Assembly (NCBI GenBank): GCA_964514975.1
Contig: CAZESS010000001.1
Span: forward strand, 55,845 to 119,844
Reading direction: 5' to 3'
Source of the DNA: an uncultured Thermoplasmatales archaeon
Lineage (GTDB): Archaea; Thermoplasmatota; E2; UBA202; DSCA01
DNA: 64,000 bases
A model generated the notes under the pieces. It saw only the letters and a program-made list of their open reading frames with translations, was not told the origin of the DNA and made no database searches. Positions 1 to 64,000 of the stretch are shown one piece after another. The first letter of the stretch is position 1. Each line of letters begins with the position of its first letter. The translations under genes were made by a program, and so were the position numbers.

Positions 1-1514
1 ACTATGGCTGGGTGAACGCCCGCTCGAACCTCGAGATGGGGCTGCTCCTCGCCCAGCATTATCTGCCCGAGGGCTCGATGGGCAAGATGGGTCCCGCGCT
101 GGTCGACCTGATGCCCGACAGCGGCTTCCTCCGGCAGCTCAACAGCCAGCCGCTCAACCCGCACGTGGACTACTATGCCATCTGCGGGACCTACAACCTC
201 CTCTCAAACATCTGCCTCCTCGACATCTACGACAACCTTGACGACTATGAACGAGCCGTCGTCGGGCAGACCCGTTTCAGGCAGCTCGTGCAGAGCATCG
301 CGGGGGGCAGCGCGCAGACCATCCGGGGAGACGGCGTCGTCGAGCTGAGCAGCCAGCGTTTCGCTGAGCGGATATCGGAGGGCTACTATGTCAACGCCTG
401 GCACTGCGGCGAGGGCGGCAACCGCGGCGTCTACGAGATATCCTCCCATCTTCTCACCGGCCGCAGACAAGAGATATCGCAGGCATACCGGCAGCCGTCG
501 CTGCCCTCGATAAAGGTATCGTATTTCTATGCCACGTCGGATATGTTTGAGCTCATCCGGCTGGGCTACATCCAGGGTATTACCGACGACACACTAACCG
601 TGGGCGACACCGTCGAGCCGGGCGACAGCATCGACATCATGTATGACAGTTACAGCACCTGCAAGGATGACTACGCCTGGGTGAAGCTCCAGGTGACAGA
701 CCAGGGCGCCACGGCGGGCACCGTGTTCGTACGCCTCTGCTTTCCACGGGACGACTATGTCCGGCTGAAACCATTCGTCCGCATAGACATCCTCAGCCCG
801 CAGAGCTTCCATGTCCACAATCCCTACGAGGGCGACGTCCAGGCTCGCATTGTCTACGGCGGGGCGATGTCGGTGGTCACCGACACCGGCCTGTTCACCA
901 GCCCCGACCCCGACCTTGTGCTCTCCCTTGACGATGCAAACAACACACAGGTAGCTCTCCTGGAAGGCGAGGTGACCGCGTACGACGCATACAACGGCAG
1001 CGCCGCGGTGCAGCCCGGGCAGATGGTTGAACTCCCGGGGGACGCACCGATGCAGCCCCCCGTAAGCCTGACGAGCTCGGACATGACGCGATGGTGGGCA
1101 GCCGACCTGCAGGAGCACGTCCTGTGCACCTGGGTTGACGCGGCAGGGCAGCCTGACCAGGAGACGTCGTCCTTCACCATCGCCGACGCGGCGCATTCAT
1201 TGCTTCGCCTGGAAAACGTGTCACATGGCGACGTCGTCACCTGGCAGTTCACCGGACCCGGGAATCTGTCCCATGAATCATCATATACGGCAGACTGGAG
1301 CGGCGAGGGATGGTGCTCGTCATGGGTCAACCTTTCCGATTATGGCAGCGAAGCCCGCGGCGACTGGACCCTCGATGTCATGATGAACCAGGAGCCGTTG
1401 GTCACCGCCGGATTCACCGTTGCCGATAAGTCGTCCACGCCGGCCTTCGAGCTGCTCCTCGGCCTGGTGGCCCTTATGATGCTGGCATTCATCCGGAAAA
1501 AACGTGGCGTCTAG
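1..1514 (+). CDS. Secreted/surface protein, probably 5'-truncated by the window edge: tail end of a lipase/PGAP1-like alpha/beta-hydrolase domain, a beta-rich region, and a C-terminal PGF/PEF-CTERM-like tail
   Basis: The track ORF is 12..1514 (GTG), but the frame is open back to nt 3 (YGW-VNARS). LMPDSGFLRQLNSQPLNPHVDYYAICG resembles secreted lipase-type hydrolases (weak, by eye). The last 26 aa, STPAFELLLGLVALMMLAFIRKKRGV, form a short motif plus TM helix plus basic cluster. Confidence 0.6.
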   Translation, partial: YGWVNARSNLEMGLLLAQHYLPEGSMGKMGPALVDLMPDSGFLRQLNSQPLNPHVDYYAICGTYNLLSNICLLDIYDNLDDYERAVVGQTRFRQLVQSIAGGSAQTIRGDGVVELSSQRFAERISEGYYVNAWHCGEGGNRGVYEISSHLLTGRRQEISQAYRQPSLPSIKVSYFYATSDMFELIRLGYIQGITDDTLTVGDTVEPGDSIDIMYDSYSTCKDDYAWVKLQVTDQGATAGTVFVRLCFPRDDYVRLKPFVRIDILSPQSFHVHNPYEGDVQARIVYGGAMSVVTDTGLFTSPDPDLVLSLDDANNTQVALLEGEVTAYDAYNGSAAVQPGQMVELPGDAPMQPPVSLTSSDMTRWWAADLQEHVLCTWVDAAGQPDQETSSFTIADAAHSLLRLENVSHGDVVTWQFTGPGNLSHESSYTADWSGEGWCSSWVNLSDYGSEARGDWTLDVMMNQEPLVTAGFTVADKSSTPAFELLLGLVALMMLAFIRKKRGV

Positions 1515-1978
1515 CCGTCATCGCTCAGTGCTTGAAGTGCTTGCTCCAGCTCCCGCCGGCCATCCCGTATGAACGGCGCGCCGTGGTGCACATTGAGCCG
1601 CCCCGTTTGCAGATTCGCCGTCCAGGAGACGGTGGCATGGGAGCGCGCAATGTCTCGCTTGTTCTTCGGCATCTCTTCGGGGGCAGTATCGCTGAACATG
1701 AACACGACGATGGCTCCCGCCGGGAACAGCGGCGGTGTTGCTGCCTCACTTGTCAGAGAGTGCGCCTGCTCTAATGTCTCCTGCATCTCTATCCGGGATA
1801 GTGCATCACCGTCGACGAAAAAGAGGGCCACTCGAGTGTGCACGACCAACATGGATTTTTCTCGGGCCAGTATCATGTCGAATCGTGCCGGCGCCTCGTC
1901 GATGGTGCGCCATCCCTGCTTGGTGAGCCGCCGTGCTGCCTCACGGAGAAATCGGATGACGATGGCTGTCGACGCCAT
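1511..1978 (-). CDS. Hypothetical protein (155 aa)
   Basis: ORF with balanced amino-acid composition, directly downstream of prf1 on the same strand. Its stop overlaps the stop of feature 1 (convergent). No motif recognised. Confidence 0.5.
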   Translation of the reverse strand: MASTAIVIRFLREAARRLTKQGWRTIDEAPARFDMILAREKSMLVVHTRVALFFVDGDALSRIEMQETLEQAHSLTSEAATPPLFPAGAIVVFMFSDTAPEEMPKNKRDIARSHATVSWTANLQTGRLNVHHGAPFIRDGRRELEQALQALSDDG

Positions 1979-2011
1979 GACGTGTATCCGTTGCTGCTTA
2001 AAAACCGTTTT

Positions 2012-3295
2012 CTATCGTATCTGGAAGCGGAGGATGCCTGCCACGCCGCCGAACGCGTCCAGCAGGATGCTGCCCTCCTCCGTTTCGTTGGAGATGATGG
2101 TGACCTCGGATGAGACCTCCTCGGCCATGTCGGCATATTCCTCGAGCATGTCCTTTTTTTCCTGGATGGTGACGGAGCCATCGCATTCCGGGCAGGAGAG
2201 CTCCTTGGGGTTTTTGACGATGTCCTCGCCGCTATAGCCGCATTCGTCGCAGGAAAACGTGACCTTGTACTTGCGGAGCTCGTCGGAGAGAATGAGCTCG
2301 TCGACGGCGCCAATGGTCAGCGCTCGTTTGACTTCGTCTTCGCCGTAGACGGCCAGCCCTGAGCCGGTTTTGAGTTCGCGCATGAACCGGTTCATGACTT
2401 TTTTTTCTCGGATGATGTCCATTTCTTCGAGGTCGTCGATGGCCGTGTCGACGAGCTCTCCGAGCCCGAATTCGTCGGTGTAGCCCGTGTCGTAGATGCC
2501 GATGAGGCTGTCTTTGACCCGGTAGTCGAGGTAGTCCTTGTTGGCGAATGTCCGCTTGGTGGGGCCGGGGCCGCCGAGCAGGATGCCTCTGAGGTTCTCT
2601 TTGTTCAGGAACAGCTGCGAGGCTTTTTCCCCGGCTTTTTTGAACCATTCGTTGGCCGCGATTTCGATGAGCCGTTCGAATCGGCCGGCTGACTGGCCGC
2701 CGCGGCTGTGTTTGCCGGGCACCCGGGAGGTCATGTAGGCGGCCATCTCGATGTTGTTGCCGTGGAGGAAGCCGATGGTGCATTCCCGCCGGTCGATGAG
2801 CAGCAAACCGTAGACGTCTTTTTCTTCCAGCATCTCCTTGAGCGGCTCGATGTAGAACGAGGAGTCGCAGCGGTACAGGTACATGGAGATGGGTATCGGC
2901 GGCTCGATTATCTCGGAGACCATCTCTGTCTTGTTGCCGTCCGTCTTGCCTTCGCCGACGAAGAAGACGACCCCGTTTTCCGGGGGCTGGTTGAAGTATT
3001 TGAGTCGGGACATGATGGACTCGATGGCGGAGAGCACGTTTTTCCGGGTCTGCTTGGACTTGATGTTGGAGGACTGCGAGTATTCGTCGCGCAGCTGCGC
3101 CGTGACGTCGGATATCTGCTTGTCCGGCGGTATGTAGAGCGAGATGAGCTCGGTGTGCTGCCCTGATACCTGCTCGAGCTCTTCGAGCTGCCGTTTGAAT
3201 CGATATTTTTCCGCCGGTGAGAGGCGCTGCATGCCCGGCAAATCCCGCCCTCTTTTTAAACTTTGGGCATCGCCCTCTGGCAGAAGGCCGGCCAT
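2012..3295 (-). CDS. prf1: Peptide chain release factor aRF1
   Basis: NIKS motif (SSNIKSKQTRKN), GGQ motif (HSRGGQSAGRFERL) and TELISLYIPP near the N-terminus. The C-domain carries a Cys4 insert (CDECG...CPECDG). ATG 3295 fits a TATA-like palindrome at 3320-3333; Met22 (3232) is an alternative start. Confidence 0.93.
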   Translation of the reverse strand: MAGLLPEGDAQSLKRGRDLPGMQRLSPAEKYRFKRQLEELEQVSGQHTELISLYIPPDKQISDVTAQLRDEYSQSSNIKSKQTRKNVLSAIESIMSRLKYFNQPPENGVVFFVGEGKTDGNKTEMVSEIIEPPIPISMYLYRCDSSFYIEPLKEMLEEKDVYGLLLIDRRECTIGFLHGNNIEMAAYMTSRVPGKHSRGGQSAGRFERLIEIAANEWFKKAGEKASQLFLNKENLRGILLGGPGPTKRTFANKDYLDYRVKDSLIGIYDTGYTDEFGLGELVDTAIDDLEEMDIIREKKVMNRFMRELKTGSGLAVYGEDEVKRALTIGAVDELILSDELRKYKVTFSCDECGYSGEDIVKNPKELSCPECDGSVTIQEKKDMLEEYADMAEEVSSEVTIISNETEEGSILLDAFGGVAGILRFQIR

Positions 3296-3384
3296 GTCGA
3301 CGCCCGGTCCTTGTTCAATTTGGTTTAAACCAACTTAAACTCCGGTTTAAAATAAATGTTTTAATATGCCATCGATACAGCAGT

Positions 3385-4752
3385 GTGGACGGAACACCTG
3401 CTTTTACCCAGTACATACAGTCGTTCAATCAATGCCTGCAAAAATACATCGTGCCGGAGCCCTGGACACCCGCCGAGGAGGCGCTCATCCGGCCGGACAA
3501 CCTGTTCGACGTTCCATCCGGGGAGGCTGACACCATGCGCATCAGAGCGATCCGGCATGCCTTCCAGCACCACTATGACAACAACCCATTCTACCGGAAC
3601 TTTTGCCGGGACAGCGGGATGGCCCCTGAGATGCTCACGGACATGGACGACCTCGCCCGGATACCGCTCATCCCGGACACGTTTTTCAAGGAATACCCGG
3701 AGGGCGCGGACTTCGCCCGCTGGATAACCAGCCTGTACACCGGCCAGCTGCCCCCGGTGACCATCACCAGGCGGGAGCCCTCCTATGACGACGTCATCAG
3801 CGCTCTCAACGAGGCTGGTATGCACATTGCCTACAGCAGCGGCACCAGCGGCCGACATACCTTCATCCCCCGCGACCAGCGGACCTTCTATGCCTCCGAG
3901 TATGCCATCGCCAAGTCGGTCATCAGCATGATATATCCCTTCTGGCAGCACGACATGGACGGCTACCTGATGATGCCCAGCCCGCTCAAAACAAACGTCT
4001 ACGCGGGCAAGGTCTGCACCATGTATTTCGACGCCATCGAAAACGTCGAGGTTGCCATCGACCGCGACCTCCCGGCCGACCTCATCCAGCAGGTCATGCA
4101 GGACGGCGTCAAGAGCAGGCTCATCAGGTTCGCCATCCGGCGGGAGAACAAAAAGATGGTGGACCGCATCATCAGATGGCTCCGCCAGCGGGAGCAGAGC
4201 GACCGCAAGATCACAATGGCCGGCCTGCCGTTCATCCTGCACTTCGTCATGGAACGCCTCGAGCAAACCGGCGAGACATTCGACTTCGGGGAGCGAGGCG
4301 CCATCGCCACCGGCGGCGGCTGGAAGATATACGAAAACAGCCGGATGCCCGTGGAGGACTTCCGCAGGCGCGTCGAGGAGCTCCTGGGCATTCCATCCCA
4401 CCGCTGTCTCGACGTGTACGGCATGGTCGAGGGCAACGGCTGGATGGTCCACTGCCCCGAAGGACACTACTTCCATGTTCCCCATTCCTATTTCCATCCG
4501 TTGATTCTCGACGAGACATATGAACCCGTCGGCCCTGGCGAATGGGGCCGGTTTGCATTCCTCGACCCGCTGGCGACGAGCTACCCGGGATTCATCATGA
4601 CCGGCGACCGCGTCCGCCTCCTCGAGCACTGCCCCGTCTGCGAGCGCCCCGGACCCGTCCTGGAACCCGAGATACAGCGCATCGAGGGGGCAGAGATGCG
4701 GGGATGCGCCGAGGAAATGCGCCGGGTGCTCGCCGTCGACCTTGGAGGATAA
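3385..4752 (+). CDS. LuxE/PaaK-like adenylate-forming enzyme (acyl-protein synthetase family)
   Basis: AYSSGTSGRHTFIP nucleotide-binding motif. N-terminal NPFYRNFC...DLARIPLIPDTFFKEY and C-terminal GDRV..CPVCERPGP..GC are typical of LuxE / coenzyme F390 synthetase-like ANL enzymes. The start is uncertain: GTG 3385 (about 30 nt after TTTAAAATAAA at 3346-3356) or ATG 3535. Track start 3217 overlaps prf1 and is rejected. Confidence 0.7.
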   Translation: MDGTPAFTQYIQSFNQCLQKYIVPEPWTPAEEALIRPDNLFDVPSGEADTMRIRAIRHAFQHHYDNNPFYRNFCRDSGMAPEMLTDMDDLARIPLIPDTFFKEYPEGADFARWITSLYTGQLPPVTITRREPSYDDVISALNEAGMHIAYSSGTSGRHTFIPRDQRTFYASEYAIAKSVISMIYPFWQHDMDGYLMMPSPLKTNVYAGKVCTMYFDAIENVEVAIDRDLPADLIQQVMQDGVKSRLIRFAIRRENKKMVDRIIRWLRQREQSDRKITMAGLPFILHFVMERLEQTGETFDFGERGAIATGGGWKIYENSRMPVEDFRRRVEELLGIPSHRCLDVYGMVEGNGWMVHCPEGHYFHVPHSYFHPLILDETYEPVGPGEWGRFAFLDPLATSYPGFIMTGDRVRLLEHCPVCERPGPVLEPEIQRIEGAEMRGCAEEMRRVLAVDLGG

Positions 4753-4754
4753 CC

Positions 4755-5735
4755 ATGACAGGATTACATGAAATGAAGGAACGAGGGTACATCCCGCAGC
4801 GAACCTACCTCAAGCTCATGCTCGGCGGCGCCCTTTCGCTCACCAAGACATTGCTCACCAACCTGCGGGCGCTCAAAAAAGTCCGCAACATGGGGCCGGG
4901 GGAGCTCCGCTACGAGCGGCCACCGCGCTCCTATGACATCCCGGGCTACCGGGAGACCATGGAGCACTGTATATCCGACGAGAAATATCTCCGCCCGACC
5001 CTGTACTGCAATCCATGCCACTCGGACATCGTTGCCATGGCGCACGAGCTCGGTGCTTTCCGGCTGTCCGACAGCGAATATGCGGAGGCGGCCTTCGAGT
5101 TCGTGAAACGCAACGTCACCCTCGAGATACTGCCGATGGACGGCGTGGAGGCGACGCTGTGGCGGGGGACGGGCACCTGCTTCCATCAGATATCGCTGTT
5201 CATCGCGCTCTGCCGCGCCGCCGGCATCAAAACCCGCTACAAGATGTTCGCCATGAACATGATAAAGGCCTGGTATGATGCCACCATCGACGTGGATCCG
5301 CTCATCAAAAAATGGTATGACTCGATGGGCTATTTCATGATAGAAGGCGAGGGCGAGGCATACATCGACGGCGAATGGACGGTCGCCCATGTCGGGCCGA
5401 CGCCCGAGCGTCAGGCAGCCGCCGGTATCCCGATAACGAGGTTCGGCGAGGACTCCCTGGGCAAATGGTTCTTCGCGCTCCCCGGCACCATCATGCGGAT
5501 GGAGTCCATCCCCTACGGCCTGGGCGGCGTCACTGGACTGCTCAAAAAAATCGCTCCGGGCTCGATGGAGCGCGTCAACGCCAGCATCCAGCGGCAGATA
5601 CGGCATGGTCGCGACATCCTGGAGGAGGCAGGCGGCGAACGGGCCTATGACCTCCGGGCAAGGAAAAAAAAGGCACCTAAAATGCCCAGGATAGAGCTGG
5701 AAGAGGAAACACCGATAACGTTCACCGCCGGCTAG
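4755..5735 (+). CDS. Transglutaminase-like (papain-fold) domain protein
   Basis: ATG 4755 lies 2 nt after the stop of the previous gene. Track start 4542 adds an Arg/Pro-rich overlap and is rejected. GTGTCFHQISLFIALCRAAGIKTRY matches the Cys-nucleophile helix of transglutaminase-like cores. I could not place the expected downstream His confidently. Confidence 0.6.
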   Translation: MTGLHEMKERGYIPQRTYLKLMLGGALSLTKTLLTNLRALKKVRNMGPGELRYERPPRSYDIPGYRETMEHCISDEKYLRPTLYCNPCHSDIVAMAHELGAFRLSDSEYAEAAFEFVKRNVTLEILPMDGVEATLWRGTGTCFHQISLFIALCRAAGIKTRYKMFAMNMIKAWYDATIDVDPLIKKWYDSMGYFMIEGEGEAYIDGEWTVAHVGPTPERQAAAGIPITRFGEDSLGKWFFALPGTIMRMESIPYGLGGVTGLLKKIAPGSMERVNASIQRQIRHGRDILEEAGGERAYDLRARKKKAPKMPRIELEEETPITFTAG

Positions 5736-5739
5736 CGGG

Positions 5740-6657
5740 CTACCAGCCGCGCTCCTGCAGCCGCTCCCCCTCGGGGATCTGGTCGATGTTGGTGCCCGCC
5801 ATCGCCTTGCCGAGCCCACGGGAGATCTCCGCGATGACCTCGGGCTCGTCGAAATGCGTCACCGCCTCGACGATGGCCTTCCCCATTTTCATGGGATTCG
5901 CGGACTTGAACACGCCGGAGCCGACGAACACGCCGTCGTTGCCAAGCTGCATCATCAACGCCGCGTCAGATGGCGTCGCGATGCCCCCGGCGGCGAAGTC
6001 GACGACGGGCAGCCGCTGCCGCTCCGCGACCTCTCGCACAAGATCAAATGGTGCCTCTATCTTCCGGGCGACGTCCATGAGCTCGCTGTCCTCTTTTTCC
6101 CTGAGCTCCCTGATCTGCCGCAAAATGAGCCGGCGGTGGCGGACCGCCTCTATAATGTTGCCCGTCCCTGCTTCGCCCTTCGTCCGGATCATCGCCGCGC
6201 CCTCATGGATGCGCCGCAACGCCTCGCCCAGGTTGCGGGCGCCGCAGACAAACGGGGTATCAAAATCATGTTTCCAGACATGCTGGAACGGGTCAGCCGG
6301 GGTGAGCACCTCGCTCTCATCGATCATGTCGACACCCAGGCTCTCCAGCACCCTGGCCTCCGCGATGTGACCGATGCGGCATTTCGCCATCACCGGAATC
6401 GAAACAGCTTCCATGATCTCCTGCACGATCTTGGGGTCAGCCATCCGGGCGACGCCTCCCGCTGTGCGAATGTCGGCGGGCACCCGCTCGAGCGCCATCA
6501 CCGCGACAGCACCGGCATCCTCGGCCGTGATAGCCTCCTTCGGCGTGGTGACATCCATGACGACGCCGCCCTTCTGCATCTTCGCGAAGCCGCGCTTGAT
6601 GAGCTCGGTGCCATAGGAAAGTCCTTCAAGGTCAAGGTCAAGGGACATGGGTGGCAT
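5740..6657 (-). CDS. pdxS: Pyridoxal 5'-phosphate synthase subunit PdxS
   Basis: [36 protein letters not shown]...GGVARMADP and the full-length (beta/alpha)8 pattern are typical of PdxS/SNZ. Alternative start at Met4 (6648). Confidence 0.93.
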
Positions 6658-6759
6658 ATTGCCCCGGCATTTTATAAATTTTGCGTAGACGGGCTGACGC
6701 TGCCCCTGCCACCTGAATATATAAATAATGGCATCTCCTACTCTTTACACATCGATACC

Positions 6760-7479
6760 ATGAGTGATATGCTACAAAAAATCAGTTTCGTCATCCCCAC
6801 CCTCAACGAGGAGGCGGGCATCGGCCCGACCATCGACAGCATCGACCGCACGGCGTATGAGCAGCGGGGCCTGGACATCGAAGTCCTGGTCGTCGACGGC
6901 GCCTCGACTGACAGGACGAGGGAGATCGCCGAAGAAAAAGGCGCCCGCGTCATCCTGGAAAAACGCAAAGGCTATGGCCGCGCCTACAAGACCGGCATGC
7001 CCGAAGCCACTGGCGACATCATCATCACCGGGGACGCCGACGGCACCTACCCGTTCCATCTCACCCATGAATACGTCGACATCCTCCTCGACGACAACCT
7101 CGACTTCATCACCACCAACCGCTTCGCCGACCTGGGCATGGAGTCAATGAGCGCCAAACATTTCCTGGGCAACTTCATGCTCTCCACCACGCTCCGCTTG
7201 CTCTACTGGGTCGGCGTCCGGGACTCACAGAGCGGCATGTGGATATTCCGCAAAAAAGCGCTCGACCGGCTGCCCAAGCCCCTGCAGGTGTTCAACGACG
7301 GGATGCCCTTCAGCGAGGAAATCAAGATAGAGATGTTCCGCTGCCCCGAGGTCAGGGCACGGGAGATCCCATCTGAGCTATATGCCCGGAAGGGCGAAGC
7401 CAAGATAGAATCGTTCAGCGACGGCTGGAAAAACTTCAAGTTCCTCTTTGTCAACAGGTGCCGCACATGGACCCGTTGA
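6760..7479 (+). CDS. Family 2 glycosyltransferase (polyprenol/dolichol-phosphate hexosyltransferase-like)
   Basis: ISFVIPTLNEE, VVDGASTDRT and ITGDADGTYP are GT-A fold signatures. ATG 6760 follows the ATATATAAATA box at 6717-6727. The first ~300 aa of track ORF 5854..7479 are antisense to pdxS and are rejected. Confidence 0.8.
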   Translation: MSDMLQKISFVIPTLNEEAGIGPTIDSIDRTAYEQRGLDIEVLVVDGASTDRTREIAEEKGARVILEKRKGYGRAYKTGMPEATGDIIITGDADGTYPFHLTHEYVDILLDDNLDFITTNRFADLGMESMSAKHFLGNFMLSTTLRLLYWVGVRDSQSGMWIFRKKALDRLPKPLQVFNDGMPFSEEIKIEMFRCPEVRAREIPSELYARKGEAKIESFSDGWKNFKFLFVNRCRTWTR

Positions 7480-7859
7480 TGCTCGCATGGATATTCGTCA
7501 TCGGCCTCCTCATCGGCTTCCTCGCCGGCGTCGCCATCATCTACCGGCGCGGCGTCAAGCCATGGAAAGAGGAGGCGCAGGAGGCCAGGCACCGCAAGCG
7601 CTCGCTGTCCACCACCTACGGCAAAATCACCGAACAGTTCGCACCCTTCATGGACCGATATCCCTACAACGCAAAGCATTTCAGGTTCATCGGCTCTCCC
7701 ATAGACGGCATACAGTTCACCGACGACGCCATCTACCTCGTCGAAATCAAGAGCGCCGGCAGCCAGCTCACGGCCAGACAGCGCAACATCCGGCAGCTCG
7801 TCGAAGATGGCCACGTGTTCTGGTACACGTTCGAGGTGAACGATGGGCGTCAACCTTAA
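7458..7859 (+). CDS. Membrane-anchored endonuclease related to archaeal Holliday-junction resolvase (COG4741-like)
   Basis: N-terminal TM helix (LMLAWIFVIGLLIGFLAGVAIIY) followed by FRFIGSPIDGIQFTDDAIYLVEIKSAGSQLTARQR (D..E-x-K-like). Start is GTG 7458 or ATG 7467. It overlaps the GT2 gene's end and the fen start, so it is probably in the same operon. Confidence 0.6.
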   Translation: MPHMDPLMLAWIFVIGLLIGFLAGVAIIYRRGVKPWKEEAQEARHRKRSLSTTYGKITEQFAPFMDRYPYNAKHFRFIGSPIDGIQFTDDAIYLVEIKSAGSQLTARQRNIRQLVEDGHVFWYTFEVNDGRQP

Positions 7860-8853
7860 ACCGCTCACCGAGCCACACGAGCGCACCTGGAACGACCTCC
7901 GGCACAGCAGCGTCGCCATCGACGCATACAACGCGCTCCACCAGTTTCTCTCCATCATCCGGCAGCGTGACGGCACCCCGCTCAAGGATGCCAAGGGCCG
8001 CATTACCTCGCATCTCACCGGATTGTTCTACCGGACTGCCAACCTGATAGAACGGGACATCCGGCCCGTCTATGTCTTCGACGGCGAACCCCACGAGCTC
8101 AAACAGGACACCCTGGACATCCGGCGGGCCCGCAAGGAACAGGCCAAACAGGACTGGCAGGCAGCAAAACAGCGAGGCGACCTCGAAGAAGCCAAAAAAA
8201 AGGCGCAGCAGACCTCGACGCTCACCTGGGACCGGGTCGAGGAAGCACAGCAACTGCTCCAGGCGCTCGGCATCCCCTACATCGAGGCACCAGGCGAGGG
8301 CGAAGCGCAGGCATCATACATGTGCAGCCGGGGCGACGTCGACTATGCAGGGTCGCAGGACTTCGACTGCCTGCTGTTCGGCGCCCCACAATTGTTGCGC
8401 AATCTCACCATCTCCGGGCGGCGGAAGCTCCCAGGCAAACAAAAATGGGTGCAGATATCCCCGGAAACCATCACGCTTAAAGAGCTGCTCGAAGCACACG
8501 ACATCACCCGGGAGCAGCTCGTCGATATCGCCATCCTCATGGGCACCGACTTCAACGACGGCATCAAGGGCATTGGCCCCAAGACCGGGCTCAAGCTGGT
8601 CAAAAAACACGGCGACATCGAATCCATCGACCGGGACATCACCATCGACCACCTCGACGACATCCGCAGCATCTTCCTGCACCCCCGGACCACGGACGAC
8701 TACCACGTCGAATGGCAGCCCGTCGACGAGGACGCAACCAGGGCATATCTCTGTGGGGAGCACCAGTTCAGCCGGCAGCGCGTGGACAGCACCCTCGACA
8801 AGTTCCAGGGCTTCGCCGAATCGCTCGACCAGAAAAACCTGCTCGACTTTTAA
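7843..8853 (+). CDS. fen: Flap endonuclease 1
   Basis: MGVNLKPL N-terminus, AIDAYNALHQFL, PVYVFDGEPHELK, APGEGEAQASYM and GTDFNDGIKGIGPKTGLKL (H3TH). The C-terminal LLDF looks like a PIP-like tail. Confidence 0.93.
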   Translation: MGVNLKPLTEPHERTWNDLRHSSVAIDAYNALHQFLSIIRQRDGTPLKDAKGRITSHLTGLFYRTANLIERDIRPVYVFDGEPHELKQDTLDIRRARKEQAKQDWQAAKQRGDLEEAKKKAQQTSTLTWDRVEEAQQLLQALGIPYIEAPGEGEAQASYMCSRGDVDYAGSQDFDCLLFGAPQLLRNLTISGRRKLPGKQKWVQISPETITLKELLEAHDITREQLVDIAILMGTDFNDGIKGIGPKTGLKLVKKHGDIESIDRDITIDHLDDIRSIFLHPRTTDDYHVEWQPVDEDATRAYLCGEHQFSRQRVDSTLDKFQGFAESLDQKNLLDF

Positions 8854-8918
8854 AACACAAAAAAAAAACACAAATACCGTTTTTAGAGGAGTTTTTAATA
8901 TATATTAATATTCGAAGT

Positions 8919-8929
8919 ATTTATATATA
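8919..8929 (+). promoter_or_regulatory. TATA-like box upstream of giant gene A
   Basis: TTTATATATAC sits about 30-35 nt upstream of ATG 8959, inside an AT-rich 100-nt intergenic stretch. It implies a very short leader. Confidence 0.45.
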
Positions 8930-8958
8930 CTGTAGCAACTTTGCGAGTGCGTGGAAAC

Positions 8959-11900
8959 ATGAAAGAAAAAATTGTAACCCTACTAACGGTAAGCTTGCTG
9001 ATACTCGCTGGTCTGTCTTCACTGGCAGGCGGCCAATCAGCCGCGGACAGCACAGCGCCTGTAGAAGGCGCATCGGTCAATCTAGCTTGGACTGATGGCA
9101 CATACACTGACGGGAACTCTACCTCCACTAACGCTACCGGCTACTATGAAATGAATGTGGCAGAGGGAACCGTAAATATCACGGTGGAACATTCAGACAC
9201 ACAGGAGAACGAAACCCTGAATGTCAAAAATTTCACGGGTAACTTCACCGTCGCTGACTGTCCATCCACATACTGGAAAAACATAACGTTGCCCGCCTTT
9301 CCGCAGGACAACGCCACCCTCGTCGGGACCGTCTACGACAATAGCACCGGCGACCCCGTCGAGGCCGATATTAGCATATCATTCACCGGCAGCTACTTTA
9401 CCGGCAGCAACAGCACGACCTGCGCCACCGATGGATCCTACAGCATAGATCTTCCTCCATCGGAAGTGACGGTCACCGCCGATGCGACGGGATACTATTC
9501 AGCGTCCAATACGACTACTATCGGCGAGGAGACGAAAACCCTTAACGTCTATTTGGAACCGGAGCCACCTGAAACAGCCACGGTCAAAGGATACGTTACC
9601 AACAGCGACAACGGCACAGGCATAGAGAACATGTTTTTGTATTTCTCTAGTCTAAACTCCAGCTATTCCAACTACACGTATAGTAATGCAGACGGATACT
9701 ACGAATGCGACCTTGCTGCAGAAAACTTCAGCATTTCTCCATATCCGGATGAATATTTCTCGAACTCCACTATGTTTGAGCTAAACGACAGCGAGGTTAA
9801 ATGGGTTAACATGTCCTTTATTCCGACTCCGCCGGACAACGCCTGGGTGGAAGGACATGTGTATGATAATGCAACCGGTTCACCGCTTGCCAATGCAGGT
9901 GTCTCTGTTTCCGGCTCTTCTCGCCTCGATTTCTATAATTACAGCCACTATTTCAACAACGGAACTATGACTAACAGCAGCGGCTATTACAATGTTTCAA
10001 TCCCGGCTGTCGAAGCAGTTGAACTCTATACTTATTATAAAAATAAAACAGAAATATATTCCATATATGCATATAAAGCCGACTACTTTGACAATAGCAG
10101 CAGTGGGGACATCATCGAGCCGGGCGGTGTCATGGTCAGAGACATCAATCTGACGGCCAAGCCACCAGAAAACTGCATCGTGAAAGGGTATATCAACCAG
10201 AGTGGAGCCCCATCTGGCAATACGCCGCCGTCGGCGTCGTTCACGATTGAGCCGGGTAGTATTTCGACGGGTGAGACGGTTTATTTCAATAGCACCTCGA
10301 CGGATAGTGACGGCAGCATCGCGAGCTGGAGCTGGGAGTTCGGCGATGGCTCCACTGCGACGGGTGCGGAGGTGACGCATAGCTACAGCGATGATGGCAG
10401 CTACACGGTGAATCTGACGGTTGCGGATGATGACGGCGCCAGCGACACTGCCAGTGAGACGGTGACTGTGGGTGCTGATATCTATGTCGATGACGATGCT
10501 CCTGATAGCTGGTATGACGCCACTCATGTCCACACCATTCAGGAAGGAGTAGATAATGCAACAGCTGGCGATACCATATTAACAGAACCAGGAGAATATG
10601 AGGAAAATATTGATATTTATAGATCAAATATCACGCTCAGGTCAAGCGAGAGTCATGAAGCAGTTATCAATGGCTCGGTAGAGATAACAGCAGATGGAGT
10701 AACCGTTGAAGGTATGAATATAACCAACGCTGATTATTATGAACTCCCTCAGAATTCTGGTACAGTTGGTATTTATGTAAACCAATCAGAGGATGGCTTT
10801 GAGGTTGACTTACGGGACAATAGAATCGCCGGAGCAGATTATGGAATCTATATAAGGGATAAAAACGAGGGGCATGGTGGTTTGGCAACCATAGAAGGGA
10901 ATGACATCACAGATATCGAAGAACACGCTATCTTCTTCCACGCTCATGGAACCTATACAGTTGAACACGTTACCGTAACCAACAACACCATTACAGACAG
11001 CGTTAAAGGCATAAAGATATACGCATGTGATCAATCCATAATAGAGACTGTAACCGTAGAAAACAATACTTTCAAAGAAGAAAAATCCGATAAGGGTCAT
11101 GCCATCCGTGTACATGCCGGAGGCGGCTGGGAAGCAGATGAATACGGGGGCCGTATAGATGCGGTGACAATTGATAATAACATCGTTATCGGAGAAATAG
11201 ACAGTGACCAAGGACATGGAATCCGGGTTCACTCAGGTTATTTGAGTCGTGGCATCGGCAGCGTTGATATAACTGACAACGTGGTTGAATACCCTGGAGA
11301 GCAGGGAATCAGAGTGCAGTTGCATGGAAACTCTACAGAGGAAGGAGTAACCATCACAGACAACGAAGTAACAGGAAATGACTTTACAAAGAAGGGCATT
11401 CGAGTAGATACTGCCTCTTCTGAGCCTGGTCATATTATTACATTGAAGGATGTAGTTGTTGAGAACAACCTTGTCACCGAAATCGATGGTAGCGACAAGA
11501 ACGTTATAGGAATTCGTGTCAAGGCAGGAGGATACGATGACGCTACTCATATTGAAAATGTTAGCGTAATAGGAAACGAGGTTACTGATGGTGCCGGAGA
11601 AGGAATCCGCGTCCAAACAGGAGGAATAGACGAAAACATAAGCACCATGGGGACAGTAATCGTAGAAAACAACACTGTAACCGATAATGAAGAACGAGGA
11701 ATCCGTGTCCACGCAGGGGCAGGAAATTATTCGAAATCTTCTCATCCGGACAGTTATCCCACTGGATCTAGTATTGATACGGCAATTGTTGAAGGTAATA
11801 TTGTCATTGATAATGGTGTTATCGGAGTTCGGGTCAGTGCAGGTAATAACTCCATTGTTAGCACGGCAACTATCGAAGACAACTACGTCGAAGGACACAA

Positions 11901-13821
11901 GGTAGGAATCTGGGATCGTGCATGTGATGAGGGAATCATTAAATCGTTGACCATCGATGAAAACGAAGTCAAGAAAAACACCGAATTCGGCATTTTGCTC
12001 GATGACGGGTCTTGGGAATGTCCTAGAAGTGGGAGGACAAATCCTAGTGGCGCTATAGAAAGCGTTAACGTCACAAAAAACATGATTGAAGGCAATGGAG
12101 CGGGTGTTTTTGTTTTTGATATCAATGGAGACACTGAATCAGCAGTCACAATCAACTACAACAACATTAGCAACAACACCTGGGGCATTCAGGTGCATGA
12201 GACCTATCAGGACGACATCGTTGACAACGAGTTCTGGTACAACGGCGACAGTGCCAGCGGAAATGGCGGCGCAATCAATCTCTCTCGGGTCAACGACACC
12301 TATCTCTCCGGAAACACCCTGCGGTACAATTATCACGGCGTATGGATGGAGAACTGCGAGGACAACCTAGTTGAGTACAATGACATCCAACAAACGTTGC
12401 CCGATTGCGATGGGAGTCCCTCTGAGATTCCCCCAATCGGCGTTGTAATTGTTGAGAGTGACTCCTTCAATGTCATCCAGCACAACAACGTTTCCAGTTA
12501 TCCTATTGGAATAGCTTTGGCGGAAACGACGCACGAGAAGGTGAGATACAACGACGTTTCGTTCAACATGTACGGCGTGTTGCTAGCTCAGACTAGCCTC
12601 AGCAATATCATCGGAAACGAGATATACAGCAACAGCGAAGACGGCGTCCTCTTTCAGGAATCCGACCACAATAACCTGACGGGAAACCACATATACGACA
12701 ACACCATCGGCGTGAACTTCACCACCTCTCCCTACAACAACCTGACCGGCAACGACATATTGAACAACGCCGACAAAGGCATCCACCTGTATATGGGTTC
12801 CAGCTACAACAACCTCACCGAAAACTATGTGGCTGACAACAACTACGGCATCTACCTCGAGGGCTCATCGACCACACTCCCCGAAAATATCACCATCCGC
12901 GACTGCGTTGCATCCGGCAACGCAGAGCACGACTTCTTTGCCACCGACCATACAGTCAACACGACGGTCACCAACCTCACCGTGTCCAGCTATCCGACAT
13001 CGGTTGATTTCACCTATGGATATGGCATCGCACTGAAGGGTGTTGCGCATGCAGAGCTGCATCCCAATCCTGGCTACGCTGACATCGGCAAGTTCTTGAA
13101 TATCACCAACGTGACCGCGACCTCGTGGATCAACATCAGCATCCATTACGAGGAGGACGACCTCGACCAAACGGATGAGGATACGCTGATGCTCCATCGG
13201 CTGAACGATACATCATGGGAGCTAGCGAATCCGGACTACGAGATGGTCAACACGGCTGACAACTATCTGCGGGCCAACCTATCCGAGTTCAGCATCTTCG
13301 GCGTGTTCGGTGATTTCACCCGGTACTGGATGAACCTGTCGGAGGGCTGGAACATGGTCACGCTGCCGGTGTGGAACAGCAGCTTCGTCAATGCGCAGGA
13401 TCTCGGCGAATGGATACCGGATTGCACGATGGTATCCCGGTGGAACCCCCAGGAGCAGATGTATGTCACCCATGTGGTTGGCTATGGATCAGGCTTCAAC
13501 CTGGTGAACGGCTCGGGCTACTTTGTATATGTGACCGCGGATGTGTCAAAGGAATACACGGGCATGGGGCAGGCAACGGCGAACCTGACCGTGATGGACG
13601 GCTACAACCTGCTCGGCTGGACGCAGACGATCGATACCAACGCTTCTGCATTGCTGGCATCGATCGAGAACTGCCTGAAGCTCGGCATGTATGACCCGGA
13701 AGATGGATGGCTGCCGCAGTATTTCGCTGGGTCGCCTGCACCGCTGAACTTCGAGGTCGTGGCGGGTGACGGCGTGTTCGTGTACGTCACCACGGGCAGC
13801 AGCACCTGGAACGGCAGCTAG
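8959..13821 (+). CDS. Giant secreted surface protein A (1620 aa): signal peptide, four CarboxypepD_reg-like beta-sandwiches, PKD domain, long right-handed beta-helix (PbH1/NosD-like), shared 284-aa C-terminal tail
   Basis: Signal peptide MKEKIVTLLTVSLLILAGLSSLAG. There are four G-x-V-x-D/N...GYY units (about 9060-10200). The PKD unit is WSWEFGDGSTATG...HSYSDDGSYTVNLTVADDDG (about 10224-10472). From about 10480 there are dozens of N-x-[IV]-x-x-N...G-I turns. The tail starts at 12967. There are many N-x-S/T sequons and no TM anchor. Track start 8941 (TTG) is replaced by ATG 8959. Confidence 0.85.
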   Translation: MKEKIVTLLTVSLLILAGLSSLAGGQSAADSTAPVEGASVNLAWTDGTYTDGNSTSTNATGYYEMNVAEGTVNITVEHSDTQENETLNVKNFTGNFTVADCPSTYWKNITLPAFPQDNATLVGTVYDNSTGDPVEADISISFTGSYFTGSNSTTCATDGSYSIDLPPSEVTVTADATGYYSASNTTTIGEETKTLNVYLEPEPPETATVKGYVTNSDNGTGIENMFLYFSSLNSSYSNYTYSNADGYYECDLAAENFSISPYPDEYFSNSTMFELNDSEVKWVNMSFIPTPPDNAWVEGHVYDNATGSPLANAGVSVSGSSRLDFYNYSHYFNNGTMTNSSGYYNVSIPAVEAVELYTYYKNKTEIYSIYAYKADYFDNSSSGDIIEPGGVMVRDINLTAKPPENCIVKGYINQSGAPSGNTPPSASFTIEPGSISTGETVYFNSTSTDSDGSIASWSWEFGDGSTATGAEVTHSYSDDGSYTVNLTVADDDGASDTASETVTVGADIYVDDDAPDSWYDATHVHTIQEGVDNATAGDTILTEPGEYEENIDIYRSNITLRSSESHEAVINGSVEITADGVTVEGMNITNADYYELPQNSGTVGIYVNQSEDGFEVDLRDNRIAGADYGIYIRDKNEGHGGLATIEGNDITDIEEHAIFFHAHGTYTVEHVTVTNNTITDSVKGIKIYACDQSIIETVTVENNTFKEEKSDKGHAIRVHAGGGWEADEYGGRIDAVTIDNNIVIGEIDSDQGHGIRVHSGYLSRGIGSVDITDNVVEYPGEQGIRVQLHGNSTEEGVTITDNEVTGNDFTKKGIRVDTASSEPGHIITLKDVVVENNLVTEIDGSDKNVIGIRVKAGGYDDATHIENVSVIGNEVTDGAGEGIRVQTGGIDENISTMGTVIVENNTVTDNEERGIRVHAGAGNYSKSSHPDSYPTGSSIDTAIVEGNIVIDNGVIGVRVSAGNNSIVSTATIEDNYVEGHKVGIWDRACDEGIIKSLTIDENEVKKNTEFGILLDDGSWECPRSGRTNPSGAIESVNVTKNMIEGNGAGVFVFDINGDTESAVTINYNNISNNTWGIQVHETYQDDIVDNEFWYNGDSASGNGGAINLSRVNDTYLSGNTLRYNYHGVWMENCEDNLVEYNDIQQTLPDCDGSPSEIPPIGVVIVESDSFNVIQHNNVSSYPIGIALAETTHEKVRYNDVSFNMYGVLLAQTSLSNIIGNEIYSNSEDGVLFQESDHNNLTGNHIYDNTIGVNFTTSPYNNLTGNDILNNADKGIHLYMGSSYNNLTENYVADNNYGIYLEGSSTTLPENITIRDCVASGNAEHDFFATDHTVNTTVTNLTVSSYPTSVDFTYGYGIALKGVAHAELHPNPGYADIGKFLNITNVTATSWINISIHYEEDDLDQTDEDTLMLHRLNDTSWELANPDYEMVNTADNYLRANLSEFSIFGVFGDFTRYWMNLSEGWNMVTLPVWNSSFVNAQDLGEWIPDCTMVSRWNPQEQMYVTHVVGYGSGFNLVNGSGYFVYVTADVSKEYTGMGQATANLTVMDGYNLLGWTQTIDTNASALLASIENCLKLGMYDPEDGWLPQYFAGSPAPLNFEVVAGDGVFVYVTTGSSTWNGS
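11050..11900 (+). repeat. Eight degenerate ~45-50-aa tandem repeats inside gene A (GIRVHAGG-type beta-helix coils)
   Basis: The motif recurs as GHAIRVHAGGG, GHGIRVHSG, QGIRVQLHG, KGIRVDTAS, IGIRVKAGG, EGIRVQTGG, RGIRVHAGAG and IGVRVSAGN. Each is preceded by V-x-[IV]-x-[DN]-N. The boundaries are approximate. Confidence 0.6.
12967..13821 (+). repeat. Copy 1 of the 855-bp 3' cassette shared by genes A, B and C
   Basis: Aligns without gaps to 16759-17613 (offset 3792) and 23335-24189 (offset 10368). The protein runs from VTNLTVSSYPTSVDF to WNGS. Confidence 0.9.
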
Positions 13822-13833
13822 CCCTCCCGCCAC

Positions 13834-13861
13834 TTTTTCCCTCTTTTTTTCTGTGTTTTTA
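13834..13861 (+). terminator. Oligo-T tracts after gene A (archaeal intrinsic-terminator-like)
   Basis: T5, T7 and T5 runs lie within 40 nt of the stop codon, in a pyrimidine-rich stretch (ccctcccgccactttttccctctttttttctgtgttttt). Confidence 0.5.
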
Positions 13862-13935
13862 TTGCAGAGTTAGGAAATTTTAAATACAGAATCCGGGTTT
13901 ATTCTTCACTCCATCGTAGGTAGGAGGCACAGATT

Positions 13936-16900
13936 ATGAAAGCAAGACATGCATATATCTTGGGAATTGTGGGAATAGCCGTGTTCATCGGAGTTATGGC
14001 GATGAACGCCGACGCAAGCGGAACCGAAGTCATATATTCAGATGACTTTGAGGCAGATGACGGTGGTTGGACCCCGTGGGCCAACTGGGATCCGGTTGGT
14101 GACTGGGAATGGACAGACACCTATGATGTCAGTAGTTATGCCGGTAGCCATAATCCGCCGACCGTGGCGCATTCCGGTGATGGTCTCTGGGGCACCGTGC
14201 TCTATGACGACTACACAAACTCCGGTGGCGAGACATACATCAGCAAGACCTTTGACTTTTCCGGCTATTCCAATGTAAACATGACCTTCTGGTACTGGAG
14301 CGACCTCTTCGGCACATGGGACTATGCAAAGCTATATGTCAACGGTGTAGAAGTCTGGTATGTTGACACCCAGCCCGGTACGGCCTGGGAGCAGGCGGCC
14401 ATCGACCTGTCCCCGTGGGACTACATGTCAGATGTCAACGTGACCTTCGAGGTGCATGCTAGCACCGTGGTGAACTATGCCGGCCTGTACATTGACGATT
14501 TCAATCTGACCGGTGTTCTATCACGCTATGTGGACGATGACTTCGATGCCGCCACGCCGGGCTGGGGCACGACACATTTCGACAGCATACAGGATGCCAT
14601 CGATGCTGCCGGCGAGGGCTGCACCATCTATGTCTGGGATGGCCTCTACAATGAGACCAACATCCATGTCGATAAGACCCTGACTATTATCGGAAACACC
14701 ACCGTTGATGCGATGACCGGCGCCGTATCGTGCAACACCAATGTCAACTACACCGACAAGGGTTTCATCGTTAAGGCGGACCATGTCAACATCTCGGGTT
14801 TCAACCTGACCAATAACGGCGTTATCGCTGGGTGTAGAGGCGTGCTGGTCAATCATTCCAGCCACTGTAATATCTCGGGTAACATTATCCAGGAGGACTA
14901 TGATGGCATCAAGCTCAACCACTCGGATGACAACATCGTGTACAACAACATCATCCGCAACCAGTCGATGTATGGCATCTGGCTGAACAATGCCAGCAAC
15001 AACGTGGTCAACTCGAACGGCATCTACAACAATTATATCGGCGTTTTCTATCAGCCAGAGATGATGTATCAGGTCATGCCCGCCTGCTGGAATACAATTG
15101 TGGGGAACAATATATCTCACAACGGCTGGGGCATCGAGATGTTCGGGACATATGAGGATGACATCCTGAGCAACACGTTCTGGTACAACGGGGAGATATC
15201 TGGAGGAAAGACACGTGAAAACGGTGGCCCTGCCGATGGCGGTGCAATCCATCTCCTTATGGCAAATGATACATACATCTCGGGCAATCACATGAAATAC
15301 AATTTTCAGGGCATCTGGATGGAGAACTGCGATGATAATGTGGTGGAGCACAACGAAATCAACCAGTCCATGATCATTCCCAACGGAAATGGTAGGTCCT
15401 ACCATATCTATGTCGAGGGCAAAGAGGGATGGACGCTGGTTGAAACGCTCCATCTTTCTCGCAACTATGAACGAACGACGGTTACGCTTCCATCCGGAGC
15501 AGGCGAATACCGTGTCCGTATCGTGCAGTCCGGCGGCGTGGCAGCTCATGTTGACCAGATGGTGCTGCTTGACGGTGAAACGGTTGTCCCCGTGTCTGCT
15601 GTCTGCGACGGAAGCGACATCGTAGAAAAGCTGTATGCCGTTGATAACGACGTGGCAGATATCTGGGAACGGACAATCGAGCTGACCTGGCAGGGCACTT
15701 TTGTCTCTCCAACACTGCTGCTGGTGGCGAACGAGGAACAGCCAGCCTATATTTCGCCCATCCGTACACCCTCTATTATGCATCCCACTCTGATGGAGTT
15801 GTACACGCTGGAGGACAGTGGTGCTATAATGGTGGACGGCGAGCCCGATGACCTTGCGGTGCCTGATTTTTCCGATTACTGGGCACCGACCAGTGGTCAC
15901 CCTGCCGGAGACACGTTGGTGTGGCTTCGGTCTGATGGCGAGTATCTTTATGGAGCGATGGAGGTAACCGCGGATAACACCTATGACATGACGGGCTGGG
16001 GTTCACTCTACATCGCGACCGATAATGTTGTGCGGGAGTTCCGAGTCGATGCATCCGATGAATCCTACGGCGTTGGTGGTTTTGTATACACCGACACCGT
16101 CGGCTGGCAGCACATGCTCTACGAGTTCCAGATACCGCTGGCGGACATCGATGCCTCCATCGGCGACACCATCCGGGTTGGCTACGGTAGCTACGGGACC
16201 CTTGGGGGTATGCCCGCAGGTGTGCAGATCGATGGCATGGACGGCGATGGCTCCTACAACGTTATCCAGTACAACAATATTTCAGGATATAACTCGGGCA
16301 TATATCTTGTCCACACGGACCATGAAGAAGTTTGGTACAACAACATCTCATCCAATGGATATGGGGTATACATAGATAACACCTGGTATAGCAACGTGAC
16401 ATGCAACCACATCTATAGCAACGGCGACGGTATCTATGCTTACTATGCAGAATACAACAATATCACCGGGAATGATATTGATAACAACCACCATGGGGTT
16501 GGCCTGACATATTATAGCAGGAACAACAATATCGCGGGCAACAATATACAGGATAACACCAACTGGGGTATTGCTCTCCATCCATATGCCGACAACAACC
16601 ATGTAATCGACAACGACATAGCAGCCAACCGCTATGGCATCTACATATCCGGGAATTCCCCCTCTTTTGCACCCGATGGCAATACCATCCTCGACTGCAG
16701 AGCCAGCACCAACACCATGTATGACTTTTACGCAACAAACTACACCTATAACACCGTCGTAACCAACCTCACCGTGTCCAGCTATCCGACATCGGTTGAT
16801 TTCATCTATGGCGACGGCATCGCGTTGAAGGGTGTTGCGCATGCAGAGCTGGCGTTGAATCCGGGCTATGCCGCCATTGACAAGTTCTTGAACATCACCA

Positions 16901-17613
16901 ACGTGACCGCGACCTCGTGGATTAACATCACCATTTATTACGAGCAGGATGACGTTAGCGAGACCGATGAGGATACGCTGGCGTTGCAGCGGCTGAACGG
17001 TACAGCCTGGGAGATGGCGTCTCCGGACTACGAGATGGTCAACATATGTGAAAACTATCTGCGGGCCAACCTATCCGAGTTCAGCATTTTTGGCGTGTTC
17101 GGCAACTTCTCCCGGTACTGGATGAACCTGTCGGAGGGCTGGAACATGGTATCGTTGCCGGTGTGGAACAGCAGCTTCGTCAATGCGCAGGATCTCGGCG
17201 AATGGATACCGGATTGCACGATGGTGTCCCGGTGGAACCCCCAGGAGCAGATGTATGTGACCCATGTTGTTGGCTATGGTTCCGGCTTCCAACTGGTGAA
17301 CGGCTCGGGCTATTTTGTATATGTGACCGCGGACGTGTCAAAGGAATACACGGGCATGGGGCAGGCAATGGTGAACCTGACGGTGATGGACGGCTACAAT
17401 TTGCTCGGTTGGACGCAGACGATCGATACCAATGCATCTGTGTTGCTGGCATCGATCGAGAACTGCCTGAAGCTCGGCATGTATGACCCCTCGCTTGGAT
17501 GGCTGCCGCAGTATTTCGCTGGGTCGCCTGCACCGCTGAACTTCGAGGTCGTGGCGGGCGACGGCGTGTTCGTGTACGTCACCACGGGCAGCAGCGCCTG
17601 GAACGGAACCTAG
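13936..17613 (+). CDS. Giant secreted surface protein B (1225 aa): signal anchor, MAM/jelly-roll-like N-domain, beta-helix interrupted by a non-helix insert, shared C-terminal tail
   Basis: GGAGG lies 9 nt upstream of the ATG. N-terminus is MKARHAYILGIVGIAVFIGVMAMNADA. The jelly-roll-like head reads FEADDGGW...W...YAKLYVNG...GLYIDDFNLTG. The helix starts at RYVDDDFD (14521). The insert spans about 15381-16200. The tail starts at 16759. Confidence 0.85.
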   Translation: MKARHAYILGIVGIAVFIGVMAMNADASGTEVIYSDDFEADDGGWTPWANWDPVGDWEWTDTYDVSSYAGSHNPPTVAHSGDGLWGTVLYDDYTNSGGETYISKTFDFSGYSNVNMTFWYWSDLFGTWDYAKLYVNGVEVWYVDTQPGTAWEQAAIDLSPWDYMSDVNVTFEVHASTVVNYAGLYIDDFNLTGVLSRYVDDDFDAATPGWGTTHFDSIQDAIDAAGEGCTIYVWDGLYNETNIHVDKTLTIIGNTTVDAMTGAVSCNTNVNYTDKGFIVKADHVNISGFNLTNNGVIAGCRGVLVNHSSHCNISGNIIQEDYDGIKLNHSDDNIVYNNIIRNQSMYGIWLNNASNNVVNSNGIYNNYIGVFYQPEMMYQVMPACWNTIVGNNISHNGWGIEMFGTYEDDILSNTFWYNGEISGGKTRENGGPADGGAIHLLMANDTYISGNHMKYNFQGIWMENCDDNVVEHNEINQSMIIPNGNGRSYHIYVEGKEGWTLVETLHLSRNYERTTVTLPSGAGEYRVRIVQSGGVAAHVDQMVLLDGETVVPVSAVCDGSDIVEKLYAVDNDVADIWERTIELTWQGTFVSPTLLLVANEEQPAYISPIRTPSIMHPTLMELYTLEDSGAIMVDGEPDDLAVPDFSDYWAPTSGHPAGDTLVWLRSDGEYLYGAMEVTADNTYDMTGWGSLYIATDNVVREFRVDASDESYGVGGFVYTDTVGWQHMLYEFQIPLADIDASIGDTIRVGYGSYGTLGGMPAGVQIDGMDGDGSYNVIQYNNISGYNSGIYLVHTDHEEVWYNNISSNGYGVYIDNTWYSNVTCNHIYSNGDGIYAYYAEYNNITGNDIDNNHHGVGLTYYSRNNNIAGNNIQDNTNWGIALHPYADNNHVIDNDIAANRYGIYISGNSPSFAPDGNTILDCRASTNTMYDFYATNYTYNTVVTNLTVSSYPTSVDFIYGDGIALKGVAHAELALNPGYAAIDKFLNITNVTATSWINITIYYEQDDVSETDEDTLALQRLNGTAWEMASPDYEMVNICENYLRANLSEFSIFGVFGNFSRYWMNLSEGWNMVSLPVWNSSFVNAQDLGEWIPDCTMVSRWNPQEQMYVTHVVGYGSGFQLVNGSGYFVYVTADVSKEYTGMGQAMVNLTVMDGYNLLGWTQTIDTNASVLLASIENCLKLGMYDPSLGWLPQYFAGSPAPLNFEVVAGDGVFVYVTTGSSAWNGT
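16759..17613 (+). repeat. Copy 2 of the shared 855-bp 3' cassette (the most divergent copy)
   Basis: Same length and frame as copies 1 and 3. Scattered substitutions include ALNPGYAAIDKF, YYEQDDVSETDED and the ending SAWNGT. Confidence 0.9.
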
Positions 17614-17630
17614 CCCCTTCCCCCCTCTCC

Positions 17631-17645
17631 TTTTCCCGTTTTTCT
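17631..17645 (+). terminator. Oligo-T tracts after gene B
   Basis: ccttttcccgtttttctc directly follows the stop codon. The pyrimidine-rich design matches the stretches after genes A and C. Confidence 0.45.
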
Positions 17646-17841
17646 CTCATATTTAAACAGGTAAAAGGCCAGATGGTGGTGAATACTATCCGCCTGAAAA
17701 ACGTTTGCCCCTGTGTTTTATAGCCATTATGTCCTGTATGGCATCTTTCGAGAGTATTTAGATAGGTTTTTATACTATGCACTTGTTATAATGTAATTCC
17801 ATAAACCATGGATATGTATAGGATATAGGAGGAATAAAACC

Positions 17842-20800
17842 ATGAAACGAACAACACATATTTTAGCGATAGCGGGAGTAGTGGCGGTGGCGGCCCTGGC
17901 AGTGATGGCGTTTGGCGCCACGCAGGCAGATGCAGAAACCATAAATGTACCAAGTGACTATTCCGCCATACAGCAAGCAATAGACAATGCCACCAGTGAC
18001 GACACCATTGACATCGCCAGTGGATATACGCATGATGGGACAAGGATTATCGTCGACAAGGATTTGACCATCGAGGGCAACAACGCGGTGATAGATGCAG
18101 GGATAGATATTGAAAGCGGCGCTGACGTCGTCATCAATAATCTCACCATCCAGGATCTCTCTACCGCAGATACCTCATCGTGGTCGGGTCTTTCAACAGC
18201 GGGCTCTGAATGGATTGTGGTCGGTGTGCGAAGCGGAACACTGACAGCGACCAACCTGGACATAACGCAGACAAACACTCTTTCAGCACAATATGTTAAC
18301 CTGGTCGGCATTTCAGTCCAAAACGGCGAGGAGATGACGTTGAACGATTCCACCTTCGATCTTACCAATGTAAACTATAGTCTGACGTACGGTGTCTATG
18401 CTCAGCAGGGGGCGACTGGTGTATCTCTTAATGATAACACATTTAACTTGTGGAGCGAGAGACGGACAATGTTTATCGGAACGGAGTTCTATGCAACCGG
18501 GGAGCAGGTTCCGATACAGATGACGAACAATGTGTTCAATGCGGCCGGCTCTGATTTTGGATACTGGCTGCAGGTTTTCAGTGGTTCGTCAATCACCAGG
18601 GAAATGGTAAATAACTACATTGATGGCAACCTGACCGCCGGGAGAATCTCGCATGTGTATCTTGGAGGATGGTATGACTATATCTCCGGAGGACCATGTG
18701 ACGCTATTATCTACGACGGACAGTCAATACAGACCGCCATTGATGAAGCAAGCCCCGGCCATACAATCTGCGTTGCAGCGGGAACGTACACCGAAAACAT
18801 TGTCATCCCAAAGCCTCTAGTTTTAAAGGGTCCCAATGCTGGTATTGACCCAAATACAGGTAATCGTGTTGCAGAAGCAAACATTACTGCTAAAATTACT
18901 GTAGACGCAAACGATGTGAGCATACTGGGATTCAATATCAGTGACTCTACAGCGATGGATTTCTACAATGGCAACTTGGATAATCTGACGATTTCCTGGA
19001 ATTATATCATCGGGATGAATGATGGAATACAGGTGAACTATTTTGAATGGAGCGGCACGAGCTATGATTCACATAATGTAACCATCAGCCACAATTACAT
19101 CGGTGATATGACGGGAACAGCAACGAGGAGTCCATTTTATATTGGTGGGCTTGTCAGCTCTGATATCTCGTACAACACATTTTCAAATACATTGTGGGGC
19201 GGGATACAGTTAGCTGGTTGTAGCGACCTGGATTTCACCTATAATAGGTTCGTGAATATTACGGAGAAGAAAAGCTACTGGGTCCAGTTCACAAAAGATA
19301 ATGAAAACGTTAGGATACTGTACAATACCGGCATCAACACGACCGGAGGAGTGAAATTGTATGGTAATGATCAAACGGATTACCATATCGATTTTGAAAT
19401 CGCACACAATACGTTTAACTCTCTCGTTCCACCAGATTCTGGGACAGGGAGCCACCAGGAGCCCCATATCACAGTTTGGGACTTCTACGGAGCTTACGCA
19501 GATGGGTTGGATATACATGATAATAAGATAAACCAAGAACTCGATAACCTCATCGCTGGTACGTCATCCACCTCTGCGATGGCATTCTTTGGTGTTCTGG
19601 ACGATATAACGGTACAGAACAATAATTTGACAGTGACAGGGTCCCTTGCCTCTGCTTCAAATTACTATGGGATGTATATCCGTGGGGGGCCCAAGAGTTA
19701 CACCATCCAAGGGAACTCATTCATTGGTTCCTCAGCAGATGGTACGATGGGCATTAAACTGGCTATCAATGAGCATCCTGCATATACTGGATACGCTAGC
19801 GACGGGACAACCGTTTTAATACCATGGTCGCCGTCAGATACTGATATTCAGATTACTCAGAATGCGTTCGATGCATTTGACTACGGGCTGAAATTCTTCC
19901 GAAATTATCCGCAGGAAGACGGCCTGGTGGCAGGTGCTACGGTTGATGTCAACTATAATACAATACAGAACAGTGTTACTGCCGGCATAAGCAATGCAGG
20001 CGGCCAGCAAATTGTGGATGCCACTTACAACTGGTGGGGTCATCCATCCGGGCCGAACCATACCAGCAATCCGTCGAAGGACAACGGCATGGGCGACAAC
20101 GTGAGCGACAACGTCCACTTCTCGCCGTGGCTCAACGCGCCGTATCCTGGCGGCAAGGCCATCGACTACTGGAACCCCATTTCTGTTGATGGCGAGGCAG
20201 ACATTAACGAAAAAGCGAACGCAGACACCACGGTAAATATCACGACCACCGAAGAGCAAAACGTTACCGTCCAGAACTATGTGGGCGACCCCCAACCCGG
20301 TGCAGGCTCCCCGCAGGGTATCGGTCCTATCGGCAAATACGTCAATGTATCCGTCGAGAACGAAACAGCGGTTGAATGGCCGGTGAACATCACCATATAC
20401 TACACTCAGGCGGATCTCGATGCGGCTGGCATCCCCGAGACGATGCTGGCGGCGATGCTCTACTACAACGAGACATCCGGTGATTGGGAGGCATACAACG
20501 ATACCGGCGTCAACACCACGTATTCCGAGGACGGATACGAGGGCTACGTCTGGGCGAACGCCTGGAACAGCGACCAGCTTTCGCCGAAAGCCCAGAGCGG
20601 CTTTACCGATGTGTGGGTGGACGATGACCAAGATCCGAGCTGGTATGACACCCGGCATGTCAGGACCATCCAGGAGGGCATCGGCAACGTCACCGAGGGC
20701 GGCACCGTCCATGTCTGGGATGGCCTGTACAGAGGGACCAACATCCTTGTTGACAAGAGCGTTGACATCATCGGCAACACATCGGTCGACGCGTTGAACG

Positions 20801-23800
20801 GTGCGGTATCATACAATACCAATGTTACCTATACGGACAAGGGCTTCGTCGTCGAGGCGGATTATGTCAACATCACGGGTTTCAACCTGGCCTATTGGGG
20901 AATGAATCCGGCTCCATGTGGCGGCGTGCTGGTCAATCATTCCAGCCACTGTAACATCTCCGGCAACATCATCCAGGATGACGCGGATGGCATCAAGCTC
21001 AACCATTCGGATGACAACATCGTGTACAACAACATCATTTCCGGCCAGTCGGATTTCGGCATCTGGCTGGTGGACGCCGCGAGCAACGTCATCGAGGCGA
21101 ACAACATCACCGACAACTCTTTCGGCATATACTATGAGACGTCTGAACCTGTGCCTGCCTCATGGAACACCATCGTGGCTAACAACATTTCCTCTAACGA
21201 TTACTGGGGCATCTACATGGAGGACACGGACAACGAGACCATCATGTACAACTGGTTTTATGGCAACGGCATCACGGAGGGCGGCGCGGTTTATTTCTGG
21301 GACGTTGAGAACAGCACCGTAGCGGAGAACGAGATGTACGGCAACCTCGAGGGCATCGTGCTGGAGAATTGTTACAATGTGACCGTCGAGTCCAACATCA
21401 TCATCGGGCTGTCTATACCTGACGATGGCGGCGAGACCTACACCGTGTCTGTCAACACGGGCGAGGGATGGGAGGTCTGTGAGGAGCTTCGTTTCCCCCG
21501 ATATTATCGAACTGAGCATGTCAGATTGCCCTCATCGACAGGTGACACCTATCGGGTGCGCATCGAGCAGCATGGCGGCATCGCCGCGCATGTCGACTAT
21601 GTCGCCCTGGGTCGCGGCGCGTTACACACCCCTGACCAGGCCATCGTGCATGGCGACGGGACGAGCGTGATGGACAAGCTGCTTGCCCGGGACAACGACG
21701 TTGCAAGTGCATGGGAGCAAACCATTGAGCTGACCTGGAACGAGCGATTCACTGAGCCCGTGCTGGTGATGGTGGCCAACGAGGAGCAGCCGATGGAGAT
21801 GGAGATACCGCTGCGGACCCCGTCGGTGATGACCCCCGACAACATGGAGCCATATACGCTGCAAAACAACGGCGCCATCGAGGTCGATGGCACACCTGAC
21901 GGGCTGGGTGAGGCTGACTTTTCTGATTTCTGGATGCCCATGAGCGGTCATCCATGGGGAGATACCCAGGTATGGCTTCGCTCGGATGGCGAGTATCTCT
22001 ACGGCGTGATGGACATAACATCGGATAACACCTGGGATGACACCGGCTGGGCGTCGCTCTACGTTGCGGTTGGCGACGAGGTACAGGAGTTCCGGGTTGA
22101 TACTGACGACCAGACCTATGGCACCCCCGGTTTCGTGTACACCGACGCTGTTGCATGGCAGCACGTGTATTACGAGTTCAAAATACCGCTGGCGGACATC
22201 GAGGCCTCCCTCGGTGACACCATCCGTGTTGGCTACGGCAGCTATGGAACAAGTGCGCAGATAATTGGCAGCACCGGTGTTCGCATCAGCGGTGGCCGTA
22301 CCAACAACACCGTCCGAGGCAACGTGCTGGAGGAACACGCCCATGCCATCGCGTTGCAGTGGGTGGATAACGAGACCATCGAGGACAACATTTTGTACAA
22401 TAATTCCTATGGCATATGGGTGGAGATGTGCCGCGATGTCAATGTGACCGGCAACATCATCGACAACGCTCCCGGCTGGGGGGAGGAGGGCATCCATGTA
22501 GCCGATATCGGGATGATGGTTGGCTATCCGGTTGATGAGTATTGCTACAACAACGTCAGCGACAACGTGGTGATGAACTGCTCATATGGCATCTATCTCC
22601 AGTATACCGACAACGAGACCGTGGCGGACAACATCCTGTACAACAACACATATGGCATCTTGCTCGAGGGATGCCGCGACATAGACGTGACCGGCAACCT
22701 GGTCGACAATCCGCCGATGTGGGGAGAGTTTGGCATAGTGGTTACGGACATGTACTTGAACGGAGACACCGCTCCAGAGCGGTGCTTTAACAACCTCAGC
22801 TACAACATGGTTGCAAACAGCTCGTATGGCATCGCCCTTGTATCTACAGATAACGAGACCGTCTATGCCAACACCGTCACTAACTGCACATCATATGGCA
22901 TAGCCCTTGACGCGGTGAGAGATTCCCTTATATGGGACAACGTTCTGACTGCCAACGGGTACTCCTCCATGTATATCAGTCCGGCGAGCGGTATTATGCT
23001 CTATGACTGTTACAATGTGACCGTGCTCTCCAACGATATCAACGGCAGCTTCGTCGGCGATAACGCCGGCATATCCATCATTGGGATGAGCGAGGGCGGA
23101 GGCAGTGTCGAGGGCTCGTACAATACCATTGTGGATAACACGATCTGGCAGTGCTTCGGCGCCATCGCACTATTCGGTACCGACCACGAAACACTTGAGG
23201 GCAACACAATGTATGACAACGGGCAATACGGCATCTACATTGCGGCCTCGTATGACAGCGTTATCGCGAACTGCACGGTGTCCGATACCGCAGGATATGA
23301 CTTCTGGTCTGATTCACCCTCGTATAATAACACGGTCGCCAATCTCACCGTATCGAGTTATCCGACATCGGTTGATTTCACCTATGGCAACGGCATCGCG
23401 TTGAAGGGCGTTGAACATGCAGAGCTGCATCCCAATCCTGGCTACGCTGACATCGGCAAGTTCTTGAATATCACCAACGTGACCGCGACCTCGTGGATCA
23501 ACATCAGCATCCATTACGAGGAGGACGACCTCGACCAAACGGATGAGGATACGCTGATGCTCCATCGGCTGAACGATACATCATGGGAGCTAGCGAATCC
23601 GGACTACGAGATGGTCAACACGGCTGACAACTATCTGCGGGCCAACCTATCCGAGTTCAGCATCTTCGGCGTGTTCGGTGATTTCACCCGGTACTGGATG
23701 AACCTGTCGGAGGGCTGGAACATGGTCACGCTGCCGGTGTGGAACAGCAGCTTCGTCAATGCGCAGGATCTCGGCGAATGGATACCGGATTGCACGATGG

Positions 23801-24189
23801 TATCCCGGTGGAACCCCCAGGAGCAGATGTATGTCACCCATGTGGTTGGCTATGGATCAGGCTTCAACCTGGTGAACGGCTCGGGCTACTTTGTATATGT
23901 GACCGCTGATGTATCCAAGGAATACACGGGCATGGGGCAGGCAATGGTGAACCTGACCGTGATGGACGGCTACAATTTGCTCGGCTGGACGCAGACGATC
24001 GACACCAATGCATCTGCGTTGCTGGCATCGATCGAGAACTGCCTGAAGCTCGGCATGTATGACCCCTCGCTTGGATGGCTGCCGCAGTATTTCGCTGGGT
24101 CGCCTGCACCGCTGAACTTCGAGGTCGTGGCGGGTGACGGCGTGTTCGTGTACGTCACCACGGGCAGCAGCACCTGGAACGGCAGCTAG
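17842..24189 (+). CDS. Giant secreted surface protein C (2115 aa): signal peptide, extra ~900-aa beta-helix region, B-like body including the same insert module, three ~80-aa tandem helix repeats, shared C-terminal tail
   Basis: AGGAGG lies 9 nt upstream of the ATG. Signal peptide MKRTTHILAIAGVVAVAALAVMAFGATQADA. Region 20611-22250 is collinear with gene B 14521-16200, with long near-identical nucleotide stretches such as ggcgtgctggtcaatcattccagccactgtaa. The tail starts at 23335. Confidence 0.85.
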   Translation: MKRTTHILAIAGVVAVAALAVMAFGATQADAETINVPSDYSAIQQAIDNATSDDTIDIASGYTHDGTRIIVDKDLTIEGNNAVIDAGIDIESGADVVINNLTIQDLSTADTSSWSGLSTAGSEWIVVGVRSGTLTATNLDITQTNTLSAQYVNLVGISVQNGEEMTLNDSTFDLTNVNYSLTYGVYAQQGATGVSLNDNTFNLWSERRTMFIGTEFYATGEQVPIQMTNNVFNAAGSDFGYWLQVFSGSSITREMVNNYIDGNLTAGRISHVYLGGWYDYISGGPCDAIIYDGQSIQTAIDEASPGHTICVAAGTYTENIVIPKPLVLKGPNAGIDPNTGNRVAEANITAKITVDANDVSILGFNISDSTAMDFYNGNLDNLTISWNYIIGMNDGIQVNYFEWSGTSYDSHNVTISHNYIGDMTGTATRSPFYIGGLVSSDISYNTFSNTLWGGIQLAGCSDLDFTYNRFVNITEKKSYWVQFTKDNENVRILYNTGINTTGGVKLYGNDQTDYHIDFEIAHNTFNSLVPPDSGTGSHQEPHITVWDFYGAYADGLDIHDNKINQELDNLIAGTSSTSAMAFFGVLDDITVQNNNLTVTGSLASASNYYGMYIRGGPKSYTIQGNSFIGSSADGTMGIKLAINEHPAYTGYASDGTTVLIPWSPSDTDIQITQNAFDAFDYGLKFFRNYPQEDGLVAGATVDVNYNTIQNSVTAGISNAGGQQIVDATYNWWGHPSGPNHTSNPSKDNGMGDNVSDNVHFSPWLNAPYPGGKAIDYWNPISVDGEADINEKANADTTVNITTTEEQNVTVQNYVGDPQPGAGSPQGIGPIGKYVNVSVENETAVEWPVNITIYYTQADLDAAGIPETMLAAMLYYNETSGDWEAYNDTGVNTTYSEDGYEGYVWANAWNSDQLSPKAQSGFTDVWVDDDQDPSWYDTRHVRTIQEGIGNVTEGGTVHVWDGLYRGTNILVDKSVDIIGNTSVDALNGAVSYNTNVTYTDKGFVVEADYVNITGFNLAYWGMNPAPCGGVLVNHSSHCNISGNIIQDDADGIKLNHSDDNIVYNNIISGQSDFGIWLVDAASNVIEANNITDNSFGIYYETSEPVPASWNTIVANNISSNDYWGIYMEDTDNETIMYNWFYGNGITEGGAVYFWDVENSTVAENEMYGNLEGIVLENCYNVTVESNIIIGLSIPDDGGETYTVSVNTGEGWEVCEELRFPRYYRTEHVRLPSSTGDTYRVRIEQHGGIAAHVDYVALGRGALHTPDQAIVHGDGTSVMDKLLARDNDVASAWEQTIELTWNERFTEPVLVMVANEEQPMEMEIPLRTPSVMTPDNMEPYTLQNNGAIEVDGTPDGLGEADFSDFWMPMSGHPWGDTQVWLRSDGEYLYGVMDITSDNTWDDTGWASLYVAVGDEVQEFRVDTDDQTYGTPGFVYTDAVAWQHVYYEFKIPLADIEASLGDTIRVGYGSYGTSAQIIGSTGVRISGGRTNNTVRGNVLEEHAHAIALQWVDNETIEDNILYNNSYGIWVEMCRDVNVTGNIIDNAPGWGEEGIHVADIGMMVGYPVDEYCYNNVSDNVVMNCSYGIYLQYTDNETVADNILYNNTYGILLEGCRDIDVTGNLVDNPPMWGEFGIVVTDMYLNGDTAPERCFNNLSYNMVANSSYGIALVSTDNETVYANTVTNCTSYGIALDAVRDSLIWDNVLTANGYSSMYISPASGIMLYDCYNVTVLSNDINGSFVGDNAGISIIGMSEGGGSVEGSYNTIVDNTIWQCFGAIALFGTDHETLEGNTMYDNGQYGIYIAASYDSVIANCTVSDTAGYDFWSDSPSYNNTVANLTVSSYPTSVDFTYGNGIALKGVEHAELHPNPGYADIGKFLNITNVTATSWINISIHYEEDDLDQTDEDTLMLHRLNDTSWELANPDYEMVNTADNYLRANLSEFSIFGVFGDFTRYWMNLSEGWNMVTLPVWNSSFVNAQDLGEWIPDCTMVSRWNPQEQMYVTHVVGYGSGFNLVNGSGYFVYVTADVSKEYTGMGQAMVNLTVMDGYNLLGWTQTIDTNASALLASIENCLKLGMYDPSLGWLPQYFAGSPAPLNFEVVAGDGVFVYVTTGSSTWNGS
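22366..22960 (+). repeat. About 2.5 tandem copies of a ~240-bp (80-81 aa) unit inside gene C
   Basis: Units begin with gataacgagacc (22366), gacaacgagacc (22609) and gataacgagacc (22849). The protein units are DNETIEDNILYNNSYGIWVEMCRDVNVTGNIIDN..., DNETVADNILYNNTYGILLEGCRDIDVTGNLVDN... and DNETVYANTVTN.... Confidence 0.75.
23335..24189 (+). repeat. Copy 3 of the shared 855-bp 3' cassette (mosaic of copy-1-like and copy-2-like tracts)
   Basis: 23416-23906 reads identical to 13048-13538. Downstream it carries copy-2-type variants (QAMVN, DPSLGW), then the copy-1-type ending STWNGS. Confidence 0.9.
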
Positions 24190-24202
24190 CCCCTTCCCCC
24201 TC

Positions 24203-24246
24203 TTTTTCCCCTCTCTTTTCTCTTTTTTTCTCCCAAAACCTTTTTT
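24203..24246 (+). terminator. Oligo-T tracts after gene C
   Basis: T5, T4, T7 and T6 runs occur in ctttttcccctctcttttctctttttttctcccaaaacctttttt. Confidence 0.5.
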
Positions 24247-24268
24247 AACGCGCGCTTGATGTCTTAGC

Positions 24269-24847
24269 ATGGCTGACGAGCAGGAGTTACAGCATCTCAG
24301 AGTCGTTCTTGATTACCTTCCCTGTGAGGACTGCGAGCACCGCGTTCCCGAGGAGGAGCGCCGGTACATGTGCTCCATGTGCGGCAGGATCAACAGAAAC
24401 GTTTCAGCGGAGATAGCGGTGCCCCGCTGGCGAACCGAAAACGGCAGCGTTGTCGCAGTGGAGGGCCGTGACATCGAGGAGCTGCGCCCCGAGGTGTCGA
24501 TGAAAACGGAGACGGAGGAGGAACCCGAGGAGCCAGAGGGGCCAGAGGAGGACATGACCGAGGAAATCGAGGTGCTCGAGATTGGCGTCGACGTGCCGGA
24601 GGAGGAAGAGGAACCCGATGAGGAGGAGCTTCCCGAATGGGAAACCGTGGAGGAAACACCGCACACCGTCGGCGAATACACCCTGTACACCAAGGAGGCA
24701 ACCCTGCGAGGCGGACGCAAACAGCAGATATTTTTTTATGCGAAAAAAGAAAAAAAGGATGCCACTCCCTGCGCCAAGCCCGAGGGCTACGATGTCAAGG
24801 TCAACGAAAACACCGGCTTGCCCGTCCTCAAAAAGAAAAAAAAGTAG
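24269..24847 (+). CDS. Hypothetical acidic zinc-ribbon protein (192 aa)
   Basis: CEDCEH...CSMCGR Cys4 motif, a ~70-aa Glu/Pro-rich acidic linker, and a basic C-terminus (PEGYDVKVNENTGLPVLKKKKK). It is 6 nt upstream of queA. Confidence 0.6.
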   Translation: MADEQELQHLRVVLDYLPCEDCEHRVPEEERRYMCSMCGRINRNVSAEIAVPRWRTENGSVVAVEGRDIEELRPEVSMKTETEEEPEEPEGPEEDMTEEIEVLEIGVDVPEEEEEPDEEELPEWETVEETPHTVGEYTLYTKEATLRGGRKQQIFFYAKKEKKDATPCAKPEGYDVKVNENTGLPVLKKKKK

Positions 24848-24853
24848 CCGACA

Positions 24854-25858
24854 ATGCACATCGAGGAGTTCGACTACCCTCTGCCACAGGAGGCTATCGC
24901 GCAGCATCCCGCCATCCCCCGGGACAGCTGCCGCCTGCTCGTCATGGATGACGGCATCCGTCATCATCGTTTCACCGACATCACGGGCTATCTCCACGAG
25001 GGAGACGTCCTGGTGGTCAATGACACCCGGGTCAGGCATGCCCGCATCCACGCCCGGAAGAACACCGGCGGAAAAATCGAGCTGCTCGTGCTCGGGCAGG
25101 AAAACGGCGCATACCGATGCATGATCAAGGGACGCGTCCACGAGGGCACCGCTGTCGAGCTGCCCGACGGCGAAACCGCCACCGTTATCCGCAAAAACGG
25201 TGGCATCTGCCACCTGGACATCCCACACGGGATTGAGCAGCTCGAGGCGATGGGCGAGATGCCGCTGCCACCGTACATCAAAGCCGACCTCGCCGCCGAG
25301 ACAAAGGAGCGATACCAGAGCGTCTACGCCGACGAAAAAGGATCCGTGGCCGCGCCGACAGCCGGCCTGCATTTCACTCCCGAGCTGCTCGACCGCATCC
25401 GCCACAAGGGTGTCACCATCGCCGCCATCACCCTGCACGTCGGCATCGGCACCTTTATGCCCATCCGGGACAGGCACGTCGAAAACCACAGCATGCAGCG
25501 CGAATGGTACCGCATCGATGGGAGAGCAGCCGCAGCCATCAACCGGGCATCGGGCGACGTCATCGCCGTGGGCACCACCACCATCCGGGCGCTGGAGAGC
25601 GCCACCGTAGACGGCGAGGTGCAGCCCGGCGAGCGGAGCACCGACCTGTATATCTATCCCGGATACCGCTGGCAATCGCCGGTCGACGGCATGCTCACCA
25701 ACTTCCATCTGCCGCAGTCCACACCCCTGCTCATGGTCTGTGCCTACGCCGGCAGAGACTGCATCATGCGGGCATACCGGGAGGCGCTCCGGCATGGCTA
25801 CCGGTTTCTCAGCTTCGGCGACGCGATGTATATCCGGGGGGCGCCATGTTCGAGATAG
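24854..25858 (+). CDS. queA: S-adenosylmethionine:tRNA ribosyltransferase-isomerase
   Basis: FDYPLPQEAIAQHP N-terminus, PLPPYIK, YQSVYA...GSVAAPTAGLHFT, TLHVGIGTF, AVGTTTIRALES and FLSFGDAM. The length of 334 aa is typical of QueA. Confidence 0.88.
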   Translation: MHIEEFDYPLPQEAIAQHPAIPRDSCRLLVMDDGIRHHRFTDITGYLHEGDVLVVNDTRVRHARIHARKNTGGKIELLVLGQENGAYRCMIKGRVHEGTAVELPDGETATVIRKNGGICHLDIPHGIEQLEAMGEMPLPPYIKADLAAETKERYQSVYADEKGSVAAPTAGLHFTPELLDRIRHKGVTIAAITLHVGIGTFMPIRDRHVENHSMQREWYRIDGRAAAAINRASGDVIAVGTTTIRALESATVDGEVQPGERSTDLYIYPGYRWQSPVDGMLTNFHLPQSTPLLMVCAYAGRDCIMRAYREALRHGYRFLSFGDAMYIRGAPCSR

Positions 25859-26904
25859 CGGCGGAGCAGGAACAGGCCAGAGCCGGCGTGCTGCACACCA
25901 GCCACGGCGACATTGCCACCCCGGTGTTTTTGCCCGTCGCGACCAAGGGAGCCATCAAGACGCTGACGCCGGAGGAGGCATGGAGGACGGGCAGCAGGAT
26001 GCTCATCGTCAACTCGCTGCATCTCTACCGCCGGGGCATGTCGCGCATCCGGCGTGCCGGCGGCATACACGAGTTCATGCAGTGGAATGGTGCCGTCGTC
26101 AGCGACAGCGGAGGATTCCAGCTGATAAAACAGTTTCCCTGCGAGATAGACACCGACGGCATCCGGTTCACCATGCCCGACGGCTCCAGCGACCTGTTCA
26201 CCCCCGAAAAATCAGTAGCGGTGCAGGAGCAGCTCGGTGTCGACATCGCCCTCGCGCTCGACGACTGCCCGTCCCACCCGGCGGAGCAGGAGCGCGTCGC
26301 CCGGGCGGTCGACACCACCATCAGATGGGCAGAGCGATGCCAGGGCGATGGCCGCTTCGCCATCCTGCAGGGCGGTATCGATGCCGGACAGCGTGTGCGC
26401 TGCGCCCGCGCCATCGCCGGGATGGACTTCGACGGCTACGCCATCGGCGGCCTCTGCATCGGGGAGCCAAAGGACACGATGCACCGCATGGTCGCGGCGA
26501 CCATCCCGCATCTGCCATCCGGGAAGCCCCGCCACCTTATGGGCGTCGGCTCACCCGGGGACATCTGGCGCGCCGTCGCCGCCGGCGTCGACATCTTCGA
26601 CAGCGCCTATCCGACGCGCAACGCCCGGCATGGCACCATTTTCATTCCAGGCGGCAAGGTCAACCTGGGGCGAGCGAAGACATCCGGCAGCGTGATAGAC
26701 GACACATGCGACTGCTACGCCTGCCGGCATTTCAGCCTCGACTACCTCAACCACCTGTTCCGGGAAAAAGACCCGCTTGGGCCGCGGCTGGCGACGGTCC
26801 ACAACCTCACCCATGTCAACCGGGTCGTTGCGGCGGCGCGGGAGCGCATCCTGGCGGGAAAAACGCTAAAAACGAACACGGGCATACAGTTTGATGCTGT
26901 TTGA
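25846..26904 (+). CDS. tgt: tRNA-guanine transglycosylase, short bacterial (queuine/preQ1) type
   Basis: TPVFLPVATKGAIK, VSDSGGFQL, YAIGGLCIGE, LMGVGSPGDI, FDSAYPTRNARHG and the Zn site CDCYACRHFSLDYLNHL. It is 352 aa with no PUA or extra C-terminal domains. ATG 25846 overlaps the queA stop by 13 nt; track start 25504 is rejected. Confidence 0.85.
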   Translation: MFEIAAEQEQARAGVLHTSHGDIATPVFLPVATKGAIKTLTPEEAWRTGSRMLIVNSLHLYRRGMSRIRRAGGIHEFMQWNGAVVSDSGGFQLIKQFPCEIDTDGIRFTMPDGSSDLFTPEKSVAVQEQLGVDIALALDDCPSHPAEQERVARAVDTTIRWAERCQGDGRFAILQGGIDAGQRVRCARAIAGMDFDGYAIGGLCIGEPKDTMHRMVAATIPHLPSGKPRHLMGVGSPGDIWRAVAAGVDIFDSAYPTRNARHGTIFIPGGKVNLGRAKTSGSVIDDTCDCYACRHFSLDYLNHLFREKDPLGPRLATVHNLTHVNRVVAAARERILAGKTLKTNTGIQFDAV

Positions 26905-27607
26905 AACCAATCACGGGGTCATCGTCGCCTGTGACGTCGACACCCATAACGCTTTTGAACATCTCGTCCAGCAGACCTGTCACCTCGAGGGTGTCGTCGG
27001 ATACAAAATCGGTACCCTCCTGGGTCTGACCTATGGCCTCAGGCCGCTCACCGAGATGGTGGCGGAGCACTGCAATCTGCCCGTCATCTACGATCATCAA
27101 AAAGCGGCGACGGACATCCCGCAGATGGGCGAGCCCTTTGCCCGGGTCTGCAAAAACGGTGGCGTCGACAGCGTCATCCTGTTCCCCCAGGCGGGCCCTG
27201 AAACCGAAAAAGCGTTCATCCGGGCCGTCATCGAGCATGACATGGTGCCGATGGTCGGCGGCGAGATGACCCATCCCGGTTATCTCACGGAGGAGCAGGG
27301 ATACATCCGGAGCGACGCGCCACCCGACATGTACCGCCTTGCCGCCCGGCATGATGTATCCTATTTCATCGTCCCCGGCAACCGGCCGGCGGCGCTACAG
27401 CGCTACCATGACCTGCTCACCGGCATTATGGACATGCCGGCGTTCTGCATGCCCGGCATCGGCCGGCAGGGGGGCTCCATCCGCAGCGCCTTCGAGCAGC
27501 TTGGCAGCACGGCGAAATATGCCATTGTGGGCTCCGCCATCTACACGAGCGATGACCCCGAGGCAGCGGCACGTGAGCTGGCCCGGGAAGCCCTGGAGTT
27601 CGAGTGA
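26891..27607 (+). CDS. pyrF: Orotidine 5'-phosphate decarboxylase family protein
   Basis: IVACDV, YKIGT, YDHQKAATDIPQ (D-x-K...D-type), GGEMTHPGY, MPGIGRQGGS and IVGSAIY line up with archaeal PyrF motifs. It overlaps the tgt stop by 14 nt. Confidence 0.7.
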   Translation: MMLFETNHGVIVACDVDTHNAFEHLVQQTCHLEGVVGYKIGTLLGLTYGLRPLTEMVAEHCNLPVIYDHQKAATDIPQMGEPFARVCKNGGVDSVILFPQAGPETEKAFIRAVIEHDMVPMVGGEMTHPGYLTEEQGYIRSDAPPDMYRLAARHDVSYFIVPGNRPAALQRYHDLLTGIMDMPAFCMPGIGRQGGSIRSAFEQLGSTAKYAIVGSAIYTSDDPEAAARELAREALEFE

Positions 27608-27611
27608 TATC

Positions 27612-28328
27612 ATGGAAGCCAAAGACATCATGGAGGAACTGTACCGGCACGGCCTCGTCAAAACATGGCACCGTGACCGGCCCGAGGGATGGACACTGGT
27701 GTCCGGTCTCTGGAGCCCTTTTTACATCAACCTCAGGGCGCTCCCCGGTCATCCCCGGCTGTTCATGGCGGTCGGCGAACGCCTGGGCGAGATGATACTG
27801 GAGCGCTGCGATCTCGACAGCGTCATGGGCATCGCCATGGCCGGTATCCCGCTTGCATCGGCGGTTGCGGTGCAGCACGGCGTCCCCATGCTCTACACCC
27901 GGAAGCTCAGGGGCGTGAAATCGCTGGAGGCGCTCCGCGAGGCCGCACAGCAGTACGGGCAGCATTCCCTGGTCGAGGGAGCCATGCATGACGGCGACCG
28001 GGTGGTCGCGCTCGATGATTTGGTCACGCGGTTTGACAGCAAGCTCGTCGCCGTCGAGCAGCTCGCGATGGAGGCAGACCGCCGCGGGGTGGATATATCC
28101 TGCTGCGACGTCGCGGTGCTCATCGACCGGGAGCAAGGCGCCGGCGACATCGCCGCCCGGCACGGCATCAGGCTGCACGCGTTGATACCATTCCAGAGCC
28201 ATGGCATCGACTGGCTCCACGATGTCTTCACCGACGTGGAATACGAGGTCATCAGCGACTACCTGCACGACAGCGACAAATACCAGGACGAGCAACGCCG
28301 CCGTGACATCATCGACTCCTTCAAATAA
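27612..28328 (+). CDS. pyrE: Orotate phosphoribosyltransferase-like protein (long form, atypical PRPP loop)
   Basis: SPFYINLR, GIAMAGIPLASAVA and the acidic pair plus loop VVALDDLVTRFDSK in place of the usual DD-x-x-T-x-G-x-[ST]. ATG 27612 is 4 nt after pyrF; track start 27339 is rejected. Confidence 0.6.
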   Translation: MEAKDIMEELYRHGLVKTWHRDRPEGWTLVSGLWSPFYINLRALPGHPRLFMAVGERLGEMILERCDLDSVMGIAMAGIPLASAVAVQHGVPMLYTRKLRGVKSLEALREAAQQYGQHSLVEGAMHDGDRVVALDDLVTRFDSKLVAVEQLAMEADRRGVDISCCDVAVLIDREQGAGDIAARHGIRLHALIPFQSHGIDWLHDVFTDVEYEVISDYLHDSDKYQDEQRRRDIIDSFK

Positions 28329-29364
28329 TGCGCCGGCGGAAGCCGCGCATGGTCCACCATCGCACGAGCTTTTCGAGCAGCCCGGGCAGCCGTCCGTCCA
28401 TGCTCCAGTGGTGCCATGACAGGATACCATGGCGGCTGCCCAGGCTGATGATCAGGGGGATGGGCCGCGGCCGATACACGGCCATCGACGCGTCATCATT
28501 TTTGGTGACGTTTTTCACGATAATCCGGGCGTGGCGCTCGGCGTTCTGCGCCGTTTTTTCCTCTTTGATGGCGGTGACGTCGCCGCCGGCGTAGATGTGC
28601 GGATGGCCGGGCAGCTGCAAAAACCGGTTCACCTGTACGGCGTTGCGTTCGTCGAGCACGTCGCCCAGCCCATCAAGAAAAAAGGGGTTGTGGCGGATGC
28701 CCGTGCACCAGACCACGACGTCCGCCGCTATCTCCCGCCCCATGTCGGTAACATACATGCCGGCATGGCGGTCGACCACCTTTTCCTCCATTACCAGCCG
28801 GATGCCATGTCGCTCCAGGAACTGGCCGGCATGTTGCGAGGCCGACGGCGGGTTTCGCTCGAGCAGCCGGCGGTGCGCATGCACCAGGGTTATATGAAGG
28901 CGAGGGAGTTTCTCCACGAGCTCGGCGGCCAGCTCCACGCCGATCAGCCCGCCACCCACAATCAGCACCCGGTCGGCGTCACGGAGCGCCGCGGCGAGCG
29001 CCATCGCCTCCCCTGTGGAGGTGAGCGTAAACATATCGGTGGTGTCGTCGAGCAGCACGGGATATTCGACGCCGGATGCGACGATCGCCCGGTCAAACCG
29101 TATCTGCACGCTGTCGGTTTCGATCACGTGTGGGGTCATCCGGACGACGTCGCCGGTAATGATATCCGCATGCGGCAAAAAATCCCGGTAGGGAACCGAT
29201 AACATGCGACTGCGGCCCGGCTCGCAGACCAGCCGGTGGACACCCGGCGTGTACTCAAAAAACGGTGTCCGGTCAACCAATATGACCTGCACCCCGGGGC
29301 GCTGCTGCAGCTTTCTGGCGACCAGCGCACCGCAGAAGCCTCCCCCGACGATGGCGACATCCAT
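28321..29364 (-). CDS. FAD-dependent pyridine nucleotide-disulfide oxidoreductase (NDH-2-like)
   Basis: Starts at MDVAIVGGGFCGALVARKL (GxGxxG). A second dinucleotide fold is RVLIVGGGLIGVELAAEL, and GGDVTA lies near the C-terminus. The upstream 68 codons of the track ORF overlap the ALDH gene and are rejected. Confidence 0.8.
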   Translation of the reverse strand: MDVAIVGGGFCGALVARKLQQRPGVQVILVDRTPFFEYTPGVHRLVCEPGRSRMLSVPYRDFLPHADIITGDVVRMTPHVIETDSVQIRFDRAIVASGVEYPVLLDDTTDMFTLTSTGEAMALAAALRDADRVLIVGGGLIGVELAAELVEKLPRLHITLVHAHRRLLERNPPSASQHAGQFLERHGIRLVMEEKVVDRHAGMYVTDMGREIAADVVVWCTGIRHNPFFLDGLGDVLDERNAVQVNRFLQLPGHPHIYAGGDVTAIKEEKTAQNAERHARIIVKNVTKNDDASMAVYRPRPIPLIISLGSRHGILSWHHWSMDGRLPGLLEKLVRWWTMRGFRRRII

Positions 29365-29366
29365 GG

Positions 29367-30740
29367 TCAGCCATGCCGGTAGCAGTTCAGTGTTTTCACG
29401 TTCACGAACTCGTGCAGCCCGTGCCGGGCGAGCTCCCGGCCGATGCCGCTCTGCTTTATGCCGCCGAAGGGCAGCCGGGGGTCGGACTTGGTGATATGGT
29501 TGACAAACATGCAGCCTGCCTCTATCCGCCGGGCGATGGCCATGCCCCGCGCTGTATCGCGCGTCCACACGCTGCCACCCAGCCCGAACCGGGTTTTGTT
29601 GGCCAATGCTACCGCCTCCGCATCGTCGGCTACGGTGAACACCGGCGCAACGGGCCCGAACACCTCGTTCCTGGCGACGCGCATGTCACAGGTGACATCG
29701 GCGAGCACCGTCGGCTGAAAGAAAAAGCCGGGCCTGTCCAGCCCGTGGCCCCCGGTCACAAGGTGTGCCCCGCCATCCAGGGCATCCTCGACGAAGGTCT
29801 CCATCTGCGCCACGGCTGTCTCGGATGCCAGCGGACCCGCCTCGGTCGCCATGTCCAATGGGTCGCCCACCCTGAGATGCTCCATCTTATCAGCGAGCAT
29901 TTCGATGAACATCTCGGCTACATCTGCATGGACGATAAACCGCTTCGCGGCGATACAGCTCTGCCCCGTGTTTATCATCCGCCCACGGACCGCCTGCGCT
30001 GCAACAGCGTCCATGTCGACGTCGTCCAGAACGATGAACGGGTCGCTGCCACCCAGCTCCAGCACCATTTTTTTGAGATGCCGTCCCGCGGTCGCGGCCA
30101 CCGCCCGGCCTGCATCGACGCTCCCGGTCAGCGAGACACCCCGCACGACGTCGGCGGCAACCAGCCGCTCGATCAGGTCATGTCCGGCTATAACGGTCCG
30201 GAAGACATCCACGGGAAACCCGGCCTCCCGCAATGCTGCCTCGATGGCGAGCGCGCTCCCCGTGCAGATGCTGGCATGCTTGAGCAGCACCGTGTTGCCC
30301 GCCAGGAGCGCTGGAATGGCGCAGCGGAGCGCCTGCCAGAACGGAAAGTTCCAGGGCATGACGGCCAGGATGACACCCAATGGCTGAAACACGATGCGGT
30401 GCTCGAGGCCGTCCGCCTCGACATGTTCGTCGGCCAGCCATGCGGGGGCATTGTCCGCATATACCTCGGCCATCCATGCACATTTCTCTATCTCGGCCAC
30501 CGACTCCCGCAGGGGCTTGCCCATTTCCCGGGTCATCAGCTCCGCATATTCCTGCCTGTGTTCGCGGAGCACCGCTGCCAGGCGTTGCACATATGGCACT
30601 CGCTCCTCGACGCTCAGCCTGCGCCATTCCCCGAAGGCCAGGTGCGCCCGATCCGCGATGTCGAACAGCTCGTCCTCGGCCATCGTCTCGTAGGTGGCGA
30701 TGGGCTGCCCTGTCGCCGGGTTCACGGTTTCAACCATCAT
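29367..30740 (-). CDS. NAD(P)-dependent aldehyde dehydrogenase (succinate-semialdehyde dehydrogenase-like)
   Basis: FPFWQ, LELGGSDPFIV, the catalytic Cys in NTGQSCIAAKRF, and PFGGIKQSGIGRE. Confidence 0.88.
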   Translation of the reverse strand: MMVETVNPATGQPIATYETMAEDELFDIADRAHLAFGEWRRLSVEERVPYVQRLAAVLREHRQEYAELMTREMGKPLRESVAEIEKCAWMAEVYADNAPAWLADEHVEADGLEHRIVFQPLGVILAVMPWNFPFWQALRCAIPALLAGNTVLLKHASICTGSALAIEAALREAGFPVDVFRTVIAGHDLIERLVAADVVRGVSLTGSVDAGRAVAATAGRHLKKMVLELGGSDPFIVLDDVDMDAVAAQAVRGRMINTGQSCIAAKRFIVHADVAEMFIEMLADKMEHLRVGDPLDMATEAGPLASETAVAQMETFVEDALDGGAHLVTGGHGLDRPGFFFQPTVLADVTCDMRVARNEVFGPVAPVFTVADDAEAVALANKTRFGLGGSVWTRDTARGMAIARRIEAGCMFVNHITKSDPRLPFGGIKQSGIGRELARHGLHEFVNVKTLNCYRHG

Positions 30741-30849
30741 TGTATGCTCCCATAGGGCATATCAGGCAGCCATCATTTAATGGTTTGTTCTCCCCATGTC
30801 CCCGGGCGGTGAACCTATATACGCCCGGCAGATTTAAACAGGAGACAGC

Positions 30850-31176
30850 ATGGCACATGTGCAGTCCGGCTCGCACACCACGGGATGGACGGAGCGACAC
30901 GTCTACCGGGCGAGAACCACCGACTCATCGTTTTCAACGGGAGATGGACGGTGCGACATATGCGGAGAAAGCCACCGCAATCCCTACGAGGGCAGCCCGC
31001 ACTATGTCACAATGAGGGTGCCCGTCCGCGTCGCCAAAAACTGGGCATCCCATCACGGCATCGTGGTGCACATGGAACAGCGGATGGCATACGTCCACAA
31101 AAAAGGCCGGAGGCCGGACCATGTCCAGCTCGTTCCCTACACCGAATGGGAAACGGTCAGGACGATAGGGCCGTAA
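30850..31176 (+). CDS. Hypothetical protein (108 aa)
   Basis: AGGAG lies 6 nt upstream of the ATG. Composition is more protein-like than the overlapping Arg-rich frame (30885..31250). No motif recognised. Confidence 0.4.
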   Translation: MAHVQSGSHTTGWTERHVYRARTTDSSFSTGDGRCDICGESHRNPYEGSPHYVTMRVPVRVAKNWASHHGIVVHMEQRMAYVHKKGRRPDHVQLVPYTEWETVRTIGP

Positions 31177-31246
31177 AGATGATACATCTCACCATGTCTG
31201 CATCCCGGCCAATACTTTTTAATATTTTAGGGCATTTTGATGGCCA

Positions 31247-31753
31247 ATGACATCGATAGAAACCGTTTTCCCGTTGCTCGGAGACATTAAAGATGAGGAA
31301 CTGCGCGGCAAGGTCGTCGAATGCTGGACGCTGGCGATGGAACGTGGCGGCTGGGACAGCCTGGACGGCATCCCGTTCACGCTGCTTTTGCCGGATGCGG
31401 GCGAGTTCACCGGCCATGTCAACCGCGTCACCGCGATGGCCGCCGCCGTCGGCAGGGAGCGCGACGACCTGGACATGGACGTGCTGATTGCCGGAGCGCT
31501 GCTGCACGACGTCGGCAAGCTCCTGGAATACGAGCGCGCTGACGGCCAGGTACAAAAATCGGCTATGGGACACATCATCCGTCATCCGGTGAGCGGCGCC
31601 GCGCTCGCCGCCCTTGTCGGCCTGCCCGACAACATCGTGAGCATCATCGCCGCGCATTCCAAGGAGGGCGAGTATGTGGAGCGGATCCCCGAGGCCGTCG
31701 TCGTCCACCACTGCGACTTCATCGACTTCCACATCGCGAAGGGGAAACGATGA
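31247..31753 (+). CDS. HD-domain metal-dependent phosphohydrolase
   Basis: H...HD signature (GHVNRVT...ALLHDVGKLLEY) and a downstream AAHSKEGEY. The stop overlaps the start of the next gene by 4 nt. Confidence 0.75.
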   Translation: MTSIETVFPLLGDIKDEELRGKVVECWTLAMERGGWDSLDGIPFTLLLPDAGEFTGHVNRVTAMAAAVGRERDDLDMDVLIAGALLHDVGKLLEYERADGQVQKSAMGHIIRHPVSGAALAALVGLPDNIVSIIAAHSKEGEYVERIPEAVVVHHCDFIDFHIAKGKR

Positions 31754-32865
31754 TACGTGGCCAGGGCGCGGCGGGCACGGACAACAAGCGCGACTGCCAT
31801 GTGAGCGTGCAGGAGGGCTCCTCCATAGAGATTGAGAGCAAGTATGCCGGCATGTTCGGCGATCACATCAAATCGCTGGTGCAGCGCCGTCTCGACGAGC
31901 TGGATACCGATGCCGCCGTTACTGTTCAGGAGCGGGGCTGCTATGACTACGTCGTCCTGGCGCGGCTTGAGGCCGCCCTGCATCGTGCGGGCATGGAGCA
32001 GCTGTCCGACGGGATGGCGGAGCGTTCGCCGCCGCAGCGACAGTTGCGGCGGAGCCGGATGTATGTGCCGGGGAACAACCCCAGGATGCTGAACAAGGCG
32101 GGCATGTACGGCGCCGACTGCCTCATCCTCGACCTCGAGGATTCCGTGGCGGTGGACCAAAAGCTCGACGCCCGCTATCTGGTCAAAAATGCATTGCAGT
32201 ATCTCGATTTCGGCGGGGCTGAGCTCTGGGTGCGCATCAACAAGGCGAAGGCGAAGGAGGACATCTCGGTCGTCAAATACGGCAGTCCGCATGGCATCTG
32301 TCTGCCGAAGGCGGAGATCCCGGAGGACGTGGTTATCCTGGAGAACATGCTCGAGGAGGAGGGCCTCGATGCTGCTATCATGCCCATCGTGGAGACCGCC
32401 CGGGGTATCCGGAACGTTGACGCCATCGCCGGGGCGAGCGACGCCGTCGTGGCGCTTGCCTTCGGCGCCGAGGATTTCACGGCTGACGTGTGCGGCCGTC
32501 GTTCGCGTGAGGCGTTGCTGTATCCGCGCAGCCGGCTTGTCGTGGCCGCCCGTTCCCATGACGTGCAGCCGCTTGACACCGTGTATGCCGATGTCGCCGA
32601 CATAGGGGACCTGCGGGAGGAAACCATGCACGTCATCGAGCTGGGGTTCGACGGGAAGGGCGCCATCCATCCCAAGCAGGTGCCGGTCATCCATGACTGT
32701 TTTACCCCTGGCGATGCGGAGGTGGAGGAGGCCAGAGAGGTCATCGCCGCTGTCGAGGCAGCCCGCGAGAAAGGGCTGGGCAGCGCATCGCTGCATGGCA
32801 AGATGATCGATTTGCCGGTGGAGAAACGAGCCCGTCGCATCCTCCGGCGGGCGGACATGAGCTAG
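31750..32865 (+). CDS. Fusion protein: CitD-like (citrate lyase acyl-carrier) N-domain plus CitE/HpcH-type citryl-/malyl-CoA lyase beta-subunit domain
   Basis: Residues 1-85, GAAGT...ERGCYDYVVLARLEAALHRAG, resemble CitD (AGTLESxD...DKGALDCxLRARLEAxLxRA). Residues ~95-371 carry CitE motifs: RSRMYVPGNNPRML, LILDLEDSV, PIVETARG and FGAEDFTAD. Confidence 0.7.
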   Translation: MIRGQGAAGTDNKRDCHVSVQEGSSIEIESKYAGMFGDHIKSLVQRRLDELDTDAAVTVQERGCYDYVVLARLEAALHRAGMEQLSDGMAERSPPQRQLRRSRMYVPGNNPRMLNKAGMYGADCLILDLEDSVAVDQKLDARYLVKNALQYLDFGGAELWVRINKAKAKEDISVVKYGSPHGICLPKAEIPEDVVILENMLEEEGLDAAIMPIVETARGIRNVDAIAGASDAVVALAFGAEDFTADVCGRRSREALLYPRSRLVVAARSHDVQPLDTVYADVADIGDLREETMHVIELGFDGKGAIHPKQVPVIHDCFTPGDAEVEEAREVIAAVEAAREKGLGSASLHGKMIDLPVEKRARRILRRADMS

Positions 32866-32870
32866 CTCTC

Positions 32871-33524
32871 ATGCGTCTCACCATTTTGTATGACAACACG
32901 GTGTATCGTGCCAGTAGAGGTCTGATGGCCCGGTGGGGGTTTTCCTGCCTGGTGGAAACTGGAAAGCGGCGTATTCTCTTTGACACGGGTGGCGACGGCC
33001 AGGTGTTGCTGTCCAACATGGCCGCGCTGGATGTGCATCCGGAGACCATCGATACCATCGTTATCTCGCATGAGCACTGGGACCATGCTGGCGGGCTCCC
33101 ATCGCTGCTTGAGCGAAATCCGGATGTCCGGGTCTATCGGCTGAAAAAGCCGTCGTCGCCCGCGGCAGAAACCATCCCGGTGGATGAGCCCCGTTCCATA
33201 GCCGACGGCGTGTTCAGCACCGGCCGGCTGCCCGGCTCGCCGGTCGACGAGCAGTCGCTGGTTATTCGCTGCGGGAAACGATGGTGTGTGCTGGCTGGCT
33301 GCTCGCATCCCGGTGTCGCCGCCATTCTTGATGCAGCGGGAAGGCATGGCCATGTTGATGGTGTCATTGGTGGACTGCACGGCTTTGACAGCTACGGGCT
33401 GCTCGACGGCATGATGCTGGTCTGTCCGACGCACTGCACGCGGCATGTCGACGAGATACGGCGGCGCTATCCCGACCGCTATATTAAGGGCGGTGTCGGC
33501 CGGGTCATCCATCTGGAGCGGTGA
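32871..33524 (+). CDS. Metallo-beta-lactamase-fold protein (COG1237 / MJ0301-like)
   Basis: ILYDN...GFSCLVE...ILFDTG and VISHEHWDHAGG (the HxHxDH motif). Confidence 0.75.
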   Translation: MRLTILYDNTVYRASRGLMARWGFSCLVETGKRRILFDTGGDGQVLLSNMAALDVHPETIDTIVISHEHWDHAGGLPSLLERNPDVRVYRLKKPSSPAAETIPVDEPRSIADGVFSTGRLPGSPVDEQSLVIRCGKRWCVLAGCSHPGVAAILDAAGRHGHVDGVIGGLHGFDSYGLLDGMMLVCPTHCTRHVDEIRRRYPDRYIKGGVGRVIHLER

Positions 33525-33560
33525 GCCAACGTTTAAATAGGCTACCGACGATATGTCATT

Positions 33561-34325
33561 ATGATTATCCCGCTTCCCGTGCTGGCGCTGCTGGTTCTCA
33601 TCGTTATTATCATCCTGGCTGCGGCAATCAAGATCGTCAGGGAATACGAGCGCGGCGTGATTTTCCGTCTCGGTCGATTGCTTGGTGCCAAGGGGCCCGG
33701 CGTGTTTTTCATCATCCCGATTTTTGACAACATGATCAAGGTCGACCTCCGGGAGCACGTGCTCGACGTGCCGGCGCAGGAGGCCATCACCTCGGACAAC
33801 GTCCCGGTTCGGGTGAACGCCGTCGTCTACTTCCGGGTGATGAATCCCGAGGACGCGGTCGTGCGCATCCAGAACTACATGCAGGGCACCCAGCAGATGG
33901 CGCAGACCACGCTCCGGAGCATCATCGGGCAGGCGGAGCTCGACGCGATACTCAAGGAGCGCGACCGGATAAACCAGCGCCTGCAGAGCATCCTTGATGA
34001 GGCAACCGACGAATGGGGTGTCAAGGTTACCGCCGTCGAGATAAAAGACGTCGAGATACCGGAGTCGATGCAGCGTGCCATGGCGAAGGCGGCGGAGTCG
34101 GAGCGCGCTCGTCGTGCTCGCATCATCGCCGCTGAGGGCGAGCTCCAGGCGTCGGAAAAGCTGGCTGAAGCGGCACGGGTGATATCGCAGGAGGAGGGCG
34201 GCTTACAGCTGCGCTTCCTGCAGACTGCCTCCGACATGGCGGAGGAAAAAAACACGACGACCATCGTGCTTCCCATCCCGGTCGAGCTCCTTCGGTTTTT
34301 TGAGAGTAAAAGCAAGGAGAAGTGA
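33561..34325 (+). CDS. SPFH/band-7 (stomatin-like) membrane protein
   Basis: N-terminal TM helix followed by IVREYERGVIFRLGRL, ITSDNVPVRVNAVVYFRV, ERARRARIIAAEGE and LRFLQT. Confidence 0.9.
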   Translation: MIIPLPVLALLVLIVIIILAAAIKIVREYERGVIFRLGRLLGAKGPGVFFIIPIFDNMIKVDLREHVLDVPAQEAITSDNVPVRVNAVVYFRVMNPEDAVVRIQNYMQGTQQMAQTTLRSIIGQAELDAILKERDRINQRLQSILDEATDEWGVKVTAVEIKDVEIPESMQRAMAKAAESERARRARIIAAEGELQASEKLAEAARVISQEEGGLQLRFLQTASDMAEEKNTTTIVLPIPVELLRFFESKSKEK

Positions 34326-34353
34326 TGTCTGTACGGCCGATAGCGCCCCTGTG

Positions 34354-35025
34354 TTATGGCAGCAGCAGCGCGAACGATGCAACGGCCAGGAGGGCGCAGG
34401 TTCCCATGGCGGCATAGTGGCCGACCCGGCTGCACGAGCGCTCCGTCGTCCTTTTTTTCTCTGCTGTTGTATACCACAGCAGCGGTATCGACAGGGCAGC
34501 TACGGTCGTCATGGTGGACAGCAGATGCCACAGCGTGAACGGCAGCGCCATGGTGTAGCAGGTTGCCAGGCCTGCAGTGCTATGAGGATACCATCCGAGC
34601 CAGCAGCCCAGGTTTGTCCAGGCGTCGTAGAGCAGCACGCTCCCTATGCCCATGCCGGCGATGCCCAGCGGTGAACGTGTCAGGCCGTGCCGTTTGCCCG
34701 TTGCGCCGAGCAGCCCGATGAACGCGAAGCCCGTCCAGGTGAACAGGAAGATAGCGGTGTTGCCATGGTAGAGGTCGGTGATGGCCATGACTGCCAGGGG
34801 CACGACGAGGCTGTACAGGCCGCCGAGCAGGATGCCGCTGAACAGTGCCACGGCTCCGACGACGAAGAACAGGTCGAGCATGAACATGGGCTGGGTGATG
34901 CCGTTGAGCGTCATCGTGGCGTGTGGTGCGTGCGGCAGGAGCTGGCCGAGCATGATGCGCCCGATGACGCCGGCTGCGATGAGCAGGCCGGCGGCCAGCA
35001 GCTGTTTTCTGGTGTCCTGGATCAT
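34354..35025 (-). CDS. Polytopic membrane protein (ECF-type S-component-like / DUF6580-like)
   Basis: About six hydrophobic helices, 223 aa. It sits immediately downstream of the DUF4430 gene on the same strand. The family call is tentative. Confidence 0.6.
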   Translation of the reverse strand: MIQDTRKQLLAAGLLIAAGVIGRIMLGQLLPHAPHATMTLNGITQPMFMLDLFFVVGAVALFSGILLGGLYSLVVPLAVMAITDLYHGNTAIFLFTWTGFAFIGLLGATGKRHGLTRSPLGIAGMGIGSVLLYDAWTNLGCWLGWYPHSTAGLATCYTMALPFTLWHLLSTMTTVAALSIPLLWYTTAEKKRTTERSCSRVGHYAAMGTCALLAVASFALLLP

Positions 35026-35065
35026 GTGGTTCCTCCGTGGTTAAAGCTCATGAGCATATTAAAGG

Positions 35066-35503
35066 TTAACTGTACCCGGTGAACTTCCATGCAACGACAT
35101 CGTGGTTATGTACGGACTGTTTGTCGGCGCCAACGGTGGCATAGCTGTCGTTAATCCAGTATTGCCAGTATTTGTTGTCCTGGCCGTTTTCCACGCCGTT
35201 GATGGCCGTTATCAGATTGCTGTCGTACTGGGGATAAAATGTGCTTGATATGGAGAAGTTGCCTGCCTCGCCTGCTTTAAACAGAAGCCTGTATACGGTG
35301 GCGTTCGAGGTGCTGATGGAGAGGTTGTCATAGGTCCATGTGGTCTCGTTGCTGAATGTGATAGTAACCGAGGCGTTTATCATCGTGGTTGTCTCTCCAT
35401 CTGAGTCTGCTGTTCCATCCTCCATGGCGTAGATGCCGACGATGATGCCCACTGTCGCGATAAGAATCATGGCTGCTATCAACACGCTTTTTCTCATATT
35501 CAT
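35066..35503 (-). CDS. DUF4430 (transcobalamin beta-domain-like) secreted/anchored protein
   Basis: N-terminal signal anchor (SVLIAAMILIATVGIIVGIYA) and a C-terminal YWQYWINDSYATVGADKQSVHNHDVVAWKF pattern typical of DUF4430. Confidence 0.65.
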   Translation of the reverse strand: MNMRKSVLIAAMILIATVGIIVGIYAMEDGTADSDGETTTMINASVTITFSNETTWTYDNLSISTSNATVYRLLFKAGEAGNFSISSTFYPQYDSNLITAINGVENGQDNKYWQYWINDSYATVGADKQSVHNHDVVAWKFTGYS

Positions 35504-35601
35504 TCAATCACCGTAAACTTTTTTTTACAAACGTAAAGTAAATTTGCTATTTAAAGTTTGCGGGCCGGAAACATTTAAGAGCACTCCGCCGTTGAAACCC
35601 A

Positions 35602-36399
35602 ATGGACCTCCTTCGAGAAAAAGCGCTGTCCACCCGGGTGCTCATAATCCTCGAAATCGCCACCGGCCGCCACTCCCGGCTGGCATCCATCGCCGAACAG
35701 ATTGGTATCACCAAGCAGGCCGTCTCCGACTACATAAAAAAAATGCGGAGCGACGACCTCGTCCAGGTCATCGACGGCGAATACCGGCCCACCATTCAGG
35801 GCACACAGTTCATGCACCGGCACCTTCTCGACCTCAAACAGTTCCTGGAGGATACCCTCGCAAAGCTCAATATCGTCGAAAGCGACGCGGCGCTCGCCGG
35901 CGACGACCTCGTCGCGGGAGACACGCTCGGTCTGTTCATGGAAAACGGCGTCCTGACCGCCTACAGCAGCCGCCCATCGCCATCACGGGGCACCGCCCGC
36001 CATGATGCAGCCCCTGGAGAGGACGTCGCCATCGACGACATGGAGGGCATCATGCAGTACGAGCTCGGTACCATCCATCTCTACGAGCTCCCCGGCCCCC
36101 AGCAGGGCGGCACCCGGGCCCTGGACATCGAGGCGCTCGCCGCCGCCCTCGACGAGGCGCAACCGGACCGCATCGCCATCGCCGACGTCATCGCCCGGGC
36201 AGCGCTCAACCGGGCAGCCATCGCATACGACATCGAGTTCGCCCCATGCCACGCGGCCATCGCGGCGGCGCAGCGCGCCCTGGACGTCGCCATCCTGGGC
36301 TGGAGCACGGCCATCGAGGAAGCGCTGACCGCCATCCAGGATTTCAACAGCTCATCGGTCGAGCGTATCGGCTACCAGGTATCCTCGTTTTGCCCATAA
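35602..36399 (+). CDS. Winged-helix transcriptional regulator with an uncharacterised C-terminal domain
   Basis: LIILEIATGRHSRLASIAEQIGITKQAVSDYIKKMRSDDLV is an HTH plus wing. It is divergent from the DUF4430 operon. Confidence 0.65.
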   Translation: MDLLREKALSTRVLIILEIATGRHSRLASIAEQIGITKQAVSDYIKKMRSDDLVQVIDGEYRPTIQGTQFMHRHLLDLKQFLEDTLAKLNIVESDAALAGDDLVAGDTLGLFMENGVLTAYSSRPSPSRGTARHDAAPGEDVAIDDMEGIMQYELGTIHLYELPGPQQGGTRALDIEALAAALDEAQPDRIAIADVIARAALNRAAIAYDIEFAPCHAAIAAAQRALDVAILGWSTAIEEALTAIQDFNSSSVERIGYQVSSFCP

Positions 36400-36428
36400 A
36401 AGTAAAAAGCCGTCTGCGATGTAGACAC

Positions 36429-37964
36429 ATGACATTGGTTGATGTGCTTGAGGAAAGCGCCCGTCTTCATGGCGACGATACGGCAGTTGTTTTCGACGAC
36501 GACAGGCTGAGCTACCGGGAGCTGGCAGACCGGGCCGCCCGCATCTCATCGTCGCTTCATGCCCTGGACGTCGAACGGGGCGACCATGTTGCCGTGTGGA
36601 TGTCGAACAACCTGGAATATCTGCCCGTCTATCTCGGCATCGCCGCCGCCGGCGCGGTCATGGTGCCCATGAACACCCGCTACCGGACGCATGAGGCCCG
36701 CTACATCCTCTCCAACTCCGACGCCGGCGCCATTTTCATGACTCCCCGGTTTCTCAAGATGCGGTATGACGACATGCTGCGGGAGATAGCGCCCTCGCTC
36801 GGGCACCTGGAACATGCCATCGTGCTCGGCGACGACGCAGACGTCGGCGTGCCGTCCATGGGCTACGAAACGTTTCTGTCCACCGGCGATGATGCCGCGC
36901 CGCCTGCGGTTTCCGATGATGACATCTCGCAGATATTGTATACCTCGGGGACAACGGGCAAGCCCAAGGGGGTCATGCTGAGCCATGCAAACGTCTGCGA
37001 CAACGCCCGGGTCACGGGCGAGGTCATGGAGGTGACATCGGCAGATCGCTATTTCGTCCCGTTGCCCCTGTTTCATTCCTTCGGCCTGGTGCTCGGTTGC
37101 CTGACCCCGCTGACCTTCGGGGCGAGCATCGTCCTCCAGGACGTCTTCGATGCAGAAATGGCGCTGCGCATCATGGAAAAACAGCGGTGCACCATGAACT
37201 TCGGCGTCCCGGCCATGTTCATGATGGAGCTCGAGGCCTACCGGGAGGGCGATTACGCGCTGGAGCTGCGCAGCGGCATGATGGGCGGCGCTCCCTGCCC
37301 CGTCGAGGTGGTGAAGGGCGTCCGGGAGGAGATGGGCTGCGACGTCTGCATCGGCTACGGCATCACCGAGACCTCGCCGCTTATCTCGCTCACCAGGTTC
37401 GAGGACGACGACCAAAAACGGGCGGAAACCGTCGGGTTGCCGCTGCCCGGGGTAGAGGTCAGGGTGGTCGACGACGAGCGCCGGCCATTGCCGCCGGGCG
37501 AGGTCGGCGAGATAGCCATCCGGGGAAACGTGATGCAGGGCTACTACGGCATGCCCGAGGCCACAGATGAGGCAGTCGATGAGGGCGGCTGGTATTACAG
37601 TGGCGACCTCGGCGTTATCGACAGCGATGGCTACCTGTCTGTCACCGGGCGGAAAAAGGATATGATCGTCGTCGGTGGCTTCAACGTGTATCCCCGGGAG
37701 GTCGAGGAGGTGCTCTTCGAGCACCCGGAGGTCAAAAACGCGGCCGTGGTCGGCGTTCCCGATGACCGTCTCGGCGAGGTCGTCAAGGCATACATCATCC
37801 CCGGCGGCGACCTCGGCGAACAGGAAATCAGGCACTTCCTCGGTGAGCGCGTTGCCAACTTCAAGATACCCCGCTACGTCTCGTTCATGGATGCGCTTCC
37901 CATGACCGCCAGCGGCAAGGTCCAGAAGTACAAGCTCCGGGAGCACCATGACCCATCCCAGTGA
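36429..37964 (+). CDS. AMP-dependent acyl-CoA synthetase (fatty-acid--CoA ligase family)
   Basis: ILYTSGTTGKPKGV, GYGITETS, YSGDLG, GRKKDMI and ASGKVQKYKL. ATG 36429; track start 36246 overlaps the regulator gene and is rejected. Confidence 0.88.
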   Translation: MTLVDVLEESARLHGDDTAVVFDDDRLSYRELADRAARISSSLHALDVERGDHVAVWMSNNLEYLPVYLGIAAAGAVMVPMNTRYRTHEARYILSNSDAGAIFMTPRFLKMRYDDMLREIAPSLGHLEHAIVLGDDADVGVPSMGYETFLSTGDDAAPPAVSDDDISQILYTSGTTGKPKGVMLSHANVCDNARVTGEVMEVTSADRYFVPLPLFHSFGLVLGCLTPLTFGASIVLQDVFDAEMALRIMEKQRCTMNFGVPAMFMMELEAYREGDYALELRSGMMGGAPCPVEVVKGVREEMGCDVCIGYGITETSPLISLTRFEDDDQKRAETVGLPLPGVEVRVVDDERRPLPPGEVGEIAIRGNVMQGYYGMPEATDEAVDEGGWYYSGDLGVIDSDGYLSVTGRKKDMIVVGGFNVYPREVEEVLFEHPEVKNAAVVGVPDDRLGEVVKAYIIPGGDLGEQEIRHFLGERVANFKIPRYVSFMDALPMTASGKVQKYKLREHHDPSQ

Positions 37965-39126
37965 CGACATCCGCGGGACGCTCACACGGCACCTCGAGGG
38001 GAAAACCATCGTCCTGGGGGTGACGGGCAGCATCGCCGCCGTCGAGACCATCCGTCTCGCCCGGCAGCTCATCCGCCACGGTGCCACCATAATACCCGTG
38101 ATGACCCCTGCCGCCATGGACATCATCCATCCATATGCACTCGAGTTCGCAACCGGTGTCCTGCCCATCATGGAGCTGACAGGCGCCGTCGAACACGTCG
38201 AACGCTGTGGCGACCGGCCCGACAATGCGGATGCGATACTCGTGGCTCCCTGCACCGCCAACACGCTCTCCAAGATGGCGCACGGCATCGACGACACCCC
38301 GGTGACAACGTTTGCGACCACCGCCTTCGGCTCCGACGTCCCCGTCATCGTGGTCCCGGCGATGCATGCCTCGATGTACGACAACCCCTTCGTTATGGAC
38401 AGCCTTGCCCGGCTCAGGCAGCACGACGTCACGGTTATCGGCCCGCGCATGGAGGAGGGCACGGCCAAAATCGCCGGCGTTGACGACATCGTCGCAGGCG
38501 TGCTCCGAACACTCGGGCGAGGTGACCTCGACGGCAGGCGGGTCATCATCGTGGGCGGCGCCACCGCCGAGCCCATAGACGACGTCAGGGTGCTCACCAA
38601 CCGCTCATCGGGAAAAATGGCCATGGCCCTCGCCACCGCGGCCTATCGCCGGGGCGCCGACGTGGAGCTCTGGCACTCCGGCATCGCGGTGCCCGGTTAC
38701 ATCGCAACGCAGCGCTTCACCACACACCGAGACATCATCGAGCTCACACGGATAGCCGGCCATGCCGACGTGGTTATCAACTGCGCCGCCATCTCGGATT
38801 TCGTTCCCGAGCGACATGAGGGCAAGCTCCCATCCGACCGTCCGCTGCAGCTCCAGCTCACGCCGGCGGAGCGCATAAACCCGCATCTCCGGGATATCGC
38901 CGACGTTGCCGTCATGTTCAAGCTGGAGCCATCTAAAGAGCGGGCGGTCCAGCGAGGGCGGCAACGATTGCAGGAGGACGACTTCGACGTCGTGGTTGCC
39001 AACACCACGGCATCGCTCGGCAGCGACCAGACGGAGGCATGGATAATCGACCGCTCGGAACAGCACACGCCGGTCGAGGGCAGCAAGCACATGGTCGCCG
39101 ACCGGCTGCTCACCCATATAGCATGA
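37948..39126 (+). CDS. coaBC: Bifunctional phosphopantothenoylcysteine decarboxylase / phosphopantothenate--cysteine ligase
   Basis: Flavoprotein N-domain (VLGVTGSIAAVETIRLARQL, APCTANTLSKMAHGI.D) and a CoaB C-domain (VLTNRSSGKMA, INCAAISDF). Confidence 0.88.
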   Translation: MTHPSDDIRGTLTRHLEGKTIVLGVTGSIAAVETIRLARQLIRHGATIIPVMTPAAMDIIHPYALEFATGVLPIMELTGAVEHVERCGDRPDNADAILVAPCTANTLSKMAHGIDDTPVTTFATTAFGSDVPVIVVPAMHASMYDNPFVMDSLARLRQHDVTVIGPRMEEGTAKIAGVDDIVAGVLRTLGRGDLDGRRVIIVGGATAEPIDDVRVLTNRSSGKMAMALATAAYRRGADVELWHSGIAVPGYIATQRFTTHRDIIELTRIAGHADVVINCAAISDFVPERHEGKLPSDRPLQLQLTPAERINPHLRDIADVAVMFKLEPSKERAVQRGRQRLQEDDFDVVVANTTASLGSDQTEAWIIDRSEQHTPVEGSKHMVADRLLTHIA

Positions 39127-39962
39127 GCGTCACCGTCTTCGCGCCCGGCCACGTCACCGGCCTGTTCGAGATATGCAGCGCCGTCGACCCGGCCATGGCT
39201 GGCTCCCGCGGCGCCGGCATCTGTCTCTCCCGCGGCGCCACAAGCATTGTTGCGCCGCATGCATCCAGGACGACGGTGACGGTCAACGGCAAACCGGGCG
39301 GCGAGGTCACCCGGGATGCCATCCGCGAGCTCATCAGGCATCATGTCGCGGCGGAGATAACGCTTGAGCTGCCGCAGTCCCAGGGCTTCGGGATGAGCGC
39401 TGCCGGGACGCTGGCGACGACGCTCGCCGTGGCAGACCTGTACGGCCTTTCCCGGGCGGCGGCGGTGCGGGCGGCCCATGTCGCGGAGGTCCGGCATATG
39501 ACGGGGCTCGGCGACGTCGTTCCCGCCGCCGTCGGAGGCATCGAGATACGGATGACATCGGGAGCCGAGGGAGCCATCCGTCACATCCATGGCGAGGGCG
39601 AGATGGTCGTCGCCACGGTTGGCCCGGAGCTCCGGACCGCACGGGTGCTCCAAGACGCGGAGACGCGAGATGAGATAACCAGTGTCGGCCGTCGCTGTAT
39701 GGAGAGCCTGCTCGTCCAGCCGTCGCTTGAGCACCTGTTCACGCTGTCACGCCGCTTCGCCATGGAGACCGGCCTGCTGTCCGACAGGGTGCAGCAGGCG
39801 CTGGATGCCGTCGCGCCATATGGCATGGCGTCGATGTGCATGCTTGGCAACGCCGTGTTTGCGATGGGGGACACCGACGCCCTGGTCAACGTGCTGTCAC
39901 GTCACGGCGATGTCTGGGTGTGCGACATCGACCGGCGGGGTGCCCGCCTGCTCGAGAAATAG
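39123..39962 (+). CDS. Pantoate kinase (archaeal GHMP-family PoK)
   Basis: APGHVTGLFEI N-terminus and the GHMP motif LPQSQGFGMSAAG. ATG 39123 overlaps the coaBC stop by 4 nt; track start 39039 is rejected. Confidence 0.75.
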   Translation: MSVTVFAPGHVTGLFEICSAVDPAMAGSRGAGICLSRGATSIVAPHASRTTVTVNGKPGGEVTRDAIRELIRHHVAAEITLELPQSQGFGMSAAGTLATTLAVADLYGLSRAAAVRAAHVAEVRHMTGLGDVVPAAVGGIEIRMTSGAEGAIRHIHGEGEMVVATVGPELRTARVLQDAETRDEITSVGRRCMESLLVQPSLEHLFTLSRRFAMETGLLSDRVQQALDAVAPYGMASMCMLGNAVFAMGDTDALVNVLSRHGDVWVCDIDRRGARLLEK

Positions 39963-39997
39963 GCAACGTTTTTATAGAAACATGTCATCATGGTGAC

Positions 39998-40183
39998 ATG
40001 GACATATCCATTCTCGGCGTGCACATTCCGCTCTGGCTGCTGTTCCTCATCATCATCCTGGTGCTGTTCATCGGCTGGAAGCTCATCAAGTTCGCGGTAA
40101 AACTGCTCATCATCCTTGTGCTCATATTTGGCATCCTGCTCATCGGCGACCTCGTCTGGCCGGTCCTGTCATCGTGGCTCTAG
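39998..40183 (+). CDS. Small two-helix membrane protein (61 aa)
   Basis: MDISILGVHIPLWLLFLIIILVLFIGWKLIKF...ILLIGDLVWPVL. A TTTTTATAG box at 39969-39977 lies about 25 nt upstream, suggesting a leaderless mRNA. Confidence 0.55.
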   Translation: MDISILGVHIPLWLLFLIIILVLFIGWKLIKFAVKLLIILVLIFGILLIGDLVWPVLSSWL

Positions 40184-40219
40184 CGTAAACCTTTATACTG
40201 CCAGCTCTTTTTTTCGTCC

Positions 40220-41389
40220 ATGTTGCTCATCAAAGACGCCGGCGAGATATTTCTCCCGGACGGCTGCGCCAAAGATGTCTCCGTTCTCATCGGCGACGGA
40301 CGGATACAGGACATCGGCAGCGACCTCGACGCCGGCGACGCAGACGTCATCGACGCCACCGGCAAAACGGTGCTGCCAGGATTCGTTGACTGCCACACCC
40401 ATGCGGTGTTCGCCGGCGCCCGGGAATTCGAGCTCGACATGAAGCTCAAAGGCGCCTCCTACCAGGAGATAGCAGAGCAGGGCGGCGGCATCGGCTACAC
40501 CGTCCGGCATACCCGTGATGCCTCAAAAAAGGAGCTCATCGAGCAATCCCGCCATCGTCTCGACCGGATGCTCCGTCATGGCACCACCACCGCGGAGATA
40601 AAAAGCGGCTACGGTCTCGACACCGCCACCGAGCTCAAAATACTCGATGTCGCCCAACATCTCGGCGACGACCACGCAGTCGATATCGTCCCCACATTTC
40701 TCGGGGCACATGCCATCCCCGGAGGCATGGACAAAGAAGACTACATCCAACTCGTCATCGAGGACATGATACCCCGGGTCGCCGAACAGGGGCTGGCGGT
40801 CTTCTGCGACGTCTTCTGCGAAAAGGGCTACTTCACCCCCGACGAAACGAGGCGTATCCTCACGGCAGGCATCAAGCACGGCCTCACGCCCAAAATACAT
40901 GCAGACGAGTTCACCGACATCGGCGGTGCAGCGCTGGCGGCCGAGCTCAACGCAGCCAGTGCAGACCATCTCCTCATGGCCTCCCGGGAGGGCATCGAGG
41001 CGATGGCCCATGCAGGCGTGGTTCCGGTGCTGCTGCCCGCGGTGCCGTTTTCCATGATGCAGGAGCGCTACGCCAATGCCCGGGGGATGCTCACCGAGGG
41101 GCTCCCCGTTGCCCTGGCCACCGACCTCAATCCCAACTGCTGGACGGAAAACATGCAGCTCGTCATCCAGCTCGCCTGCTTCCAGATGGGCATGACCCCG
41201 CGGGAAGCCATCGAAGGAGCGACGATCAACGCGGCGCGCGCCATCGACTGTGCGGAACAGATTGGCAGCATCGAAATCGGCAAGCAGGCGGACCTCCTCG
41301 TCATCAACGCGCCCTCGCACCGCTATCTTCCATACCATTTCGGCGTCAACCTCGTAGAGACGGTCATCAAGACCGGAGCCGTTGTATGA
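40220..41389 (+). CDS. hutI: Imidazolonepropionase-like amidohydrolase
   Basis: VLPGFVDCHTHAVFAG, SYQEI..QGGGI..TV, KSGYGL, HADE, SADHL and ATDLNPN. Confidence 0.8.
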   Translation: MLLIKDAGEIFLPDGCAKDVSVLIGDGRIQDIGSDLDAGDADVIDATGKTVLPGFVDCHTHAVFAGAREFELDMKLKGASYQEIAEQGGGIGYTVRHTRDASKKELIEQSRHRLDRMLRHGTTTAEIKSGYGLDTATELKILDVAQHLGDDHAVDIVPTFLGAHAIPGGMDKEDYIQLVIEDMIPRVAEQGLAVFCDVFCEKGYFTPDETRRILTAGIKHGLTPKIHADEFTDIGGAALAAELNAASADHLLMASREGIEAMAHAGVVPVLLPAVPFSMMQERYANARGMLTEGLPVALATDLNPNCWTENMQLVIQLACFQMGMTPREAIEGATINAARAIDCAEQIGSIEIGKQADLLVINAPSHRYLPYHFGVNLVETVIKTGAVV

Positions 41390-42012
41390 GCGCCGTCGCG
41401 CTGCTCTCCGGGGGCATCGATTCACCGGTGGCGCTCTACATCATGGCCCGGCGGATGGACTGTACCGCCCTGTTCATGGACACCTATCCCTTCATGGAGG
41501 AGCCACCGGGCAAAATACATGCCCTCGTCCGGCAGGTCATGCATGTAGCCGATGCATCCATCCCGCTCTACACGGCTCCCTTTGGCCGGCTCGTGCAGCA
41601 GGAGATACGGCGGCATGCGACACCCCGGTTCCGCTGCCTGCTCTGCAAGCGCATGATGTACCAGGTGGCGGCGGCGCTAGCTCAACAACGGGGTGCGGAC
41701 ATCCTGGTCACCGGTGAAAACCTGGGGCAGGTGGCCTCCCAGACCCTGTCCAACCTGGCGGTGCTCGACGACGCGGTAGCGATGCCGGTCGTCCGGCCGC
41801 TCATCGGTCTCGACAAGCAGGAAATCATCGAGATAGCGGAGCGCATCGGGACCTATGAGCATTCCATCGCCGGCGATGCCTCCTGCAGCCTTGTGCCCCG
41901 GCAGCCGGCGACCATGTCGAAGCGCGCTGCGCTCAGGGATGAAGAGACGAAGCTGGACGTCCGGCCGCTCGTTGCAGCCACGATGGAGCAGATGACGCAA
42001 GAGAAACTTTAA
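41386..42012 (+). CDS. Stand-alone ThiI-type PP-loop ATPase domain (tRNA sulfurtransferase-like, no THUMP domain)
   Basis: LLSGGIDSPVA PP-loop, CLLCKR Cys pair, ILVTGENLGQVASQTL and RPLIGLDKQEI. At only 208 aa it starts directly at the PP-loop. Confidence 0.75.
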   Translation: MSAVALLSGGIDSPVALYIMARRMDCTALFMDTYPFMEEPPGKIHALVRQVMHVADASIPLYTAPFGRLVQQEIRRHATPRFRCLLCKRMMYQVAAALAQQRGADILVTGENLGQVASQTLSNLAVLDDAVAMPVVRPLIGLDKQEIIEIAERIGTYEHSIAGDASCSLVPRQPATMSKRAALRDEETKLDVRPLVAATMEQMTQEKL

Positions 42013-42018
42013 AAAATA
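42008..42018 (+). promoter_or_regulatory. TATA-like box for the tRNA-Val/tRNA-Leu pair
   Basis: TTTAAAAAATA is centred about 26 nt upstream of the first tRNA nucleotide (42039). Confidence 0.5.
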
Positions 42019-42038
42019 CGCCTCCATTACCCCACGTT

Positions 42039-42112
42039 GGGCTCTTGGTCTAGCTGGTTATGACGTCGCCTTGACATGGCGGAGGTCCTGGGTTCAAATC
42101 CCAGAGAGCCCA
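42039..42112 (+). tRNA. tRNA-Val (anticodon GAC)
   Basis: Hand-folded cloverleaf. Acceptor GGGCUCU/AGAGCCC, anticodon stem UCGCC/GGCGG with loop UUGACAU, T arm CUGGG-UUCAAAU-CCCAG, discriminator A. CCA is not encoded. Confidence 0.9.
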
Positions 42113-42124
42113 TTCCCACATCAT

Positions 42125-42209
42125 GCAGGGGTAGCCAAGCCAGGTTAACGGCGCAAGGTTCAGGGCCTTGTCCTGCAGAGGTCCAAGGGTTCGAATCCCT
42201 TCCCCTGCA
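42125..42209 (+). tRNA. tRNA-Leu (anticodon CAG)
   Basis: Acceptor GCAGGGG/CCCCUGC, anticodon stem CAAGG/CCUUG with loop UUCAGGG, a long variable arm, T arm AAGGG-UUCGAAU-CCCUU, discriminator A. Confidence 0.9.
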
Positions 42210-42266
42210 TTTTTATCCGGGAAAAATGGCAAGTGTTAAGAAACAACCCGGCGTTGCAGTACCATT

Positions 42267-43283
42267 ATGGACCTCGACGACCCTGAGGGCATGACATCGC
42301 TCGACCCGTCCGGCATGCTCGATGAAACGGCGGCGTTTCCCGACCACATAGCTGACGCTATAAGGCTGGGCGCAGACCCGGCTGTCAGGGATACGATAAA
42401 CGCCATCCTTTTCGTGGGCATGGGCGGCTCGGCCATCGGCGGCGAGCTCGTACAGCAGTTGTTCGTCGACAGCTGTACCATACCGATAATGGTACATCGG
42501 GGATACGAGCTGCCTGCATGGGCTGACGAAAAAACGCTCGTCGTAGCGACCAGTTACAGTGGCAACACCGCCGAAACCATCTCATGTTTCAGGGAGGCAC
42601 TGAAGCGCGGCTGCACGACGGTCTCTATATCCTCCAACGGCATGCTCGAGGAGCTTTCCGGTAGCAGCGACTGCCACATCGCAATCCCGCAGGGTATGCA
42701 GCCCCGGGCGGCGCTCGCCTATCTCATGCTGCCGCCGCTGAAAATCATGGAGCAACATGGCCTCGTTGCGCTCCCCGACATGGAGCAGGTCGCCGGCGAG
42801 GTCAGGGAGTATAGCGAGCATCTGAACCCGGATGTTCCGTCCGTGGACAACCCGGCGAAGCAGCTCGCTACCAGTACCCGGGGAATGCCCGCCATCTATG
42901 GCCATGGATACCTTGGAGCCGTGGCGACGCGATGGCGGCAGCAGTTCAACGAGAACGCGAAGATGGCCGCCGCAGATTACGCGGTGCCGGAGGCAAACCA
43001 CAACGAGCTCATGTCGTGGGTCGACGGGCAGCGGGATGTCACCTGTATTTTTCTCCGCCAGCCCGACGAGCCCGATGCTATCGCCAGGCGCATCGACTAC
43101 ATGGCGGAAATATATGGGCGGCATGCCCGGGTGGAGGAGATAACGGCCCATGGCCAGAGCCATCTCGCCCGCATGCTTTGCATGGTGTATCTCGGCGACT
43201 GGGTCAGCGTCTACCTGGCGCTCCGCCGCGACGTCGATCCCACGCCGGTGTCGCTTATCGAGGCGTTGAAGCAACGATTGTGA
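42267..43283 (+). CDS. Bifunctional phosphoglucose/phosphomannose isomerase (SIS-domain, archaeal PGI/PMI type)
   Basis: FVGMGGSAIGG, VATSYSGNTAET and RWRQQFNENAK. Confidence 0.8.
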   Translation: MDLDDPEGMTSLDPSGMLDETAAFPDHIADAIRLGADPAVRDTINAILFVGMGGSAIGGELVQQLFVDSCTIPIMVHRGYELPAWADEKTLVVATSYSGNTAETISCFREALKRGCTTVSISSNGMLEELSGSSDCHIAIPQGMQPRAALAYLMLPPLKIMEQHGLVALPDMEQVAGEVREYSEHLNPDVPSVDNPAKQLATSTRGMPAIYGHGYLGAVATRWRQQFNENAKMAAADYAVPEANHNELMSWVDGQRDVTCIFLRQPDEPDAIARRIDYMAEIYGRHARVEEITAHGQSHLARMLCMVYLGDWVSVYLALRRDVDPTPVSLIEALKQRL

Positions 43284-43412
43284 TGTGATCAGCACTCAAG
43301 ATCTTCATCACTGAACCCTTTCTTTTAAAAAGAAAGCGTTTCATCGGAAAGAAACGTCCGGGCTTCCCCTCAAAGAAAGGGTTCTCAGCAAGGGTTCGCT
43401 CATCACAGCCAT
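43284..43412. other. Structured ~130-nt intergenic element with nested inverted repeats
   Basis: A perfect 13-bp inverted repeat, gaaccctttcttt (43313-43325) / aaagaaagggttc (43372-43384). An inner hairpin cgtttc-N8-gaaacg at 43337-43356. An outer imperfect pair tgtgatcagc / gctcatcaca. AAAGAAA occurs three times. Confidence 0.5.
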
Positions 43413-43494
43413 ACAATGCCCCCGGCATTTTATAATTGTTTCTGCGCCATCGCTCAAACTATTTATATCGACGCATCCTTAACAGCACTGGCGT

Positions 43495-44862
43495 ATGCAA
43501 TCCCTCCTTAACCCCCGGATGGTCTACCAGTTGCTCAAGGGATATCTCCGGGACAAGGACCGGGTGTGGCGGGCCAGCCGGGAGGAGTTCCGGCGGCTGC
43601 AGGACCGGGCGCTGCGCCGTATGGCTCGCTACGCCTACGAGGTCCCGCTCTACCGGCAGAAATACCGGGAGGCAGGAGTGCACCCCGACGACATCGCGGG
43701 CATCGCGGACATCAAACGGCTGCCCTCTGTCTCCAAGGACGACCTCCGCCGGCATTTCCCGGACGGCATCGTGCACCCCCGTTTCAGGCGGGACAGGGGG
43801 AACCTGGTGAGCACCTCGGGGTCGACCGGCCAGCCGGTGTCGCTGTACACCGATACCTCGGCGGTCATCACCGCCCTCCTCGGCTTTTTGCGGGAGATAC
43901 AGGAATACGGGGTCAACTGGCGGAAAACCCGGATGAGCGTCATCGCCGACGTCGATGAGCATGCGGTGGAGGAGGCCTACCTGCAGGGCAGCGTCCTGCC
44001 CGCCATCCGCCGGCTGTTTCCGCTCGACAACCTCCAGATTTTGCATGTGGGCGACGAGCCCCGCGACCTCATCCGGCGCATCGACGCATTTGAGCCCGAG
44101 TTCCTGGGCGGCTACCCCGGCGTGCTGCGGGCGCTCGCCGTGCTGAAGCGCAGGGGACATGGCGAGCACGTTGCGCCGCGGGTGATGTCCTCCTCGGGGG
44201 CGGTGCTGGACGACTACACCCGGCGGTATATCGAGGACGCGTTTGCGGCGCCCATCTACGACGTGTATGGTTCGACGGAGGCGGGGCCGGTGGCCTTCGA
44301 ATGCTCCAGCGGCAGTTATCATATCCATTCCGACCTGGTCTATCTTGAATTTCTGGACGAGGATGGTAGGGACGTTGCGCCGGGTGAGCCGGGCCGGCTG
44401 GTCATCACTCGTCTCTATGGACGTGGCACGCCGATTATCCGCTATACAGGGATGGACGACATCCTGGTGCCCCTCGAGGACACATGCCGGTGTGGTATCA
44501 CCACGCCCGTTATCGGCCGCGTCGGCGGACGCAAGGTCGACGCCATCGTGCTGCCCGACGGGGAGATCATCCCGCCGTTTTCCATCACGGGTATCCCGGG
44601 TGAGGTCATGAAGCAGTATGAGACCGACAAGATAAAACAGTTCCAGATCGTGCAGGAAAGCTTCGACGAGCTGACCTTCCGCCTGGTCATCGACGAGGAG
44701 CTCCGCCATGTCGGTCCCCCGGTGGACACCATATGCGAGGAGATACGCCGCGCCTGCCGGCAAAAGGTTGGGCCGGACATGGTGGTCAACGTGACCGAGG
44801 TCGAGCACATCGGTGGCGACACATCGAAGCCCCCGGTACTGGTTTCCAGAGTCCACGGCTGA
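43495..44862 (+). CDS. Phenylacetate-CoA ligase / coenzyme F390 synthetase-like adenylating enzyme
   Basis: YEVPLYRQKYREAGVHPDDI..IADIKRLPSVSKDDLR, STSGSTGQPV, YGSTEAG, YTGMDD and C-x-CG..TP.IGRVGGR. Confidence 0.8.
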   Translation: MQSLLNPRMVYQLLKGYLRDKDRVWRASREEFRRLQDRALRRMARYAYEVPLYRQKYREAGVHPDDIAGIADIKRLPSVSKDDLRRHFPDGIVHPRFRRDRGNLVSTSGSTGQPVSLYTDTSAVITALLGFLREIQEYGVNWRKTRMSVIADVDEHAVEEAYLQGSVLPAIRRLFPLDNLQILHVGDEPRDLIRRIDAFEPEFLGGYPGVLRALAVLKRRGHGEHVAPRVMSSSGAVLDDYTRRYIEDAFAAPIYDVYGSTEAGPVAFECSSGSYHIHSDLVYLEFLDEDGRDVAPGEPGRLVITRLYGRGTPIIRYTGMDDILVPLEDTCRCGITTPVIGRVGGRKVDAIVLPDGEIIPPFSITGIPGEVMKQYETDKIKQFQIVQESFDELTFRLVIDEELRHVGPPVDTICEEIRRACRQKVGPDMVVNVTEVEHIGGDTSKPPVLVSRVHG

Positions 44863-44906
44863 GGCAGGGCTCAGATTTTTTATATAGCGTCATGTATTGC
44901 AGGCCT

Positions 44907-45449
44907 ATGCAGGCAATCGCGTTCACCGGTCTCCCCGGCTCAGGGAAAAGCGAAGCCGTCGCCATCGCCGAGCAACATGGATGGACGGTCATCCGGATGG
45001 GCGACGCTGTCCGGGTGGAGGCCAGGCGCCGCGGCCTGCAGCCCAGCGACGAGCATCTCGGCAGCATCGCCGACGAGCTCCGCCGGGAGGAGGGCATGGA
45101 CGTCTGGGCCCGCCGATCGCTTTCCAACGAGCAGGGAGATGTAGAGGGAGATGTGGTCATCGACGGCATCCGGAACATCGAGGAGGTCGAGTTTTTCCGC
45201 GAGGCGCTCGACGACTTCGTGCTCGTCGCCGTGCACGCGTCACCCGAGACGCGCTACCGGCGGCTGCGTGAACGCGGCCGCTCCGACGATTCGGCATCGT
45301 TCGATGAGCTGAAACGGCGCGATGAACGGGAGCTCCGCTGGGGCATCGGCAGCGTGGTGGCCATGGCCGACGTGGTCGTTGTCAACGAGGGCACCCTGGC
45401 AGCGTTTCGTGAAAAAATAACCGGCCTGATGGCCGATATCGCGGGATAA
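44907..45449 (+). CDS. P-loop kinase family protein (UPF0200, dephospho-CoA-kinase-like fold)
   Basis: [36 protein letters not shown] and [14 protein letters not shown] 44907 lies about 25 nt after the TTTTTTATATAGC box (44875-44887). ATG 44892 is an alternative start. Confidence 0.75.
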
Positions 45450-45510
45450 CCCGCCGGTGGTGCATCGGGATGTGGGCAAACTAATTAAATGGCTTTTTCT
45501 TGCCTCTCCC

Positions 45511-46761
45511 ATGGATTACAAGGTCAAGGACATCGGGCTGGCCGATGAGGGGCGACGACTCATCGGCTGGGCCGAGGACCACATGCCCGTGCTGATGGAC
45601 ATCCGGAATGATTTTGTGCAGCGCAGGCCGCTGGCCGACGTGACCGTCGCGTGCTGCCTGCATGTCACCAAGGAGACGGCGGTGCTGATGAAAACCCTGC
45701 AGGCCGGTGGCGCCACGGTCGCATTGTGCGGCTCGAACCCATTGTCGACGCACGACGCCGTCGCTGCGGCGCTGGCCGAGGAGGGCATCCATGTCTACGC
45801 GTGGCGGGGGAACAGCGACGAATACTACTGGGCAGTCAACCGGACGCTTGACTACAGGCCGCAGATAACGATGGACGACGGCGGCGATTTAGTTACCACG
45901 TTGCACACCGACCGGCAGGAGTCGCTCGAGCATGTCATCGGGGGGACGGAGGAGACCACGACGGGTGTCAACCGCCAGCGGGTGATGGCCGATCAGGGCG
46001 ACCTGCGCTTCCCACTGGTGGCGGTCAACGACGCGATGACCAAGCATTTTTTCGACAACCGCTATGGCACGGGCCAGTCCACCATCGACGGCATCCTCAG
46101 GGCGACATCGGTATTGCTCGCCGGCAAAACGTTCGTGGTCGCGGGCTACGGCTGGTGCGGCCGCGGCCTGGCGATGCGCGCCGAGGGCATGGGCGCCAGC
46201 GTCATCGTCACCGAGATAGACGAAATACGGGCGCTGGAGGCCGTCATGGACGGCTACCGGGTGATGCCGATGGCCGAGGCCGCCCGCCTGGGTGACATTT
46301 TCGTCACCGTCACCGGCAACAAGCACGTCATCGACGCAGCGGCGCTCGACGCAATGAAGGACGGTGCCATTGTCGCCAACGCCGGCCATTTCGACAACGA
46401 GATCAACGTGCCCTACCTCCACGGGCAGGCGGTGCAGGAGCAGGACGTGCGCGACAACACCCGGCGTTACGTGCTGCCGGACGGCCGGAGCATTTATCTG
46501 CTGGCGGAGGGCCGCCTGGTCAACCTCGCAGCGGCGGAGGGTCATCCCAGCGAGGTCATGGACATGTCCTTTGCAAACCAGGCGCTGGTTGCCCGCTGGC
46601 TCACCGAGGAAGGAGGCGACCTCGGCAACAAGGTGTACAGGGTGCCCGACACCATCGACCGGGAGGTCGCCCGCCGCAAGCTTGCGACCATGGACGTTGC
46701 CATCGACAGGCTGACGGAGGAGCAGCGGAGCTACATGGACGACTGGCATGAAGGAACATGA
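45511..46761 (+). CDS. ahcY: S-adenosyl-L-homocysteine hydrolase
   Basis: [57 protein letters not shown] and GHFDNEI. Confidence 0.93.
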
Positions 46762-47504
46762 ACGAGCTCATTGAGCATGCCGCCAGGGACATCGTCGCCG
46801 CCGATACGGCCATGGCGCTGACGGGCGCCGGCGTTTCGACGGAGTCAGGCATCCCCGACTTCCGGAGCAAAAACGGGTTGTGGAGCCGCTACGACATCCA
46901 TGAATATGGGACCGTCGACGCCTTCCACCGCAATCCGGGCAAGGTCTGGTGCATGCTCCGGGAGATGCTGTCCCTGCTTGACGCGGAGCCCAACCCGGCC
47001 CATCGGGCGCTCGCCAGGCTCGAAGAGCTGGGATATCTCGACGCCGTCGTCACGCAAAACGTCGACAACCTGCACCAGGAGGCGGGCAGCCAGACCGTCA
47101 TCGAGTTCCACGGCAACTTCACCCGCGTGGTCTGCCAGCGCTGCGGAAAACAGCGGGCCGCGGAACAGGTATCGCTCGACGAGCTGCCGCCCCGCTGCAC
47201 GTGCGGCGGCGTGCTAAAACCCGACGGCGTGTTCTTCGGCGGGCAGATACCCCCGGAGGCGTACCGGCGGACGATGGCGCTGGCGCAGCGCTGCGACCTG
47301 CTGCTCGTTGTGGGCACCTCGGCGACGGTGTCGCCGGCGAACCAGCTGCCCTACCTGGTGAAAGCCGGGGATGGGACGGTCATCGAGGTCAACACGGAGG
47401 CGACGGAGATCACCGGCGGCCTGTCAGACTATCTTATCAGAGGAAAAGCGGGGGAGGTGTTGCCCTGTCTCGTTGACGCGGTCATGTCGGCCAGTCAACC
47501 GTGA
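46758..47504 (+). CDS. cobB: NAD-dependent protein deacylase (Sir2 family)
   Basis: [26 protein letters not shown] and the Zn module C-x2-C...C-x-CGG. The start overlaps the ahcY stop by 4 nt. Confidence 0.9.
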
Positions 47505-48174
47505 CCTGCTCGGCGGCGCCGCGCTCCACCAGGATGTCGGCTGTTTTTTTGGGCAGCACGACCACGTCCTCTTTTTCCAGCTCGTAGTTGTTCATGTCGC
47601 TGCCGACAAACGAGGGCATGTCCTGCAGCATCCGGAGCGTGACATCCTGCTCGACGGACCTCCCTGGTTCCTCGGTGTCGGATGGCTCTCGCGCTTCAGG
47701 TGGTCCTGTTTCCCGCGTCTGCTCGGGCTGCGGCGCTGCTGCCGTGTCGTTTTCGCTCTCAGTCGTCGATGATGGCTCTGGTGGCTGGTCCTCCTGCTCC
47801 TCGCGGGAGACGTCGCCTTCGAGGATGCGCCGCCGGTTGTCCCTGAGCAACGCTACAAGCCGGTCGTAAAACCGGCGCTCCTGCCGGGTGAGATGCTTCG
47901 GGGTGTGACTCCCGACAGCTGCGAACACTACCTTTTTCTGCCGCCTCTCATATATTTTTTCGAGGCTGCGCTTCGCGTTGCGCAGCTCGTCGGAGATGAG
48001 CATGACTTTCTTCGACGACGGGTTCTTCGAACGTTCTTCCTCCAGCCGTCTCTCAAGCTGTCTGATGTGCTGGAGTGCCTCCTCGAAAAAATCGTCGCCG
48101 ATGTTCATGAGCTCCGGGGATCGTCGTTCCCGCTGTTCCAGCTTGCGCAGCTTCGTGTAGTCAAACGTGGCCAT
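47482..48174 (-). CDS. GINS complex subunit (Gins51-like) with an acidic low-complexity linker
   Basis: N-terminal helical A-domain (LRKLEQRERRSPELMNIGDDFFEEALQHI). C-terminal B-domain pattern ([39 protein letters not shown]). Same strand as priL-priS. Confidence 0.65.
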   Translation of the reverse strand: MATFDYTKLRKLEQRERRSPELMNIGDDFFEEALQHIRQLERRLEEERSKNPSSKKVMLISDELRNAKRSLEKIYERRQKKVVFAAVGSHTPKHLTRQERRFYDRLVALLRDNRRRILEGDVSREEQEDQPPEPSSTTESENDTAAAPQPEQTRETGPPEAREPSDTEEPGRSVEQDVTLRMLQDMPSFVGSDMNNYELEKEDVVVLPKKTADILVERGAAEQVTVDWPT

Positions 48175-48237
48175 CTACACACACATTGGCCATCGGATAT
48201 TTATGTTTTGAGTGCCCGCTGCACAGGAAGGCATTAT

Positions 48238-48248
48238 GCTTATATAGC
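48238..48248 (+). promoter_or_regulatory. TATA-like box upstream of the 1099-aa surface-protein gene
   Basis: GCTTATATAGC lies about 30 nt upstream of ATG 48275. A near-identical TATATAGCGT occurs at 44881 upstream of the UPF0200 gene. Confidence 0.45.
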
Positions 48249-48274
48249 GTGTTCATTATATCGGTTGTGAAATA

Positions 48275-51200
48275 ATGAAACTCATGAAGCGCTCCGGCTG
48301 GATAATGTCGCTTTTCGTCGCCGCTCTTCTGCTTTCAACTCCATTGTTTTCCCTGGCTGAAGGTGCCCGCGAGGTTCCATCGGGCTTCACCGGTGTCTCC
48401 TGGAACCGTGTGGTCCCGGTGAACAAGGCCACCCTGGTGCAACATGACGAGAACAGCTACCTCGACGACCTCGCCTATATGGCTGCCATCCCGTCGAGCG
48501 TGTTCTACGACCACAACACCGACAAATTGTACTCGAATCCGCTGCTCTTCTACGAGGACAACCAGGAGCTCGACCGGAAAAACCGGACGCTCAACGCCTA
48601 CAAGGGCCTCAACTATTTCATGGAGGACTGGCAGACCTACACCGGCGGCGTCAAAAAAATCGAGACCATCAACATGGGCGACAGGGAGCCATGGCAGGCC
48701 AAAAACTACACCCACATCAACGGCCAGGACCCCTACAGCATCGCCACCCAGATGGCGCTTGAGGACTGGTCATATGCGGACAGCGCCGTCGTCGCGGCGC
48801 TGGGCAACATGTCCGGTACGGGCAACACCACCACCGGCACCATGACCGGTACCATGTCCGCCGGGTCTGTCAAGCATATCAGGCAGACCGCGGTGAAGCA
48901 GGACTCCATCGCCCCGCAGTACAACGACTTCTATGTCGCCGACGACTACAAATACATCAAGGCCAACCTGACCTGGCCGTCCAAGAGCTGGCTGCCCACG
49001 CTCTCCTATCTCGGCACCCTCGGGCTATTGCAGGGCGGCCTGACCATTCCCTCCGCCGATCCAGACCTGCACCTCTACTGCAACTACGGCGGCCTCATGC
49101 AGGTCGCCTCATCGCAGAACTGGAACGTGATGGCCGGCGCCAGCGAAAGCTGCGAAAGCTACATTTACGCGCCCGGCAACTGGAAGTCCGCCGTCGTCGA
49201 CATCCCGACCAAGGGACCGCTCGGCGAGCGCCATGGCACCATCATGGAGCGCATCCGTGACCTCATCACCGGCCAGGTGCACTACCTCATCGACATCTCG
49301 CTGTACCCCGGCAAAGAGATAGAGATACCGGAGGCGACGCCGTTCATGTGCCGCGATGTCACCTTTGAGCTCAGCTGGAAGGGCGGCGGCCCGCTCGGAC
49401 TGGTCATCGTCGACGAGAACAACGTCGCGGTCGGCGAGGCCGTGGCCACCAACGTGTCAAAGCAGACGCTGGAGCTCGACCAGCTCGGCGAGGGCAACTA
49501 CCGGGCCGTCGTCGTGCAGCTCGGCGAAGCGGAGCGCGAGATATCATACACCATCAACTATGAATGGAAGCAATCGATGCGGAAGGACAGCGCCAACTCG
49601 CTGATGAACGCGGCAGAGGGAGCCATCCTGGCGTCGCTCACCAACTCGCCGTTGCTCTACACCCCCGCCGACGACTTCCACGGCGACCTCGAACGGGTGC
49701 TCACCAAGCTCGGCGTCGACCACGTCTACTACGTCGACATCGGCAACCAGTCCGACGACACCATACGGCAGGAGCTACGGCGCATCTGTTCTATCAAAAA
49801 AGAATACCACACGCTCGAGGACATCTACCATGACATCCGGGGCAGAAGCGAGGAAAACGACATCGTCTTCACCACCATCGACCCCTGGACGACATGGCGT
49901 GCCGAGGAGCTCGCGCCAGCAGAGGAAAAAGAAAAAGCGCTATATCTCGGCTCCGCCGCCTACCTGGCCGCGCACCATGGAGCCCCGCTGATGGCGGTCG
50001 ACATGCATCCGCCACTCTCCAGGGCGGTGGTATGGCACACAGAATGGTGGAAGGACCACGCCGTCCGTGACGACGAGCCCAATGTCGGCGCCATGTATCT
50101 CACCAGCAAGGAGGCATACGACTACCTCGACGAAATCGGGTTTGACAAACCGGGGGAGCGCGAAAGCATCATCACCGTCGCGGGCCAGTTCGACATCGGT
50201 GTTTCATGGGACCGCGCGTTCGTGGGAGCCGCAACGCCGGGCCGTCTCATCGGCACACCGGTCGACACGGCGCAGTGGGCGTCACGGAGCGCCTTCTATC
50301 CCGCCCTTATCTATGCAAACCCGGCGGTGAGCCAGAACACCGTCAGCCTCATCAACGGCAGCAGGAGCACCCGGCAGCTCACCGGGCTGCTCAACATCGA
50401 AAAGCCGAGCCAGGAGGAATCATTCCACGCGCCGGTGCTCGCCTCATACATGACCTATGCGCATCGGTTCAACGAGCGCGCCGGAGAATACTGGGATTTC
50501 CAGTATACCACCAACACGGGCATCACGCCGTTCTATCAGCCGTCGACCAATCCCATCGACCAGGGCGTGCTCGACAAGTACGGCAAATACGGCTCATATT
50601 ATCCCGACCTCTCCGAGACAGAGGTCGTCCCGTTTTACCTCGAAAAATGCGGCTACGAGATGGCCTACGCCACGAATTTCACGGCGACGATGGAAGACCT
50701 CAACCGGGGCGTCGTCGCCTGGTTCGAGACCACCCATGGCTTCATGGAAAACTCGGGCAGCCTCGCCTTCTGGAACCCCCACGGAGTGCCGGGCTTCTTC
50801 GGTCTCAACCTGAGCCTGCCCACCGTGGAACCCAATCCCTGGCGCGGCTACGAGCTCTACCTCCCCGGATGGCTCGACGGCTCAACCCAGGAGCCCGACG
50901 TGCTGTCGCAGAGCCAGCGCCTCGGCCTCGACATCGTCCCCGCGAAGCTGAGCGACCTGCCCCTGTCCGACCTCCTGCCGGTCATCAAGCGGACGGGCTA
51001 CGATGGCATCATCATCACGGTGCTGTTCGGCCGCCTGCGCACCAAGGACTACACGGGCTACGAGATGGAGGAGGCGATGGAAAACCTGCATTCGATGGGC
51101 TTCAACGCGCTGAGCTGCCTGATCTCCAACACCTATCTCCATCTGTCGCTCATCCGCCATGGCTGCGTCTGGCAGGTCATCGACCCCTGGGAGACATCAT

Positions 51201-51574
51201 GGTATTCGGCGTTCGCAAGCGAAATGTTCGCCCGCGACCTCGCGCTCGGCAAAAACGTCGGGCAGGCTTACACGGACAGCATCCTCCACACCGGCATCGG
51301 GTATCTCACCAAGGACTGGTGGTGGGACATCAAGGAAAACCTGTGCTATTTCGGCGACCCCGACCTTTCGATGTGGTCACCACAATATGGCTGGGATAAA
51401 CCCGAGTCATTGGACAGCGGCACCATCCATGGCCATGCGCCCTTCGGCGCCACCGACTACCCGCAGGAAGAGGAAGAGGGCGGCTTCTCCATGATTATCG
51501 GCGTCGGTCTCATTCTCATTGTCGCGGCAGCCGGCGCATATCTCGGCTGGAAATACAAGCAGCGGAAAAGCTAA
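48275..51574 (+). CDS. Large membrane-anchored surface protein (1099 aa), possible C25/gingipain-like cysteine peptidase domain
   Basis: Signal peptide (WIMSLFVAALLLSTPLFSLAEG) and a C-terminal GGF plus TM plus KYKQRKS tail. The C-terminal region has THG...LSC...YFGDPDLSMW, reminiscent of C25-family His/Cys blocks and their GDP ending. The N-half has segments resembling cell-wall-binding-repeat-2 modules. The function call is weak. Confidence 0.55.
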   Translation: MKLMKRSGWIMSLFVAALLLSTPLFSLAEGAREVPSGFTGVSWNRVVPVNKATLVQHDENSYLDDLAYMAAIPSSVFYDHNTDKLYSNPLLFYEDNQELDRKNRTLNAYKGLNYFMEDWQTYTGGVKKIETINMGDREPWQAKNYTHINGQDPYSIATQMALEDWSYADSAVVAALGNMSGTGNTTTGTMTGTMSAGSVKHIRQTAVKQDSIAPQYNDFYVADDYKYIKANLTWPSKSWLPTLSYLGTLGLLQGGLTIPSADPDLHLYCNYGGLMQVASSQNWNVMAGASESCESYIYAPGNWKSAVVDIPTKGPLGERHGTIMERIRDLITGQVHYLIDISLYPGKEIEIPEATPFMCRDVTFELSWKGGGPLGLVIVDENNVAVGEAVATNVSKQTLELDQLGEGNYRAVVVQLGEAEREISYTINYEWKQSMRKDSANSLMNAAEGAILASLTNSPLLYTPADDFHGDLERVLTKLGVDHVYYVDIGNQSDDTIRQELRRICSIKKEYHTLEDIYHDIRGRSEENDIVFTTIDPWTTWRAEELAPAEEKEKALYLGSAAYLAAHHGAPLMAVDMHPPLSRAVVWHTEWWKDHAVRDDEPNVGAMYLTSKEAYDYLDEIGFDKPGERESIITVAGQFDIGVSWDRAFVGAATPGRLIGTPVDTAQWASRSAFYPALIYANPAVSQNTVSLINGSRSTRQLTGLLNIEKPSQEESFHAPVLASYMTYAHRFNERAGEYWDFQYTTNTGITPFYQPSTNPIDQGVLDKYGKYGSYYPDLSETEVVPFYLEKCGYEMAYATNFTATMEDLNRGVVAWFETTHGFMENSGSLAFWNPHGVPGFFGLNLSLPTVEPNPWRGYELYLPGWLDGSTQEPDVLSQSQRLGLDIVPAKLSDLPLSDLLPVIKRTGYDGIIITVLFGRLRTKDYTGYEMEEAMENLHSMGFNALSCLISNTYLHLSLIRHGCVWQVIDPWETSWYSAFASEMFARDLALGKNVGQAYTDSILHTGIGYLTKDWWWDIKENLCYFGDPDLSMWSPQYGWDKPESLDSGTIHGHAPFGATDYPQEEEEGGFSMIIGVGLILIVAAAGAYLGWKYKQRKS

Positions 51575-52716
51575 ATATCGGCGATGCCACGGCCGGCGAG
51601 CAGCACCGCCAGATATTCGGGTATCTCCACGGTGCCCTTCTCCAGGGAAAACCTCTGCTCCATCATCGATATCTCGACCGGGTGCTGCAGCTCCACCTCG
51701 ATGCCATCACCGCCGAAAACAACGGCATCCCGTAATGGGTCAAAGTCATCGATACCGTCGAGCGCAACCGGCGTGACACGCAGGCCGGTTTTGCCGTGCA
51801 GCGAGCCCGGCTGCCGTATCAGCCTTTTGACATCCCCGGTCACGGGTTCATCGGGTTCACCACGGAGCTCGACGGCGCACCGTTTCACCAGCTGCGGCAT
51901 GACTTTTTTGATGTATGTCGACTGGTCGATTTTCCCGCGGCGGATGCGCTCGATGCGCTCCCCGGTGACATCCTCGATGATGCCCGTGGCGGTTTTTTTG
52001 CCGACGCCCTCGAAAGAGGTCAGCAATTTCATCGCCTCGTCCTGTTCCATGTCCTGGAGCTCCCGGAAAAAATCGACGATGTCCCGGCTGATCTTGCCCT
52101 GCCAGCCCGGCGCATCCGGCGGCGCTATCTCCATCGCCGTCTGGGTCATCCGTCCCCGGCGGGCGATGGTTTTTTCCCGTAGCATCGCGTCGAGGTTGAG
52201 CCCCCTGCCGGTGATATAGTCGACGATCTCTCGCCGCGCCTGGCTCTCCAGTGGCAGCACCTCGGGATGGACGACATGGCAGTGGTAGCCCCGGCCGCCG
52301 CTGAAGTACAATGACAGCTCCTGGTCGGTGAAGCCGAAATCCTCGGTCAAAAACGAGACGAGCTTTTTGAGCTCCTCCTTGACTGCCTCGAGCATTTCCT
52401 CATAGCGCATGTCTTCCGCCCCTGGCAGATGGTCCGCATCGAGATCGAAGATGAGGTCGGCGCCCATCCAGCCTTTTTCCTGCATCGTCGAGGCATCCGG
52501 CGTCTTGTAGTAGGCCGAGGAATGGTAGACATGCGCCGGCGCCCGGTCCCTGAGCAGCTCAAGCAGCTCGTCATGCTGCCTGAAGCCCACGTGGCGGGTC
52601 ATCCCGGCCTGGTCGAAAAACACGAAGCCATACTCGCGGCGGGCGAAGCGACGCGGCGCCGGAATCGCTGCATCGCGATAGTAGCGCCGGAACCGTTCCT
52701 GCAGGAAGCTACCCAT
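51571..52716 (-). CDS. priS: DNA primase small (catalytic) subunit PriS
   Basis: RREYGF, YYKTP, DLIFDLDADH (catalytic acidic triad region) and YFSGGRGYHCHV. Confidence 0.9.
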   Translation of the reverse strand: MGSFLQERFRRYYRDAAIPAPRRFARREYGFVFFDQAGMTRHVGFRQHDELLELLRDRAPAHVYHSSAYYKTPDASTMQEKGWMGADLIFDLDADHLPGAEDMRYEEMLEAVKEELKKLVSFLTEDFGFTDQELSLYFSGGRGYHCHVVHPEVLPLESQARREIVDYITGRGLNLDAMLREKTIARRGRMTQTAMEIAPPDAPGWQGKISRDIVDFFRELQDMEQDEAMKLLTSFEGVGKKTATGIIEDVTGERIERIRRGKIDQSTYIKKVMPQLVKRCAVELRGEPDEPVTGDVKRLIRQPGSLHGKTGLRVTPVALDGIDDFDPLRDAVVFGGDGIEVELQHPVEISMMEQRFSLEKGTVEIPEYLAVLLAGRGIADI

Positions 52717-53722
52717 TGTGCCTCCGCGCCCGGCTTTTGATGCGGTAGTAGCCGAGCGGATGTTTCACCCGTTTGCAGATGGCATCCATTTTTTCGACCG
52801 GGCAGAGCCCCCAGCTCTTGATGGACGAGCAGCTCGGCGGCGTATATTCGGTGCCGGAGACCTTGCCCGTGATGTGCTCTATCTGGTAGCGCGTCTTCCC
52901 GCGGCTGAAGTCAGGTGAGCCGCCGAACAATGCGACGATGTCGTTGGTGTCCATGCCCACCGCATGCAAAAACGATACCAGGGTGAACCGGCCGACATGG
53001 GGCACGTTGACGCCTGATTGAGCGGCGGCGAGCAGCTGCCGGATGCAGGGCGGCAGCTTGGTGACCGTCACCTCGCCCATGTCGGCCTCCCGCTGCATCT
53101 GCCGTTCCTCCATCAGGGTGCGCAGCCGGGTGACCTCGTCCTCGAACACATGCCGGACATCGGAGGGCGGCTTCATCTGCCGTACCTCCCGGTAGATGGC
53201 GTCCTGGATGGCGTTCTGCAGCAGACGGGCGAGCTGCCGTTTCTGCAGCGATATCCATCCCCGGCTGAGGGGCATGTTGACGAGCTTCCAGCTATCGCTC
53301 CACGTCGGCGCATGTTCCAGGTAGTCGGTGAAATAAATTGTCATGTCGTCGCTGACCTCAAGGCCGTATTCATCGGCAATGGCCACGAGCATTCCCCTGT
53401 CCTCGTTCTGGAGGTATTCGTAGGCCCGCTTGGCCTCAGACAGCGCATACCGGCCGGTGGCGTAGCCGCTGCTGACGCTTGCGACGATGATGCGGGCGAT
53501 GGGATAGGAAAAAATGTTCATCAGCACATCTGTTTCAGATGCGGCTGGATAGTCGCCGACCACGCCGTCCCGGATGGCGTCGTTGACCCGCTGCCGTCCG
53601 AGCGCTCTTGCACGCTCATAGATGGGGTCGTGCAGTATTTCGCCGGTGCGGACGTCTTCTTCTTTTACCAGTTGCCGTGCCTCGTTGAGAAAGGGATACC
53701 GGGCGAGCTGGGTGACATCCAC
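52709..53722 (-). CDS. priL: DNA primase large subunit PriL
   Basis: YPFLNEA N-terminus. Fe-S cluster cysteines: PPCIRQLL and YTPPSCSSIKSWGLCPV..DAIC. It overlaps priS by 8 nt. Confidence 0.88.
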   Translation of the reverse strand: MDVTQLARYPFLNEARQLVKEEDVRTGEILHDPIYERARALGRQRVNDAIRDGVVGDYPAASETDVLMNIFSYPIARIIVASVSSGYATGRYALSEAKRAYEYLQNEDRGMLVAIADEYGLEVSDDMTIYFTDYLEHAPTWSDSWKLVNMPLSRGWISLQKRQLARLLQNAIQDAIYREVRQMKPPSDVRHVFEDEVTRLRTLMEERQMQREADMGEVTVTKLPPCIRQLLAAAQSGVNVPHVGRFTLVSFLHAVGMDTNDIVALFGGSPDFSRGKTRYQIEHITGKVSGTEYTPPSCSSIKSWGLCPVEKMDAICKRVKHPLGYYRIKSRARRHNG

Positions 53723-53867
53723 GCTGTAACATCCCGGGGCTTATTTAATGTTTTATGGACGGGGGATACCTGTCGGTTAAAAATTTTTATTGTATATGCG
53801 CTGTTAGCACGGGCGTGCCATATGGATTTTTTCATGGTATTCGTTTGGTATCACAATGGCTTCATGT

Positions 53868-54428
53868 CTAATAGTCAACCGTTACTGCAAAACCCTTAAT
53901 CAGTATTCTCCGGCCACTGCGTTCCCAGGCGACACCCGTAAACCCATAAAGGGCGCCGTTGAACGCTGCACCTTTGTCATTTCCTATTGTATATGTTCCA
54001 CCCTGTTGGTTGATATGTATAAATGGACACGATAAAAAGAGTGGAAACCGGGAGCTTCGCACATCTGAAAAATGACGTAAGAAATCCGGTAGTTTGTCAT
54101 TGAGGAAAAAATCTATCAGAGGAAGGTCAGGGTACAATCCTATGAGCTCAAAACAAAGGTAGATGAATTGTGCGATGACCATGGGAACAAGTGCTACATA
54201 AAATGCTGTCGGGTAGAGGTTGCCATATCCCTCAATGTGAACGGGCACGAAATGCCTGGTGGGCGCTGATTCCGGTAGTTCCCGGGGTTCCACTGTCGCA
54301 TCTGCTCCATGGTCTTTGTCATCTACATGTGTCGTTTCAATGGGTAGGTTTTCGTTAACCGCTCCCTGCATTGTGCCTGATACCATGACGATGAGAATGA
54401 ATACGGTAAATATGGATGTATTTTTCAT
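53868..54428 (-). CDS. Hypothetical secreted/membrane protein encoded in a low-GC islet
   Basis: Signal peptide MKNTSIFTVFILIVMVSGTMQG and one internal hydrophobic helix (TAFYVALVPMVIAQFIYLCF). No motif recognised. Confidence 0.5.
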   Translation of the reverse strand: MKNTSIFTVFILIVMVSGTMQGAVNENLPIETTHVDDKDHGADATVEPRELPESAPTRHFVPVHIEGYGNLYPTAFYVALVPMVIAQFIYLCFELIGLYPDLPLIDFFLNDKLPDFLRHFSDVRSSRFPLFLSCPFIHINQQGGTYTIGNDKGAAFNGALYGFTGVAWERSGRRILIKGFAVTVDY

Positions 54429-54579
54429 ATATGTCTCTCCTATCCGATATAACAGCTTATAAAAATATAATGTTTTCTAAAAATGGCTCATACTGCTGAA
54501 GCGGGTTTGATTCCCTCCTCCCGCCGGTGTGGACGTTTTTTCTTTTACCCGCTGTCGTCCATTAATGGATGAAACGTGG

Positions 54580-55059
54580 CTATGCCACCTCGACGATGAA
54601 CGTGGCATGCGCAGCATTTATTGCCAGGAGCGACGGCAGCACGATGGTCTGTCCCTCGACCTCGATTTCGACGAGGCCGACGGTGCCTGTCTCCACGTCG
54701 TCGGTCAGAGCGAGCATGATGTCATCTGTCTCCGTTTCTCCCCGCTGCAGTGGGAACTGTGTCTGCGCTGGCGAGACAGCCAGCCATGAGGGCGCCCGGA
54801 TGACCGATACCTCGGCCCAGACGGGGAAAACCTGGACGAAATACGGCGCATAGGAGACCGCCATCTGCACATTGCCGCCCCCATGTTCGGTGACGGTGAC
54901 CTCCTGCTCGGCCATCCCGGCCTGCATCTGCCCCCACGAAATCTGGACGAGGGGGCCATCGCCGTCGATGCCCGCCGGAGCGGATGAGGATGGCGCTGCC
55001 ATGATGACGGGGCTGATGAGCACACATGTGGCTACGGCCAGCGGTATCAATTGCTTCAC
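54580..55059 (-). CDS. Hypothetical secreted protein (159 aa)
   Basis: Signal peptide MKQLIPLAVATCVLISPVIMAAP, with the remainder beta-rich. No motif recognised. Confidence 0.5.
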   Translation of the reverse strand: MKQLIPLAVATCVLISPVIMAAPSSSAPAGIDGDGPLVQISWGQMQAGMAEQEVTVTEHGGGNVQMAVSYAPYFVQVFPVWAEVSVIRAPSWLAVSPAQTQFPLQRGETETDDIMLALTDDVETGTVGLVEIEVEGQTIVLPSLLAINAAHATFIVEVA

Positions 55060-55211
55060 TTTTCCACCTCTAAACCATGCAACCTGTTATTGTTTAAAAA
55101 ATTTGTTCTCACCGGCACGGCGATACATCGCAAAACGGTATATATGTCGGATGTGTTTCGCCGGCCTGCCCGCTGCCCTCCGCCGCCATCTGCCGGGGTG
55201 ACGTGGCAAAT

Positions 55212-55219
55212 GTTAAATA
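55212..55219 (+). promoter_or_regulatory. TATA-like box of the S13-S4-S11-RpoD operon
   Basis: GTTAAATA is centred about 30 nt upstream of ATG 55246. This favours ATG 55246 over ATG 55234 as the rps13 start, on a near-leaderless mRNA. Confidence 0.45.
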
Positions 55220-55245
55220 CGGGGTCGATATTTATGGCGCTACTT

Positions 55246-55725
55246 ATGGCCGCTGAAGAAGATGACTTTAAATACATCGTACGCATCGCCGCGACCGACG
55301 TCGACGGCGCCAAGCCCGTCCGCTATGCCCTGACGCAGGTCAAGGGCGTGGGCGACACCCTGGCGCACATCATTGCCAGGGAGGCCGACGTCGACGAAAC
55401 CGTCAAGATCGGCAACCTGCCCGACAAACAGATCGAGCAGTTGAACGACCTGGTTGTCAACACCGCAGACGTGGTGCCGCCCTGGATGCGGAACCGCCAG
55501 CGGGACATCGAGACCGGGGAAGATAAGCATCTCATCGGGCCCGAGATAGACATGACGCGGCGTGACGACATCAACCGACTCAAAAAAATCAAGTCCTACC
55601 GGGGCCTCCGCCACGAAAAAGGGCTGCCCGTGCGCGGACAGCGCACCCGGGGCAACAAGCGCTCCGGCCTCGCCGTCGGCGTATCCCGGCGGAAGGTCCG
55701 GCAGCAGCAGCAGGAGAAAAAATAG
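55246..55725 (+). CDS. rps13: 30S ribosomal protein S13 (uS13)
   Basis: DFKYIVRIAATDVDGAKPVRYALTQVKGVG and YRGLRHEKGLPVRGQRTR.N. ATG 55234 is an alternative start; track start 55051 is rejected. Confidence 0.9.
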   Translation: MAAEEDDFKYIVRIAATDVDGAKPVRYALTQVKGVGDTLAHIIAREADVDETVKIGNLPDKQIEQLNDLVVNTADVVPPWMRNRQRDIETGEDKHLIGPEIDMTRRDDINRLKKIKSYRGLRHEKGLPVRGQRTRGNKRSGLAVGVSRRKVRQQQQEKK

Positions 55726-55735
55726 GTGACCATTC

Positions 55736-56308
55736 ATGGGAGATCCAAAGTTTCCACGGAAGAAATACGAGACGCCCAGCCATCCATGGGAAGCCGAGCG
55801 CATCGAACGGGAGCGAGACCTGATGCACAAGTATGGCCTCAAAAACAAGCGCGAGGTCTGGAAGGCCGAGACGTTTCTGCGGAAAATACGCGGCCATGCC
55901 CGCGAGCTCTTCGTCGGCGTCGAGGAAGCACAGACCAAAAAAGAAAAAGAGGAACTGCTGAAGCGCATGGTTTCGCTGGGGATCCTGCCGGCTGACTCCG
56001 GCCTCGACGACATCCTGGCGCTGACCATCGAGGACATCCTGGCGCGGCGGCTGCAGACCCAGGTGTACTATCACGGCCTTGCCTATACGCCGAAGCAGGC
56101 ACGTCAGCTCATCGTTCATGGCCACATTTTGGTCAACGGCCGCAGGGTTCGCGTTCCCTCCTATAAGGTCAGGACGGCGGAGGAGGACACCATTCAATAC
56201 GCCGAGGCGTCGCCGCTCGCCGACGACGTTCACCCGATGCGCCCCAAGGTCGACGAGACCAGGGAGCAGCGGATGGCGATGCACAGCGAGAGCAACGAGG
56301 AGAAATAA
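55736..56308 (+). CDS. rps4: 30S ribosomal protein S4 (uS4)
   Basis: [29 protein letters not shown] and an S4 RNA-binding domain ([27 protein letters not shown]). Confidence 0.92.
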
Positions 56309-56309
56309 C

Positions 56310-56693
56310 ATGGGAAAAAAGGCTATCACGCATATTTTCGCTTCGCACAATGACACCATCATCACCGTGACCGATCTGACGGGCGCGGAGACGCTCGCCA
56401 AGTGCACCGGCGGCATGGTTGTCCGCTCCGACAAGGACGAGGGCTCGCCATATGCCGCGATGCGCGCCGCGCAGAAGGTGGCCGAGGAGCTCCGGGAGCG
56501 GGGCATCGACACGGTCAACATCAAGGTGCGCGGCCGAGGAAAAGGCCGCTCAAAGCATCCCGGTCGGGGTGCGCAGGCTGCCATCCGGGCGCTCGCCCGC
56601 GCCGGTATCCGCATCGGACGGATCGAGGATGTCACACCGGTTCCGCATGACGGCTGCCGGGAAAAAGGCGGAAAACGGGGACGCCGGGTATGA
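56310..56693 (+). CDS. rps11: 30S ribosomal protein S11 (uS11)
   Basis: [26 protein letters not shown] and [33 protein letters not shown] 56310 is 1 nt after the rps4 stop. Confidence 0.92.
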
Positions 56694-57469
56694 AGGCCAC
56701 CGTGCTGGAGGAGGAGGACCAGTTTATCAAGGTGCTGTTCGAGGACATCTCGCCCGACGTGGCCAATGCCATCCGCCGGACCATCATGCTGGATGTGCCG
56801 AGCCTGGCCATCGAAAACGTCACCATTTATGACAACACCTCGGCCCTGTTCGACGAGATCGTCGCGCATCGCCTTGGCCTGCTGCCGCTGCCCACCGACC
56901 TGCAGATGCTGGTGTTCCGGGAGGACTGCGCCTGCGACGACGAGGGCTGCCCCAACTGCACCGTCCATTACACCGTGAGCAAGGAGGGAGAATGCACCGT
57001 CTACAGCGGCGACCTGAACGCCGAGGATACGTCATGGGCGGTCGTCGACGACAAGGTTCCACTGCTGCGCCTGAAAAAAGGCCAGCGCATCATTCTCGAG
57101 GCCGAGGCAATCCTTGGCACGGGCAAGCAGCATGCGAAATGGCAGCCTGCCTCCGGCATCGGCTACACCTATTATCCCGACATAACGGTCAACGATGACT
57201 GCAACGGCTGCCGGGCCTGCGTGGACATCTGCCCCCGCGACGTGCTCGGCATGAAGGGCGCCAAAGCCGTGGTCAAAAACCTGGAGGCCTGCAGCCTCTG
57301 CCGGAGCTGCATGGAGGAATGCGGCCGCGACGCCATCACCGTGACAGGTGACCCATCCCGCATCATTTTTTCGTTCGACACCGACGGGTCGCTCCCGCCG
57401 CGCGAGGTGCTCACCGAGGCGCTCGACATCCTGCATTACAAGTACGACGCGCTCGCCGAGTCGCTGTAG
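56690..57469 (+). CDS. rpoD: DNA-directed RNA polymerase subunit D (Rpo3) with 4Fe-4S ferredoxin-like insert
   Basis: [38 protein letters not shown], plus Cys clusters [12 protein letters not shown] and [11 protein letters not shown]. Confidence 0.9.
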
Positions 57470-57589
57470 CTAATCGAGGAACACCTCCTGCTTGTAGGCC
57501 GTGGGGACGAACAATATGAGCGCGGTGAAAATCTCCAGACAGCCCAGTCACATGCACACCGACAGCCATATCTTCGCCAGCTCGGGCAA

Positions 57590-57900
57590 CGGCGCATAGC
57601 TGTAGCTTGGCCCAACGCCGCCGAGCCCCGGCGGGTCATCGGCGGATACGGAGTCGGCGTCACCAATCGGAGGAAACATCGCTCGTCCTGTACGGCTCGC
57701 TGGCCGTCGGCCTCGTCATCCTCGCCATGGCCGCTACCAACACCGAGCATGCACCCACCGCTGGCATCGCCCTGGGGCTGGTCATCAACACATGGAGCGC
57801 TGCCACCGTCGTCTTCATCATCATGGTGATGCTCTGGATGGTCGCGGTGCGACATCTGCTCCGCCGCCGTCTCATAAACCTGACGGCGCCTCTGGTGTAG
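57590..57900 (+). pseudogene. Probable frameshifted, 5'-truncated remnant of an HPP-family membrane protein gene
   Basis: Frame 2 reads IAVAWPNAAEPRRVIGGYGVGV (compare HPP AxPxxPxAQPRNvxGGh). After about 57665-57685 the match continues in frame 1 as SLAVGLVILAMAATNTEHAPTAGIALGLV (compare the HPPxGA block), followed by a hydrophobic C-terminus. No upstream TM segments or plausible start were found. By-eye family match only. Confidence 0.4.
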
Positions 57901-57903
57901 CCG

Positions 57904-58719
57904 TTACTGCTCCTGGATCGGGGAGCGCCAGTCGAGCCCGATGGTCCGCATGCCGAGCTTGGCGACAAGGGGCATACTCCGCTTGTGCTGGCTCCGTCGC
58001 CGCATCTGCTGGATCCGGTGCACCTCGCTCTCCTCGATATCTGCGGCATGAGCGATTTTTTCAACCGGCCATTTTCGCTCCAGCCCATACAAGATACGGT
58101 CGAGCTTCTCGTAGGATATACCGAGCTCCTCCTCGTCGGTCTGCCCCTTCCAGAGGCCAGCCGATGGCGGCTTCTCGATGATGGGCCCGGGGATGTCGAG
58201 ATGGCGTGCCAGCTGGTATACCTGCGTCTTGTACAGGTCGCCGACGGGCAAAAAATCGGTGCCGCCATCGCCATATTTGGTGAAATAGCCGATGAGCAGC
58301 TCCGTCTTGTTCGAGCAGCCACACACCAGGCTGTCCTTGACGTTCGAGTAGCCATACCACAGCAGCATGCGGAGCCGTGACTTGATGTTGCCGAGCGCGA
58401 CGGCGTCCATCTCATGGGGATAGATCTTCCGGATGGAATGAATGAACGGCGAGATATCGATGGTCTCATACTCGATGTCGAGGTCGTCGGCCATCAGGCG
58501 GACATGCTCGAGGTCCTCGATCGGCGTTGACAGCTCCGGCATAAAAATCGCGTGGATATTGTCTTTGCCCAGCGCCATCGCCGCCAGCCTGGCGGTCACC
58601 GCCGAGTCGATGCCGCCGGACAGCCCGATGACCACGCTGTCCACGCCCGCATTCGATGTGTAGTCACGGATGAACGTGGTGACCAGCCCTGTTGTCTCCC
58701 CTGCATCTATCTCGAGCAT
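57904..58719 (-). CDS. nadE: NH3-dependent NAD+ synthetase
   Basis: VIGLSGGIDSAV PP-loop, and CGCSNKTELLIGYFTKYGDGG. I prefer the start at MLEIDAGETTG (58719). The track start (58785) would overlap the divergent gene. Confidence 0.88.
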   Translation of the reverse strand: MLEIDAGETTGLVTTFIRDYTSNAGVDSVVIGLSGGIDSAVTARLAAMALGKDNIHAIFMPELSTPIEDLEHVRLMADDLDIEYETIDISPFIHSIRKIYPHEMDAVALGNIKSRLRMLLWYGYSNVKDSLVCGCSNKTELLIGYFTKYGDGGTDFLPVGDLYKTQVYQLARHLDIPGPIIEKPPSAGLWKGQTDEEELGISYEKLDRILYGLERKWPVEKIAHAADIEESEVHRIQQMRRRSQHKRSMPLVAKLGMRTIGLDWRSPIQEQ

Positions 58720-58765
58720 ATGGATAACGTTATAAGCAGGGGCGATATATGGTTTTGGGATTTGT

Positions 58766-59878
58766 ATGCAGCTCTCACTCATCAATGTTCATCCGACAGT
58801 GGGCAACAAAAAAAAGAACCTGAAAAAAATGCGGAAGACGCTCGACGGCCTCGAGACAGACATGGCCGTCTTCGGGGAGCTCACCGCCACCGGCTACACC
58901 TGCAAGGACGAGTTCCGCGACCTGGCGGAGCCGCTCGACGGCCCAACAGTGCAGGCCGTCCAAGAGATGTCCGCCACGCATGACACGTCCATCGTGTTCG
59001 GCATGCCGCTGGAGGAACGGGCAGGACTCATCCACAACGCCGCCGTCATGATACATCCCGATGGGGAGGTGCAGTCCTACCGCAAAATGTTTCTCCCGAC
59101 CTTTGGTCCCTTCGAGGAACGTTTTTTCTTCACCCCCGGCGACGCGTTGCCCGTATATGACACGCCCTATGGCAGGGTGGGCATGTGCATCTGCTACGAC
59201 CTGTTTTTCCCGGAGCTGCTCAAGGGCATGGCATTGAAGGGCGCCGACATGATTCTCTGCATTTCCGCCTCACCCTCGATAAGCCGCGAATATTTCGAGC
59301 AGGTGCTGCCGGCGCGGGCGATAGAGAACACCGTGTTCGTGGCCTACGCCAACCTGGTGGGCACGCAGGAAAACCTGGTGTTCTGGGGCGGCAGCCAGGT
59401 GTACAGCCCCCGGGGAGACCTCGTCGGCCGGGCGGCCTACAACGAGGAGGACGCGCTGACGTTCGACATTGACTTTGACATCATCAGTGAGGCGCGGGCC
59501 GCGCGCCCCACGCTCCGGGACACCCGGGCGGAGCTATTCGCCGACCTGTACCGTATCGCCCGAAGCGAGCCATTGTACCATGACTATGCGGCCATTGCCG
59601 TCCGCATGGGGCGCTATGCCGTCGAGCGGATGAAGGTCGAGACGGTCGAGATACATGGCCCCCGGCAGATGGTCGACGGCGTCATGTATGCGACGGCCTG
59701 CCCCCGGGACAATATCATGGTGGAGCAGGACGAGCAGATACGTGCTACGTTTATGTCCGGCGGGGATACGCTGACGCTGACGCTCAGGCCTGAAATGCGG
59801 CGTTTGCTCGAGCAGGGATTGAACCCGGCGCGGCTTTCCTCGCTCGACGCGGACGAGCTGTTCGATGTCTCCGGATAG
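58766..59878 (+). CDS. Carbon-nitrogen hydrolase (nitrilase superfamily) with a ~110-aa C-terminal extension
   Basis: FGELTATGY (Glu), YRKMFLP (Lys) and GMCICYDLFFPE (Cys) form the CN-hydrolase E-K-C triad. Residues ~260-370 are unassigned. Confidence 0.8.
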   Translation: MQLSLINVHPTVGNKKKNLKKMRKTLDGLETDMAVFGELTATGYTCKDEFRDLAEPLDGPTVQAVQEMSATHDTSIVFGMPLEERAGLIHNAAVMIHPDGEVQSYRKMFLPTFGPFEERFFFTPGDALPVYDTPYGRVGMCICYDLFFPELLKGMALKGADMILCISASPSISREYFEQVLPARAIENTVFVAYANLVGTQENLVFWGGSQVYSPRGDLVGRAAYNEEDALTFDIDFDIISEARAARPTLRDTRAELFADLYRIARSEPLYHDYAAIAVRMGRYAVERMKVETVEIHGPRQMVDGVMYATACPRDNIMVEQDEQIRATFMSGGDTLTLTLRPEMRRLLEQGLNPARLSSLDADELFDVSG

Positions 59879-59929
59879 CGGGGCCGGGAAGCGAAAATTA
59901 TAAGATGTCCATCGTCATTATAGTAGCGT

Positions 59930-60778
59930 ATGGATTTCACCACGCTCACGATACTGGCGGTACTATCGTTCGTCCTCGCCTGGTTCGGCATAATGATTTT
60001 CACCACGGAAACCAGGGATGACGACGACAAAAAGAAGGAGCCCCGGCAGGCGCAGCAGGAGCCATCCGGCCATGAAACCGAGCAGGTCCAGAAGGTTGCT
60101 CATGTCGCTGAGACGCCTGCGGTGCAGGAGGCCAGCGAGGACGAGGTCGTGATGTACCAGAACATGGTCGAAAAATACCGGGGGATGGTGCAGCAGCTCC
60201 GCCAGAAGGTCGAACGCCTCGAGCAGACGAGCAGCACCGCCGGGATGTCCAACGACCAGCTCATCGACTGGATCGCCGACCTCCGCCGGGAAAACAAGTA
60301 CCTGAAAAACAAGCTGACGGAGCTCGAAAACGAGCCCGTTCCCGACGTGCCCGAGACGTCATCGGGAACCATTGCCACGCTGAAACAGGAAAACGAGCAC
60401 CTGCGGGAACGCCTCGAAAAATACCGGGCCAGGGTCACCCAGCTCGAAGACGAGATAGAGGAGCTCAAAAGCGATCTGCACTACTACCGGGACATGGTCA
60501 ACAAGCTCCAGGCCAATTTCACCGTCATCAACAAGTACAACTATCGCGCCTGCATCCGCGACCCCGAGACAGGAGAGTTCTGCTACGAGCTCGTCAAGTT
60601 CCCGCCCGACTTCGACCCGTTCAACCCGACCTACATCAGCGAGGACGGCACCGAAATATACGAGCAGTACGGCATAAAGATACCCACCAAGCTCGGCGAC
60701 CTCGTCAGAAAGGAGTTCAAAAAACGCGCCGCTGAGCCCTGGGAGGAAGCCGAGGTCGACTGGAAGGTCGGCCGGTAG
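59930..60778 (+). CDS. Membrane-anchored coiled-coil protein (282 aa)
   Basis: N-terminal TM helix (LTILAVLSFVLAWFGIMIF) and heptad-rich segments (LKNKLTELENE; LKQENEHLRERLEKYRARVTQLEDEIEELKSDL). It ends 8 nt before rfcL. Confidence 0.6.
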   Translation: MDFTTLTILAVLSFVLAWFGIMIFTTETRDDDDKKKEPRQAQQEPSGHETEQVQKVAHVAETPAVQEASEDEVVMYQNMVEKYRGMVQQLRQKVERLEQTSSTAGMSNDQLIDWIADLRRENKYLKNKLTELENEPVPDVPETSSGTIATLKQENEHLRERLEKYRARVTQLEDEIEELKSDLHYYRDMVNKLQANFTVINKYNYRACIRDPETGEFCYELVKFPPDFDPFNPTYISEDGTEIYEQYGIKIPTKLGDLVRKEFKKRAAEPWEEAEVDWKVGR

Positions 60779-60786
60779 CGCTGCAG

Positions 60787-62127
60787 ATGGAAAACTGGAC
60801 GGAAAAATACCGGCCTCGGCATCTCGACGACGTCGCGGGCAACGCCAAAGCATTGCAGAAGCTCCGCCAGTGGGCCCGCCAATGGCAACAGGGTATCCCA
60901 CCACAAAAAGCGGTTGTTCTCTCCGGTAAAGCCGGCATCGGAAAAACATCGGCAGCGCATGCGCTTGCCAACGACCTCGGCTGGCAGACCATCGAGCTCA
61001 ACGCGTCAGATGCACGGAGCAAGGAGGTCATCCGGCGCACCGCGTTTTCAGGTGCGGTCAACGAGACCTTTACCCGGGAGGGCGAATACCGTCCATCCGG
61101 GGAGGGCGGCGCCACCCTCGTCATCATCGACGAGGCCGACAACCTGTATGAAACCAAGGGAGACCGCGGCGGCACCGGCGCCATCATCGACACCATCCGG
61201 CAGACCCGGCAGCCCGTCGTCCTCATCGTCAACGACTACTACCAGCTCATACGGGGCGCCGGGCAGCCTCTCAAATCGCTGTGTCAGCACATCCAGTTCA
61301 AGCCCGTCGACGACCTCGGCGAGGTTTTGCAGCGCATCTGCCGGGAGGAAAACATCCGGGTTGACCGCCAGGCTATCCGGTACATCGCAAGCCATGCAGA
61401 TGGAGACGTCCGCGGCGCCATCAACGACCTCCAGACCATCTGCCAGGGGCGACAGCACGTCGACATGAGCGCCGTCGCCAGCATCGGCAGCCGCAACCGC
61501 GAGCAGCAGATTTTTTCCGTCCTCCGGCGCATCCTCCGCGCCAGGAACATGGAGGACGCCGACGCTGCCGCCCGCGACATCGACGAAGCGCCGCCGCAGA
61601 TGATACTCTGGATAGATGAAAACCTGCCCGTCGAATACAAAAAACCACGCGACCTGGCCCGCGCCTACCGGTATCTCGCCTCGGCCGACGTTTTCCTCGG
61701 GCGGACACATCGCCGGCAGCACTACGGCATGTGGAAATATGCATGCGACCTCATGTATGGTGGCGTGGCAGTCGCCAAGACACGTCTGTACCGCGGCTAC
61801 AATCGCTACGATTTCCCCTCATGGCTCCGCAAGATGAGCGCGAGCAAGGCCATGCGCGGCAAACGCCGCCGGATCGCCGGCAAAATCGGCAGGCACGCCC
61901 ACATGTCCGGAGCGAAAACCCGGGAAACCCTGCCATATCTCGCGGCCATGCTCACCAATGACGAGGAACTGGCAGCCAATCTCGCGCGGCGGCTCGACCT
62001 CACCGCCGACGACCTCGCCCCGCTCGTGGGCAGCACGGCCGCCCGGGACATCGTCCAGCGCGCCGACGAGGACGAAAGCGACCTCGCGAAGGACGGCGAC
62101 CGCCAGCAGAGCCTCCTCGACTTTTAA
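60787..62127 (+). CDS. rfcL: Replication factor C large subunit
   Basis: WTEKYRP..LDDV.GN, the Walker A LSGKAGIGKTSAAHALA, IIDEADN, and a C-terminal PIP-like QSLLDF. Confidence 0.9.
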   Translation: MENWTEKYRPRHLDDVAGNAKALQKLRQWARQWQQGIPPQKAVVLSGKAGIGKTSAAHALANDLGWQTIELNASDARSKEVIRRTAFSGAVNETFTREGEYRPSGEGGATLVIIDEADNLYETKGDRGGTGAIIDTIRQTRQPVVLIVNDYYQLIRGAGQPLKSLCQHIQFKPVDDLGEVLQRICREENIRVDRQAIRYIASHADGDVRGAINDLQTICQGRQHVDMSAVASIGSRNREQQIFSVLRRILRARNMEDADAAARDIDEAPPQMILWIDENLPVEYKKPRDLARAYRYLASADVFLGRTHRRQHYGMWKYACDLMYGGVAVAKTRLYRGYNRYDFPSWLRKMSASKAMRGKRRRIAGKIGRHAHMSGAKTRETLPYLAAMLTNDEELAANLARRLDLTADDLAPLVGSTAARDIVQRADEDESDLAKDGDRQQSLLDF

Positions 62128-62194
62128 CTTTTAATACAGATGTGTGGGAAACCTATTTAACGAGGGTTAACATTGGTAAAGAAGGGTTTTAAAA

Positions 62195-64000
62195 ATGAAG
62201 GGCATGGCAGGCAGCACGCATGTAATGGTAGGGCTGGCAATAGTAGCCGCACTCATCCTTTTTTGCTGGTCGCCATCGGTTGAGGCGCAGTCATACGAAA
62301 TCAACCTGGATATCGCGGTACCGGATGAGGTAAACGTCTGCGAGCCGGCCATCTATACACTGCACGTCAACAACACCGGCGATAACCCGCTCACCGATGT
62401 CACCGCAAACGTCACCATGCCTGATTCTTTTAACTACGTGAACGGAAGCGCTATCGTCAACTACAGCGGAAGCTCCATCGCACAGGACCCCGTCATCCAG
62501 GGACAAAACCTGAGCTGGGACCTCAGCAGCATCGAGAACCCGCTGCCCGTCAACGCCAGCATGTGCATATGCTTCAATCTGACCGCTTGCTGCACTGCAA
62601 CCAGCGACGTGCAGCTTGCGGCCACGGTAACCGCCAACGAGAACACGTCCACAGCCACGTCATCATCCATCCTGGTAAACAGGGGACTCATCCTTCTGGA
62701 AAAACTGCCGCAGACCCAGGATGCCTCCATCGGCGACATCGTCACCTTCACCGTATCCGTCACAAACATCGGCACCGGCCCCTTTTTCAACGTTACGGTC
62801 AACGACACCTTGGGGGACGGCCTGTCCTATGTTGCCACAAATGCATCCGGCTGGCCCGAATGGCAGTACAGCCGCATCGGAGTCGATGAAACAAGAACTG
62901 TCAACATCTCCGCCGAGGTCATTAGCTGCCAGGGGCTCTACAACGACGTAGCCGCAGCATGGGGCTGCAACGGACATATATGCCAGACCACCCATGCCAA
63001 GGGATCGATAAAACTGGTATACCGGGAGCCATCGCTCACCTTCAATGTGGAGCCCAACCCGATCACGCTGCCCTACTGCGGCAGCTCCCGTGTACATGTC
63101 AACATGACCAACGCCGGCGACGGCGGCGCCTACGACATCTACCTTGCCATGAAGGGAATGCCCGCGGCGTATAACGTCAGCGACATCCGCAACGCGACCT
63201 ACTATCCGGGCAATACCACCCTGTATGTCGGCAACCTCTTGGCGCATACAACGAACAACATCTCATTCAACATGACCGTGCCCTATGGCACCTGCGGCGG
63301 CCCATCCGGTGATGCAATCACGTTCACCCCTCGCTATCTGGACGAATGCGACAACACATGGGCACCACCGGTCACCTATGTCACATATACACGTGCAGCG
63401 GGTCCCTCAATCGATGTCAGCAAAACAGGCCCCACCCGGGTGCTCCGCGGCGAAAACGTCTCCTACATCATAAACGTCTCCTACACCAAAAACGGGTGCA
63501 GCCTCGACAGCGTCACCACCAACATCACCGACACCTACCCAGACGGCTTCACGGTACAGGATGCCGGCGGCGGCACCGTCGACGCAGCAAACACCACCAT
63601 TACCTGGACAAACGTGAAGCTCGCCGATGGCGTCCCGTGGACCACGAACGTCACCTTCGCCAATGGACAAACCTGCGGTGACATCGTGACCAACGCCGTC
63701 ACGGTCGAACCCGTCATCGACTGTTGCGGCTGCTCAATGAGCGGAAGCGACACCGCCAGTACGGCAAGCGTATGCGACGAAAACTACACCGGCAAGGAGC
63801 CATTCACATGGAACAAGGAAGCATCCCGTTACGTACGGGAAAACTGCAACAACATCACCTACTACAACAACATGACCTTCCATCTCCAGGGAGCATCCTG
63901 GAGCGATGTCTGGTTCAGAGAGCAGGCAAACAACGGGCAGACAGCTCCAAACGGCTCCACCGTCGTGAATGCCACATTCATCATAAACGGTACTCTCTCA
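62195..64000 (+). CDS. Large secreted surface protein with DUF11-type (conserved repeat domain) Ig-like modules, 3'-truncated by the window edge
   Basis: It is not in the supplied ORF track because it has no stop. My own translation from ATG 62195 is open for 602 codons to nt 64000. Signal peptide MKGMAGSTHVMVGLAIVAALILFCWSPSVEA. DUF11-like units include EKLPQTQDASIGDIVTFTVSVTNIGTGPFFNVTVNDTLGDGLSYV and VSKTGPTRVLRGENVSYIINVSY. It is rich in N-x-S/T sequons and Cys. Confidence 0.75.
   Translation, partial: MKGMAGSTHVMVGLAIVAALILFCWSPSVEAQSYEINLDIAVPDEVNVCEPAIYTLHVNNTGDNPLTDVTANVTMPDSFNYVNGSAIVNYSGSSIAQDPVIQGQNLSWDLSSIENPLPVNASMCICFNLTACCTATSDVQLAATVTANENTSTATSSSILVNRGLILLEKLPQTQDASIGDIVTFTVSVTNIGTGPFFNVTVNDTLGDGLSYVATNASGWPEWQYSRIGVDETRTVNISAEVISCQGLYNDVAAAWGCNGHICQTTHAKGSIKLVYREPSLTFNVEPNPITLPYCGSSRVHVNMTNAGDGGAYDIYLAMKGMPAAYNVSDIRNATYYPGNTTLYVGNLLAHTTNNISFNMTVPYGTCGGPSGDAITFTPRYLDECDNTWAPPVTYVTYTRAAGPSIDVSKTGPTRVLRGENVSYIINVSYTKNGCSLDSVTTNITDTYPDGFTVQDAGGGTVDAANTTITWTNVKLADGVPWTTNVTFANGQTCGDIVTNAVTVEPVIDCCGCSMSGSDTASTASVCDENYTGKEPFTWNKEASRYVRENCNNITYYNNMTFHLQGASWSDVWFREQANNGQTAPNGSTVVNATFIINGTLS

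Follow-up and report, generated by a model that had tools for sequence, protein, structure and literature searches.

The window, which is the whole 64-kb stretch of DNA analyzed here and part of a 172-kb contig (C1), carries a compact operon in which the queuosine (Q) genes queA and tgt follow a gene for a protein of 192 aa, ORF192 (24269..24847, + strand). A TATA-like box, TTTTTTAA (24241..24248, + strand), was read from the sequence ∼24 nt 5′ of the ATG that starts ORF192 and marks a putative archaeal promoter, from which the operon transcript would be leaderless or have a short leader. Six nucleotides separate the ORF192 stop from the ATG of queA (24854..25858, + strand), which encodes a tRNA preQ1(34) S-adenosylmethionine ribosyltransferase-isomerase of 334 aa, and queA overlaps by 13 nt with tgt (25846..26904, + strand; start ATG at 25846), which encodes a bacterial-type tRNA-guanine(34) transglycosylase of 352 aa. 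The tgt stop in turn overlaps by 11 nt with a PyrF-like gene of the OMP-decarboxylase family (26894..27607, + strand), which scores 47 bits against PF00215 and 69 bits against PRK13813, below the cutoff of 208. This gene also sits 3′ of tgt in the loci of family f1 and is probably a co-transcribed neighbor that stands outside the queuosine pathway.

Does the operon sit in an archaeal setting? Within the 64-kb window the queA-tgt pair is flanked on both sides by archaeal genes (aRF1, FEN1, PriS, PriL, RpoD, the RFC large subunit, and pantoate kinase), and its G+C content of 0.61–0.64 matches that of the bulk of the window and of the genome. RpoD in this window is subunit D of RNA polymerase. 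A preliminary description of this DNA had claimed the two ORFs with their lengths and 13-nt overlap, archaeal flanks, and native G+C, all of which agree with what we find. The host genome is a metagenome-type assembly in 66 contigs, 98.9% complete with 2.9% estimated contamination. Adjacency of queA and tgt is also found in Bacillota loci, and the Bacillus subtilis operon presumably reads ruvAB-queA-tgt-yajC. The archaeal locus shares with the bacterial operon a gene order common in Bacillota, tight spacing, and the same catalytic residues, and its proteins are ∼47% (QueA) and ∼41% (Tgt) identical to those of Bacillota, but it is without ruvAB or yajC and has archaeal flanks and, apparently, an archaeal TATA-type promoter.

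To which families do the two proteins belong? QueA scores 381 bits against PF02547 and, with residues 1–328 covered, exceeds the NCBI equivalog cutoffs of both NF001140 (385.3 bits; cutoff 324) and TIGR00113 (343.3 bits; cutoff 267.45). Its best solved match is Thermotoga maritima QueA 1vky, with which residues 1–327 align end to end (E = 1.9e-84). Tgt scores 351.7 bits against TIGR00430, the equivalog model for the Q34 enzyme (cutoff 306.75), and its best solved relative is Escherichia coli Tgt 10fb, at E = 3e-83 vs. 2.9e-22 for ArcTGT 1iq8. That the window Tgt might instead be the archaeosine enzyme is ruled out by the absence of a C-terminal C1/C2/PUA extension from its 352 aa and by a score of 132.7 bits against the ArcTGT model TIGR00432, far below the cutoff of 350.

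The active site of Tgt is conserved throughout: aligned to 10fb, the protein retains all of the E. coli residues for catalysis, substrate recognition, and zinc coordination. Its catalytic sites, VSDSGGFQL and DIFDSAYPTRNARHG, align with LTDSGGFQV and DMFDCVMPTRNARNG of 10fb; the nucleophile and general acid/base aspartates of the E. coli enzyme we take to be D264 and D89. In the zinc site (CxCxxC...H), CDCYACRHFS ... TVHNL aligns with CDCYTCRNYS ... TIHNL, and a preQ1-type pocket is present in the form of LDDC (the Asp/Cys of the FDEC motif), found in 13/13 Tgt sequences of the order to which the host belongs, and GGLCIGE. The latter reads GGL(C/S)IGE across the order and takes the place of bacterial GGLSVGE; position 232 is Cys, where the bacterial counterpart is Ala or Ser. 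Both pocket changes—Cys for Ala/Ser and Ile for Val—are conservative. In the eukaryotic queuine enzyme, the pocket Val/Ile position is Gly, and the bulky Ile kept there by the window Tgt fits preQ1 as the substrate. The protein also differs from E. coli Tgt in a C terminus shorter by ∼20 residues. The dN/dS ratios are 0.21–0.29 for queA and 0.18–0.23 for tgt. In sum, the full-length QueA first read from the letters passes profile searches; the Tgt motifs quoted at that time are all found in the translation; and profiles, structure-relative alignment, and the tree described below place this Tgt, which was said to be bacterial-type and without extension, with bacterial Tgt and not ArcTGT.

Does the genome encode the rest of a queuosine pathway? 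Of the companions named in the preliminary description, arcTGT, arcS, queC/D/E, queF, queH, and GUN tRNAs (here those for Asn, His, and Tyr) are found. A queD-queC-queE cluster lies on contig C12, in which QueC scores 211 bits (cutoff 150), while the QueE and QueD matches fall below their own equivalog cutoffs and are assigned with the help of cluster context. QueF, on C36, is of type I (TIGR03139, 154.5 bits; cutoff 86.9), has its catalytic Cys, and contains an ELQSLKLY stretch that we take to resemble the QueF NADPH-binding motif. QueH (DUF208, PF02677) is found on C4 with 206 bits. Searches of the genome for QueG (TIGR00276) and for the YhhQ/QPTR transporter (PF02592) gave no match, so the last step would fall to QueH, and the route would be de novo rather than salvage. 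The archaeosine pathway is present as well, in the form of ArcTGT (C17:19576-20889, 533 bits) and ArcS (NF040592, 465 bits; cutoff 440), and because ArcS is present, a QueF-like archaeosine synthase is not needed. This pathway shares with the window genes the TGT superfamily fold and the preQ0 precursor, but the window Tgt is without the C1, C2, and PUA domains of ArcTGT. Substrate tRNAs occur for Asn (GUU), His (GUG), and Tyr (GUA, with an intron), all with U33-G34-U35 loops. Neither ARAGORN, run both with introns allowed and without, nor the Rfam tRNA model detected a tRNA-Asp(GUC) in the 66 contigs, which we read as an assembly gap rather than a true absence. Since QueF, QueH, and queCDE are on separate contigs, we assign them to this organism on the strength of binning and of their recurrence across the order.

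How far does the trait extend among relatives? Within the order (n = 39 genomes), QueA is found in 34, QueF in 36, and QueH in 35, whereas the rest of the class (n = 158) has QueA in one genome, as a fragment, and QueF in none above the cutoff. None of the 197 class genomes has McrA, and a tentative identification of the class as Methanomassiliicoccales was rejected on that ground. In a 401-genome sample of the phylum, 72 genomes from many Thermoplasmatota families carry QueA above the cutoff; closed, single-contig genomes of family f36 are among the carriers. The closest relatives of the window QueA come from archaeal metagenome-assembled genomes (77–80% identity), and the nearest nonarchaeal ones are bacterial, at ∼47%. 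We built quick trees, without bootstrap, in which the bacterial sequences are the nearest matches to the query only. In the QueA tree, the order forms one clade (SH-aLRT 99) within a 32-sequence Thermoplasmatota clade (95); 32/39 archaeal sequences stand apart from bacteria, and three small Thermoplasmatota groups fall unresolved among them. In the Tgt tree, where same-genus sequences (82–84% identical) serve as proxies for the window's own, a single branch (100) separates 21/21 Thermoplasmatota sequences from 25 bacterial ones. The same operon with the same archaeal neighbors recurs in 34/39 genomes of the order, which bears out the integrity of this archaeal contig; the queA-tgt trait is not contamination.

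The first gene of the operon, ORF192, is specific to the order; its product has a Cys4 zinc-ribbon N-terminal domain joined by an acidic Glu/Pro linker to a basic C-terminal domain of ∼60 aa. A full-length homolog lies directly 5′ of queA in 34/34 queA-bearing genomes of the order, and four Cys plus 56 columns are invariant in the alignment. No full-length homolog was found in other orders of the class, and no ORF192-like gene stands beside queA in 26 loci from other Thermoplasmatota families. Searches of Pfam and NCBIfam with ORF192 gave no family at 1e-3; when E values up to 5 were allowed, the N-terminal domain yields only subthreshold zinc-ribbon matches and the C-terminal domain none, and the ESM Atlas gave no usable match. 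An AlphaFold2 model has low overall confidence (mean pLDDT 56.7), with 81–86 for the C-terminal beta domain alone, and a comparison of the model with 48,161 PDB representatives (VIA-align) returned nothing above Z 2.7. The link between ORF192 and queA across the order is the new addition made here. We raise, tentatively and with considerable doubt, the idea that ORF192 is a third, archaeal component dedicated to the acquired queuosine machinery, either as a tRNA-binding adaptor or chaperone, which would let the bacterial-derived Tgt and QueA act on archaeal tRNAs, or as a partitioner of preQ0 between G+15 and Q34. If this were true, Q synthesis would gain its first lineage-specific accessory factor.

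What, then, would this set of genes do? We consider it likely, with a probability of roughly 80%, that queA and tgt encode the tRNA-acting core of a complete, de novo queuosine pathway of bacterial type, which runs beside the native archaeosine pathway. Gene presence, family membership, active-site residues, co-distribution, and substrate tRNAs are all observed, and the gene set is intact and probably functional; the enzymatic activities and the final nucleoside are what we infer from these. Under the functions described for the bacterial pathway enzymes (PMC5699537), QueD, QueE, and QueC would make preQ0, which ArcTGT would insert at position 15 for conversion to archaeosine by ArcS. In parallel, QueF would reduce free preQ0 to preQ1, the window Tgt would exchange G34 for preQ1 in the GUN tRNAs (Asn, His, Tyr, and presumably Asp), QueA would add the epoxycyclopentanediol from SAM to give epoxyqueuosine, and QueH would convert epoxyqueuosine to queuosine. 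The de novo Q34 branch and the archaeosine-15 branch would draw on one preQ0 supply, and the queA-tgt genes of the order, headed by their lineage-specific zinc-ribbon gene, would be transcribed from an archaeal-style promoter. The genes are probably of bacterial origin, and we infer an ancient transfer near the base of a large part of Thermoplasmatota, which would have been followed by vertical inheritance, purifying selection, and loss in some sister lineages. Of the two readings first offered for the pair, the evidence favors an acquired Q pathway that operates in the archaeon, with the transfer being ancient and lineage-wide rather than recent in this genome; there is no need to invoke repurposing, given that QueF and QueH, though unlinked, share the distribution of queA-tgt.

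Could the enzymes be active yet yield something other than bacterial Q34? Synthesis might halt at preQ1 or epoxyqueuosine, lead to a Q derivative, or be directed, perhaps by ORF192, to another RNA or position. The strict linkage of an order-specific ORF192 to queA (34/34), the Cys/Ile pocket where bacteria have Ser/Val, and the shortened Tgt C terminus would all be consistent with such a departure. We nevertheless judge it improbable: the catalytic and substrate residues of Tgt are all conserved, the co-distribution of QueF and QueH would be anticipated only with synthesis of preQ1 and reduction of oQ, and other Thermoplasmatota keep queA-tgt without ORF192. A second alternative, that the genes were repurposed for Dpd-like 7-deazaguanine modification of DNA or for defense rather than acting on tRNA, draws on a second QueC and a FolE in a virus-like island on C6, beside RusA, a Rad52-like protein, and an SNF2 helicase, which places 7-deazaguanine DNA chemistry nearby in the gene pool of the organism. 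This alternative is very improbable, as the window Tgt falls under the equivalog model for tRNA Q34 and does not resemble DpdA, the pair, whose G+C is native, lies amid housekeeping genes rather than in an island, and we know of no role for QueA or QueH in DNA modification. That a bacterial fragment was mis-joined to or mis-binned with an archaeal genome might be suspected from the 66-contig assembly, its 2.9% estimated contamination, and the bacterial nature of the nearest nonarchaeal QueA relatives (∼47% identity), but this is effectively refuted by archaeal informational genes that flank the pair on either side in this 64-kb window of the 172-kb contig, by the recurrence of the operon and its neighbors across the order, by closest relatives that are archaeal (77–80%), and by the separation of most archaeal QueA (32/39) and all archaeal Tgt (21/21) sequences from bacteria.

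How does the likely queuosine pathway of this order compare with known systems? It resembles the T. maritima/Lactococcus lactis type, which relies on QueH and not on the cobalamin-dependent QueG, in combining type I QueF, Tgt, QueA, and QueH, but differs in its archaeal host and in a preQ0 supply held in common with ArcTGT/ArcS. Reviews still assign queuosine to Bacteria and Eukarya and archaeosine to Archaea, and a 2026 preprint by a leading group of the field says so as well. Castelle et al. 2021 (PMC8204110) report QueA/QueH/Tgt in 34 archaeal genomes, of which 12 are DPANN and the others include Methanosarcinales, and interpret the sets, from genome data only, as a laterally acquired queuosine pathway; on that account, the earlier view of Q genes as alien to archaea is outdated. 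The present set is like those described there in placing bacterial-type Tgt, QueA, and QueH in a genuinely archaeal genome. In contrast to the co-localized clusters of that account, QueH is on C4 and queA-tgt on C1; QueF and queCDE are also present, which would extend the route beyond the last three steps to de novo synthesis; the host belongs to a Thermoplasmatota order whose genomes nearly all carry the trait; and an order-specific zinc-ribbon gene heads the operon. The value of this locus is in this respect incremental, as the phenomenon has already been published from genome data. We found no biochemical or nucleoside data for queuosine in archaea in the literature searched.

The order as a whole retains each of the five Q-specific steps, and QueA is retained in many more Thermoplasmatota families. 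The shared distribution of unlinked genes and the purifying selection acting on them strongly predict archaeal tRNAs in which G+15 and Q34 occur together, both derived from a single preQ0 pool. Such an organism would offer a natural system for learning how a precursor is divided between two transglycosylases and how an anticodon-modifying system of bacterial origin was adapted to archaeal tRNAs.

Do the two genes in question really encode bacterial-type queuosine enzymes? The preliminary description had proposed a 334-aa QueA overlapping by 13 nt a 352-aa Tgt, and both hold up exactly at their coordinates: queA occupies 24854-25858, and tgt runs from an ATG at 25846 to 26904, both on the plus strand. 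In profile searches, QueA matches PF02547 (381 bits), NF001140 (385.3 bits; cut-off 324), and TIGR00113 (343.3 bits; cut-off 267), and Thermotoga maritima QueA (1vky) aligns with it end to end (E 1.9e-84); a degenerate QueA is excluded. Tgt scores 351.7 bits on TIGR00430, the equivalog for queuosine at tRNA position 34 (Q34), above the cut-off of 306.75, and fails the ArcTGT model with only 132.7 bits against a cut-off of 350. Its best solved relative is Escherichia coli Tgt (10fb, E 3e-83), with Pyrococcus ArcTGT ranking last (2.9e-22). These results argue against a place for Tgt within ArcTGT, and a split ArcTGT is excluded as its identity. The bacterial look of its motifs is confirmed by alignment to E. 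coli Tgt, with which it shares the general acid/base Asp (VSDSGGFQL), the substrate Asp/Cys (LDDC), the nucleophile Asp (FDSAYPTR), and the CxCxxC...H zinc site. Its pocket loop reads GGLCIGE where E. coli has GGLAVGE; sequence comparison gives GGL(C/S)IGE across the host's own Thermoplasmatota order, GGLSIGE in other Thermoplasmatota, and GGLSVGE in bacteria. This pattern—a small residue, then a bulky aliphatic one—is that of a preQ1-type pocket, not a queuine-type one; the eukaryotic queuine enzyme has Gly at the bulky-residue position.

Contamination as the source of the pair is excluded. The window belongs to a 172-kb contig of a 1.96-Mb genome (66 contigs; estimated completeness 98.9%, contamination 2.9%), and, as the preliminary description had held, the pair lies between archaeal genes in the same window and has native G+C (0.61-0.64, that of the genome). 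Upstream are aRF1 (558 bits) and an archaeal FEN1 (464 bits); downstream are pantoate kinase, PriS, PriL, RNA polymerase subunit D, and the RFC large subunit. The nearest QueA relatives come from Thermoplasmatales/Thermoplasmatota archaeon metagenome-assembled genomes (77-80% identity), with bacteria next at about 47%. No McrA was found in the genomes of the class, so the host belongs to an uncultured lineage of Thermoplasmatota that is not methanogenic. The stretch immediately before the operon (8941-24189, plus strand) encodes three giant tandem beta-helix/NosD/PKD surface proteins (1626, 1225, and 2115 aa); its G+C is lower (0.46-0.57).

What else of the queuosine and archaeosine pathways does the genome encode? 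The genes for preQ0 form a queD-queC-queE cluster on contig C12. A type I QueF on contig C36 (TIGR03139, 154.5 bits; cut-off 86.9) retains the catalytic Cys, and its ELQSLKLY stretch resembles the QueF NADPH-binding motif; QueH lies on contig C4 (206 bits); neither QueG nor the YhhQ transporter has a match in the genome. The archaeosine enzymes are encoded too: ArcTGT, in full (533 bits), and ArcS (465 bits; cut-off 440). The expected GUN-anticodon tRNAs were recovered in part: U33-G34-U35, the identity element of bacterial Tgt, is present in tRNA-Asn(GUU), tRNA-His(GUG), and tRNA-Tyr(GUA), the last of which has an intron; tRNA-Asp was not found in the 66-contig assembly. The simplest reading is that QueF, Tgt, QueA, and QueH would form a complete de novo route to Q34, alongside an ArcTGT-ArcS branch to archaeosine at position 15 (G+15), with one preQ0 pool feeding both. 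The gene for tRNA-Tyr(GUA), a predicted Q substrate, sits about 120 bp from that for ArcS on the opposite strand (C18:27892-29851), probably by coincidence. Separately, a second QueC (205.6 bits) and FolE occur among tightly packed small ORFs on the minus strand (C6:57300-67000; locus L109:4389-14978) with RusA, a Rad52-like annealing protein, and UvrD-like and SNF2 helicases, adjoining tRNA-Arg(TCT). With a contig G+C of 0.46 versus about 0.59 for the genome, this array resembles a viral or proviral module carrying genes for 7-deazaguanine modification of DNA; a search with PF01702 detected no DpdA-like TGT.

How widespread is the trait, and where did it come from? Within the order, QueA is found in 34 of 39 genomes (13 of 14 genera), QueF in 36, and QueH in 35; in the remaining 158 of the class, QueA occurs once, as a contig-end fragment, and QueF never above cut-off. 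Physically unlinked genes have thus been gained or lost together. Across a phylum sample, QueA exceeds its cut-off in 72 of 401 genomes from many families, including closed single-contig genomes. The queA-tgt adjacency holds at all 14 order loci examined (the window's included) and in many other Thermoplasmatota, and most Bacillota loci examined share it. A quick maximum-likelihood tree groups the order's QueA sequences in one clade (SH-aLRT 99), nested in a 32-sequence Thermoplasmatota clade (95); three small Thermoplasmatota groups fall, weakly placed, among bacteria. A single branch (100) in the Tgt tree—in which same-genus sequences 82-84% identical represent the window's Tgt—parts 21/21 Thermoplasmatota from 25/25 bacterial sequences. 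Both are quick trees, with bacteria represented only by the query's nearest hits, and fix neither root nor donor. Comparisons inside the genus give dN/dS values of 0.21-0.29 (queA) and 0.18-0.23 (tgt). The data fit a scenario in which a queA-tgt unit was transferred from bacteria long ago, was then inherited vertically under purifying selection, and was lost from several sister lineages; they support the earlier suggestion that an acquired Q pathway operates in this archaeon. A divergent QueA-like gene without an adjacent Tgt occurs in several Thermoplasmatota genomes, closed ones included (family f40 and others; e.g., loci L128 [G380:C1:1395600-1402600] and L129). Its identity is 28-29%, with E values of about 1e-33 to 1e-45 that fall below cut-off. 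A pair of these genes is placed apart on a separate long branch of the QueA tree, and the gene may be a non-queuosine paralogue.

The operon also contains ORF192 (24269-24847, plus strand; 192 aa), which stops 6 nt before the queA start; a TATA-like TTTTTTAA precedes its ATG by about 24 nt. It combines a Cys4 zinc ribbon with an acidic linker rich in Glu and Pro and a basic C-terminal domain of about 55-60 aa; twelve homologues have 56 invariant columns in common, four Cys among them. By coordinate comparison, the gene immediately preceding queA encodes a full-length homologue in 34/34 queA-bearing genomes of the order, spanning both its families at 57-87% identity. None of the class's other 158 genomes has the full-length form; these and the order's five QueA-less genomes have the C-terminal domain alone, a class-wide module with 1-11 copies per genome that are either tiny ORFs or the tails of larger proteins. 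The host genome has one additional copy on contig C10. The other Thermoplasmatota queA loci examined had no ORF192-like gene. Searches returned no family, ESM Atlas neighbor, or fold match for ORF192, nor a family or fold match for its C-terminal domain. The strict linkage with queA makes it plausible that ORF192 is functionally connected with the Q genes, though we rate this as rather unlikely. Downstream, a PyrF-like gene of the OMP-decarboxylase family (26894-27607, plus strand) overlaps the tgt stop by 11 nt, so that the two are translationally coupled, and is syntenic after tgt in family f1. It scores 69 bits, far short of the PyrF equivalog cut-off of 208, and is probably just a neighbor transcribed along with tgt.

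The literature searched contained no experimental evidence for Q in any archaeon, and a 2026 preprint by the groups of de Crecy-Lagard and Hutinet still places Q in Bacteria and Eukarya and G+ in Archaea. The phenomenon itself is already known, from genomes alone: Castelle et al. 2021 (PMC8204110) described QueA, QueH, and Tgt in 34 archaeal genomes. What is new here is the host lineage, whose pathway is more complete than those first published gene sets, and ORF192 as a lead. Weightier than this single locus is the general, genome-based prediction that Q34 and G+15 occur together in some archaea.
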